Assembly: GCF_000012805.1 (NCBI RefSeq)
Contig: NC_007484.1
Span: 450,001-482,000, forward strand
Source: Nitrosococcus oceani ATCC 19707
GTDB taxonomy: Bacteria; Pseudomonadota; Gammaproteobacteria; Nitrosococcales; Nitrosococcaceae
Direction of reading: 5' to 3'
Length of the DNA: 32,000 bases
A model generated the notes under the pieces. That model had not been told where the DNA came from, searched no databases, and saw nothing but the letters and a program-made list of their open reading frames with translations. Below are positions 1 to 32,000 of the stretch, one piece after another; the first letter of the stretch is position 1, and every line of letters begins with the position of its first letter. A program made the translations under genes and the position numbers.

Positions 1-14
1 CTAGTGGAGGTGGG

Positions 15-1019
15 ATGACTGGAGTCCGGATTGATGATGCCCTTGCCGATTGGGGAAATTTGGCTAAGGAGAATTGGCAGTCTCTGCTGCTTGGTAATGG
101 ATTCAGTATTAACGTATGGAGTGGTTTCAACTACGACAGCCTTCTTCAGGTTGCACGACAAGATGACCTTGAGCATCAGCTAAACGAAGAATCCGTGACT
201 CTATTTGATCATGTCGGAAGTTCAAATTTCGAGGACGTCTTGCGAATACTTTTCCACGCCAGGATGGTTGACGAGCAACTCGGGAGACCTCAAGGGGATG
301 AAATTGAAGCGATTTATCAGAACACGAAACGTGCTTTGGCAGATGCCGTCAATTACTCTCATGTCGCATACGGTCAGTTCAACGCTGCGGCGATAAACGA
401 ACAGTTGGGTGGCTACGATGATGTGTTCACGACCAACTACGACTTGATCCCATATTGGTCAATAATGCACGAAGGTGTGGATCGGTTTCGGGACTTTTTT
501 TGGGGTGCTGACGGGGTTTTTGAGTTATGCAACACTGAGGTATTCCCTAGGCGTACAAAGATTCATTACCTCCATGGGGCCATTCACTTAGTTGAACTTC
601 CGGATGGTCGCACGAAGAAGCTGGCGACAAATCAAAACGGCAATTTGCTCGAATTGTTTGATCTTAATGCGAGGGATCAATTCCCTCTCTTTATTTCTGA
701 GGGACATTGGCAACAGAAATTGTCTCGAATATGTAAAAATGACTATCTACGGTTCTGCTTTTCGAATCTGAGCGGTCTAGAAGGTAATGCTGTAATTATT
801 GGGCACTCCCTGCATCGCGACTACGATCAACATATCATCGATGCGATTTCTCAAAGCTCAGTGGACAGATTGGCTATTGGTGTTTGGCCGCACCAGCGCG
901 CTGAGGTCATCCTGGATTTCAAGGCTCGAATCATAGAGCAGTTGCATCAGAAGTCATTGGACTTTTTCGATTCTGAATCTCACCCCCTGGGATCTGAGGT
1001 TTTACGTGTCGAGAAATAA
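15..1019 (+). CDS. SIR2-like NADase-fold protein (DUF4917-type), single-gene cassette
   Basis: 334-aa ORF. Motifs LLLGNGFS (aa 24-31), FTTNYD (aa 138-143) and YLHG (aa 185-188) correspond to the glycine loop, catalytic Asn and catalytic His of SIR2-like enzymes. Size and motifs fit my recollection of Pfam DUF4917. The TAA stop lies inside the attC R'' box. Confidence 0.7.
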   Translation: MTGVRIDDALADWGNLAKENWQSLLLGNGFSINVWSGFNYDSLLQVARQDDLEHQLNEESVTLFDHVGSSNFEDVLRILFHARMVDEQLGRPQGDEIEAIYQNTKRALADAVNYSHVAYGQFNAAAINEQLGGYDDVFTTNYDLIPYWSIMHEGVDRFRDFFWGADGVFELCNTEVFPRRTKIHYLHGAIHLVELPDGRTKKLATNQNGNLLELFDLNARDQFPLFISEGHWQQKLSRICKNDYLRFCFSNLSGLEGNAVIIGHSLHRDYDQHIIDAISQSSVDRLAIGVWPHQRAEVILDFKARIIEQLHQKSLDFFDSESHPLGSEVLRVEK

Positions 1020-1061
1020 CAAATCGTTGCAGCGGACAAGCCGCTGAATGCGGCGTTAGAG
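1014..1061 (+). other. attC recombination site (short)
   Basis: R'' AATAAC (1015-1020), L''-like GTTGCAG, central stem CAGCGG/CCGCTG, R' GTTAGAG (1055-1061). The following TTAGAG complements the CTCTAA of the next attC. Confidence 0.6.
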
Positions 1062-1069
1062 AAGTGAAT

Positions 1070-1612
1070 ATGTCACAAGCAAAGAGCTCGTTTGAGCATG
1101 GAATAAAAGACGCAGAAGAGCTGCTTGCTCATTTCGATGCGATCAACTGCAATCCGCCTCCAGCAAATGCTGAGGTGCTAAAGCGAGCTGGTTTGGTCAT
1201 GGCTCTGACAGCGTGGGAAACATACGTTGAAGACCGTATCACAGAGGCCATGGATAAACGTCTCAATGTCGTCTCGGGTAGCTACGTTGGGGAGTTTATA
1301 CAGAAAAAACTCCAACAAGAGCTGAAGCAGTTCCATAACCCAACCTCAGACAAGACCAAAAAGATCTTTCAGGATTATCTTGGATTAGACGTTACTTCAG
1401 CATGGTTTTGGGCGAACGTAACCCCGGAAAAGGCTCGAAAATCCCTAAATCAGTGGATTTCAAAGCGCGGAGACGCCGTTCATCGTTCGAAGCCAATCAA
1501 TAATGGATCGTCGGCCGCCCATTTGATTAAGAAAGATGAGTTGGAGAAGGTAATCAGATTCCTACGGGAGTTGGTTCGTGCAACGGATGATTATCTTGAG
1601 CAAAATCTCTAA
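1070..1612 (+). CDS. HEPN-domain protein (predicted RNase), single-gene cassette
   Basis: ORF with ATG at 1070 (GTG at 1064 is an alternative start). C-terminal RGDAVH is an R-x4-H HEPN motif (R135/H140 in the 182-aa numbering). The TAA stop lies inside R'' CTCTAAC. Confidence 0.65.
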   Translation: MSQAKSSFEHGIKDAEELLAHFDAINCNPPPANAEVLKRAGLVMALTAWETYVEDRITEAMDKRLNVVSGSYVGEFIQKKLQQELKQFHNPTSDKTKKIFQDYLGLDVTSAWFWANVTPEKARKSLNQWISKRGDAVHRSKPINNGSSAAHLIKKDELEKVIRFLRELVRATDDYLEQNL

Positions 1613-1684
1613 CAATTCGCATCAGTACGCTGTCTTCGGACGCCAGACGTCCCTGACGGGCCGCCGCTGTGCTCCGCGTTATAT
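1607..1684 (+). other. attC recombination site
   Basis: R'' CTCTAAC (1607-1613), central stem GGACG/CGTCC, R' GTTATAT (1678-1684). Confidence 0.6.
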
Positions 1685-1695
1685 ATGATAGAACC

Positions 1696-2286
1696 ATGAA
1701 AGCTTTGTCTATCGAAGAAATTGAGTCGGCTCGTGCAAAGCTGTTGAGTAACGCAGAGAGTCTATTTGCGGAATCTCAGCTCTTATATAAACACGGTTTC
1801 TTTCCACGAGCCTACTGTTTGGCGCATTTGTGTTGCGAGGAATTAGCAAAAATACCAATGTTGGTTGGTGCGGGCTTGGATCTTGTTAACGGCGAAGAAG
1901 TTGACTGGGAAAAGCTGCATCACCGCTTGAAGAGGCACCAGGATAAGATCAACGCAATGCACGTTCATGATTATTTTCAAAGCGAAATTAGAGCTGATGA
2001 CTCTGATGTCAGGGAACATGAGGCTGCATTAAAAACCACGCCTCACCTCAACGACATGAAAAATAACAGCCTTTACGCTGGTTTGGTTGATAGTGTCTTT
2101 AGAGAACCTAGAGAGGTCGTTACTCAAGACGACGCAATAAAGCTTATGAACATCACCCATGAACGGTTGAAATATATCCAGGCTGTTGAACAGGTTTCTT
2201 TGGGGAAAATATCTACCTCGAAAACAGGAGCCAAGATGAGGCGATTTTTGAAAGAATATAACAAGTTACGGAAGGCAGACGCGTGA
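1696..2286 (+). CDS. AbiV-like (HEPN-type) abortive-infection family protein, single-gene cassette
   Basis: ATG at 1696 is preferred; the track start at 1669 is non-ATG and lies inside the attC. The N-terminal segment NAESLFAESQLLYKHGFFPRAYCLAHLCCEELAKIPML resembles AbiV-family proteins. Its ~196 aa is similar in size to lactococcal AbiV. Confidence 0.6.
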   Translation: MKALSIEEIESARAKLLSNAESLFAESQLLYKHGFFPRAYCLAHLCCEELAKIPMLVGAGLDLVNGEEVDWEKLHHRLKRHQDKINAMHVHDYFQSEIRADDSDVREHEAALKTTPHLNDMKNNSLYAGLVDSVFREPREVVTQDDAIKLMNITHERLKYIQAVEQVSLGKISTSKTGAKMRRFLKEYNKLRKADA

Positions 2287-2287
2287 G

Positions 2288-2393
2288 ACGCACCGCTACG
2301 CGTCGCGAACAACCGTTCGACTGGCAGAACCTCCTGCATAATCAGACGCCGTACGCCTATGTATGCAGGAGAACCCGCCCGTCAACTCCCCGA
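2288..2393 (+). repeat. attC subfamily copy A
   Basis: R'' CGCGAAC (2304-2310), spacer AACC, L'' GTTCGAC, 9-bp stem CTCCTGCAT/ATGCAGGAG, L' CGTCAAC, spacer TCCCCG, then A|TTATGTG. Alignable with 2929-3043 and 6962-7076. Confidence 0.55.
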
Positions 2394-2412
2394 TTATGTG
2401 CTAGGAGAAAAA

Positions 2413-2760
2413 ATGAGTTTCATTAATACAGAAGTTATCCGAGGCATTACTGGTGTATCTGAGGAAGATCAGGCATCGATAAAGTCATTTTTGCAAGGTG
2501 CTGTCTACTGTTGGTGTAAAAATCGTAAGGATGAGTGGTTCTCTCTTCGAGATCTAATGGGCGGTGAAAATTTCTATTGGCAAGGAACTCCATTAATTTC
2601 TTTGTACGAAAAACACGAAGCTAAAGGTAGTGAGGATCCTGTAAAAGATGCAGGCAAAGATGCTGGGTGGTTACTTAAAGCTGTAATTGGTTCAGATCTA
2701 AGGCAGTTTGATACTAAAAAAGAAGACCTTATTCGTAAGTATCGTTGGGCTGGTGAGTAA
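2413..2760 (+). CDS. hypothetical protein (cassette-borne, 115 aa)
   Basis: ATG at 2413 is preceded by AGGAG; the upstream part of track ORF 2359 lies in the attC repeat. No recognisable motif. The cassette ends are supported by TTATGTG / CACATAA complementarity. Confidence 0.55.
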   Translation: MSFINTEVIRGITGVSEEDQASIKSFLQGAVYCWCKNRKDEWFSLRDLMGGENFYWQGTPLISLYEKHEAKGSEDPVKDAGKDAGWLLKAVIGSDLRQFDTKKEDLIRKYRWAGE

Positions 2761-2762
2761 CG

Positions 2763-2851
2763 CACATAACAAAGCATTTAAGAGTGATTCTCAACGCTTA
2801 GCACCTTTCATTCCATCGTTGAGTTTCGTGTTTAAGGCGCAATGGTTAAGG
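2763..2851 (+). other. attC recombination site
   Basis: R'' CACATAAC (2763-2770), central stem CTCAACG/CGTTGAG with near-symmetric arms, R' GTTAAGG (2845-2851). Confidence 0.5.
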
Positions 2852-2923
2852 TGTGGTGGCGGCGTTGCTCACACCTTAATGCGGCGTTCGCGCCGCTGCG
2901 CGGCGCGGATCGGGGAGTTGATT
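2846..2923 (+). other. ORF-less mini-cassette consisting essentially of an attC
   Basis: It starts with TTAAGGTGTG (2846-2855), whose exact reverse complement CACACCTTAA is at 2870-2879 (R''-like but ending AAT, not AAC). Then spacer GCGGC, L'' GTTCGCG, 7-bp stem GCGCCGC/GCGGCGC, spacer CGGGGA and R' GTTGATT (2917-2923). Confidence 0.4.
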
Positions 2924-2928
2924 ACGCT

Positions 2929-3043
2929 AAACGGCTGCCCGCGCTGCTACGCGTCGCGAACAACCGTTCGATTGGCGGAACCACCTGCATTATCAGATGC
3001 CGCACATCTATTACCCAGGAGAACCCGCCCGTCAACTCCCCGA
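2929..3043 (+). repeat. attC subfamily copy B (forms a second ORF-less unit with 2917-2928)
   Basis: Alignable with copies A and C. R'' CGCGAAC (2955-2961), L'' GTTCGAT, hairpin AGATG-N5-CATCT, L' CGTCAAC, spacer TCCCCG, then A|TTAGGTTC (3043/3044). Confidence 0.55.
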
Positions 3044-3051
3044 TTAGGTTC

Positions 3052-3477
3052 ATGAACAGAGAGGAGCGGATAGCCAGATTGAAAGAGCTACGCGTAGAAA
3101 GGCGGGAGGGTCCGCTCTTTCAATCAGCTAATGACTGTATGCAATGGATTGACAATGTTGCACCATTACTAAGGTACGACCGCAATCATTACGACAACTT
3201 TATGGGTCACGCGAAATATGTAAGGGTTACGAATCTTTCTGCTGATCTTCTCATGGCCCACCTAAATCCTATGATCGGCATCGTGAACCAAGCGATCGGG
3301 GAACTAGAGAATGATTTCGAGCCAGAACATGACGTTGAAACGAAAGTGGTGGTAACTAGTAACGATCATCAGTGGTACCAAAAACCAACGGGATTGATCG
3401 CTATAGGAGTGATTATTGTCGTGCTTGGAGCATGCGCAATCTGGATACTTAACCACTATTTCGATATTGGCCTATGA
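3052..3477 (+). CDS. hypothetical protein with C-terminal transmembrane helix (141 aa, cassette-borne)
   Basis: ATG at 3052 lies directly after the cassette junction; the upstream part of track ORF 2842 crosses attC repeats. The C-terminal LIAIGVIIVVLGACAIWIL is hydrophobic helix-like. Cassette ends are supported by TTAGGTTC / GAACCTAA. Confidence 0.55.
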   Translation: MNREERIARLKELRVERREGPLFQSANDCMQWIDNVAPLLRYDRNHYDNFMGHAKYVRVTNLSADLLMAHLNPMIGIVNQAIGELENDFEPEHDVETKVVVTSNDHQWYQKPTGLIAIGVIIVVLGACAIWILNHYFDIGL

Positions 3478-3574
3478 ACCTAACAATGCGCTGCAGCCGA
3501 CCCTTGGCCGCTCCCTCCCTTCCCTACCGCTTCGGTCAGTCGCCCTCAAGTGCGGCTGAGCTTAGACGTTAGAA
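3478..3574 (+). other. attC recombination site
   Basis: R'' ACCTAAC (3478-3484) followed by AATGCGCTGCAGCCGAC. The right arm GCGGCTGAGC...AGAC is complementary. R' GTTAGAA (3568-3574). Confidence 0.65.
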
Positions 3575-3623
3575 GCAGAACAAGCCTTGCGATCTTCGCC
3601 AAAAAGGTATAATTTCTATACCA

Positions 3624-3887
3624 ATGTACACCTTCGAATTTGATGAGCGAAAGAGCAACGGCAATCGGCGCAAACACGGCATCGATTTCGTCGAAGCCCA
3701 AGCGCTTTGGAGCGATCCCTATCTCATGGAAATCCCAGCGTTAACGTCCGATGAAGAGCGTTTTCTGGTAATCGGCAAAATCGAAGGGAAGCACTGGTCG
3801 GCGGTCATTACGCCCCGAAATGGCAACATCCGAATAATCTCGGTGCGCCGCTCACGGGTTGAAGAGGTAGCAATTTATGAAGGCTAA
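3624..3887 (+). CDS. brnT: BrnT-family toxin (DUF497)
   Basis: 87 aa. FEFDERKSNGNRRKHGIDFVEA...IRIISVRRSR is typical of BrnT. It overlaps the downstream antitoxin gene by 11 nt. Confidence 0.8.
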   Translation: MYTFEFDERKSNGNRRKHGIDFVEAQALWSDPYLMEIPALTSDEERFLVIGKIEGKHWSAVITPRNGNIRIISVRRSRVEEVAIYEG

Positions 3888-4110
3888 GAGCTTTGATGCG
3901 AAATTCGAGAAAGGCGAAGATGTCACCAAATCCTTGGATCTGTCCAAAGCGCGGAGGCCCCTTCAAGAACAGCGCAGGGTAAATGTCGATTTTCCGGCTT
4001 GGATGGTCGAATCCCTGGATCGGGAGGCAGGGCGTTTGGGTGTTACGCGGCAATCGGTAATTAAAGTTTGGTTGGCTGAGCGCCTTGAGCAAATAGCTTC
4101 TAACAAGTAG
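3877..4110 (+). CDS. brnA: BrnA-family antitoxin (RHH)
   Basis: 77 aa. RVNVDFPAWMVESLDREAGRLGVTRQSVIKVWLAERL is a BrnA-type ribbon-helix-helix C-terminus. Paired with brnT. Confidence 0.75.
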   Translation: MKAKSFDAKFEKGEDVTKSLDLSKARRPLQEQRRVNVDFPAWMVESLDREAGRLGVTRQSVIKVWLAERLEQIASNK

Positions 4111-4143
4111 TTCCAGCGGACCCCAAAGTCGCTTCAATTACTG
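4098..4143 (+). other. degenerate attC of the BrnTA cassette
   Basis: R'' TTCTAAC (4098-4104) matches the cassette start TTAGAAGC. L'' GTTCCAG follows, but the right half is poor and the only R'-like box is ATTACTG (4137-4143), with A instead of G. Confidence 0.3.
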
Positions 4144-4434
4144 GATGAAGAACTTTATTCACCATGACCAGGGTAAGAAATCCGACAAGTAAAAGCTTAT
4201 TGCATGGCTTGAGTCAGATCATGGATATGTACAAGTTGCTGAAGATTATCAAATCTTCTTGCAAATGGTTCAATTACTGAAAGAGCAAGGTTACGATACA
4301 CAACCAGCACCAACAGAAGCTGAGTTTGTTACTGCCTGCAAAAGAGGCTTGGCGAGAGAATTCAGGGCATAGATGCTGAACTATTTAACTGTTAGGTATC
4401 GCGCGGTTTGCTGCCGTAGATTGAATTTGTAAAC

Positions 4435-4638
4435 ATGGCAAGAAAAATTAGAGAGCTTGTCCAAGATCTAAAAGAAGTTGGGTTTTACGAAATTTCAGGT
4501 GGCGGTAAAGGATCGCATCGCAAATTTACGCATACCAAGTATGCCGGTGCCGTGACGCTCAGCGGAAAGTCTGGTGACGACGCGAAACCTTATCAAGAAA
4601 AGCAGGTGAAACAAGCCATAGAAACGGTGAAGAAATGA
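4435..4638 (+). CDS. hicA: HicA-family toxin
   Basis: 67 aa with a GSHRKFTH motif. 4-nt overlap with the downstream hicB. Confidence 0.75.
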   Translation: MARKIRELVQDLKEVGFYEISGGGKGSHRKFTHTKYAGAVTLSGKSGDDAKPYQEKQVKQAIETVKK

Positions 4639-4856
4639 AAAAGATCGATCAGTATCATAAATGGGTTGAGTGGAGCGAAGAAGATCAAACTTATATTGGA
4701 AAATGCCCTGACTTGATTACAGGAATTCACGGAGATGATCCAGTAAGACTATACGGTGAATTATGTGAGGTTGTTGAAGATGTTATTCGTCATTTCGAAG
4801 AAGAGGGGTATGCACTTCCTAGTCCTCGCATTCGACCGATGCAGGAAGTAGGGTAA
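4635..4856 (+). CDS. hicB: HicB-family antitoxin
   Basis: 73 aa. WSEEDQTYIGKCPDLITGIHGDDP...EEEGYALPSP matches the HicB N-terminal domain pattern. Coupled to hicA. Confidence 0.7.
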   Translation: MKKIDQYHKWVEWSEEDQTYIGKCPDLITGIHGDDPVRLYGELCEVVEDVIRHFEEEGYALPSPRIRPMQEVG

Positions 4857-4905
4857 ATCTTTAAATAAACGGCAAGTGAGTAAAAGGTTGTTCCGGAGGA
4901 CAAAT

Positions 4906-4956
4906 GCCTAACCCGGCGCTCAACTCGGACGCCTCCTTCGTCGGCGCCGGTTAGCT
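4906..4956 (+). other. attC recombination site
   Basis: R'' GCCTAAC (4906-4912), CCGGCGC pairing with GGCGCCGG, R' GTTAGCT (4950-4956). The cassette start TTAGGTAT at 4392 complements R'' at 7 of 9 positions. Confidence 0.65.
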
Positions 4957-4993
4957 TGGTCGTTATGCAATCAACCAGAAAGGAGTACATCCC

Positions 4994-5455
4994 ATGAAAA
5001 AAGCAATATTGGCTATAGTTGCAAGCATTTTTATCTCTGGCATTGTTCAAGCAGAGGAATATCTGCATGGCCAGTCTGGAACTTCTTATCGAAATATCGG
5101 GGGTACAACCTATGGCTCAGATGGAACGAGCTATAGAGGCATCGGCAACACCATCTACGGCTCTGATGGCAGTTCATCCAGGAGAATTGGCAATAGCACA
5201 TATAACTCCGATGGTTCGTCCTCAAGGCAAATCGGGAACACTCTGTATAATTCAGACGGTAGCACTGTACGCCGCAGTGCGCAGCTACGTCGAGTTTTAC
5301 AACCGCTACCGCCTTCACTCGCCTTTGGGGTATCGTTCACCCATGGAGTTCGAAGTCGATCAATCCACCACAATGGTGTCCACTTTTGCGTAGGAACTTT
5401 CCAGCAAAAAGCAGAGCGACGAGGAACGGGGAACGGCGCTTTTTGCTGCCGGTGA
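4994..5455 (+). pseudogene. signal-peptide repeat protein, 3' end replaced by an IS remnant
   Basis: N-terminal signal peptide MKKAILAIVASIFISGIVQA, then about five ~17-aa repeats (G.T.YGSDG.S.R.IGN). The repeat pattern breaks at ~5266, where another frame starts to encode a transposase C-terminus. Confidence 0.55.
5267..5455 (+). mobile_element. IS3-family transposase 3' remnant
   Basis: The frame ending at 5393 reads VRSYVEFYNRYRLHSPLGYRSPMEFE, the conserved end of IS3-family OrfB (rve) transposases. No upstream transposase sequence is present. An 11-bp inverted repeat AGCAAAAAGC...GCTTTTTGCT follows. Confidence 0.6.
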
Positions 5456-5464
5456 TGCGTGGCG

Positions 5465-5866
5465 TTATGTTTTTGGTTGAAACTGCTCCAGATTTAAATA
5501 GTCCGCGAAAGGGGCAAAGTCTTTGTCAGAAAATAGCAGCTGAAATCTGTTCTCAATGCAAAATGTAGCAATTATAAGGTCGGCAGTTTTCCTGATGGTA
5601 ATTCCCTTTTTTCTCAGAAATCGATAATTATCGGCACACTTGTCAACCATATGGTGACCAAATAACTCGTACTGGTCGAGTGTGGTCAGAGTGCGCTTTG
5701 CTTTTTTATATTCGCTATCTTCGCGAAACCCCTGGAGTATCTCCAAAAGAATTAGATCCCCCATGGCAATGGTCCCTTCATCCAGCGCAAAATCAAGGAG
5801 ATCAGTTTTTTCGTTTACTGCACCGTTGAAGTAATCTATCCAAACACCGGTATCGGCAAGAATCAC
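5465..5866 (-). CDS. vapC: VapC-family PIN-domain toxin
   Basis: 133 aa. The N-terminal ILADTGVWIDYF and the rest fit a PIN-domain pattern. 4-nt overlap with the upstream antitoxin. Confidence 0.8.
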   Translation of the reverse strand: MILADTGVWIDYFNGAVNEKTDLLDFALDEGTIAMGDLILLEILQGFREDSEYKKAKRTLTTLDQYELFGHHMVDKCADNYRFLRKKGITIRKTADLIIATFCIENRFQLLFSDKDFAPFADYLNLEQFQPKT

Positions 5867-6057
5867 TTGCCGCCTCTCAGCTCTTCTAAATCACCTTCCC
5901 AATGCAATTTACCCCGCAGCTTACGGATAGCCTGTTGCTTATTCCGCTTAACCAGTAGTTTGAGACCTTCTTCCACGGCTTCCTTTTTGGTTCTTAAACC
6001 GGTAGCTTTTAAAGCCTCTGCCATCAATTTATCGTCAATTACAATATTTGTTCTCAT
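5863..6057 (-). CDS. vapB: VapB-family antitoxin
   Basis: Start at MRTNIVIDDKLMAEALKATGL (internal ATG of track ORF 5863..6141), typical of short VapB antitoxins. Coupled to vapC. Confidence 0.7.
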   Translation of the reverse strand: MRTNIVIDDKLMAEALKATGLRTKKEAVEEGLKLLVKRNKQQAIRKLRGKLHWEGDLEELRGGK

Positions 6058-6172
6058 GGGAGTATGTGTATAATTAGTTAATAAATACACATTATACAGT
6101 GAAGCAAAAATAAATCCACAACATACCGCAGCCGGGCTCATTCATCCACGGGTAAACCCGTGGTGTTCTGTC

Positions 6173-6445
6173 TTGCGACCGCATATTAGATCAGCCAGAA
6201 ACAAATTCGCTCATTTCTGCTGGTCACGGAGTAATGACGATGAAATCTTCGGCACAAACTTCTCCGGAGGCATCCCTGAAGGGAATAAGCATAGAAGGGG
6301 CTTTGTTTCCTACACTGTAGCTGAGCTTGCTGAGTTCCATCATAAAGCATACGAAATTTTTGATGTATTATCAGAGTTAATCCAATGCTTCTGGTCGTTA
6401 GACCTTGTATCTAGAGGGCGTAACCTACAAGGTTGCATACCGTAA
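6173..6445 (+). pseudogene. 5'-truncated HEPN-like gene fragment
   Basis: The open frame has no ATG (the track start is TTG). It contains RNKFAH (an RN-x3-H HEPN-type motif) near its beginning, so the N-terminal half of a domain is missing. Confidence 0.4.
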
Positions 6446-6466
6446 CCTCAGCGGTTACAATTCTTA

Positions 6467-6638
6467 ATGATTAGGAGTTTTGCTCACAAAGGCATGGAAC
6501 GGTTTTACCAAGCTAGTGGCAAGTCGGGCACTCAGGCGAAACATGCTACGCGACTGCGGCTAATCCTCTCTAACCTGGATGACGTTTCGCTTTGTGGGCC
6601 GTGATGCAGAAACTGTGAATTACGAAGATTACCACTGA
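6467..6638 (+). pseudogene. higB: higB toxin gene with internal deletion and frameshift
   Basis: MIRSFAHKGMERFYQASGKSGTQAKHATRLRLILSNLDD aligns with the N-terminus of the intact HigB at 25644-25922. FRFVGRDAETVNYEDYH* in another frame aligns with its C-terminus. The middle ~35 aa are missing. Confidence 0.7.
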
Positions 6639-6650
6639 CGAGGTTGGCTC

Positions 6651-6919
6651 ATGAATATGCATAATCCCGCTCATCCAGGCGAGTGGGGCTATCGGTCACT
6701 GAGGCTGCCCGTCATTTGGGCATAAGCCGAAAGACCCTTTCCAAGGTACTCAACGGTCGTGGTGTAATTACGCCGGAGATGGCGTTGCGGCTTGAAATGG
6801 CATTCGGCAAGCCGAATGCAGCACACTGGCTCAGGCTGCAAAACGCCTATGATCTCTGGCAAACCCGTCAGCATTGCGCCGATATGCACGTTACGCCTGT
6901 GAAAACCCATGTTGCTTAA
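6651..6919 (+). pseudogene. higA: higA antitoxin gene with 5' internal deletion and frameshift
   Basis: ATG at 6651 gives [11 protein letters not shown] (compare MAMHNPPHPGE at 25644), then runs out of frame. The HTH body [23 protein letters not shown]...PEMALRLE continues in the frame of track ORF 6683..6919, which has a GTG start. Confidence 0.6.
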
Positions 6920-6961
6920 TGCTTATGTTTGGCCTAACTCGGCGCTCCAGCCAACGGCGCC

Positions 6962-7076
6962 AAACGGCTGCCCGCGCCGCTCCGCGTCGCAAACAATCGT
7001 TCGACTGGCAGAACCTCCTGCATCATCAGATGCCGTACATCTATTACCCAGGATAACCTGCCGGTCAACTCCCCGA
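6962..7076 (+). repeat. attC subfamily copy C (preceded by an attC left half GCCTAAC at 6932-6938)
   Basis: Alignable with copies A and B from AAACGGCTGCCC. R'' CGCAAAC (6988-6994), L'' GTTCGAC (6999-7005), hairpin AGATG-N5-CATCT, L' GGTCAAC, spacer TCCCCG, then A|TTGTGCCC (7076/7077). Confidence 0.55.
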
Positions 7077-7147
7077 TTGTGCCCTTCACTAAGAGTTTTT
7101 CAATAGTAACGTTTGGCGTTATTGTCTCGTTGCGTTATTATTGAGTC

Positions 7148-7426
7148 ATGATCCTATCGTTCAAGTGTAAGGATACCGAAAAGCTGGCGAACGGTCGTCG
7201 TATCAGGCGCTTTGTCAACTTTGAGCGTGTTGCGTTGAGGAAGATCAGGCAACTCCAGGCTGCCAGTCAGCTTGATGATCTTAAAGTACCGCCCGGCAAT
7301 ATGTTGGAAGCGTTGTCTGGTGACCGCCAGGGTCAGCACAGCATTCGAATCAACAGGCGGTTCCGGGTTTGCTTTCGTTGGGCGAAGGCCGGTGCGGAAG
7401 ATGTCGAAATTATTGATTACCATTAG
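7148..7426 (+). CDS. higB: HigB-type (RelE/ParE superfamily) toxin
   Basis: 92 aa. MILSFKCKDTEKL...VPPGNMLEALSGDRQGQHSIRINRRFRVCFRW...VEIIDYH is the classic HigB/plasmid-killer pattern. Confidence 0.8.
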   Translation: MILSFKCKDTEKLANGRRIRRFVNFERVALRKIRQLQAASQLDDLKVPPGNMLEALSGDRQGQHSIRINRRFRVCFRWAKAGAEDVEIIDYH

Positions 7427-7439
7427 TAGGAGGTAGCTC

Positions 7440-7754
7440 ATGCGGAACATTGATGCTGTAACGCCAGGCGAGTTGCTGAAAGAAGAATTTCTGGAGCCTA
7501 TGGGGATTTCTCAATACCGCTTGGCTAAAGAAATCGGAGTGCCGGCTCAGAGGATCAGTCAGATTATTGCCGGAAAGCGTTCGATAACTGCAGACACGGA
7601 TCTCCGGCTCTGCCGTTTTTTTGGTCTTTCCAACGGTTATTGGTTGCGGGCTCAAGCAGCCTACGACACAGAGATTGCAAAGGATGCTCTTGAAGACCAG
7701 TTGAAGAATATCCGTCCTTGGGACTCTGTACCAGAAATCGGGCCTAGGGCATAA
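7440..7754 (+). CDS. higA: HigA-family antitoxin (XRE HTH)
   Basis: 104 aa. TPGELLKEEFLEPMGISQYRLAKEIGVPAQRISQIIAGKRSITADTDLRL is typical of HigA. The TAA stop lies inside R'' GGGCATAAC. Confidence 0.8.
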   Translation: MRNIDAVTPGELLKEEFLEPMGISQYRLAKEIGVPAQRISQIIAGKRSITADTDLRLCRFFGLSNGYWLRAQAAYDTEIAKDALEDQLKNIRPWDSVPEIGPRA

Positions 7755-7767
7755 CCAACGGTTGCAC
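7747..7767 (+). other. attC left half only (R''-spacer-L'')
   Basis: GGGCATAAC-CAACG-GTTGCAC. R'' complements the cassette start TTGTGCCC (7 of 8). No right half follows; a truncated toxin reading frame follows instead. Confidence 0.45.
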
Positions 7768-7958
7768 AGCGACCGGTTTTCTGCCGCTTCCTGGACGAAA
7801 TTGTCCACCCAAATACACAACATCAACGAATCTTCGTCGTAGCAGTTGAAGACTACGTCTATCTTGTCCCATACGTCGAGAATGAGGATGAACTATTTCT
7901 AAAAACAATCATTCCTAGTCGAAAATTTACAAAGATTTATCTCGGAGACGATACATGA
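7755..7958 (+). pseudogene. 5'-truncated toxin gene (partner of the downstream RHH antitoxin)
   Basis: A 67-codon open frame without a start codon, ending ...VAVEDYVYLVPYVENEDELFLKTIIPSRKFTKIYLGDDT*. Its stop overlaps the antitoxin ATG (ATGA). The ...IIPSRK.TK tail resembles the ends of BrnT-like toxins. Confidence 0.45.
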
Positions 7959-8272
7959 GTAATGCTAAATTAAGCAAAGAAGAACAGCAGCTTCTCAGAG
8001 CTGTCGAAGCCGGCGAATTTGAATCAGTCCTTACCAAAAAACGAAGGGCTGAACTAGTCAGTGCGGCAAAGAACACGGTACGCAAAGACAAACGGATAAA
8101 TATTAGAATTTCCAATAGAGATTTGAAGGCCGTTCAACTGAAAGCATCAGAAGAAGGTATTCCCTATCAAACCCTGGTATCAAGCATTATTCATAAGTAC
8201 ATATCAGGTTCGCTCAAAGACATATCCGCTAACAAGCGCATGCAGTCGGACGCGGCAAAGCCGCGCCGCTGA
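7955..8272 (+). CDS. CopG/RHH-type antitoxin (BrnA-like), now orphan
   Basis: 105 aa. SKEEQQLLRAVEAGEFESV...KDKRINIRISNRDLKAVQLKASEEGIPYQTLVSSIIHKYISG fits the CopG/BrnA antitoxin pattern. The 3' end runs into the attC. Confidence 0.65.
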   Translation: MSNAKLSKEEQQLLRAVEAGEFESVLTKKRRAELVSAAKNTVRKDKRINIRISNRDLKAVQLKASEEGIPYQTLVSSIIHKYISGSLKDISANKRMQSDAAKPRR

Positions 8273-8287
8273 TTTTTGGCGTTGAGT
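8227..8287 (+). other. attC recombination site
   Basis: R'' CGCTAAC (8227-8233), central stem GCGCGGC-AAA-GCCGCGC, R' GTTGAGT (8281-8287). Confidence 0.65.
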
Positions 8288-8317
8288 GGCAGATCGAACT
8301 CCCGTGCCTGCCGGTAG

Positions 8318-8796
8318 TTATGCGGATTCGCTCGTAAGTTGGCGCTTGATTTCGGCTTGCAATTCGTCGATCGAGAGCAAGCAGGATACAAAATAGCGGA
8401 GATTCTCGCGAGCATCGCGGATTCGCTCGTTTTGAATTTCATCGAAATCGATTTCCAACAGCGCGCAAAGCTCCCTCCCGGTGAGAGCCTGATCCTCTAT
8501 TATTTTCTTCTTGAGGCCATATACGATATGCCCACGATCCTCTTGGTTGAAGCAACAAAGGTGAACGTTTAACGTATACGGGATATGGCTCGCCAGCGCA
8601 TTTTTGCGGATTAGATACGTTCCATCGTGATCGAGGTATCCGAACGAGAAGCAATCATGTCTTCGAGTTCATGCCCGATTCGTATCGCGGTCGCCTGTAC
8701 CCGGCTCACAAGTTGAGCAAGTTCATCATTACCGACCACATACCAGTAGTTTGACTTGCCATCTGTGCGCCCGCGCGAAGAAGACATCAAGACCAT
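8318..8796 (-). pseudogene. frameshifted gene downstream of the methyltransferase (possible cognate endonuclease; function unknown)
   Basis: ATG at 8796 overlaps the MTase 3' end by 10 nt. The frame reads ...RIGHELEDMIAS and stops at 8611. A second frame, open from ~8668 to 8318, reads FGYLDHDGTYLIRKNALASHIPYTLNVHLCCFNQEDRGHIVYGLKKKIIED...IDELQAEIKRQLTSESA*. An apparent frameshift near 8640-8668 would join them into ~158 aa. Confidence 0.5.
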
Positions 8797-9503
8797 TCGA
8801 ATTCCCCTAATGCTATGTCACAGCCGAGGAACTTGCGGCCTGTTTGTTGCGCCGCCGCGAGCACCGAAAAAGAACCTGCCGCAGGATCGATCACGACATC
8901 GCCAGAGTTCGTTACGGCATCAATCAGCTTTGCTTGCAGTCCTATGGGCTTAGGATGTGCAAACGACATATCACGCTGAAACTTCTCTTGATAAACATCA
9001 GGTATGCTGTGGTTCGTCCAAACGCCTTTCGCGCGGACAGGTTTCTTTTGGGCGACAAGTAAATACTCAGCTTTGCGACGTGAACGGTACCCCATACCAA
9101 TCCGCTCCTTGTCCCAAGTAATCAGATCAACAGTTTTCATCGGCGTTCCGTCGAACCAGCTCGAAGTCCCCTCGCACAGATGAAACTTGTCAATCCAGAG
9201 GAACAAGTGCCCCGAAGGACAGAGCACTCGAGCAATTTCTGAAACAAAATCAAATATTGTCTCTTCCGGCATTTGTTTCATCTGCGCTCGCAACTGCTGG
9301 CGAGATCCTTCGTTCCCGTACTTGAGCTTATCCATCACGCCCCGATACTGGGGGTCAAAGAATGCGGCTGGCACCGAATTATCAACGAGGCGTCCAAGAA
9401 ATTTCAGGCCATCCATTTTGATTTTTCGGTCAAAAGGAATGCTTTTTTTCTCGGAGACGGATGGAAGGTCTCCAATGCCTCGCGCATGACTGTAAACGCT
9501 CAT
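8787..9503 (-). CDS. beta-class N6-adenine/N4-cytosine DNA methyltransferase
   Basis: Motif IV FFDPQY lies near the N-terminus and motif [12 protein letters not shown] near the C-terminus, the N6_N4_Mtase order. ATG at 9503 has GAGGT 5 nt upstream and is preferred over 9557. Confidence 0.8.
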
Positions 9504-9863
9504 TTCGACCTCATTTCGGGAGAAAATAGCAAGAAATATGAGACCATAGAATGCCATACATGCGGCGTCAATGCGTTTCTGCCATACTATTGTCTGTCCG
9601 GTTTTGCCGCTGATCTAGGTTTTGCCCAACCCAAGGTTGCAATGAATGTGCTTCGCCTGCCGGTGAAGCAGCGGCAAATTGAAGCGAAGGACATTCAAAA
9701 TATTGACTTAATTACCCAAAAAATCCCTGTAAAGCTTTTTAAATTCGATATCTCCAAAGCATTAGGTATAGCCGTCACTCGTATTGCTGATTCAATATTT
9801 TGCAATTGATGCCTACAACAAGGTAATCGTAGCGTTGGCTACAAAGCTTGGAAAGATAACAAA

Positions 9864-11609
9864 ATGAAAGTTAGTATGCGTATACCTAGCAAACTCCTGC
9901 TATCATTGATGGCGGTGACTCTACTCATCACGCTGGCCTTTAGCTCCACCAAGGCAGCGCCTGATACAGGGAGTAGCACCCTTTATTATGGCGGCTCGAT
10001 ACTTACCATGGAGGGGAGTGCTCCGAGCTATGCGGAGGCCCTGGTTGTTAAGGATGGCCGCATCCTTTTTGTTGGTACCAAAACGCAGGCCGAACATCTA
10101 GCAGGTGCGGCGGCAAAAAAGGTCGATCTCGACGGCAGGGCGCTGCTGCCGGGATTCATCGACGCTCATGGCCATGTGTTCAACGCTGGTTTTCAGAAAC
10201 TCGCAGCCAATTTGCTACCGCCTCCAGATGGCGGCGGCAAGGACGTAGCATCCCTCGTGGCGCTGCTCAAGGAATGGCAAGATAAAAACGCTGCTGCTAT
10301 TAAGAAATCGGGCTGGATCATTGGCTTCGGCTATGATGATTCACGACTAGCGGAAGGGCGTCATCCCACAGCAAAGGAACTGGATCAGGTATCCACCGAG
10401 TTGCCGGTGGTGATCATCCATCAATCCGGCCACTTGGCCGCGATGAACCATAAGGGACTGGAGCTGGCTGGAATCACGGCTGAAACCAATGACCCGGTTG
10501 GTGGTGTGATTCGCCGCCAGGCCGACGGCAAGACGCCAAACGGAGTGCTTGAGGAGATGGCCTCCTTCGGGCCGATTTTCAAAATCCTGGGAGCTCTCGA
10601 TTCGGAAGCTAACGAGAAAATTGCCCTGGCTGGGGTAGATGCCTACACCCAACACGGTTTCACTACGGCACAGGAAGGTCGGGCCAACAAGGCAGCGACC
10701 GAGACTTGGCGAAAACTTGCCGATGAGCGCAAACTTAAAATCGATGTCGCAGTCTATCTCGACCTCCAATCAGAAATCGAGTACATCAAGCAAGTCGGAA
10801 TCCACGAAGACTACACTCATCATTTTCGTGTGGCGGGTGTAAAGTTGAGCCTAGATGGCTCGCCGCAAGGCAAAACGGCCTGGCTCAGCAAACCCTATCT
10901 TAATCCGCCTCCCCAAAAACCGGATAGTTATACAGGATACCCGGCCATTCCGAGCGACAAGGAGAGACAGGCACTGTTTAACCTTGCCTACCAGAAGAAC
11001 TGGCAACTGCTGGTGCATTGTAACGGCGATGCAGCGGCTGAAGCGATGATTGATGCTGTAGCCGTGGCTAGCGAGAAATATGGCAAGGATGACCGTCGTA
11101 CCGTGATGATCCATGCACAGACTGTCCGCGAAAGCCAACTCGAGCGGATGAAAAAACTTGGCATCCTGCCATCGTTTTTCTCCATGCATACTTATTATTG
11201 GGGTGACTGGCATCGGGATGAGACCCTCGGCCCGGAACGAGCAGCACGTATCTCACCAACCGCCTCGGCCCTGAAGCGCGGCATGCGATTCACCGAGCAT
11301 CATGATGCGCCTGTCGCGCTGCCGAGCGCGATCATGATTCTCCACACCACCGTCAACCGGACCAGCCGCAGTGGTGAGGTAATCGGGCCGGACCAGCGCG
11401 TTAGTCCCTATCAGGCGCTGAAGTCAATCACCGACTGGGCGGCCTGGCAATATTTCGAGCAGGATAGTAAGGGCACGCTTACGAAGGGCAAGCTGGCCGA
11501 TCTCGTGATATTGGACCAAGACCCGACACAGGTTGACCCGGCAACGATCATGAACATACGTGTATTGGAAACGATCAAGGAGGGTCAGACCGTCTATAAG
11601 GCGCAGTAA
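9864..11609 (+). CDS. exported metal-dependent amidohydrolase (YtcJ-like, Amidohydro_3)
   Basis: 581 aa. It has a signal peptide, a GFIDAHGHV metal-binding motif and a family-typical length. Confidence 0.75.
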   Translation: MKVSMRIPSKLLLSLMAVTLLITLAFSSTKAAPDTGSSTLYYGGSILTMEGSAPSYAEALVVKDGRILFVGTKTQAEHLAGAAAKKVDLDGRALLPGFIDAHGHVFNAGFQKLAANLLPPPDGGGKDVASLVALLKEWQDKNAAAIKKSGWIIGFGYDDSRLAEGRHPTAKELDQVSTELPVVIIHQSGHLAAMNHKGLELAGITAETNDPVGGVIRRQADGKTPNGVLEEMASFGPIFKILGALDSEANEKIALAGVDAYTQHGFTTAQEGRANKAATETWRKLADERKLKIDVAVYLDLQSEIEYIKQVGIHEDYTHHFRVAGVKLSLDGSPQGKTAWLSKPYLNPPPQKPDSYTGYPAIPSDKERQALFNLAYQKNWQLLVHCNGDAAAEAMIDAVAVASEKYGKDDRRTVMIHAQTVRESQLERMKKLGILPSFFSMHTYYWGDWHRDETLGPERAARISPTASALKRGMRFTEHHDAPVALPSAIMILHTTVNRTSRSGEVIGPDQRVSPYQALKSITDWAAWQYFEQDSKGTLTKGKLADLVILDQDPTQVDPATIMNIRVLETIKEGQTVYKAQ

Positions 11610-11777
11610 GCGTATAGTCAGTCTAGCCAGATCTACCATCAAGCCGATGCCGCTGAACAACTATTTGACTCTGCATAGTCATGCGCCGCTTTAGACCTTT
11701 TAAATGGTGTCAGTGGAACTCTACACTGAAATCTCCACCACCTCCCAGTAAGGCAGAAATCGGCTGCTATTGTGCCG

Positions 11778-12260
11778 CTAGCGGGAATGGAAAAGAGAAT
11801 AAAGCCGGTTCAATAAAAACCACAGGAAGAGATCGAGCAAAGTAAAGGCCAGGATAATGAGTGCTACCTCTGGCCAAGATAAGAGCATTTGGCTCCGTAA
11901 AAAGCAAAGAGGGAGAAGGGCCTCGGGAATGTGATCCAAGCCAGGCATATGAGCGCTAGAGGGCTGTCGTCCCAAGCGCCGCTTAATAAAACTGGACAGG
12001 AGATCTCCCACCATGGCCCAAAAACCTACCAGCGCGCCGGTTATGAAGGAGAAGTTGAAAAGGGGAGCGATGAATGCGGTTGCCAGGAGAGCGGCGACAA
12101 TACCCCGAATAGTTTTAGAGGCGCCAAAGAGGGGGTAGCCATCCGGGAGATGGAGATTCCCATCCAGGGGCTGGTTGAAACGGTTTTTCAGTAGCAAGGC
12201 AGTTACTACCGGGGCACCGTTAGCCACCATTAACAGTAGCAGCGGAGAAAGCAAATCCAC
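11778..12260 (-). CDS. CDP-archaeol synthase-like (CarS/DUF46) membrane protein
   Basis: 160 aa, multi-TM, with GASKTIRG and GDLLSSFIKRRLG motifs. Confidence 0.6.
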   Translation of the reverse strand: MDLLSPLLLLMVANGAPVVTALLLKNRFNQPLDGNLHLPDGYPLFGASKTIRGIVAALLATAFIAPLFNFSFITGALVGFWAMVGDLLSSFIKRRLGRQPSSAHMPGLDHIPEALLPLCFLRSQMLLSWPEVALIILAFTLLDLFLWFLLNRLYSLFHSR

Positions 12261-12336
12261 AGGGTCAATTTTTCCTGATGTTTTTCCAAAAAATATCAGG
12301 AAAATAGCATAAACGCACTCTTTTTTAAGCGGCTAT

Positions 12337-13131
12337 TTAAAAGAGTAGGGTACGACTGGCGGGATCTTGGCGGTAATACAGTTGTAGCTGGTGATAGATT
12401 TGAGGAAGCGCGGTTTGCAGTTTTTGGGGAGAAACGAAAAAGACCTCACTGGCAACGGCGAAGAACTCGGCGGGGCTCTCTAGGGCATAAGAGTCCAGCG
12501 GGATGGGTTCTCCCGCCGCCCAGCGCTCATTCAAGTTTTTATAGGCTTGAAAGAAAACGGATGTCCAGGTGCGGCGGTTCATCGTGCGGTGCAAGGGAGG
12601 CATGCCATTCGCGGCTCCATTGCCCATGTCCAGGAGATGGGCAAACTCATGAATCACCACATTACTTGGCGATTCGGAGGGTGCCATTGTGTGCGCTACA
12701 TCATCCCAGGAAAGAATGACCGGCCCCCGGTCCCAGGACTCCCCAATCAGAGGATGTTGCACCGCGTGGACGATACCGCTTTCATCTCGTTCTTCACGTT
12801 TAGCCACGAATGCTCCTGGATAAAGAAGCACTGTACGCCAATGCCGGTAATCGTCCCAATCCAGGCAGAGGATAAGGAGAGAAGCCTGAATTGCCACTAC
12901 CAAGCGCATCTTCTCATTAACTTTGAAACCCTGAGCGCCATAAATGGATTTATGATGTAAAAATAACGTGCTTAGATCTCGAAGGTGGCTTAACTCCGCT
13001 AGGCTGAGACCCTGGAGAAGGGGCAGACAAGCCACCGCTGCTTCCCAGTGGGCCAGGGGAATGGGGTGACGGTTGATAATTCTTCGCCGCCAGTAAGCTT
13101 TAAGCGTGCGGGCAAGTGAGATGATAAGCAT
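12337..13131 (-). CDS. mtfA: MtfA-family zinc peptidase (M90)
   Basis: 264 aa with HEFAHLLD (HExxH). It is collinear by eye with E. coli MtfA (...GPVILSWDDV..., ...PAEFFAVASEVFF..., ...YYRQDP). Confidence 0.8.
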   Translation of the reverse strand: MLIISLARTLKAYWRRRIINRHPIPLAHWEAAVACLPLLQGLSLAELSHLRDLSTLFLHHKSIYGAQGFKVNEKMRLVVAIQASLLILCLDWDDYRHWRTVLLYPGAFVAKREERDESGIVHAVQHPLIGESWDRGPVILSWDDVAHTMAPSESPSNVVIHEFAHLLDMGNGAANGMPPLHRTMNRRTWTSVFFQAYKNLNERWAAGEPIPLDSYALESPAEFFAVASEVFFVSPQKLQTALPQIYHQLQLYYRQDPASRTLLF

Positions 13132-13190
13132 ATGAATTTAAAAAAATATCCCTTAATCCCATCCAATCTATCAAAGGGATATGCTATTTT

Positions 13191-13790
13191 CTAAAGTCCC
13201 CCGCCCCAGCGGTATGGCCAGGCAATTCCGACAGCATCGAAGTCGCTTCCGGTGCGGGTGGATACGCCGGTGCTGGCGTAGAGTTTAACCGAGTTGTGCC
13301 GATTTACCGGCAGTGTAACGGTCGCGCCCAGGCGTGAGTTCTGCTGTAAGCTGCTACCCTCCGCTCCATCGATAGTTGTACGCCCACCAGTATAATAGGT
13401 ACCGTCCAGCGCAACCCATATCCCCGTTTGGAAGCTGTAAATGAGATGTCCCTGCACCGAGTAGAGGGGGGTCTGTGCGCGGGTTCGGCTACCGAGAAAA
13501 GAGTCATTATCGGTGTAGAAGGTAATGCCTGTGGCGACTTCTAGTGTCCACGGTCCCCATGCCTTGGACAGCCCGAGTTCCGGCTTGATGGACTAGCGGT
13601 TGGTGCCGATGTTGGCAAGCTTTTCCGTAAGCTCTTGGCTCCACAGTTCCTGGGCATAGGCGCCTGCGCCGCTAGCTGTGAGGACAACCATCAGGACAAA
13701 TACCCAGTGCTGATAGGCTAGGGTGGGGCGGCGGCAGGTACGAGCTGGAATAAGCGCAAATGTCTGTCTCTTCAGGCTCTTTCGGCACAC
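13191..13790 (-). pseudogene. outer-membrane beta-barrel (MetA-pathway/transporter-like) gene with an in-frame TAG
   Basis: The signal-peptide part (…VLTASGAGAYAQE…NIGTNR) and the C-terminal barrel part (SIKPELGLSKAWGPW…GIAWPYRWGGGL*) are in the same frame, separated by a single TAG at 13593-13595. The total length is shorter than I expect for this family. Confidence 0.5.
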
Positions 13791-13877
13791 GGGATGATAA
13801 CTCCTAAGCGTTTGGAGGCAGGTATGCGCGCACTATGCCTTCACTTTAGATAACCGACTATGACGGGGGCGTCAGTT

Positions 13878-13911
13878 GCAGTGCTATTGGACCAAAGTCC
13901 AATAGCACTGC
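13878..13911. promoter_or_regulatory. perfect 15-bp inverted repeat (candidate operator) in a divergent intergenic region
   Basis: GCAGTGCTATTGGAC-CAAA-GTCCAATAGCACTGC lies between the OMP pseudogene (minus) and the ZIP transporter gene (plus). There is no adjacent T-run. Confidence 0.35.
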
Positions 13912-14029
13912 GAGCGGTTTCGCTTGTTAATTGCTATGCTTGCCTAAGGGGCTAACCTTGCAAGTAGCCACACCGTCAATTAGCATAAACTTTTCTTCAG
14001 TCCCTCCTGGGTGCTAAGTAAGGAGACCC

Positions 14030-14764
14030 GTGCTCACCGATTTTCTGCTTGTGCTGACCTACGCCCTGCTGCCGGCAGGGGGTAATCTAATAGGCGTTGC
14101 TCTTGCGGAGCACTTGCGCTCCCCGCGCTGGGTTATTGGGGCTGCCTTGCATGGCGCCGCGGGTATTGCCATCGCACTGGTTGCGGTCGATTTAATGCCA
14201 CGCATCCTTGAGACAATTCCAATGTGGGTCATTGTCATCGCTTTCCTGTGTGGCGCTGGGTTCTCGCTGTTATTATGGCAGGGCGCTAGAGCGTTACGCG
14301 GTCAGTTTGGCGGAACTCGCACTGGGGCTTTGATGGTCTATATTGTCATCGGCGCTGATCTATTTAGCGACGGCCTGATGACCGGTGCGGGTTCAGCGAT
14401 TACCAGCGACCTCGGTCTGCTGATTGGCATGACCCAGGCAGTAGCTAATATCCCTGGCGGTTTTGCGACCACCAAGAATCTTCAAGATAATAAAGTGCCA
14501 CGCGGCCGGCGCTGGCTGCTTTGTTTCTTTATGTTCCTGCTGGTCGCAGCAAGCGCTACGATGGGTTTTTGGCTGCTGGGCGGACAGAATGATTTCGTTC
14601 AGCATGCCGCGCTTGCCTTTATCGTCGGCCTGCTGTTGCTGGCCACCATCGAGGATATGATTCCGGAGGGCGATCGGCCACAGCCATCGCGCTGGATTTC
14701 AACGCTGTCCTTTGCCGGCGGCTTTGTGGGCCTCAGTCTCGCCGTGGCTTATCTATCCCTATAG
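14030..14764 (+). CDS. ZIP-family divalent metal transporter
   Basis: 244 aa, multi-TM. GTG start with AAGGAG upstream. It has a ZIP-like organisation and the motif ATIEDMIPEG. Confidence 0.6.
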   Translation: MLTDFLLVLTYALLPAGGNLIGVALAEHLRSPRWVIGAALHGAAGIAIALVAVDLMPRILETIPMWVIVIAFLCGAGFSLLLWQGARALRGQFGGTRTGALMVYIVIGADLFSDGLMTGAGSAITSDLGLLIGMTQAVANIPGGFATTKNLQDNKVPRGRRWLLCFFMFLLVAASATMGFWLLGGQNDFVQHAALAFIVGLLLLATIEDMIPEGDRPQPSRWISTLSFAGGFVGLSLAVAYLSL

Positions 14765-14858
14765 CGTTTTTTTTGTGGATCAGCCGCCTGCTCGTCCCGA
14801 ACGGTACTGCTGCGAAGGCTGTGGATCATACTCTGGCATGATTCGCCTATTGGGAGGG

Positions 14859-15050
14859 ATCGTGAGGGTGGTACCGATTACGTATCGCGTCGCCGCTTGC
14901 CGTGATCCGAAGGACGATAAATTTCTCAATGTGGCCCTTAACGGCGAGGCGGAGATCATTGTGACCGGAGATGCGGATTTGCTGACGTTAAATCCGTTTC
15001 ACGAGGTCGATATTATTGCTCCTGCGGCATTTCTTAAGAGAGCAGAGTAA
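14859..15050 (+). pseudogene. C-terminal fragment of a PIN-domain (PIN_3-type) toxin gene
   Basis: ...VAACRDPKDDKFLNVALNGEAEIIVTGDADLLTLNPFHEVDIIAPAAFL matches the C-terminal third of PIN_3-family proteins. The N-terminal PIN residues are absent. Confidence 0.55.
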
Positions 15051-15054
15051 ACAC

Positions 15055-15133
15055 GTAGGGCGGGAAAGCGGAGCGCATCCCGCCGAAATCGATCTCCCTT
15101 CATGGCGGGATGCGCTTCGCTTTCCCGCCCTAC
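15055..15133. repeat. long hairpin: 30-bp stem, 19-nt loop
   Basis: GTAGGGCGGGAAAGCGGAGCGCATCCCGCC (15055-15084) is complementary to 15104-15133 with one mismatch. Confidence 0.6.
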
Positions 15134-15198
15134 CTTGACTCTTAAGCGCCTAAGTCGAGGGCTAATCAAAAGCAGCCGCCCAACTAAGGAGAAATCAC

Positions 15199-17142
15199 AT
15201 GCGTTATGTGTGGATTGTTCTGTTACTGGTCGCAACCTTTGGAACCGCTTCTTATGGAGGTAAATCCGCCATCCATACAGAAGAAGTTGATCCCTCTGTA
15301 TTGCCACCCATATACGTTGATGAAGACGAGTGGGGTAATTTATTTAGAACCAGTTTGACTTTCGATCCGGAAAGCGGCACTTATACGATAGAGGAAGTTT
15401 ACCTGGATGAAGCGGATATCGCTGAGCTAAGAGCGGAGGGTTTTCGAATTGGGATCTCGCCTGCGGAGCCAAGCACCACCCAGGCGGCCCCATGGCGCCC
15501 CCTGTGTCCGGAAGAGGTCTCCTGCGTGGAGCCCCAGATCTTTATGACCCCAGGACGATCGGAGTTATTGCCTCCCGCCCTGGCCCCCCTGGTAAGGACA
15601 GATAGCGTGTGGTTGCAGTATTCCGATAAGTTCAAGTTTGAACCCTATCAAAATCGTCCACGGGGCATATTTCGACTTCATCCGCCCCAAACGGCCCTAG
15701 AAATCCTGTTACCCCTTAAAGACTCTCCCTTAGAAACACCCAACCCTGATCCGGACTCCTCGGATGTGGACGAGGTCTTTGATCCGCCTAATATTCAGCC
15801 TACTTATCTGAATGTATCGGATTTTAACGCCATTGAAGCTGAAGATGGCAGTACCCTGGTCTTTGGCCTCTATGGAATGTTCCGGTTATCCCCCGAAGGC
15901 GAACTCATCGACGCCCTTAATTGGGCGGGCCGCAGCATAGTGGGTTTGAATAATGCCGCCTTCACCGGTCCGCCAGTTAGAGTGCAGGATTCTCTTTTTG
16001 TAGGGATTCGAGGTGCTGGTGGGCAATATATTTACCACAGTGAGGATGATGGCCTCACCTGGCAGGAGCAGTTAGCGAGTCATCGTCTGGGGGATGATCG
16101 TTATAATCTGGTAGCTAATCCGGAAGGCACGGGACTGTGGGCGATTACCTCCGAGTTTTTTGACCGTCCGGCGGAACTGCGGGAATCCCTGGATTTGGGT
16201 GCCACCTGGCAGCGGGTGGACGATGGCAGCTTCCCGGCCCATACGGTGCGGGTAGCCCATGATCCGGGCGATCCCCAGGTGGCCTATGCCCTCTCGGGGC
16301 AAGGCTTGTACCGGAGCGAAGATCGGGGCGTATCCTGGCACTTGACCGCCTTGCAGGAGCCGGTCCATGGGCTGGCCTTTGTGCCCCAAGAGGCGCCCCT
16401 GCCCCCGCTGCTGGTGGCGGGCACCGACACGGGGGTTAAGGTGACCCCGGCGCCTTTCAGTGACTGGAAAGCCTGGAAACCCCTGAGCAACGGTCTGCTG
16501 GCTATTCCCCATACGGTGGTCTATACGGACGGCCTGCTGATAGGCGTGAGCGCCGCCGGCTATTTTGTTTGCCCCCAGACTGATTGCTTTGGGGAGGGCC
16601 AAGTCGTGCCGGCGGAAGAGGCGCGGGGAGAAGCCAAGGTGACGGAATTTTTCAATGTCGATTTAGGCCATTATTTTATGACGGCTTCCCCAGAGGATGT
16701 CGCTACCATTGAGGCCGGCGGAGCGGGACCTGGCTGGGAGCGGACCGGCCATACCTTTCAAGCCTGGAGCCTGTTAGGCAGCAACGTAGGGGTGTATCTG
16801 TGCCGTTTCTATGGCTCCGTCTCCCCCGGCCCCAATAGTCATTTCTTTACCCCCTCTCCCCAGGAGTGCGGCTTGTTGCTGGATCTACAAGCCCAAACGC
16901 CCCCCACCGCGCCCCGCTGGAACTTCGAGGGCTATGCCTTCATGGCTATCCCCGCCCAGGGCAAGGGGGAGGCTCAGCACTGCCCCGAGGCATTCGCTCC
17001 CGTCTACCGAGCCTATAACAATGGCTTTGCCCGGGGGGAGGAGAGCAACCACCGTTTTGTGACCGACCGGACTTTGCTCACGCCCTTAGTGGCCGGAGGC
17101 TGGGTAGAGGAAGGCATCGCTTTTTGCGTGCCACCCCAATAG
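15199..17142 (+). CDS. exported BNR/Asp-box repeat protein
   Basis: 647 aa. It has a signal peptide, Asp-boxes SEDDGLTW, SLDLGATW and SEDRGVSW, and a C-terminal region with NSHFFT...NHRF-type repeats. Confidence 0.65.
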   Translation: MRYVWIVLLLVATFGTASYGGKSAIHTEEVDPSVLPPIYVDEDEWGNLFRTSLTFDPESGTYTIEEVYLDEADIAELRAEGFRIGISPAEPSTTQAAPWRPLCPEEVSCVEPQIFMTPGRSELLPPALAPLVRTDSVWLQYSDKFKFEPYQNRPRGIFRLHPPQTALEILLPLKDSPLETPNPDPDSSDVDEVFDPPNIQPTYLNVSDFNAIEAEDGSTLVFGLYGMFRLSPEGELIDALNWAGRSIVGLNNAAFTGPPVRVQDSLFVGIRGAGGQYIYHSEDDGLTWQEQLASHRLGDDRYNLVANPEGTGLWAITSEFFDRPAELRESLDLGATWQRVDDGSFPAHTVRVAHDPGDPQVAYALSGQGLYRSEDRGVSWHLTALQEPVHGLAFVPQEAPLPPLLVAGTDTGVKVTPAPFSDWKAWKPLSNGLLAIPHTVVYTDGLLIGVSAAGYFVCPQTDCFGEGQVVPAEEARGEAKVTEFFNVDLGHYFMTASPEDVATIEAGGAGPGWERTGHTFQAWSLLGSNVGVYLCRFYGSVSPGPNSHFFTPSPQECGLLLDLQAQTPPTAPRWNFEGYAFMAIPAQGKGEAQHCPEAFAPVYRAYNNGFARGEESNHRFVTDRTLLTPLVAGGWVEEGIAFCVPPQ

Positions 17143-17150
17143 AAAAAATC

Positions 17151-17195
17151 AGCAGGAGGCATGGAGGAACAGGGAAGGTGCCTCCTGCTCTTTAT
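17151..17195. terminator. hairpin between convergent genes (likely bidirectional terminator)
   Basis: AGCAGGAGGCA (17151-17161) pairs with TGCCTCCTGCT (17179-17189). Flanked by A-rich and T-rich runs. Confidence 0.55.
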
Positions 17196-17198
17196 CCT

Positions 17199-19688
17199 TT
17201 AAACTTGCCGCAATGTTTCCGAGGGTGGTACTTGCAGCACCGAGCGGGTACCTAAAAGGCCGGCAAGGCTCACACCCAGGCTGCCGGCTAGCAAGCCGAG
17301 AATAAGTAGCCAGCCGTTGAAATGAAAACCAGTATGCAGTACCCGTTCCGCCAGTACATAGCCAATAGCAAGGGCGCCAATGGCGGCTACAGTTCCTGCT
17401 ACCGCTCCCAGGGAGAGAAATTCCGCCGCTAGGCCGCGCACGATAGTGCCTCTGCTTGCTCCCAGGGTTCGAAATACGGCGCTTTCATGGCGTCGTTCAT
17501 CATTGGTGGATTGAATAGCGGCGAATAACACCACCAGCCCCGCGGCTACGGTGAAAATAAAAATGAATTCAACCGCCAGGGTAACCCGATCAATGATAGT
17601 TCTGATTTGTGCCATCAATGCTTTTACATCGAGAATAGTGACGCTGGGAAATTGCTTTACCAAGGCGGTTGGAAGCGCGTTATTGCCTTCCGGCAAATAA
17701 AAACTGGTCAAATAGGTGCCAGGCGAATCATCCAGCAATCCTGGTGAAGCCATGACGAAAAAGTTAGGATTAAAGGAGTTCCATTCAATAGCCCGCAAGC
17801 TGCTGACCGGGGCCTCAATTTTTTTACCGGCTACCTGAAAGGTGAGGGAATCGCCCAGTTTGATTCCGAGGGTTTCGGCCAGATCAACTTCTACCGAAAA
17901 CTGAGGCGGGGGTGAGGGTTGGGAGGACCACCAGTCGCCGGCCACGATGTGGTTATCGGTTTGGAGTTTAGCGGCCCAAGTGAGGTGAAATTCACGCTGG
18001 GAAAGCCGTTGGGCGCGCGGGTCGCGGTAAGACCTTTCCGCAATGGGAGTCCCATTGATGGCGATTAAGCGGCCGTGGATATTAGGGTAAAGCCGGGGCA
18101 CGGGTTGGCCTTGCTCAGCAAAAAAAGTTTGCACGGCCTCGACCTGGTCCGGCTGGATATTGATGACAAAATGATTAGGGGCATCGGGAGGGAGATTAGC
18201 TTGCCAGTTCGCCAGCAAATCAGAGCGTACCACGGTGAGTAGCAGCATCACCATGATCCCCAGTCCCAGGGCGATAGTCTGCACGATGCTGCTTCCCGCC
18301 CGCCGCGCCAGGCTGGCAAGGCCATAACGCCAGGCTACGCCCACCCGTGGGCGTAGCAGTTTTAGCCCGTTGATGAGCAGCCAGGAGCAAGCCGCCAGCA
18401 CCGAGACGGTCAAGAGGCTGCCACCAAGAACATAGAGGGTTAAGGTCATTTCTCCCGACCGCCAGGGAATAAGCGCCGCAATGGCGATGAACGCGCCTAA
18501 ATAGACCTTATAGCCACCCTGCTGAGCACTTTCCCTATCCCGGTACAGTACCCGGGAAGGTGACACATCCTTGAGCCGCATCAGGGGCGGCAAGGCAAAG
18601 CCGAGCAGGGCAATGAGGCCCGTCAGGGTACCGGTCAGCAGGGGCAAGAGAGAGGCGGGGGGCAGTTCACTTTGAAAGAGTTGAATCATGAGATAGGCCA
18701 GCACCGATTGGGCGAGCCAAGCCACCACGCAACCGAGAAGGCTGGTGATGAGCCCCAGCCACAGCATGGTCATAGCATAGGTTTGGATAATCCATCTTTG
18801 GGTTGCGCCCAGGCAGCGCATGATGGCGCAGTTGTCCTGGTGCCGATCCGCGTATCGCCGCGCTGCAATGGCAATGGCCACACCCGCCAGGAAAACGCTT
18901 GTCAGGGCCGCCAGGGTGAGGAACTGATCGGCCCGCTGGAGAGCGGTCCGCAGCTCTGGCCGTCCATCCCGGACCCCCATCACCCGGGCATGGTCTGGCG
19001 CATGGATTCCGGCCCAGTGCTTATAGGATAGAATCTCCCGTTGGGGACCCGCCAGGAGCAGGCGGTAGCGGGCCTGGCTTCCCGGCAGCAATAAGCCGGT
19101 ACGCTCCACATCCTTAAAATTTATTAACAGCCGGGGGGCGATATTGAAAACCTGAGTTCCCCGATCCGGCTCCAGGAACAAGAGTTTGTCTACTACTAAG
19201 CGTAACTGTCCTAGATCAATTTCATCGCCTACTGTTCGTTGGAGGGTCTGGGTGAGCTGAGGATCCATCCATACCGTGCCAGGCGGCGGGGTTTGCTTAG
19301 TTGCCCCAGGTTCCGTAAAGGGATCTTCCCCCACCATTAACCGGCCCCGCAGGGGATAATTTTCCTCAACGGCTTTGATCTCCGTGAGCTGTAGCCGATC
19401 GCCCGCGGGCACCATGCTCCGAAAGGAGACAGTCTGGGAGGTTTTCAGCCCCAGGGTATGAGCCTGAGTGGTAAATGTTTCTGGCAACGGCTCGCGGGAT
19501 TCCACCACCAGATCCCCGCCTAGCACCGTCCCGGCTTCCGTTTCCATGGCCTGGCGCAGCCGTTCAACGAAAAAATTAACGGTGGTAACGGCGCTCACCG
19601 CGATGATAAGGGCCATGGCGATTAACCGGATTTCGCCAGAACGCCAGTCCCGCTTCAGGGTAGCAAGGGAGAACGCTAATATTTTCAT
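17199..19688 (-). CDS. ybbP: YbbP-like ABC transporter permease (two FtsX-like domains)
   Basis: 829 aa, multi-TM. 4-nt overlap with the upstream ATPase gene. The ybbA-ybbP / tesA divergent arrangement matches enterobacteria. Confidence 0.75.
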   Translation of the reverse strand: MKILAFSLATLKRDWRSGEIRLIAMALIIAVSAVTTVNFFVERLRQAMETEAGTVLGGDLVVESREPLPETFTTQAHTLGLKTSQTVSFRSMVPAGDRLQLTEIKAVEENYPLRGRLMVGEDPFTEPGATKQTPPPGTVWMDPQLTQTLQRTVGDEIDLGQLRLVVDKLLFLEPDRGTQVFNIAPRLLINFKDVERTGLLLPGSQARYRLLLAGPQREILSYKHWAGIHAPDHARVMGVRDGRPELRTALQRADQFLTLAALTSVFLAGVAIAIAARRYADRHQDNCAIMRCLGATQRWIIQTYAMTMLWLGLITSLLGCVVAWLAQSVLAYLMIQLFQSELPPASLLPLLTGTLTGLIALLGFALPPLMRLKDVSPSRVLYRDRESAQQGGYKVYLGAFIAIAALIPWRSGEMTLTLYVLGGSLLTVSVLAACSWLLINGLKLLRPRVGVAWRYGLASLARRAGSSIVQTIALGLGIMVMLLLTVVRSDLLANWQANLPPDAPNHFVINIQPDQVEAVQTFFAEQGQPVPRLYPNIHGRLIAINGTPIAERSYRDPRAQRLSQREFHLTWAAKLQTDNHIVAGDWWSSQPSPPPQFSVEVDLAETLGIKLGDSLTFQVAGKKIEAPVSSLRAIEWNSFNPNFFVMASPGLLDDSPGTYLTSFYLPEGNNALPTALVKQFPSVTILDVKALMAQIRTIIDRVTLAVEFIFIFTVAAGLVVLFAAIQSTNDERRHESAVFRTLGASRGTIVRGLAAEFLSLGAVAGTVAAIGALAIGYVLAERVLHTGFHFNGWLLILGLLAGSLGVSLAGLLGTRSVLQVPPSETLRQV

Positions 19689-20404
19689 GACGTCTGCTTC
19701 CAGGGCAGTAGTGACCGACGGTTAGAAGAGGAGGGTAGCAGGCGGCCATTATCCAGGGCCAGGGTGCGGTCACAATGCTTGGTCAGGGTTTTATCATGGG
19801 TGACCAGCACTAGCGTGGCGCCATGTTCTCTTTTCATGGTAAACAGGAGATCGCTGATTTTAGCGCTGGTTTGGCTGTCCAAATTGCCGGTGGGCTCATC
19901 GGCAAAGAGGATGGATGGGCGGGGCGCAAAGGCGCGGGCGATGGCGACCCGTTGTTGCTCGCCGCCCGAGAGCTGATTAGGATAGTGGCCAGTTCGAGAG
20001 CCCAGGCCAACGGCCGCCAGCTCCGCCAAGGCGGCTTCCCGTGGTTGAGTGTGCCCCCCCAGCTCCAGGCCCAGCATAACGTTTTCCAGGGCGGTGAGAT
20101 TGGGCAGGAGATGAAAGCTCTGAAAGATGAAACCCACCCGGTCGCTGCGTAACTGAGCCCGCCCGTCTTCATCCAGGGTCTGCAAGTCGACGCCATCTAA
20201 AATAACCCGCCCGGAGGTCGGTGTGTCCAGACCGGCCAGTAGCCCCAGCAAGGTGGATTTACCGGAACCGGAAGCGCCAATAACCGCCAAGGCTTCAGCA
20301 GGCGCGATGGAAAAGCTGATATCATCCAGTATGGTTAGTAGGCCCTCTGGGCTTTCCACCCGTTTGGTAAGGTGTTCTGCGCGTATGATGAGATTATTCG
20401 CCAT
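19685..20404 (-). CDS. ybbA: YbbA-like ABC transporter ATP-binding protein
   Basis: Walker A GASGSGKST, signature LSGGEQQR and Walker B ILFADEPT. Confidence 0.85.
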   Translation of the reverse strand: MANNLIIRAEHLTKRVESPEGLLTILDDISFSIAPAEALAVIGASGSGKSTLLGLLAGLDTPTSGRVILDGVDLQTLDEDGRAQLRSDRVGFIFQSFHLLPNLTALENVMLGLELGGHTQPREAALAELAAVGLGSRTGHYPNQLSGGEQQRVAIARAFAPRPSILFADEPTGNLDSQTSAKISDLLFTMKREHGATLVLVTHDKTLTKHCDRTLALDNGRLLPSSSNRRSLLPWKQTS

Positions 20405-21032
20405 ATTTCGATTCAGTGTATTAGTGGGTTTACTGCTTCAGCCCATTGTCCCAGGAGCTGCGGCTCAGCCAGCCATTATCATTCTAGGAGACAGCCTTAG
20501 CGCCAGCTATGGTCTTTCCCTAGAGCAAGGCTGGGTGGCCCGTCTTCAGGAACGATTACTTCGTAAAGGCTACCCTTATCAGGTGGTGAATGCCAGTATT
20601 AGCGGAGAAACCACCCGGGGGGCGCTTGCCCGCCTGGATTCCCTGCTGGCGGCCCATCAGCCGGAAATTGTGGTGGTTGAACTGGGAGGCAATGATGGCT
20701 TGCGTGGCTTGTCCCTGACGGAAATGCGCCGAAATTTTTCCCGGATTATTGAAAAATCCCAGCAGAGCGGCGCTCAGGTGTTGCTCGTTAGAATGCGTCT
20801 GCCGCCTAACTACGGACCTTTATATACCGAGCGGTTTGAGCAGTTATTTACCGATCTGAAGGATGAATACGGGGTGGCAACCGCGCCCTTCATCCTCCGA
20901 GGGATCGCCACTCAGGCGGAATTAATGCAAGCGGATGGCATTCATCCCCGCGCCGAGGCCCAGACATTAATGCTGGATAATATCTGGCCGGCATTAACGC
21001 CCTTGTTGCAGGTGGATAAGGCTGAAAAATAA
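20385..21032 (+). CDS. tesA: TesA-like SGNH arylesterase/thioesterase (exported)
   Basis: Signal peptide followed by GDSLSASYG (SGNH block I), GGNDG and DGIHP blocks. The start is uncertain: ATG 20385 or 20388 would overlap the ybbA start. The upstream part of track ORF 20223 is antisense to ybbA. Confidence 0.7.
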   Translation: MMRLFAIFRFSVLVGLLLQPIVPGAAAQPAIIILGDSLSASYGLSLEQGWVARLQERLLRKGYPYQVVNASISGETTRGALARLDSLLAAHQPEIVVVELGGNDGLRGLSLTEMRRNFSRIIEKSQQSGAQVLLVRMRLPPNYGPLYTERFEQLFTDLKDEYGVATAPFILRGIATQAELMQADGIHPRAEAQTLMLDNIWPALTPLLQVDKAEK

Positions 21033-21113
21033 AACCTTAGTTGCGCGCCGGGAGTTGCCGTTGACAGTCGTGGATTAGTGGAATCTGGCAGCTACCTTCT
21101 TGCTTCTTGATAT

Positions 21114-21539
21114 ATGATTACCGTAACACCACACATTCAGCTCAGAGAGGAAGAACTCCACTTCCAGTTTGTGCTTGCCTCCGGCCCCGGCGGTCAAAAC
21201 GTGAACAAGGTAGCGACGGCGGTGCAATTGCGCTTTGATGCCGCCCATTCTCCCTCCCTGCCCGAGGATGTCCGTCAACGGTTGATGAAACTGGCGGGCA
21301 ACCGCCTTACCAAGGAAGGGGAGTTGCTGATAACCGCCAAGCGATTTCGCAGCCAGGAGCGTAACCGTCAGGATGCTATCAAGCGCCTGGTCGCCCTCCT
21401 ACAGCAAGCGGCGGAAAAACCCAAGCCGAGGCGTTTGAGGAAGCCTTCGCGGGCCGCCAAGCAACGGCGCCTGGAGGAGAAACGCCGCCGTGGGGAACAG
21501 AAGCAAGCCCGGCGCTCGGTGAAGGTTTTGCCGGATTGA
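21114..21539 (+). CDS. arfB: alternative ribosome-rescue factor ArfB (peptidyl-tRNA hydrolase)
   Basis: 141 aa with GPGGQNVNKV (GGQ motif) and a basic C-terminal tail. Confidence 0.85.
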   Translation: MITVTPHIQLREEELHFQFVLASGPGGQNVNKVATAVQLRFDAAHSPSLPEDVRQRLMKLAGNRLTKEGELLITAKRFRSQERNRQDAIKRLVALLQQAAEKPKPRRLRKPSRAAKQRRLEEKRRRGEQKQARRSVKVLPD

Positions 21540-21559
21540 GGATGAACGGAGAACTTTTC

Positions 21560-21600
21560 AAGTAACTCATACTGAATTCATCCTATGAGTTACTTTTTCT
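21560..21600 (+). terminator. rho-independent terminator after arfB
   Basis: AAGTAACTCAT (21560-21570) pairs with ATGAGTTACTT (21585-21595), followed by TTTCT. Confidence 0.65.
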
Positions 21601-21991
21601 GGTTGATGGTAGGACACTTTTGTGCGTTGCCTGGAGCCAATGACTATGCTGACGGTGTATTGGCTCTCCAGTACTCGTAAACTTGCTCCGCCAGCCAAAT
21701 GAGTTCGACTGGATTCTGGCCAATAGCCTTTTCTTCTTCAGGAGTAAGACGAACTTTTAACGGTTCTGGGACATATTCTTCCTCCACATAGCCAGGTTCC
21801 ACATACCTTTCTTTTTCCACTTCTGAAACAGAGCCAAGGCATTTTCTGCTGATAAGTATACCTCAGCCCTATCGCTAGCGGCAGGAACGCGACGTCAGGA
21901 GCGTCCCTTGCTCGCACTTGTTAGGATTTGTCATTTTATTGAAACATACTCATTATTAAATAGCACTTAATGTGACCCTGATAGAGTATTT

Positions 21992-22432
21992 ATGAAAGAT
22001 AATACAATCACACCTGATCCAACCTACAAAACATACCTATTATCCAATGAATGGCACTCTGTAATCATTGGTTTTTTTATTGGAATATTCATGATCACCA
22101 TTTATTTCTGGATGGCTTCTGGATTTATTAATTTGTTAATCCATCTGTATCATTCTTATCCAGATAATTGGACTCATGAAGCTGAAAACATGATTAAAGA
22201 TACAGTAGTTATTCTTGCCTCATTTGAGCTTATTCGAGTCTTCCAGTCCTATCTGTTAATTGGGCGCGTAAAGGTTACCTTTATTCTTGATGTTGCACTC
22301 GTGGTACTGATTGGTGAATTAATAAGTCTTTGGTATGTCGAAAACGATGCGAATGAAGTATTACTGAATATTTTTGTCATCGCATCATTGATAGCTTTTC
22401 GAATCATAACTACAAAGTTTTCTCCTGATTGA
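21992..22432 (+). CDS. small integral membrane protein (PsiE-like)
   Basis: 146 aa with four hydrophobic segments. The gene is visibly AT-rich compared with its neighbours. The resemblance to PsiE is weak and by eye only. Confidence 0.4.
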   Translation: MKDNTITPDPTYKTYLLSNEWHSVIIGFFIGIFMITIYFWMASGFINLLIHLYHSYPDNWTHEAENMIKDTVVILASFELIRVFQSYLLIGRVKVTFILDVALVVLIGELISLWYVENDANEVLLNIFVIASLIAFRIITTKFSPD

Positions 22433-22704
22433 GCGAAGCGAACGACGTTGAGCACCTTGTTATACGCTTTCATCTTCAGGCTTGTTTTTTGGAAGTGATA
22501 CGACTTCTATTCAGAGCTTGCTATAACCGGTTGCTAAATGCTTAAGATGCTTTGAAATCTTGGTAAGCTCTCCTGGGATTTTGATAGTTGGTTTTTCTGC
22601 CGCAACGGTATGAGCGTACGACTCAATATCTAGCAGACAATAAATGGCTGGCATCTTCTTTCTGCCTTTGAACTAGCGAATGATCCATTCTCTGGTCTTT
22701 TTAC

Positions 22705-22806
22705 GTATAACGGGTCGAAGTTGAGTGACACCCTGCACGGAGGGGGCGCTCAGGATGAGTGCTTCGCGCCGCCGTGGCGACTGGGGGTTCAACTTTGACC
22801 TATCAA
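22705..22806 (+). other. attC-like relic
   Basis: R'' GTATAAC (22705-22711), L'' GTTGAGT and L' GGTTCAAC with 12-bp complementary arms, but the R' core is destroyed (…GACC|TATCAA). CGTATAA complements TTATACG at 22460-22466, i.e. the start of a ~340-bp cassette-like unit. Confidence 0.4.
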
Positions 22807-22855
22807 ACCGATCACCTGCCGCGACCGAAGGGAGCAGTCCACGTGCATGGACCTA

Positions 22856-23125
22856 TTAGGTTTTATCCTTGTATACATCGCCACGCGGTCCAATATGGTC
22901 TACATAGACGACATTCTTGAGTTCATCAATCCAAAAAATGATCCGAACATTGCCTACTCGTATTCTACGATAACCTGCCCAATCACCGACCATACTCTTA
23001 ATACCTGATAATCCAAGCGGACCGTTCTTCATCTGGGCCAGTACATGTTTTATTTTGACTTGCTGATCTTGAGGCAGTTTTCTCAAATAACGAGCAGCCC
23101 GGCGATGTACCACAATTGCATACAT
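22856..23125 (-). CDS. relE: RelE/ParE-family toxin
   Basis: 89 aa. ...GDWAGYRRIRVGNVRIIFWIDELKNVVYVDHIGPRGDVY is typical of RelE/StbE. Confidence 0.75.
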   Translation of the reverse strand: MYAIVVHRRAARYLRKLPQDQQVKIKHVLAQMKNGPLGLSGIKSMVGDWAGYRRIRVGNVRIIFWIDELKNVVYVDHIGPRGDVYKDKT

Positions 23126-23127
23126 GA

Positions 23128-23325
23128 TCAGATGCTATCCAGATCTATGTAGGCGTCGCGTTTGCCGCTCTCTCTGTCTTCACGAGCCTGTCTCAAATCT
23201 TCCAGATCTTCTGAATCTAAATCTAAGCCCAAAATTTCTGCAAGTTCTTGAAATTCATCCCATGGGATGATTACCTCTTGCGGATTGCCTTGTTCGTCAA
23301 CAACTATTTTTTTATGAATGTTCAT
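23128..23325 (-). CDS. antitoxin of the RelE-type toxin (Phd/YefM- or RelB-like)
   Basis: Start at MNIHKKIVVDEQGNPQEVIIPWDEFQEL. It has an acidic C-terminus and ends 2 nt before the relE start. Confidence 0.6.
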   Translation of the reverse strand: MNIHKKIVVDEQGNPQEVIIPWDEFQELAEILGLDLDSEDLEDLRQAREDRESGKRDAYIDLDSI

Positions 23326-23377
23326 CAGGGCGTTTACTCCACAGCGCCTAACGGGTCGGCGCACTTGACAGGATTCT

Positions 23378-24433
23378 TCAGGCTTCGAAATCAATCATCG
23401 GTTTGATCATACCGTCCTCTTTTTTCTCCATCATGCGGAATGCCTTCTCGATTTCATCGAATCCAAAGGTATGGGTAGTCATCGGAGTGGGATCGATCCG
23501 CCCGGTTTCCAGCAACCTCAGTAAACGGGAGAGCCGTAGGTGTCCGCCTGGGCAGAGACCCGTCGCGATGTCCTTCTCCGCCATTCCGACGCCCCACTCC
23601 ACGCGGGGGATTTCGACAAATTCGCCATCACCATGGTAACCAGCGTTGGAGATCATACCGCCGGGCTTGGTCACCTTGACGCACTGTTGGAGCACCTGGG
23701 ATGTGCCTAGCGCATCGATGGCCGCATCCACGCCTTCGCCGTTCGTGAGCTCAAGAATCCGCTCTACCACGTCCACCTTGGTAAAGTCCACCACCTCGTC
23801 GGCCCCGAAGTGCCGGGCCAGCTCCTGGCGCTTGGGCACGCTTTCAACCGCGATCACGAAACCGGCGCCCTGCAGTCGTGCTCCCACAGTGCACATGAGG
23901 CCCACGGGTCCCTGGGCGAAGACTACGACATTGCCACCGATGGGGATTTTGGCGTTCTCTGCGGCCATGAATCCAGTGCTCATCATGTCACACACATACA
24001 CAGCCGACTCGTCTGGCACACCCTTGGGGATCAGCGCGAGGTTGGCGTCTGCTTCGTTGACATGTACGTACTCGGCAAAGGTGCCGTCTTTGATATTGGC
24101 AAACTTCCAGCCTCCCAGTGCTCCACCAGACTGCGATGAATGGCCTCCCTGGGCAGCGTCTGAACCCCAGTCCGGGGTGATAGCACCCACCGCTACCCGG
24201 TCTCCCTGTTTGAAGTTGGCGACTAGCGCTCCAACTTCCTCGACCACGCCGACAGCTTCATGTCCCAGGGTGAGGTTCTCCCGTTCTCCAACCGCACCAT
24301 GGACGGTATGCACATCAGATGTGCAGATCAGCCCCTTCGTCGGACGCAGGATCGCGTCCAGAGGCCCACAGGTCGGACGATCCTTTTCAACGACCCCCAC
24401 TTGCCCGATGTTTAACATTACGAATGCCTTCAT
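23378..24433 (-). CDS. adh: zinc-dependent NAD(P)-dependent secondary alcohol dehydrogenase
   Basis: Start at MKAF, preceded by GAGGAGG. It is collinear by eye with Thermoanaerobacter brockii-type ADH (…CTSDVHTV…GHEAVG…GGWKFAN.KDG.FAEY…GPVGLM…CPGG). Confidence 0.85.
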   Translation of the reverse strand: MKAFVMLNIGQVGVVEKDRPTCGPLDAILRPTKGLICTSDVHTVHGAVGERENLTLGHEAVGVVEEVGALVANFKQGDRVAVGAITPDWGSDAAQGGHSSQSGGALGGWKFANIKDGTFAEYVHVNEADANLALIPKGVPDESAVYVCDMMSTGFMAAENAKIPIGGNVVVFAQGPVGLMCTVGARLQGAGFVIAVESVPKRQELARHFGADEVVDFTKVDVVERILELTNGEGVDAAIDALGTSQVLQQCVKVTKPGGMISNAGYHGDGEFVEIPRVEWGVGMAEKDIATGLCPGGHLRLSRLLRLLETGRIDPTPMTTHTFGFDEIEKAFRMMEKKEDGMIKPMIDFEA

Positions 24434-24659
24434 GGAAACCTCCTCAGCTTTCGGTACCATAAACAAAATGGATCATCCATCCTGCCCATGAGCCGGTGTT
24501 CGCACGTGTGGTCACTTGTCCGCCCAACGGAGCGCATCTTTAATGAAATCCAGCAGCGGATATCTCGGTCTCTTGAGATTGCGAAACCCGTCTTCATCCA
24601 TCTTCGATCTTCCCACTCATTCAGACCGTTGCCTAAATCAATCGTAGCTTGTTGCTGCC

Positions 24660-24935
24660 TCAGCCTAACTCTAATGAACCACTTGGCCCATCATTATCAA
24701 ACCATTTTATTTCTATCTCCAAGCTATGTTGGATGCCTTTGGTTTTCTTGTCCTCGTCCTCGACTTGGACCTCCAAAATCAGATTCTCTGGGATTTGTAG
24801 CACAAGTTCTTCTGTTCCCTGTCGCAAAACAATTTTACCCTTCTCGATTCTTTCAGCAATTTGGCGCAGAAACTCACTCACTTCGGCCCGTTTCTTCGAT
24901 TCTTCACTCTTGAATAATCTGGTTTCTTTTCCCAT
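24660..24935 (-). CDS. amphi-Trp domain protein
   Basis: 91 aa. …EFLRQIAERIEKGKIVLRQGTEELVLQIPENLILEVQVEDE…LEIEIKW fits my recollection of the amphi-Trp domain family. Confidence 0.5.
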   Translation of the reverse strand: MGKETRLFKSEESKKRAEVSEFLRQIAERIEKGKIVLRQGTEELVLQIPENLILEVQVEDEDKKTKGIQHSLEIEIKWFDNDGPSGSLELG

Positions 24936-24961
24936 TTCAGTTCCTTTATTTCAAAATATTC

Positions 24962-25180
24962 TTATACATCGCCACGCGGTCCAATATGGTCTATATAGAC
25001 GACATTCTTGAGTTCATCTAGATCAGTACATGTTTTGTTTTGACTTGCTGATCTTGGGACAGTTTTCTCAAATAACGAGCAGCTTGGTGATGTACGACCC
25101 TTATCTATACATGATCAGATACTATCCAGATCTATGTAGGCGTCACATTTGCCACTCTCTCAATCTATGCGTGCTGTGTA
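24962..25180 (-). pseudogene. decayed duplicate of the relE-antitoxin locus
   Basis: Nucleotide similarity to 22866-23190 is clear by eye. The relE copy lacks ~105-110 bp internally (equivalent of 22928-23038), and only the 3' end of the antitoxin gene is retained. Confidence 0.7.
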
Positions 25181-25255
25181 TTCTTCGATGCTAGTTTGCA
25201 TCCAACGGTTACTATTCGCTTCGCGCTCATCCGCTCTCCATAATTTCATGGTGAC

Positions 25256-25356
25256 GCATAATGTCGAAGTCCGGTTGCCGCCGGAGCGGCGAAGCCTGCG
25301 GGGGGACTCAAAGCGCGGCAGCGCTTTGGGCGGTCATCTTTAGCGCTTCGTTATGC
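25256..25356. other. attC-like site flanking the HigBA unit
   Basis: GCATAAT (25256-25262) ... GTTATGC (25350-25356), with imperfectly complementary arms (GCATAA.G..GAAG… / …CTTCGTTATGC). One core reads AAT/ATT instead of AAC/GTT. Confidence 0.4.
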
Positions 25357-25644
25357 AGCGTCAAACTCGATTTTTTCGACGATATCGAGATTTACGGTAC
25401 GTTTTGCTTGCCACAAATCATAGTTATTCTGCATCGTCAACCAACTTTCGGCAGAACGGCCGAGCGTTTTGGATAAGCGGAGAGCCATTTCAGGACTAAC
25501 GCCACTACTACCCTTGAGCAGACGATTAAGCGTCGACGGCGACACGCCAAGTTTCCTGGAAAGCGTTCGGCCCGTAATATGGAAAGGTTCCATATATACC
25601 TCTCGGATGAACTCGCCGGGATGTGGGGGATTGTGCATAGCCAT
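25351..25644 (-). CDS. higA: HigA-family antitoxin (XRE HTH)
   Basis: 97 aa. MAMHNPPHPGEFIREVYMEPF…SPEMALRLSKTLGRSAESWLTMQNNYDLWQ. Confidence 0.85.
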   Translation of the reverse strand: MAMHNPPHPGEFIREVYMEPFHITGRTLSRKLGVSPSTLNRLLKGSSGVSPEMALRLSKTLGRSAESWLTMQNNYDLWQAKRTVNLDIVEKIEFDAA

Positions 25645-25922
25645 CAGTGATAATCCTCGTAATCCAGAATAAAGGCATTCCTATCGCGAAACTCGAATGT
25701 GACACGCCAATTCCCATTGACCCAAATAGACCAGCGTCCTTCATTCGAGCCTTTCAGCGAATGTAGCTTGAAACCAGGGATATCCATGTCTTCGATTGTA
25801 GTCGCAGTATCCAAAGCCACCAATTGCATTCGTAATCGTTTCGCATGCTTGGGTTGGATACCGGCTTTTGAGCCCGATTCAAAGTATCTCTGCAGCCCCT
25901 TGTGGCGAAACGATTTAATCAC
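25644..25922 (-). CDS. higB: HigB-family toxin
   Basis: 92 aa. MIKSFRHKGLQRYFESGSKAGIQPKHAKRL…WRVTFEFRDRNAFILDYEDYH. 1-nt overlap with higA. Confidence 0.85.
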   Translation of the reverse strand: MIKSFRHKGLQRYFESGSKAGIQPKHAKRLRMQLVALDTATTIEDMDIPGFKLHSLKGSNEGRWSIWVNGNWRVTFEFRDRNAFILDYEDYH

Positions 25923-25948
25923 CTAGCGATTATACCGCGTTGCGCATC

Positions 25949-26014
25949 ACGCAACAAGACATAGCGGGGCAAAGCCGCGTTCATCGGCCTGTCCGGTGCA
26001 ACGCTTTGTTATGA
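25949..26014. other. attC-like site between higB and hsdM
   Basis: ACGCAAC (25949-25955) ... L' GTGCAAC, spacer GCTTT, GTTATGA (26008-26014). Internal stem GCGGGGC/GCCGCG. Confidence 0.4.
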
Positions 26015-26040
26015 GTCCTTTCTGCTGCTCGCAATCACCG

Positions 26041-27645
26041 TCACAATATTGGCAGCCCCAATGCTTTGAGAAACTGATTATGGGTTTCTGTTGTTTGCGA
26101 TATGCGCTGCTCAATAGCGGTGAGCTTTTTATGAACGTCATCTAGGTCCACCTCTGGCTCAGGCTTAGCGGTGCTGACGTAGCGGGAAATATTGAGGTTG
26201 TCATCGTTTTTCTCGATCTCCTCCCTACTGACGCGCCGGGCGTAGCGTTCCTCTTCCTTGCGGTATTGATAGGTATCAACAATTTTATCTATGTCCACGG
26301 GCCGTAGGGCGTTTTGGCGCTTGCCTTTTTCAAAGTGCTCGCTGGCATTGATAAACAGTACGTCGTCGGGCTTTTTGCACTTTTTCAGCACCAGAATACA
26401 TACCGGTATGCCGGTGGAGAAAAACAGATTGGAGGGCAGGCCGATCACGGTATCGATGTGGCCGTCTTTCAGCAATTTGGTGCGGATACGCGCTTCCGCG
26501 CCGCCCCGAAAAAGGACGCCGTGGGGCAGGACAATGGCCATGGTGCCCTCGTCGCTCAAAAAGTGAAGGCCGTGGAGTAGAAAGGCGAAATCCGCCGCTG
26601 ATTTGGGGGCAAGGCCGTGGCTTTCGAAGCGGAAATCCTCGCCCATGGCCTCGTCGGGCTCCCAGCGATAACTGAACGGCGGGTTGGCCACGACCGCATC
26701 GCATTGGAGTTTTTTAGCGGGGTTCCTCTCGTTGAGAATAGCCCAGTCGTTTTCCAGCGTATCGCCGTGGTGGATCTGGAACTCGGTATCCTTCATGCCA
26801 TGGAGCAGCATATTCATGCGCGCCAGGTTATAGGTGGTGATATTCTTTTCCTGGCCGTAGATCATGCCGATACCCCGCGGCCCCATTTGGTTGCGCACGT
26901 TGAGCAGCAACGAGCCGGAACCACAGGCAAAATCCAGCACGCGATTAAGCTTTTTCTTTTTGCCGGTGGAGGGCTCCTGACTGTCCAGTGTCACAATGCG
27001 GGAGAGGATGGTGGAGACGCTTTGGGGGGTGTAAAACTCGCCGGCCTTTTTGCCGGAACCAGCGGCGAACTGGCCAATCAGATATTCATAGGCATCGCCC
27101 AGAATATCGCTGCCGGTGGAGAACCGTGCGATGCCCTTGGCGATTTTAGTGATGATGGTGCAAAGCTTTCTGTTTTGGTCCGCGAGGGTTCTGCCCAACT
27201 TTTCCGAACGCAGATTAATTTCCGAGAACAAGCCCTGAAAAGTGCTGGCGAAGGACTCGTTTTCAATGTGTTTAAAGCCGCCCGCCAATGTTTGCAAGAG
27301 CTCCTCATCCTGGGTGCGAGCCAGCTCGGCAATACTGCTCCATAGATAATCCGGGTGGATGACATAGTGCATCTTGCGGCGCATCTGTTTTTCAAAGGCG
27401 GCCACATCCTCGGCATTATCCTCATACCACACCGCCAAGGGCGCGCGGCGGTCGTCGTCGGCCAGCTTGGGATAGTCCGGCCCCAGTTCTTTTTTCGCCG
27501 CCGCTTCGTAGTTATCGGACAGATAGCGCAAGAACAAAAACGACAGCATATAGTCGCGGAAGTCATCGGCATTCATGGCGCCGCGCAGATCGTCGGCAAT
27601 GGCCCAAAGGGTTTTGCCAAGCTGGCTGAGTTGATCCCGGGTCAT
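26041..27645 (-). CDS. hsdM: type I restriction-modification methyltransferase subunit HsdM
   Basis: Start at MTRDQLSQLGKTLWAIADDLRG (HsdM N-terminal domain). Motif I LDFACGSGSLL and motif IV VANPPFS. 534 aa. Confidence 0.85.
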   Translation of the reverse strand: MTRDQLSQLGKTLWAIADDLRGAMNADDFRDYMLSFLFLRYLSDNYEAAAKKELGPDYPKLADDDRRAPLAVWYEDNAEDVAAFEKQMRRKMHYVIHPDYLWSSIAELARTQDEELLQTLAGGFKHIENESFASTFQGLFSEINLRSEKLGRTLADQNRKLCTIITKIAKGIARFSTGSDILGDAYEYLIGQFAAGSGKKAGEFYTPQSVSTILSRIVTLDSQEPSTGKKKKLNRVLDFACGSGSLLLNVRNQMGPRGIGMIYGQEKNITTYNLARMNMLLHGMKDTEFQIHHGDTLENDWAILNERNPAKKLQCDAVVANPPFSYRWEPDEAMGEDFRFESHGLAPKSAADFAFLLHGLHFLSDEGTMAIVLPHGVLFRGGAEARIRTKLLKDGHIDTVIGLPSNLFFSTGIPVCILVLKKCKKPDDVLFINASEHFEKGKRQNALRPVDIDKIVDTYQYRKEEERYARRVSREEIEKNDDNLNISRYVSTAKPEPEVDLDDVHKKLTAIEQRISQTTETHNQFLKALGLPIL

Positions 27646-28049
27646 GGCTTTGTCCAGTCCTCGCATCGCAGGCCGGGAACGCGTGCGAACTCGCACGTGT
27701 TGTTGGTGACCACAACCAGCCCACGGCTGCGCGCCTGTCCGGCTATCATTTGATCATACGGCCCTATCGGTGTTCCACGGCGCGCAAGTTCAGCACGGAT
27801 CTGCCCCGTGTGGCTGGCCGCTTCGACGTCGTAATCCAGCACGCTGAGACGCGCCGCCAGCCCCTCCGCAATCGCCAGATTGTGTTGCGGGTTGGCTGAG
27901 CGCTCCACGCTATACACCAGCTCCATCCAGGTCACGCTGCTGATGCACAACTGATCGGCAAACTGCTTGAAGCGCTCACGAACCCGCGCCGGTCGGTTCT
28001 TAATGGTGAAAATGCAGATGTTGGTATCCAGCAAGTAGCGCAGCATCAA
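27642..28049 (-). CDS. vapC: VapC (PIN) toxin, VagD/MvpT-like
   Basis: 135 aa. MLRYLLDTNICIFTIKNRPARVRERF…TGQIRAELARRGTPIGPYDQMIAGQARSRGLVVVTNN. Its stop overlaps the hsdM ATG (ATGA). Confidence 0.85.
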   Translation of the reverse strand: MMLRYLLDTNICIFTIKNRPARVRERFKQFADQLCISSVTWMELVYSVERSANPQHNLAIAEGLAARLSVLDYDVEAASHTGQIRAELARRGTPIGPYDQMIAGQARSRGLVVVTNNTCEFARVPGLRCEDWTKP

Positions 28050-28276
28050 AATGCCTCGCGTTCCTGCTCGTCAGGCTGGTCACGATCGTCCATGAAGTCT
28101 GGGCTGACCGCCGGGCCATCAAACCAGACGTCCCAAGCGTCACCGGCGGGGGTAATCAGCCGCGCGCGCCCGATGGCCACGATATCCACATCCGTCACGT
28201 CCGCCGGGAAGGCCACCGCCTTGGGCAGCCGCACGGCCTGGCTGCGGTTACTCTTGAACAGTTTGGTATGTTCCAT
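28046..28276 (-). CDS. vapB: VapB antitoxin (AbrB/SpoVT-type, VagC-like)
   Basis: MEHTKLFKSNRSQAVRLPKAVAFP…PDFMDDRDQP. 4-nt overlap with vapC. Confidence 0.8.
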   Translation of the reverse strand: MEHTKLFKSNRSQAVRLPKAVAFPADVTDVDIVAIGRARLITPAGDAWDVWFDGPAVSPDFMDDRDQPDEQEREAF

Positions 28277-28399
28277 GACGACCACCTCCGCACATCATTT
28301 CCTGTGTATTGGAGTTTCGCCATGACTGACTGCGGTTCGGTCCCTCCTCACCTTGTCAGCCTGGAGAATTCGCGTTTCTCAGCAGTCCTCGGGCGGCGG

Positions 28400-29554
28400 C
28401 TAGGCCACGGCCCTTGGGGGTTTTACCGCTCCACGCGCTTTAGAGGTTCCGGCGCTCCCCGCCGTACCGAAAAACAAAATATTTTTGGCTGCGTTGATGT
28501 CCCTATCGTGGGTGGCCCCACATTCACAAGCCCATGCGCGCACTTTGAGCGGCATGGACTCTTGCACAGCCCCACACGCCGAGCACGTCTTGCTGGTGGG
28601 TGCCCAGCGGTCCACGATCAACACCTCCCGGCCATACCAGGCGGCCTTGTACTCCATTTGCCGTCTGAGCTCATACAGCCCGCAATCAGCTATGGCTTTA
28701 CTCAGGCGTCGGTTTCTCAACATCCCTTGGATATTCAAATCCTCCAGGCAGATCACTTGGTTCTCGTTGACTATCTTGGAGGATTGTTGGTGCAAAAAAT
28801 CCCGGCGGCTATCGGTTATCCGGGCATGGATGCGCGCTACCCGCTGTTGCTGCTGGCGGCGACGCTGAGAGCCTTTCTTTTTTTTGCTCAGGCGACGCTG
28901 GGCCATTTTCAATTGCCGGGCATAGTGATAGGTGTATTTGGGCGCACCCGACTTCCAGCCTTCGGAAGTAATGACCACATCCTTAACCCCCACATCCACG
29001 CCGATAGCGTTCCTTCGCACAGGCAAGGGGAGAATCTCCACCTCGCAGGTCAGGCTAACGAAGTAACGGCCCGCCGGGGCTTGGCTGACCGTGACCATCT
29101 TGGGGATGCCCTCGATACCACGGGACCATCTCAACTTAACTCTGCCAAGCTTGGGCAGCTTCAACAGCTTGCTTTCAGCGTTGAAGTTCTTCGCCACATG
29201 GCGTTGGTCCAACTGATAGCGTACCGATTGCGTGTGGTGGCGCTTCTTAAAGCGGGGATACTTCGCTCGACCTGCGAAAAAGTTCCTGAAGGCCGTATCT
29301 TGGTCCCTGAGCTTTTGGGTATGGCAACTAGCGGTGGCTTCGCTCAACCAGGGGCATTGCGTCTTTTTCAGTGCCGTCAATTGGCGACTAAGACTTATAG
29401 TATTCGACGACTCCCCCTGCGCTTGATACGCCTTCGTTCGGGTTTCCAAGGCCCAATTCCACACATAACGGGCATGGCCAAACTCAAGGGCCAATTGCCG
29501 CTTTTGCGTGGGCGTTGGGTAAAACCTGAACTTGTAGGCGCATTGTATTATCAT
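28400..29554 (-). CDS. tnpB: TnpB (RuvC-like RNA-guided nuclease, IS605 OrfB family)
   Basis: 384 aa. N-terminal AYKFRFYPT, RuvC motifs GVDVGVKD, ICLEDLNIQGM and HDRDINAAKNI, and zinc ribbon CSACG…CECG. Confidence 0.85.
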   Translation of the reverse strand: MIIQCAYKFRFYPTPTQKRQLALEFGHARYVWNWALETRTKAYQAQGESSNTISLSRQLTALKKTQCPWLSEATASCHTQKLRDQDTAFRNFFAGRAKYPRFKKRHHTQSVRYQLDQRHVAKNFNAESKLLKLPKLGRVKLRWSRGIEGIPKMVTVSQAPAGRYFVSLTCEVEILPLPVRRNAIGVDVGVKDVVITSEGWKSGAPKYTYHYARQLKMAQRRLSKKKKGSQRRRQQQQRVARIHARITDSRRDFLHQQSSKIVNENQVICLEDLNIQGMLRNRRLSKAIADCGLYELRRQMEYKAAWYGREVLIVDRWAPTSKTCSACGAVQESMPLKVRAWACECGATHDRDINAAKNILFFGTAGSAGTSKARGAVKPPRAVA

Positions 29555-29589
29555 ACATCAATTGTAAAACCATTGTATGGTGCTATCAA

Positions 29590-29742
29590 ATGGCTAGGGA
29601 GTTACTCAATGTTCGTATCGATGCTGAGCTTAAAAATCAACTCCAAGCGTTGGCTAAGAGGGAAAACAGAACGCTATCGAATTTGGTCGAGACGGTGCTG
29701 GCCAATGACGCAAAACGCGAATCCATGGCGAAACGAAAGTAA
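29590..29742 (+). CDS. small ribbon-helix-helix (CopG/Arc-type) protein, divergent from tnpB
   Basis: 50-aa ORF not in the track: MARELLNVRIDAELKNQLQALAKRENRTLSNLVETVLANDAKRESMAKRK. It shows a classic RHH beta-strand plus two-helix pattern. Confidence 0.5.
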   Translation: MARELLNVRIDAELKNQLQALAKRENRTLSNLVETVLANDAKRESMAKRK

Positions 29743-29867
29743 GGCGGCCCTCGCGCTCCGTGCGCCGTTTCACTTCGCATCGCCGCTAGGGGGTCATCGT
29801 ACATCCCTGTACTCCTTCAATGCTAGGGAAATTGTTTGGATATGTCAATAGGATATACACTAGTATC

Positions 29868-29963
29868 ATAATCGCGGAAGTCGTCGGCGTTCATGGCCTC
29901 GCGCAGGTCGTCGGCGATGGCCCAAAGGGTTTTGCCCAGTTGGCTGAGTTGATCCTTGCTCAT
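29868..29963 (-). pseudogene. hsdM: 5' fragment of a second hsdM allele
   Basis: MSKDQLSQLGKTLWAIADDLREAMNADDFRDY matches the first 32 aa of the full HsdM at 29 of 32 positions. DNA identity is roughly 85-90% by eye. Homology stops abruptly at the IS boundary. Confidence 0.75.
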
Positions 29964-29998
29964 GGGTAGCGTTCTTCTATGGATTGGATGATATTTTT

Positions 29999-30289
29999 CT
30001 ACCAATGCTCGGGCAAACGCCTTGAGGTATGAAACACACGCAGAACCTCGATCTGTTGCAGGCGCGGCCTCACGCGATAGGGCACAAGATAGTGCGTATC
30101 AGCAACCACCAGTTCACGCGTACCCGGCACTCGGCCTGGTCGGCCCAGCGCCGGATTATCGGACAGCAAGTTGATGGCATCCACAATGGTTTGCACCACC
30201 CGCCTGGCGGCGGCCGGGTTGTCTTGAGCAATATAGGCGGCTTCCGCATCAAGGTTTTGCAATGCCTTGTTCAACCACTTAACTTCCAC
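29999..30289 (-). CDS. parE: ParE/RelE-family toxin
   Basis: 96 aa. …AAARRVVQTIVDAINLLSDNPALGRPGRVPGTRELVVADTHYLVPYRV…IEVLRVFHTSR is typical of ParE. Confidence 0.75.
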   Translation of the reverse strand: MEVKWLNKALQNLDAEAAYIAQDNPAAARRVVQTIVDAINLLSDNPALGRPGRVPGTRELVVADTHYLVPYRVRPRLQQIEVLRVFHTSRRLPEHW

Positions 30290-30521
30290 CCACTCGCCAC
30301 TTACTCAGGGTTTGGCTGACAGCCTGTTGCGAGGCAAAGTCGCCCTGGTCGGCTTCCTTGATAGCGCTTTCTATTTCGCCTACCTGCCATTCGTTCAGCT
30401 CGATAAAGTCTTGCAACGCCTGCACGGCAAGAAAAGATTTGGAACGGTGCATCGCCTTAGCCAACTGATCCAGGCGATTTTTGAGTTCCGGATCAAGGCG
30501 CAATGTCATGGTTGTGGTCAT
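30279..30521 (-). CDS. parD: RHH antitoxin (ParD/CopG-like)
   Basis: Start at MTTTMTLRLDPELKNRLDQLAKAMHRSKSFLAVQALQDFI. 11-nt overlap with the toxin gene. Confidence 0.65.
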   Translation of the reverse strand: MTTTMTLRLDPELKNRLDQLAKAMHRSKSFLAVQALQDFIELNEWQVGEIESAIKEADQGDFASQQAVSQTLSKWRVGGS

Positions 30522-30606
30522 GGAAATACCCTCATGTGTTCTTTTGTATACAATAGCACACATGCCAGATACCGGCAAATCCGGTTAGCGTATTGGGGCA
30601 ATCGAG

Positions 30607-31911
30607 TCATGCATGGACTTCCTCCAGCGAAGGAAAGAGCTGCTGCATCAGTCCTTTTTTGTGGGTTTTGAGGGCGTCGATTTTTTCCGCCTGGGCGGCA
30701 ATCAGGGCATCGAGGGAGGAGAGGCAATGGGCGATTTTTTGTTGTTCGCGTTTTTCATATGGAAAACAAACTTTAATCTTTGACAACCGCCCGGAGGAGA
30801 TGCCCAAAACCTTAGCGCCTTGAGATTCTCTTTTGATCTGTTCTCGAATTAAGCCAGACTTAAATAGATAACCACCAAAACCAATAACTAAGTCATTATT
30901 TTTTTGTCGCGCCAGCAATGTATGCAGTCCAGATAGTATTTTTTCGTTACCAGTGTTTACGATTTCAATGCTTTTCCCTACATCTTCGACGTCCTCTGAA
31001 GCATCTGCGAATACGATATCGCCCTCTAAGCAATAGCTGTCATCTTTTATCCGTTCTAGCGATTCAGTCCTATTAATATATGGAACGTATTCTTGTGTTA
31101 CATCGAACAACGTAGAAAATTTTGTATGGATGTCTCCGTAATGAATATTTTTTACTTCCCCTTTTTCGTAATTCAACTTGTCTCTTGAATACGTATTTGT
31201 TGAGAGGAATCGGTACACGTCACTCATCTTTTTACTTGTCCAACGCCCCCCATCCCGAAACTTGGGAAAGCGCAGCCGGGGGACGGTTTCGCCGGCCCGG
31301 GGGAAGAGTTGCTGCATCAGTCCTTTTTTGTGGGTTTTGAGGGCGTCGAGTTTTTCTGTCTGGGCGGCAATCAGGGCATCGAGGGAGGAGAGACAATCGG
31401 CGATTTTTTGTTGTTCTTCATGGCTTGGCACTGGCACTTTGAGGCTTAAGATGTCGCCCCGTGAGAGTCCCGGAATAAGGTTCCCAGAGGCCAGAGCAAT
31501 CAGCCGCAGGCGCTGCGTTATCAGAAAATGGAAAATAAACTCTCCGTGTGCTGTACGTGCTCTGACTGCCATCAACTGACGACCCATAGCCACTTCATCG
31601 AGCTCTAAGTTAAGCAGCTCGCCCACACCGCTCCCCTTTACAGTTATTAGTGTATCCCCCGCGCGCCCTACGTTTGCACTACGAGTTGTCCATTTACTCA
31701 CTAAAGCTAAGTCATTTGTGTAATCTGATGGCCCTGTGAAATACGGGATGTCTCCCGTGTCTGTATATCCGTCCGGTGAAAGATGAAGCCCCGAGAGGAG
31801 TTCAACTTGCGTTGAAAGCGCAACTTTCTCCCACTCTCCCGCATCCCGAAACTCAGGAAAGCGCAGCTTGGGCACCCGCATTTGTTTGTCATTCTTCATT
31901 GCCTTACTCAT
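30607..31911 (-). CDS. hsdS: type I R-M specificity subunit HsdS (two TRDs)
   Basis: 434 aa. The conserved helical spacer QQKIA.CLSSLDALIAAQ.EK.DALKTHKKGLMQQLFP is duplicated after each variable half. The start overlaps the stop of the upstream gene. Confidence 0.85.
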   Translation of the reverse strand: MSKAMKNDKQMRVPKLRFPEFRDAGEWEKVALSTQVELLSGLHLSPDGYTDTGDIPYFTGPSDYTNDLALVSKWTTRSANVGRAGDTLITVKGSGVGELLNLELDEVAMGRQLMAVRARTAHGEFIFHFLITQRLRLIALASGNLIPGLSRGDILSLKVPVPSHEEQQKIADCLSSLDALIAAQTEKLDALKTHKKGLMQQLFPRAGETVPRLRFPKFRDGGRWTSKKMSDVYRFLSTNTYSRDKLNYEKGEVKNIHYGDIHTKFSTLFDVTQEYVPYINRTESLERIKDDSYCLEGDIVFADASEDVEDVGKSIEIVNTGNEKILSGLHTLLARQKNNDLVIGFGGYLFKSGLIREQIKRESQGAKVLGISSGRLSKIKVCFPYEKREQQKIAHCLSSLDALIAAQAEKIDALKTHKKGLMQQLFPSLEEVHA

Positions 31912-32000
31912 AGGCCGCCAACCCTGAAATTTCCCGCCCTTGGGCCTGCTTTTTCAGAAACGGCGCTAGCTCTTCCATCAGTGCCAGCTCCGCCTTGCTG
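31904..32000 (-). CDS. 3' end of upstream gene (probably another hsdM), partial at window edge
   Basis: The open frame …KAELALMEELAPFLKKQAQGREISGLAAYE* has its stop overlapping the hsdS ATG, which is the usual hsdM-hsdS coupling. Identity is inferred from position only. Confidence 0.4.
   Translation of the reverse strand, partial: SKAELALMEELAPFLKKQAQGREISGLAAYE

Follow-up and report, generated by a model that had tools for sequence, protein, structure and literature searches.

Organization of the cassette array

The window, a 32,000-nt stretch of Nitrosococcus oceani ATCC 19707 (NC_007484.1, positions 450,001 to 482,000) identical in sequence to GCA_000155655.1 DS995301.1, opens with the distal ~80% (positions 1-8281) of a plus-strand array of ~10.2 kb and ~16 units (Table 1). 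The cassettes are small and co-oriented, as the first-pass annotation had described them, and the GC content is 45-49% inside the array versus 51-61% beyond. In each unit, an attC site would follow one gene, or two paired genes, poor in promoters. The cargo is made up of phage-defence and toxin-antitoxin genes, as identified with Pfam and PADLOC. A role in phage defence is probable for the DUF4917/PDC-S21, RiboL-PSP HEPN and AbiV cassettes, and the toxin-antitoxin modules probably stabilise the array. The proteins of cassettes 4 and 5 had no match in Pfam or PADLOC. The array stops at the R' box of the last attC (8281-8287), close to the distal end previously suggested, and crossover 8281|8282 is its distal boundary. 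An amidohydrolase gene lies downstream at 9864-11609.

Table 1. Features of the array. R1, attC covariance model; start/R'', matching positions between a cassette start and its own R'' box.
Feature	Position	Strand	Description
Cassette 1	1..1055	+	ORF 15-1019, DUF4917 protein (Pfam E 4.6e-46), PADLOC candidate defence family PDC-S21 (E 2.4e-99); begins 13 nt before the window at ...CTCCCCGA|TTATGTC; start/R'' 8/10
attC, 48 nt	1014..1061	+	R1 32.2 bits, E 1.3e-6; R'' AAATAAC, L'' GTT(G)CAGCGG, L' CCGCTGAAT, R' GTTAGAG; crossover 1055|1056
Cassette 2	1056..1678	+	ORF 1064-1612, HEPN RiboL-PSP protein, Pfam E 4.2e-30; start/R'' 8/10
attC, 78 nt	1607..1684	+	R1 16.4 bits, E 0.055; crossover 1678|1679
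Cassette 3	1679..2302	+	ORF 1696-2286, AbiV-type HEPN abortive-infection protein; Pfam AbiV E 2.9e-37, PADLOC AbiV; start/R'' 6/10
Left-truncated E fused to AbiV attC	2289..2393	+	ends ...CTCCCCGA; 89-93% identity with full copies; crossover 2393|2394
Cassette 4	2394..2886	+	ORF 2413-2760, 115-aa protein, function not assigned; start/R'' 8/10
Long attC, 129 nt	2764..2892	+	R1 14.8 bits with alignment; R'' ACATAAC, L'' ATT(T)AAG.GTG, L' CACCTTAAT, R' GTTCGCG; crossover 2886|2887
Element E, full copy	2887..3043	+	157 nt, ORF-less 'attC-only' cassette; last base A; crossover 3043|3044
Cassette 5	3044..3568	+	ORF 3052-3477, 141-aa protein, function not assigned; start/R'' 10/10
attC, 97 nt, best canonical site	3478..3574	+	R1 44.6 bits, E 3.1e-10; crossover 3568|3569
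Cassette 6	3569..4391	+	BrnT toxin 3624-3887 (Pfam E 1.3e-24), CopG/RHH antitoxin 3877-4110; start/R'' 8/10
Cassette 7	4392..4962	+	HicA toxin 4435-4638 (Pfam E 1.8e-10), partner ORF 4635-4856; start/R'' 7/10
attC of cassette 7	4906-4968	+	R1 31.0 bits, E 3e-6
Decayed cassette	4963..5464	+	repeat-rich secreted-protein fragment; R'-like end 5464|5465
Inverted VapC/VapB module	5465..6190	-	VapC (PIN) 5465-5866, Pfam PIN E 1.9e-7; VapB 5863-6141, E 9e-17
Degraded HigB/HigA pair	6467..6919	+	Pfam HigB fragment, HTH_3; six-frame translation
attC left arm fused to left-truncated E (6953-7076)	6932..7076	+	R'' GCCTAAC 6932-6938; E 88-91% identity with full copies; crossover 7076|7077
HigB/HigA cassette	7077..7775	+	toxin 7148-7426, Pfam HigB E 4.2e-13; antitoxin 7440-7754, HTH_3 E 3e-10; start/R'' 8/10
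5'-truncated cassette	7776..8281	+	toxin gene fragment ~7791-7931; CopG-type antitoxin 7955-8272, Pfam CopG_antitoxin E 5.1e-6
Last attC	8227..8287	+	R1 21.8 bits, E 1.4e-3; R'' CGCTAAC, R' GTTGAGT
Start/R'' pair	1056 / 1607		TTAGAG / CTCTAA
Start/R'' pair	2394 / 2763		TTATGTG / CACATAA
Start/R'' pair	2846 / 2870		TTAAGGTGTG / CACACCTTAA
Start/R'' pair	3044 / 3476		TTAGGTTC / GAACCTAA
Start/R'' pair	3569 / 4096		TTAGAAGC / GCTTCTAA
Start/R'' pair	4392 / 4904		TTAGGTAT / ATGCCTAA
Start/R'' pair	7077 / 7747		TTGTGCCC / GGGCATAA

Several cassettes in the array are degraded. The decayed cassette at 4963-5464 is interrupted by the remnant of an IS3-family transposase at ~5265-5393 (Pfam rve_2 E 2.1e-5 on 5019-5393). 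The HigB/HigA pair at 6467-6919 has lost the middle of HigB and carries a frameshift in HigA. Some attC sites are likewise incomplete. By sequence reading, the attC of cassette 6 is split into a left arm (4098-4120) and a right arm (4375-4397, crossover 4391|4392), with ~250 nt and a gene fragment between them, and only the left half (7749-7775) remains for the HigB/HigA cassette at 7077-7775. The expectation that toxin-antitoxin modules would be partly inverted was borne out by one module, VapBC. The many decayed sites suggest that the array is largely fossilising.

Recognition of the attC sites

An attC site acts as a folded single strand, in which an R box (AAC/GTT) is combined with unpaired spacers and with an L box that carries an extrahelical base. 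The integron integrase cuts attC at G|TT, and cassettes leave as circles and then reinsert. The inter-ORF palindromes had been taken for such sites and the first ~8.3 kb for an integron gene-cassette array, a reading supported by both an independent attC model and the circular-cassette test below. The covariance model R1 was built from seven class-1 plasmid attC sites only. It returned significant matches at the predicted sites, with six on the plus strand (3478-3574, 1014-1061, 4906-4968, 8227-8288, 1607-1684 and 2768-2888), two of which were marginal (E 0.055 and 0.15). Further attC sites near the locus were found upstream of position 1 (L001 9074-9148 and 9726-9821). Nothing significant was detected in the remaining 24 kb of the window, and past the last attC no match fell below E = 1. 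The top score in 1.31 Mb of unrelated control loci was 15.6 bits, lower than that of attC 1607-1684, and a held-out dfrA27 attC scored 25.3 bits. R1 failed to recognise the predicted AbiV attC of cassette 3 (R'' ATATAAC at 2256-2262; only 4.5 bits), 6932-6986, the half or split sites and element E, and it gave no match to the degenerate attC of the VapC/VapB module. When folded, the bottom strand of 3478-3574 displayed the R box, unpaired spacers and a bulged stem. The strict RYYYAAC/GTTRRRY cores first proposed were present at few sites, whereas AAC/GTT plus the structure is conserved.

Since the sites lie between ORFs as GC-rich imperfect palindromes, seldom carry the strict strings and have no integrase near them, they could be thought of as generic features separating small genes, namely repeated extragenic palindromes, terminators or MITEs. 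We find this hardly credible. They are detected by a model derived from unrelated class-1 attC sites known from experiment, in a single orientation and inside the array only, and terminator-like sites are not enriched. The L boxes show the characteristic single bulge and are near those of the blaVIM-2 attC (GTTGCAGCCG...CGGCTGAAC there versus GTTGCAGCGG...CCGCTGAAC here). Indeed, the L boxes of this class-1 site, GTT(G)CAGCCG / CGGCTGAAC, are near-identical to GTT(G)CAGCGG / CCGCTGAAC in the array, and the architecture, 5-6 nt spacers and G|TT crossover are the same. Class-1 mobile integrons differ in that the Nitrosococcus array is chromosomal, holds other cassettes and has no resistance genes. 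The start/R'' complementarity is, moreover, cassette-specific, a pattern that terminators or REPs would not yield.

Cassette starts mirror their own R'' boxes

Every intact cassette opens with the reverse complement of its own R'', which is the footprint of a circular intermediate. All seven start/R'' pairs named in the first-pass annotation lie at the expected places (Table 1). The complementarity was quantified with a permutation test on 14 cassettes, 12 from N. oceani (8 in the window) and 2 from N. watsonii, by comparing the 8 variable positions after the crossover with the R'' of the cassette. A start matched its own R'' at 6.07/8 positions, versus 2.93 with the R'' of other cassettes. 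The summed match was 85, versus 44 +/- 5.3 (maximum 71) after permutation, and 0/200,000 permutations reached 85, placing the complementarity far beyond the shuffled controls. The pair TTAAGGTGTG/CACACCTTAA had been read as a separate mini-cassette; in the R1 alignment its hairpin is better explained as an internal alternative arm of the single 129-nt attC 2764-2892. The crossovers are G|TT as predicted, except that three of them (2393|2394, 3043|3044 and 7076|7077) follow ...CTCCCCGA and have an A|TT core. The cassettes would have been excised as circles and reinserted by an integron integrase cutting attC at G|TT.

A gene-less element at attC sites

Element E opens with TTCGCGCC and contains the stem ATCGGGGAGTTGA / GTCAACTCCCCGAT, with a strong fold on both strands (z about -6). 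Its R''-like box is GGCGCGGAT at 2887-3043 and GGCGCGAAT in the other N. oceani copies. At least five full copies exist, with homology ending sharply at G| and |TT, and the cassettes downstream follow the circular rule. Unlike a canonical attC, the element has an A|TT core, a spacer that is paired throughout and an outer stem with no extrahelical base. We infer that element E is probably a gene-less cassette, essentially an attC closed on itself, which would have spread to several attC sites by cassette recombination via the A|TT core. As in known gene-less cassettes (Blanco et al. 2024, PMC11014356; PMC6557892), it is cassette-sized, ORF-less, bounded by crossover points and always directly upstream of a sense-oriented cassette gene. 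It differs from them in being only 157 nt, almost wholly its own recombination site, and in having an A|TT core with AAT in R''. Element E showed no conserved sigma-70 promoter.

A non-autonomous transposable element inserting into attC, for example an IS1111-family-derived MITE or an intron remnant, is an unlikely alternative that deserves consideration. Element E is short and ORF-less with subterminal inverted repeats, its full copies always occupy one precise attC point, and the class-1 model does not recognise it. IS1111-family elements are known to target one attC end (PMC11187229), and IS1111-attC elements and group IIC-attC introns, like element E, insert at a fixed attC point. These, however, span 1.4-2 kb and code for a transposase or reverse transcriptase, whereas element E is non-coding. 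The subterminal repeats of the IS1111 family are 11-13 bp with extensions of 7 and 3 nt (PMC11187229), in contrast to ~22 nt and 0 nt in element E. In pWLK-NDM, the group IIC-attC intron lies on the R'' side and is oppositely oriented, whereas element E sits at the R' crossover. No DEDD transposase was found near element E, which was also absent from viral and metagenome scans. Its ends coincide with the integrase crossover points (after G, before TT), the cassettes behind it fit the circular rule, and its start is complementary to its own GGCGCGAA(T) box in a cassette-like manner. A gene-less cassette is the preferred reading.

The array head and the missing integrase

The array head lies 1.7 kb before position 1 and is marked by a conserved ~210-nt leader that ends in AAATTG|TT and carries 3-4 spaced repeats. 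The first-pass annotation had expected intI, attI and Pc upstream of position 1. The head is indeed upstream, but no intI was found within 10 kb on that side, and the leader adjoins a conserved metallophosphoesterase gene, with ~360 nt between the leader and the stop-codon region of that gene. No integrase was detectable in the span inspected, 10 kb upstream and 24 kb downstream. The best tblastn hit with IntI1 over 62 kb had an E of 0.72, in agreement with the earlier statement that the window contains no integrase, and no integrase Pfam families were present among the called genes. No tyrosine recombinase was present in the 10 kb upstream in N. oceani or, in N. watsonii, in the 9 kb upstream of its sister array. 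With no intI found nearby, the array is locally a CALIN (cluster of attC sites lacking integron-integrase; Cury et al. 2016, PMC4889954) rather than the far end of an integron that is visibly complete.

Synteny between N. oceani and N. watsonii is lost at L001 701/702, 1819/1820 and 8448/8449, within 0-4 nt of predicted crossovers upstream of the window, and between these breaks the two species have different cassettes. Cassettes have therefore been swapped since N. oceani and N. watsonii split. Because no integrase is encoded nearby, any recent shuffling would need one encoded elsewhere or since lost. A sister array lies on the other side of two core genes, and in N. watsonii its upstream region is likewise without intI. 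In N. wardiae the metallophosphoesterase gene is directly beside a CarS-like gene, and thus the leader and array are an insertion.

The cassette turnover, the plus-strand cassettes, the continuation of the array upstream of position 1 and the leader, whose spaced repeats recall the several integrase-binding sites of attI, would all suit the far end of a sedentary chromosomal integron that is complete, with intI, attI and Pc just upstream. Such an arrangement is very unlikely given the neighbouring metallophosphoesterase gene, the lack of an upstream tyrosine recombinase and the negative IntI1 search. In addition, element E has remained the first unit after the leader in N. oceani and in N. watsonii, although the cassette that follows it is not the same in the two; leader insertion has therefore not been the active route.

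We conclude, with a probability of about 0.88, that positions 1-8281 represent most of a chromosomal integron-type cassette array of N. oceani that is locally an integrase-less cluster. The element type is ordinary, but there is no integrase gene nearby, and one of the cassettes is an odd, gene-less one made up of hardly anything beyond a recombination site. Like other CALINs, the array has two or more attC sites that share one orientation and are detected by a covariance model, small cassettes between them and no intI nearby (PMC4889954). It differs from them in the attI-like leader with a G|TT crossover, the sister array beyond two core genes and the comparative signs of cassette replacement between sister species. 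Compared with sedentary chromosomal integrons, the array has no adjacent intI, ~16 units instead of tens to hundreds, and heterogeneous attC sites (48-129 nt), many of them decayed, instead of one homogeneous repeat family. It shares with those of Vibrio and similar bacteria a chromosomal location, many small cassettes of unknown function, duplicated cassettes, toxin-antitoxin modules, some inverted, and anti-phage cassettes such as AbiV (bioRxiv 10.1101/2024.07.02.601686).

attC sites and the circular-cassette footprint

The first-pass annotation had taken the imperfect palindromes between the reading frames of the array for attC sites, the folded recombination sites of integron cassettes with the boxes R''-L''-L'-R'. 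This assignment is borne out by an independent covariance model, R1, which matched six sites in the window, all of them on the plus strand. Its training sites came from class-1 integrons carried on Pseudomonas, Acinetobacter, Enterobacter and Klebsiella plasmids. The alignment of seven well-known attC sites (aac(6')-29a, blaVIM-2, arr-3, aac(6')-Ib4, aadB, aadA2 and dfrA5) is explicitly annotated for R box, spacers and bulged L box, and the search was run with filters off. The top score in the negative control, 1.31 Mb of unrelated proteobacterial loci, was 15.6 bits; the class-1 attC of dfrA27, kept out of training as a positive control, scored 25.3 bits. Over window positions 8300-32000, R1 gave no match below E = 1.

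Cassette cargo, attC sites and full copies of element E in and around the array. Positions are those of the window unless prefixed L001 (N. oceani scaffold DS995301.1, assembly GCA_000155655.1, identical to the window over the shared part, with window position 1 at L001 position 9987) or L015 (the Nitrosococcus watsonii C-113 locus).
Feature	Position	Strand	R1 score (bits)	E-value
DUF4917 protein (PADLOC candidate PDC-S21)	15-1019			
RiboL-PSP HEPN protein	1064-1612			
AbiV	1696-2286			
Protein without assigned function	2413-2760			
Protein without assigned function	3052-3477			
BrnT/antitoxin	3624-4110			
HicA/partner	4435-4856			
Inverted VapBC	5465-6141			
Degraded HigBA	6467-6919			
Intact HigBA	7148-7754			
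Truncated toxin and CopG antitoxin	7791-8272			
attC	1014-1061	+	32.2	1e-6
attC	1607-1684	+	16.4	0.055
attC	2768-2888	+	14.8	0.15
attC	3478-3574	+	44.6	3e-10
attC	4906-4968	+	31.0	3e-6
attC	8227-8288	+	21.8	1.4e-3
attC upstream of the window	L001 9074-9148		22.8	
attC upstream of the window	L001 9726-9821		33.7	
Element E, full copy	2887-3043			
Element E, full copy	L001 8288-8445			
Element E, full copy	L001 9816-9973			
Element E, full copy	L015 10510-10665			
Element E, full copy	L015 18970-19127			

The six AAC/GTT-ended palindromes were aligned by R1 from R'' to R', end to end or nearly so, and L-box pairs such as GTT(G)CAGCGG/CCGCTGAAC appear in the alignments with an extrahelical base. 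The L boxes of several window sites are near those of the blaVIM-2 attC, GTT(G)CAGCGG...CCGCTGAAC in the window as compared with GTT(G)CAGCCG...CGGCTGAAC in blaVIM-2. In the bottom-strand fold of 3475-3576, a bulged L''/L' stem and unpaired R-L spacers are visible. The 41-nt 'TTAAGGTGTG' mini-cassette of the first-pass annotation did not survive as a separate cassette, a single long attC being preferred in the R1 alignment.

The start of a cassette should also be complementary to its own R'' if the cassette has passed through a circle. In a set of 14 cassettes, the first ten bases past the crossover were compared with the ten bases preceding the C of each R'', and the invariant TT/AA positions were omitted, so that eight positions were scored. 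Cassette starts agreed with their own R'' at a mean of 6.07 of 8 positions and with the R'' of other cassettes at a mean of 2.93 of 8, and none of 200,000 permutations attained the observed total. All seven start/R'' pairs listed from the sequence alone were found again in place. Terminators or generic palindromes would not yield such complementarity, which is the footprint of circle excision and insertion at G|TT. Neither promoter-like nor terminator-like sites are enriched in the array.

Cassette exchange between sister species

The flanking genes and some of the cassettes are common to N. oceani and N. watsonii C-113, with 92-94% nucleotide identity. Homology between the two stops at L001 701/702, 1819/1820 and 8448/8449, all three upstream of the window and 0-4 nt from predicted crossovers. 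Between the first two breaks, N. oceani has a ParA-like cassette and N. watsonii a 93-aa protein; past the third, N. oceani has LprI and N. watsonii a 274-aa protein. That the same neighbours enclose different cassettes, and that homology breaks at the crossover, speaks for cassette mobility. A swap between sister species in an integrase-less array bears on the status of clusters of attC sites lacking an integron-integrase (CALINs), as dead relics or as elements mobilised in trans. Between the two arrays of N. oceani lies an IS element with TnpB only (L001 4138-5292), which is absent there in N. watsonii and has no nucleotide-level relationship to the TnpB element of window 28400-29554.

Absence of an integrase gene near the array

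It had been expected that intI would lie next to the array. No integrase domain was found among the called genes within 10 kb upstream in N. oceani or, for the sister array of N. watsonii, in the 9 kb upstream, and no intI in the 24 kb downstream. A tblastn search with IntI1 over 62 kb also found nothing (best E 0.72). Homologue walks led from the Excalibur cassette protein to N. watsonii and from the metallophosphoesterase to N. wardiae, and no integrase was seen at the loci reached. No integron in N. oceani is described in the literature searched. Locally the array is a CALIN, that is, at least two attC sites lying near each other in one orientation, and no intI in the neighbouring few kb. 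The cassette-array reading holds, without the neighbouring integrase. The array is an ordinary, textbook kind of element with two unusual details, and it adds an ammonia-oxidising marine gammaproteobacterium to the known hosts of integrase-less cassette arrays.

Array ends, leader and island

The array begins at L001 8287|8288, 1.7 kb upstream of the window, and ends with the attC at 8227-8287, whose crossover is at 8281|8282. Gene order is the same in a second assembly, GCA_000740745.1. The first 9 kb of the window has 45-49% GC, and the sequence further on 51-61%.

At its head stands a conserved leader of about 210 nt (L001 8075-8287, 1.7-1.9 kb upstream of the window; L015 8945-9160 and 18750-18969). 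Its 3' end is GAATAAATTG|TT (AAATTG|TT), and it is at precisely this point that the first cassette joins. The leader carries three to four spaced repeats, TTATCAnGGCAAAnnnGCCTGAAT (TTATCAGGGCAAA..GCCTGAAT), each with internal dyad symmetry. The second N. watsonii array, beyond the M48 peptidase/metallophosphoesterase gene pair, is headed by the same kind of leader, and its first cassette agrees with the circular rule at 9 of 10 positions. The leader looks like a protein-binding, attI-like platform that no integrase gene adjoins. No consensus promoter in sense (+) was found in the leader region, where the sole promoter-like site is on the minus strand downstream of the leader. At the inverted ParDE unit, synteny between N. 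oceani and N. watsonii breaks at the far end (L001 2438-2446; L015 11670-11678), exactly after GG(C/T)AAATTG, and AAATTG is common to this break and the leader ends. An 8-mer motif at the array ends, GGCAAATT, was dropped, as its three occurrences in 62 kb (one at window 9673) were estimated to be near chance.

Directly past the last attC is a type II restriction-modification pair (8318-9557, minus strand). The N6/N4 methyltransferase gene (8787-9557, minus strand) is intact and the restriction enzyme gene is frameshifted, with the N-terminal 61 aa at 8611-8796 and the remainder in another frame to about 8318. The pair was rejected as an inverted last cassette, since neither an attC nor a matching R'' lies beyond it. 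The amidohydrolase encoded at 9864-11609 shows 100% identity to a protein listed by NCBI under Nitrosococcus oceani. It occurs within Nitrosococcus in N. oceani only, and its next relatives, 72-75% identical, belong to other groups. Directly beside the metallophosphoesterase gene of N. wardiae lies a CarS-like gene (11778-12260 in the window), an observation that covers window 9864-11609 and L095 10001-11516. Because of this adjacency, the leader, array, restriction genes and amidohydrolase are taken together as an island of about 13.8 kb.

Element E, a repeat without a gene

Element E is a 157-nt repeat between cassettes. In all five full copies, homology begins right after the G of the preceding attC or leader and stops right before the TT of the next cassette. 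E has no ORF: the two frames read across copies differ, and a coding role was rejected because the ORFs through different copies use different frames. Folding is very strong on both strands (z about -6). E starts with TTCGCGCC and 14 nt on carries GGCGCGAAT, the complement of A+TTCGCGCC, so that a circular E would be one long stem, in which the R box, CGGGGA/TCCCCG and GTTGAC/GTCAAC would be followed by a branched tip. The terminal A is assigned to E, with a crossover at A|TT, because the cassettes after E have ordinary ...AAC R'' boxes. The geometry is attC-like, with a 9-nt R box, a 6-nt spacer and GTTGAC/GTCAAC; the departures from a canonical attC are the AAT/ATT core, the paired spacer and an outer stem without a bulge. 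With an alternative left arm further in, CGCGAAC-AACC-GTT(C)GAC, the fold becomes more canonical, showing a bulge and spacers that are unpaired. R1 gave nothing above noise on E, and 12.2 bits on a short N. watsonii attC that shares the right arm of E. We take E for a gene-less, attC-only cassette that has entered the array at several attC sites.

Two mobile-element origins fit worse than a gene-less cassette. In IS1111-attC elements the subterminal inverted repeats measure 11-13 bp and the sequence outside them about 7 and 3 nt (PMC11187229). A MITE derived from them was rejected on this rule, since in E the inverted repeats are some 22 nt away from one end and 0 nt from the other. Such a MITE would also call for a DEDD transposase, nearby in the genome or in its family, and none lies near E. 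A group IIC-attC intron would be recognised by a ribozyme of at least 600 nt, at the R'' side and antisense. E was rejected as a remnant of one, being 157 nt long, at the R' crossover, in sense orientation and without an Rfam match. Rfam, at gathering and permissive thresholds, matched neither the array nor the leader nor E to any known RNA family. A promoter cassette is a possible but unsupported reading of E: the scan for consensus promoters found none in E, and the sole -10-like hexamer varies between copies.

Truncated copies are found at 2289-2393, fused to the AbiV attC, and at 6953-7076, fused to the attC at 6932. The copy after the Excalibur cassette is truncated in N. oceani and full length at the same place in N. 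watsonii, and the partial copies therefore look like deletion derivatives. In public scans, the 3' end of E had no matches in metagenome contigs and 22 single 15-mer matches in viral contigs, a number at or below a rough chance estimate. It had none in public genome contigs, a set without Nitrosococcus in which the nearest metallophosphoesterase is 64% identical and which thus says nothing on relatives. As a gene-less cassette, E would be a very small natural substrate, an almost cargo-free attC whose core is the variant A|TT and whose left arm has two alternative forms, usable for probing what attC recognition requires and how genes come by their attC sites.

A bolder proposal, which we think improbable, is that an integron platform of Nitrosococcus has been split from its integrase into leader-headed arrays and a self-propagating E, with an unlinked or foreign integrase acting in trans. 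Both arrays, flanking the core gene pair, would each be headed by an orphan attI-like leader with three to four dyad repeats, and E, an 'attC closed on itself', would propagate itself by recombining at A|TT with a compensating AAT in R''. Cassettes exchanged at the 3' junction of E after the split of N. oceani and N. watsonii would mean that the arrays are serviced in trans. If this were true, E would be a natural free-standing attC, and its landing by genes or damaged attC sites, as at 2289-2393 and 6953-7076, could supply a working recombination end, a possible route to cassette genesis or repair.

Cassette cargo and decay

The defence genes (PDC-S21/DUF4917, RiboL-PSP HEPN and AbiV) and toxin-antitoxin modules of the array agree with the view of chromosomal arrays as anti-phage gene stores. 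The DUF4917 and RiboL-PSP HEPN genes (15-1612) are neighbouring cassettes, with a 48-nt mini attC alone between them. The two domains probably tend to occur together in genomes; if this association holds, 15-1612 may represent a defence system spread over two cassettes, or two cassettes in the course of fusing.

Decay is widespread among the cassettes and sites. An IS3-family transposase remnant at about 5265-5393, the end of an rve_2 domain, lies inside a decayed cassette, where it cuts short a repeat-rich secreted protein (4994 to about 5270). One attC is split (4098-4120 and 4375-4397), another is a half site (7749-7775), and the site behind VapB is degenerate. By eye, the degraded HigB/HigA looks like the intact HigB/HigA at 25351-25922 (minus strand), 19 kb downstream.

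Other repeats were seen elsewhere in the window. Those at 22872-23174 and 24963-25161 (98% identical over 56 nt and 87% over about 150 nt) lie on either side of an alcohol dehydrogenase gene, and the duplication overlaps the gene for a toxin of RelE/ParE type (22856-23125). Two type I restriction genes, hsdM (26041-27696) and hsdS (30607-31911), stand apart, and between them are VapBC, an element of IS200/IS605 type with TnpB only (28400-29554) and a toxin-antitoxin pair resembling ParE. This insert is bracketed by a 98-nt repeat, 27550-27647 and 29868-29965, which is 88% identical.

What the first reader, a model, noticed from the sequence alone, without database searches (positions are those of the whole stretch)
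15..2286. Three consecutive single-gene cassettes with defence-type domains: SIR2-like (DUF4917-type), HEPN and AbiV-like
Each ORF is bounded by its own attC, so each should be a self-contained mobile unit.
- ORF 15-1019 shows the SIR2-like triad context: GNGFS aa 27-31, TTNYD with N141, LHG with H187. No second domain is recognisable. I believe it corresponds to the uncharacterised family DUF4917.
- ORF 1070-1612 has a C-terminal R-x4-H HEPN motif (RGDAVH).
- ORF 1696-2286 resembles AbiV-family abortive-infection proteins.

SIR2 NADases and HEPN RNases are established effectors of abortive-infection defence. A stand-alone ~330-aa SIR2-like protein carried as an integron cassette would be an unusually minimal and, to my knowledge, untested anti-phage module. 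The clustering of three such cassettes suggests a defence section of the array.
Basis: partly seen in the sequence, partly recalled or inferred. Interest (0 to 1): 0.85.

Follow-up and report, generated by a model that had tools for sequence, protein, structure and literature searches.

The report
Three defence-type integron cassettes, Nitrosococcus

Summary
ORFs 15-1019, 1070-1612 and 1696-2286 exist, and the quoted motifs are present and invariant in homologues.

- **Family assignments.** Profile searches give DUF4917 (E 5e-46; PADLOC candidate PDC-S21, E 2e-99), HEPN_RiboL-PSP (4e-30) and AbiV (3e-37; TIGR04498).
- **ORF1 fold.** A confident AlphaFold model (pLDDT 90) matches defence SIR2 NADases best: SIR2-HerA at E 3e-10, then ThsA and DSR2.
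- **Host.** The window is Nitrosococcus oceani.
- **Cassette status.** Relatives of each gene occur alone, flanked by attC sites, in integrons of other bacteria. Two sit next to an integron integrase. Each gene is therefore an independent cassette.
- **The attC sites here.** ORF1 has a 48-nt minimal attC. ORF2 has a normal 78-nt site. The AbiV attC has lost its R' end to a repeated structured element.

The novelty claim is overstated. The single-domain ~330-aa form is the norm for a family of about 3,000 clusters. PADLOC already lists the family as a defence candidate. AbiV and HEPN cassettes in integrons are published. Anti-phage activity of DUF4917 appears untested, and one member (Campylobacter SliP) is reported as a secreted deacetylase.

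Verdict: new member of a known kind, with modest interest.

The parts
15..1019 (+). Cassette 1 gene. Stand-alone SIR2-like protein, 334 aa, family DUF4917 / PADLOC PDC-S21. Putative catalytic N141 and H187; NAD-binding loop G27-N-G-F-S31.
   Evidence: ORF. Pfam PF16263 at E 4.6e-46. PADLOC PDC-S21 at E 2.4e-99. Motif residues invariant in 34 homologues. AlphaFold pLDDT 90. Foldseek top hits are SIR2 of SIR2-HerA, then ThsA and DSR2. The cassette's 5' boundary (...CCCCGA|TTATGTCTCTCGG) lies 13 nt before window position 1 (L001).
1014..1061 (+). attC of cassette 1: a 48-nt minimal attC. R'' AAATAAC at 1014-1020 overlaps the stop codon. L'' is TTGCAGCGGAC, followed by a 3-5-nt loop and L' CCGCTGAA. 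R' GTTAGAG is at 1055-1061.
   Evidence: Sequence. A near-identical site separates two unrelated cassettes in a Pseudoalteromonas xiamenensis integron. A sister site precedes the ORF2 homologue in Pseudomonas neustonica. Both fold as canonical attC hairpins (z -5.2 and -3.0). The closest ORF1 homologue carries a ~97-nt attC with the same ends (L104).
1070..1612 (+). Cassette 2 gene. Single-domain HEPN protein of the RiboL-PSP family, 180 aa, with Rx4H motif R133-G-D-A-V-H138.
   Evidence: Pfam PF18735 at E 4.1e-30. R133 and H138 invariant in 21 homologues. 1,588 homologues, mostly 180 aa and 70-97% identical. The homologue in P. neustonica is a cassette between GNAT and ApeA cassettes. No PADLOC hit. 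The structure model is only moderate (pLDDT 69.5); its best, non-significant fold hits are HepT HEPN toxins.
1607..1684 (+). attC of cassette 2, 78 nt. R'' CTCTAAC at 1607-1613 overlaps the stop codon. R' GTTATAT is at 1678-1684.
   Evidence: Sequence. The P. neustonica homologue has an attC starting at the same TCTAAC stop-codon context and ending GGGCGTTATGC. Folding alone is not significant (z -0.27).
1696..2286 (+). Cassette 3 gene. AbiV-family abortive-infection protein, 196 aa (= Noc_0408).
   Evidence: Pfam PF18728 at E 2.9e-37. TIGR04498 at 5e-38, above its cut-off. PADLOC AbiV at 4.7e-7. Homologues of 61-88% identity in Halomonas and Halopseudomonas lie next to AbiTii or MmeI-type R-M genes. 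Conserved residues include R77, H81, N119, K122 and N123.
2256..2395 (+). Composite 3' boundary of cassette 3. The R''-L''-loop-L' half of the AbiV attC (2256 to about 2300, overlapping the ORF end) is fused to a partial copy of the array's repeated structured element (about 2300-2395), which ends ...GTCAACTCCCCGA|TT.
   Evidence: The Halomonas homologue has the intact ~60-nt attC at the same place, ending GCGTTAGAT. Alignment of 7 copies of the repeat shows an exact common 3' end (family D1). The bottom strand of 2258-2398 folds with z -3.8, and 0 of 200 shuffles fold as well.

Best explanation
Positions 1-2395 of the window hold three independent, promoterless, single-gene cassettes of the chromosomal integron array of Nitrosococcus oceani. 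Each encodes a self-contained abortive-infection-type effector.

1. **DUF4917 protein.** This is a single-domain SIR2-fold enzyme of the defence (NADase) branch. It is most likely kept inactive until infection and then hydrolyses NAD+, which stops growth of the infected cell. The GNGFS loop would bind NAD+, and N141 and H187 would be catalytic.
2. **RiboL-PSP HEPN protein.** This would be a metal-independent RNase acting through R133 and H138. It would cut cellular or phage RNA and arrest translation.
3. **AbiV protein.** This would work like lactococcal AbiV, a HEPN-type protein that blocks translation after sensing an early phage product.

The cassettes lie far from any integrase-proximal promoter. 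They are therefore probably expressed weakly or not at all, and would serve as a reserve that integrase-mediated reshuffling can bring into expression.

**Shown:** the gene families, the fold, residue conservation, cassette status, and independent mobility.
**Inferred:** NADase and RNase activity, triggering by phage, and the expression state.
For: **Identity and fold.**
- In the PDB profile search the only significant hit is the SIR2 of SIR2-HerA. It aligns FTTNYDL and LHG motif to motif.
- ORF1 has only 3 cysteines and no CxxC zinc module, like defence SIR2 proteins and unlike canonical sirtuins (own knowledge).

**Cassette status and independence.**
- ORF1 homologues (54-60% identical) are flanked by attC sites in Neptuniibacter, where the gene is the first cassette beside an integron integrase (TIGR02249, 319 bits). 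The same holds in Modicisalibacter, Microbulbifer, Marinomonas (second cassette beside a full IntI, 393 bits), a Cellvibrionaceae MAG, Vibrio europaeus and metagenome contig L104.
- The ORF2 homologue is a cassette in P. neustonica.
- The AbiV homologue carries its own attC in Halomonas and Halopseudomonas.
- No ORF2 or ORF3 relative lies near the 160 other DUF4917 loci.
- Cassette GC is 0.46-0.48 against 0.55 for the adjacent chromosome.

**Defence association.**
- PADLOC PDC-S21 derives from genes embedded in BREX, DISARM or type I R-M loci.
- Among 105 neighbours of 19 diverse DUF4917 loci, PADLOC finds Hma, pAgo with SIR2-APAZ, dGTPase, Uzume, SspH, DUF499/DUF1156 methylase, PD-T4-10 and others.
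- The V. europaeus array carries the gene near an Hhe cassette.
- 34 plasmids carry the gene, but none of 50,697 phage genomes does, and no BFVD fold matches.
- AbiV is among the most frequent known defence systems in chromosomal integrons (10.1101/2024.07.02.601686).
- HEPN cassettes in integrons were noted in 2013 (PMC3710099).

**Expression.** No sigma-70-like promoter was found on the coding strand across the three cassettes.
Against: - No experiment links DUF4917 or this HEPN subfamily to phage resistance. Full-text searches found no paper on PDC-S21 and none on DUF4917 in defence.
- The one characterised DUF4917 protein, C. jejuni SliP, is reported as a secreted lysine deacetylase.
- About 36%-identical homologues in the Pseudomonas fluorescens group sit at one conserved chromosomal position among metabolic genes (Fe-ADH, MFS transporter, aldolase, DHDPS). 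That pattern is not typical of defence genes.
- ORF1 has no recognisable sensor domain, so how an NADase would be held in check is unexplained.
- ORF2 has no PADLOC match, and its structural match to HEPN toxins is not significant.
- No integron integrase lies within the 10 kb upstream that could be read, so the local element could be an integrase-less attC cluster.
- The AbiV attC lacks a canonical R'.
Confidence: 0.6

Rival explanations
1. ORF1 is not an immune NADase. It is a sirtuin-type protein-modifying enzyme (a deacylase or ADP-ribosyltransferase), like the Campylobacter DUF4917 protein SliP, with a regulatory, stress or inter-organism role. Its presence in an integron array would only reflect that it is accessory cargo.
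For: SliP is a DUF4917 protein reported to deacetylate lysines and to be secreted (PMC10421069). Foldseek also hits the ADP-ribosylating sirtuin SirTM at E 4e-4 and human Sirt1/2 at about 2e-3 to 5e-3. P. fluorescens-group homologues sit in a conserved, non-defence neighbourhood.
Against: - The best fold and sequence matches are all defence NADases, at E values 5-6 orders of magnitude better than for deacetylases.
- There is no zinc module.
- Defence genes are over-represented next to diverse homologues.
- PADLOC derived the family from embedding in R-M, BREX or DISARM loci.
- SliP itself lies in an operon with a type I restriction R subunit.
- N. oceani is a free-living nitrifier with no host to target.
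Confidence: 0.15
2. The three genes are dormant or selfish cargo. The cassettes are silent in this position, and any retained activity (a HEPN or SIR2 toxin) mainly stabilises the array or is simply carried along, as toxin-antitoxin cassettes are. They would give N. oceani no phage protection.
For: No promoter-like site on the coding strand. No integrase, and hence no Pc promoter, within 10 kb upstream. The array is rich in toxin-antitoxin cassettes: BrnT/A, HicA/B, VapB/C, HigB/A. The AbiV attC is damaged. An IS605-type TnpB and large non-cassette genes interrupt the array upstream.
Against: All three ORFs are intact, with every conserved residue in place. They are identical in three N. oceani assemblies. 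None has a partner antitoxin gene, which a stabilising toxin would need. Silent storage is compatible with the defence explanation: it is the published 'biobank' model.
Confidence: 0.2
3. ORF1 and ORF2 (with or without ORF3) form one multi-gene system, with the SIR2 protein and HEPN protein working together. On this view the 48-nt sequence between them is only a hairpin and not a recombination site.
For: The gap between ORF1 and ORF2 is only 50 nt. The N. oceani copy of the short site does not fold significantly better than shuffles (z -1.4). The three genes stay together in all N. oceani assemblies seen.
Against: No ORF2 or ORF3 homologue occurs near any of about 160 other DUF4917 loci. ORF2 homologues have other neighbours. 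The same 48-nt site separates unrelated cassettes in two other integrons and there folds as a canonical attC. The N. oceani assemblies are essentially identical in sequence, so their shared gene order carries no information.
Confidence: 0.03

Closest known systems
PADLOC phage-defence candidate PDC-S21 (Pfam DUF4917, PF16263)
   Same: ORF1 matches the PDC-S21 model over its whole length (E 2.4e-99, residues 8-330 of 334). It matches PF16263 at 158 bits against a cut-off of 28. It has the same single-domain, ~330-aa architecture.
   Different: Nothing structural differs. PDC-S21 was defined from genes embedded in BREX, DISARM or type I R-M loci, whereas this copy is an integron cassette. The family's anti-phage function is a prediction only.
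SIR2 subunit of SIR2-HerA (Nezha), ThsA of type I Thoeris, and DSR2
   Same: Same SIR2/Rossmann fold (Foldseek probability 1.0, TM about 0.5, E down to 3e-10). Same TTNYD and LHG catalytic motifs. No zinc module.
   Different: ORF1 has no HerA partner, no SLOG or Macro sensor domain, no TIR partner and no large C-terminal sensor. Sequence identity is only 11-17%. How it would be activated is unknown.
Campylobacter jejuni SliP (Cjj81176_0779)
   Same: It is annotated in the same Pfam family, DUF4917, and is a stand-alone SIR2-like protein (PMC10421069).
   Different: SliP is reported as a secreted lysine deacetylase acting on host histones. N. oceani is free-living.
Lactococcus lactis AbiV and the AbiV cassettes reported in sedentary chromosomal integrons
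   Same: ORF3 passes the Pfam, NCBIfam and PADLOC AbiV models and has the same ~200-aa size. AbiV is reported among the most frequent known defence systems in chromosomal integrons.
   Different: The match to the PADLOC AbiV model is weak (E 4.7e-7), which indicates a distant subfamily. The attC of this copy has lost its R' end.
RiboL-PSP HEPN family (Anantharaman et al. 2013) and other HEPN cassettes of integrons
   Same: Rx4-6H motif and an all-helical domain. HEPN proteins in integron cassettes were described in 2013 and proposed to induce dormancy (PMC3710099).
   Different: ORF2 is the bare HEPN domain without the endoRNase L-PSP fusion that names the family. It is not the 'integron cassette HEPN' family of PDB 3jrt, since a profile search of PDB sequences found no match. 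It has no MNT-type antitoxin partner.

Membership tests
DUF4917 / PADLOC PDC-S21 | Full-length match to the family profile above the curated threshold | tested here: met
   PF16263 at 158.1 bits (cut-off 28), residues 24-322. PDC-S21 at E 2.4e-99, residues 8-330.
DUF4917 / PADLOC PDC-S21 | Single-domain protein of about 330 aa with conserved GNGFS, TTNYD and LHG motifs | tested here: met
   The motifs are invariant in 34 homologues. Nearly all of the best 150 of 2,947 cluster representatives are 320-360 aa and are matched end to end.
DUF4917 / PADLOC PDC-S21 | Protects against phage | not testable with these tools
   No paper in the held library reports a test.
SIR2 superfamily, defence NADase branch | SIR2/Rossmann fold with catalytic Asn and His | tested here: met
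   Model pLDDT 90. Foldseek hits SIR2-HerA at 3e-10, ThsA at 3e-4 and DSR2 at 9e-4. N141 and H187 align to the TTNYD and LHG motifs of PDB 8w9l.
SIR2 superfamily, defence NADase branch | NAD+ glycohydrolase activity triggered by infection | not testable with these tools
   This needs an enzyme assay and infection experiments.
Canonical sirtuin deacetylases | Zinc-binding module with four cysteines | tested here: not met
   ORF1 has only three cysteines (C172, C240, C248) and no CxxC pairs.
Thoeris ThsA | C-terminal SLOG or Macro sensor domain and a neighbouring TIR protein (ThsB) | tested here: not met
   The only domain is DUF4917. The neighbours are a HEPN protein and AbiV.
SIR2-HerA (Nezha) | Adjacent HerA ATPase gene | tested here: not met
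   There is no HerA-like gene in the cassette or among neighbours. Homologues are single-gene cassettes.
DSR1 / DSR2 | Protein of about 1,000 aa with a large C-terminal sensor region | tested here: not met
   ORF1 is 334 aa.
HEPN, RiboL-PSP family (PF18735) | Profile match above threshold and a conserved Rx4-6H motif | tested here: met
   105.6 bits (cut-off 28.4), residues 14-178. R133 and H138 are invariant.
HEPN, RiboL-PSP family (PF18735) | HEPN four-helix fold confirmed by structure comparison | tested here: inconclusive
   The model is all-helical but has pLDDT 69.5. The best hits are HepT HEPN toxins at E 0.5-1.
AbiV abortive infection family | Profile match above curated thresholds | tested here: met
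   PF18728 at 128.6 bits (cut-off 27.1). TIGR04498 at 130.6 bits (cut-off 27). PADLOC AbiV at E 4.7e-7.
AbiV abortive infection family | Abortive infection triggered by an early phage protein (SaV-type) | not testable with these tools
   This needs phage experiments.
Integron gene cassette | One ORF followed by an attC site with R''-L''...L'-R' boxes and GTT at the crossover | tested here: met
   This applies to cassettes 1 and 2 (1014-1061 and 1607-1684). No attC covariance model (IntegronFinder) was available, so the sites were assigned by hand and by comparison.
Integron gene cassette | Canonical attC at the 3' end of cassette 3 (AbiV) | tested here: inconclusive
   R'', L'' and L' are present and homologous to the Halomonas attC. 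The R' is replaced by a repeat that ends GA|TT instead of G|TT.
Integron gene cassette | The same gene found as a cassette in other integrons, with different neighbours | tested here: met
   This holds for all three genes. Integron integrases were confirmed with TIGR02249 in four of those loci.
Integron gene cassette | Integron integrase and attI at the head of this array | not testable with these tools
   No integrase lies in the 10 kb upstream that could be fetched. Sequence further upstream was out of reach.

The most novel reading that the evidence does not exclude
The stand-alone DUF4917 protein is a complete sensor-plus-effector immune NADase. At about 330 aa it would be the smallest SIR2 defence system, with no partner and no separate sensor domain. 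Integrons would be a major route by which it spreads among marine Gammaproteobacteria. A family of about 3,000 sequence clusters, currently only a 'candidate', would then become a validated single-gene defence with a new way of holding a SIR2 enzyme in check.
Probability: 0.45. Interest if true: 0.55.

Novelty: new member of a known kind. Interest (0 to 1): 0.35.

Why it matters
The cassettes would add a nitrifier's chromosomal integron to the growing evidence that integron arrays store compact, single-gene anti-phage functions.

The most useful point is practical. DUF4917 (PDC-S21) is a large, widespread, single-domain SIR2 family that recurs as an integron cassette, twice directly beside the integrase. 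It still seems to lack any phage-defence test, and its only characterised member has been given a quite different role (a secreted deacetylase).

A simple cloning and phage-challenge experiment, together with an NADase-versus-deacetylase assay, would settle which reading is right. It would also show how a sensor-less SIR2 enzyme is controlled.

Tried and rejected
- **Heuristic attC finders.** Two home-made finders were too strict. They missed sites that are clear by eye, so I did not use their counts. attC calls rest on manual box assignment and comparison with other integrons.
- **Rfam.** A scan of 1-10,000 found nothing relevant: one sub-threshold sroE hit.
- **Folding energies.** The N. oceani attC1 and attC2 are not distinguishable from shuffles.
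- **Multi-gene system.** I considered ORF1-ORF2-ORF3 as one system and rejected it for lack of co-occurrence.
- **Strain comparison.** I checked whether N. oceani strains differ in cassette order, which would have mapped the boundaries. They are identical.
- **ORF2 structure.** The model was only moderately confident and its fold matches were non-significant. A PDB sequence-profile search found nothing.
- **Phage-encoded relatives of ORF1.** None by tblastn in 50,697 phage genomes and none by fold in BFVD.
- **Literature.** Searches for PDC-S21, for DUF4917 in defence, for a Nitrosococcus integron and for RiboL-PSP gave nothing decisive.
- **Integron integrase.** I could not reach sequence more than 10 kb upstream of the window to look for it.
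Full report
**Source and layout.** ORF1's exact protein sequence is found in Nitrosococcus oceani assemblies (ATCC 19707, GCA_000155655.1, GCA_000740745.1), and ORF3 is Noc_0408. The assemblies are identical over this region, so they say nothing about cassette boundaries. Positions 1 to about 9,600 of the window are the distal part of a cassette array. It consists of small, mostly same-strand ORFs at GC 0.46-0.49. It includes the toxin-antitoxin pairs BrnT/A, HicA/B, VapB/C and HigB/A and ends near an orphan type II methylase. Ordinary chromosomal genes at GC about 0.55 follow. The 10 kb upstream that I could fetch (L001) continues the array and holds an IS605-type TnpB and some large genes, but no integrase.

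**Observation check.** The three ORFs and all quoted motifs are present at the stated places. The one slip is that R135/H140 is numbered from the alternative GTG start at 1064. From ATG 1070 the residues are R133 and H138.

**ORF1.**
- Pfam gives DUF4917 (E 4.6e-46) over residues 24-322, with SIR2_2 only as a sub-threshold echo. PADLOC gives PDC-S21 at E 2.4e-99 over the whole protein.
- In 34 homologues of 50-61% identity, G27-N-G-F-S31, T140-N141-Y-D143 and H187-G188 are invariant.
- An AlphaFold model built on that alignment is confident (pLDDT 90, pTM 0.89). It is a single Rossmann-type domain with a helical insertion at about residues 43-131.
- Foldseek against the PDB returns defence SIR2 proteins first: the SIR2 subunit of E. 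coli SIR2-HerA/Nezha at E 3e-10, then ThsA, the ADP-ribosylating SirTM, and DSR2. Human sirtuins score much more weakly.
- A profile search of PDB sequences gives one significant hit, the SIR2 of SIR2-HerA, with FTTNYDL and LHG aligned motif to motif.
- ORF1 has three cysteines and no zinc module.
- The SIR2 assignment, and its placement with the NAD-consuming defence branch, are therefore well supported by sequence and fold. Enzymology is not shown.

**The architecture is not unusual.** An exhaustive profile search finds 2,947 clusters at 50% identity (979 at E below 1e-30). Nearly all of the best 150 are 320-360 aa and are matched end to end. The partner-less, single-domain form is the family norm.

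**Cassette status of ORF1.**
- The closest relatives are single-gene integron cassettes.
- In Neptuniibacter the gene is the first cassette next to an integron integrase. In Marinomonas it is the second cassette next to a full-length one (TIGR02249, 319 and 393 bits).
- In Modicisalibacter, Microbulbifer, a Cellvibrionaceae MAG and metagenome contig L104 it lies between attC sites. In Vibrio europaeus it sits in a typical Vibrio array, identified by its run of small same-strand ORFs and DUF3265 ORFs (own knowledge: these are usually called inside VCR-type attC repeats). That array also carries an Hhe anti-phage cassette.
- By eye, about half of the homologues at 50% identity or more whose downstream sequence could be read show an attC. 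The rest, and more distant relatives, lie on plasmids (34 records) or in chromosomes.

**The attC of ORF1 (1014-1061).**
- It is only 48 nt but keeps all the boxes: R'' AAATAAC overlapping the stop codon, L'' TTGCAGCGGAC, a short loop, L' CCGCTGAA, and R' GTTAGAG.
- An almost identical site separates two unrelated cassettes in a Pseudoalteromonas xiamenensis integron. A sister site precedes the ORF2 homologue in Pseudomonas neustonica. Both fold as textbook attC hairpins, at z -5.2 and -3.0.
- The closest ORF1 homologue (L104), and the attC just upstream in N. oceani, have ~97-nt sites with the same ends. The short site therefore looks like a deletion of the variable terminal structure.

**ORF2.**
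- HEPN_RiboL-PSP at E 4e-30. R133 and H138 are invariant.
- The subfamily is abundant and strikingly conserved: 1,588 hits, and the top 120 are 69-97% identical and mostly exactly 180 aa.
- In P. neustonica the homologue is one cassette in an array headed by an integrase remnant. It lies between a GNAT cassette and an ApeA (HEPN) cassette, with an attC that starts at the same stop-codon context. In P. aeruginosa it lies outside an integron, near HipA.
- PADLOC has no model for it.
- Its structure model is mediocre. The best fold hits are HepT HEPN toxins, but they are not significant.
- Anantharaman et al. list this family as carrying the Rx4-6H motif and as related to AbiD/AbiF. In 2013 they had already proposed that HEPN cassettes of integrons act as dormancy-inducing RNases.

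**ORF3.**
- AbiV by three independent libraries.
- Close homologues (61-88% identical) in Halomonas and Halopseudomonas lie beside AbiTii or an MmeI-type R-M gene.
- In Halomonas a ~60-nt attC begins inside the last codons of the gene and ends GCGTTAGAT.
- In N. oceani the same R''-L''-loop-L' part is present (from 2256). Exactly where GTT should come, the sequence continues into a partial copy of a repeat.
- That repeat occurs seven times in the 42 kb I could read. It always ends at ...GTCAACTCCCCGA|TT, 8-40 nt before the next ORF, and it is strongly structured (z -3.8).
- It may be this array's own attC type with an unusual GATT box, an ORF-less cassette, or a small mobile element. I could not decide between these.
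- The AbiV cassette is thus bounded, but not by a clean canonical attC.

**Independence of the three genes.** No relative of ORF2 or ORF3 lies within the fetched flanks of about 160 other DUF4917 loci. Each gene has different neighbours elsewhere. A three-gene or two-gene system is therefore very unlikely.

**Defence association of DUF4917.**
- PADLOC's PDC set was built from uncharacterised genes embedded in BREX, DISARM and type I R-M loci.
- Among 105 genes flanking 19 diverse homologues, PADLOC recognises Hma, a pAgo with its SIR2-APAZ partner, dGTPase, Uzume, SspH, DUF499/DUF1156 methylase, PD-T4-10 and type II methylases. From the family list I estimate about 13-15 distinct proteins, well above the few per cent expected (own knowledge). 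The tool does not report hits per locus, so this is approximate.
- In the other direction, the ~36%-identical homologues of the P. fluorescens group occupy one syntenic site among metabolic genes. The only characterised member, SliP, is described as a secreted deacetylase, although its gene sits in an operon with a type I restriction subunit.
- No phage genome or viral fold library contains a relative.

**What is known already.** Integron cassettes as stores of streamlined, often single-gene anti-phage systems is published work. AbiV is named there among the most frequent known systems in chromosomal integrons. I found no report testing DUF4917/PDC-S21 against phage.

**Mechanism and verdict.**
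- The most likely picture is three independent abortive-infection effectors stored as promoterless cassettes: NAD+ depletion by ORF1, and RNA cleavage or translation arrest by ORF2 and ORF3. No coding-strand promoter was found.
- Family, fold, conservation and cassette mobility are shown. Activities, triggers and expression are inferred.
- The 'defence section' idea is weak. Three adjacent cassettes out of roughly 16-20 gives a post hoc probability near 0.02.
- The finding is accurate but ordinary in kind: a new member of known classes. One open point is worth testing, namely whether the sensor-less DUF4917 SIR2 protein is an immune NADase.

Noticed in passing
window 1014-1061; also L086 4001-4047, L087 about 3945-3994, L104 downstream of 3990, L001 9725-9826: A 48-nt 'minimal' attC that keeps the R and L boxes but has almost no variable terminal structure. 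It recurs nearly unchanged in integrons of Nitrosococcus, Pseudoalteromonas and (as a sister sequence) Pseudomonas neustonica. It appears derived by internal deletion from a ~97-nt attC with the same ends. It is shorter than the 57-141 bp range usually quoted for attC sites (own knowledge).
   Followed up: partly
window 2286-2394 (partial), 2880-3045, 6945-7078; L001 about 600-700, 1800-1880, 8282-8450, 9826-9985: A ~105-170-nt strongly structured repeat. It has 7 copies in 42 kb, and the bottom strand folds at z -3.8. Every copy ends exactly at ...GTCAACTCCCCGA|TT, 8-40 nt upstream of the next cassette ORF. Its outer arms (AATCGGGGAGTTRAC / GTCAACTCCCCGATT) pair like attC R and L boxes, but with AAT/ATT in place of AAC/GTT. 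It could be the array's own non-canonical attC type, an ORF-less cassette or a MITE. It has no Rfam match.
   Followed up: partly
window 2256-2330 compared with L097 2130-2195: The AbiV attC starts inside the coding sequence, so the last ~10 codons are part of R'' and L''. This is conserved between Nitrosococcus and Halomonas. In Nitrosococcus the sequence switches to the repeat exactly at the expected G|TT crossover point, which suggests an aberrant recombination event there.
   Followed up: partly
L009, L015-L085 (Pseudomonas loci): DUF4917 homologues of about 36% identity occupy one conserved chromosomal position across many P. fluorescens-group species. They lie between an Fe-alcohol dehydrogenase and variable metabolic, regulatory or TonB-receptor genes. 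This looks vertically inherited rather than island-borne, which is unexpected for a defence candidate.
   Followed up: partly
window 22,850-32,000: A second region rich in toxin and defence genes. It holds two diverged copies of a ParE/RelB pair (repeats D4-D6) and a HigB/HigA pair. It also holds a type I R-M locus (hsdM 26041-27696, hsdS 30607-31911, both minus strand) interrupted by a PIN toxin gene, an IS605-family TnpB (28400-29554, minus strand) and a ParE gene. The start of hsdM is duplicated at 29868-29965 (repeat D3).
   Followed up: partly
L001 4138-7928 (upstream of the window): The cassette array is interrupted by an IS605-type TnpB followed by two large genes that do not look like cassettes: an M48 peptidase with TPR repeats, and a metallophosphatase. 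Cassettes resume after them.
   Followed up: no
L087 3410-4543, L089 3227-4341: In Pseudomonas neustonica the ORF2-type HEPN cassette directly follows a GNAT acetyltransferase cassette whose attC is also a ~48-nt minimal site. An ApeA (HEPN) cassette comes next. This is a second example of adjacent HEPN-type cassettes in an integron.
   Followed up: no
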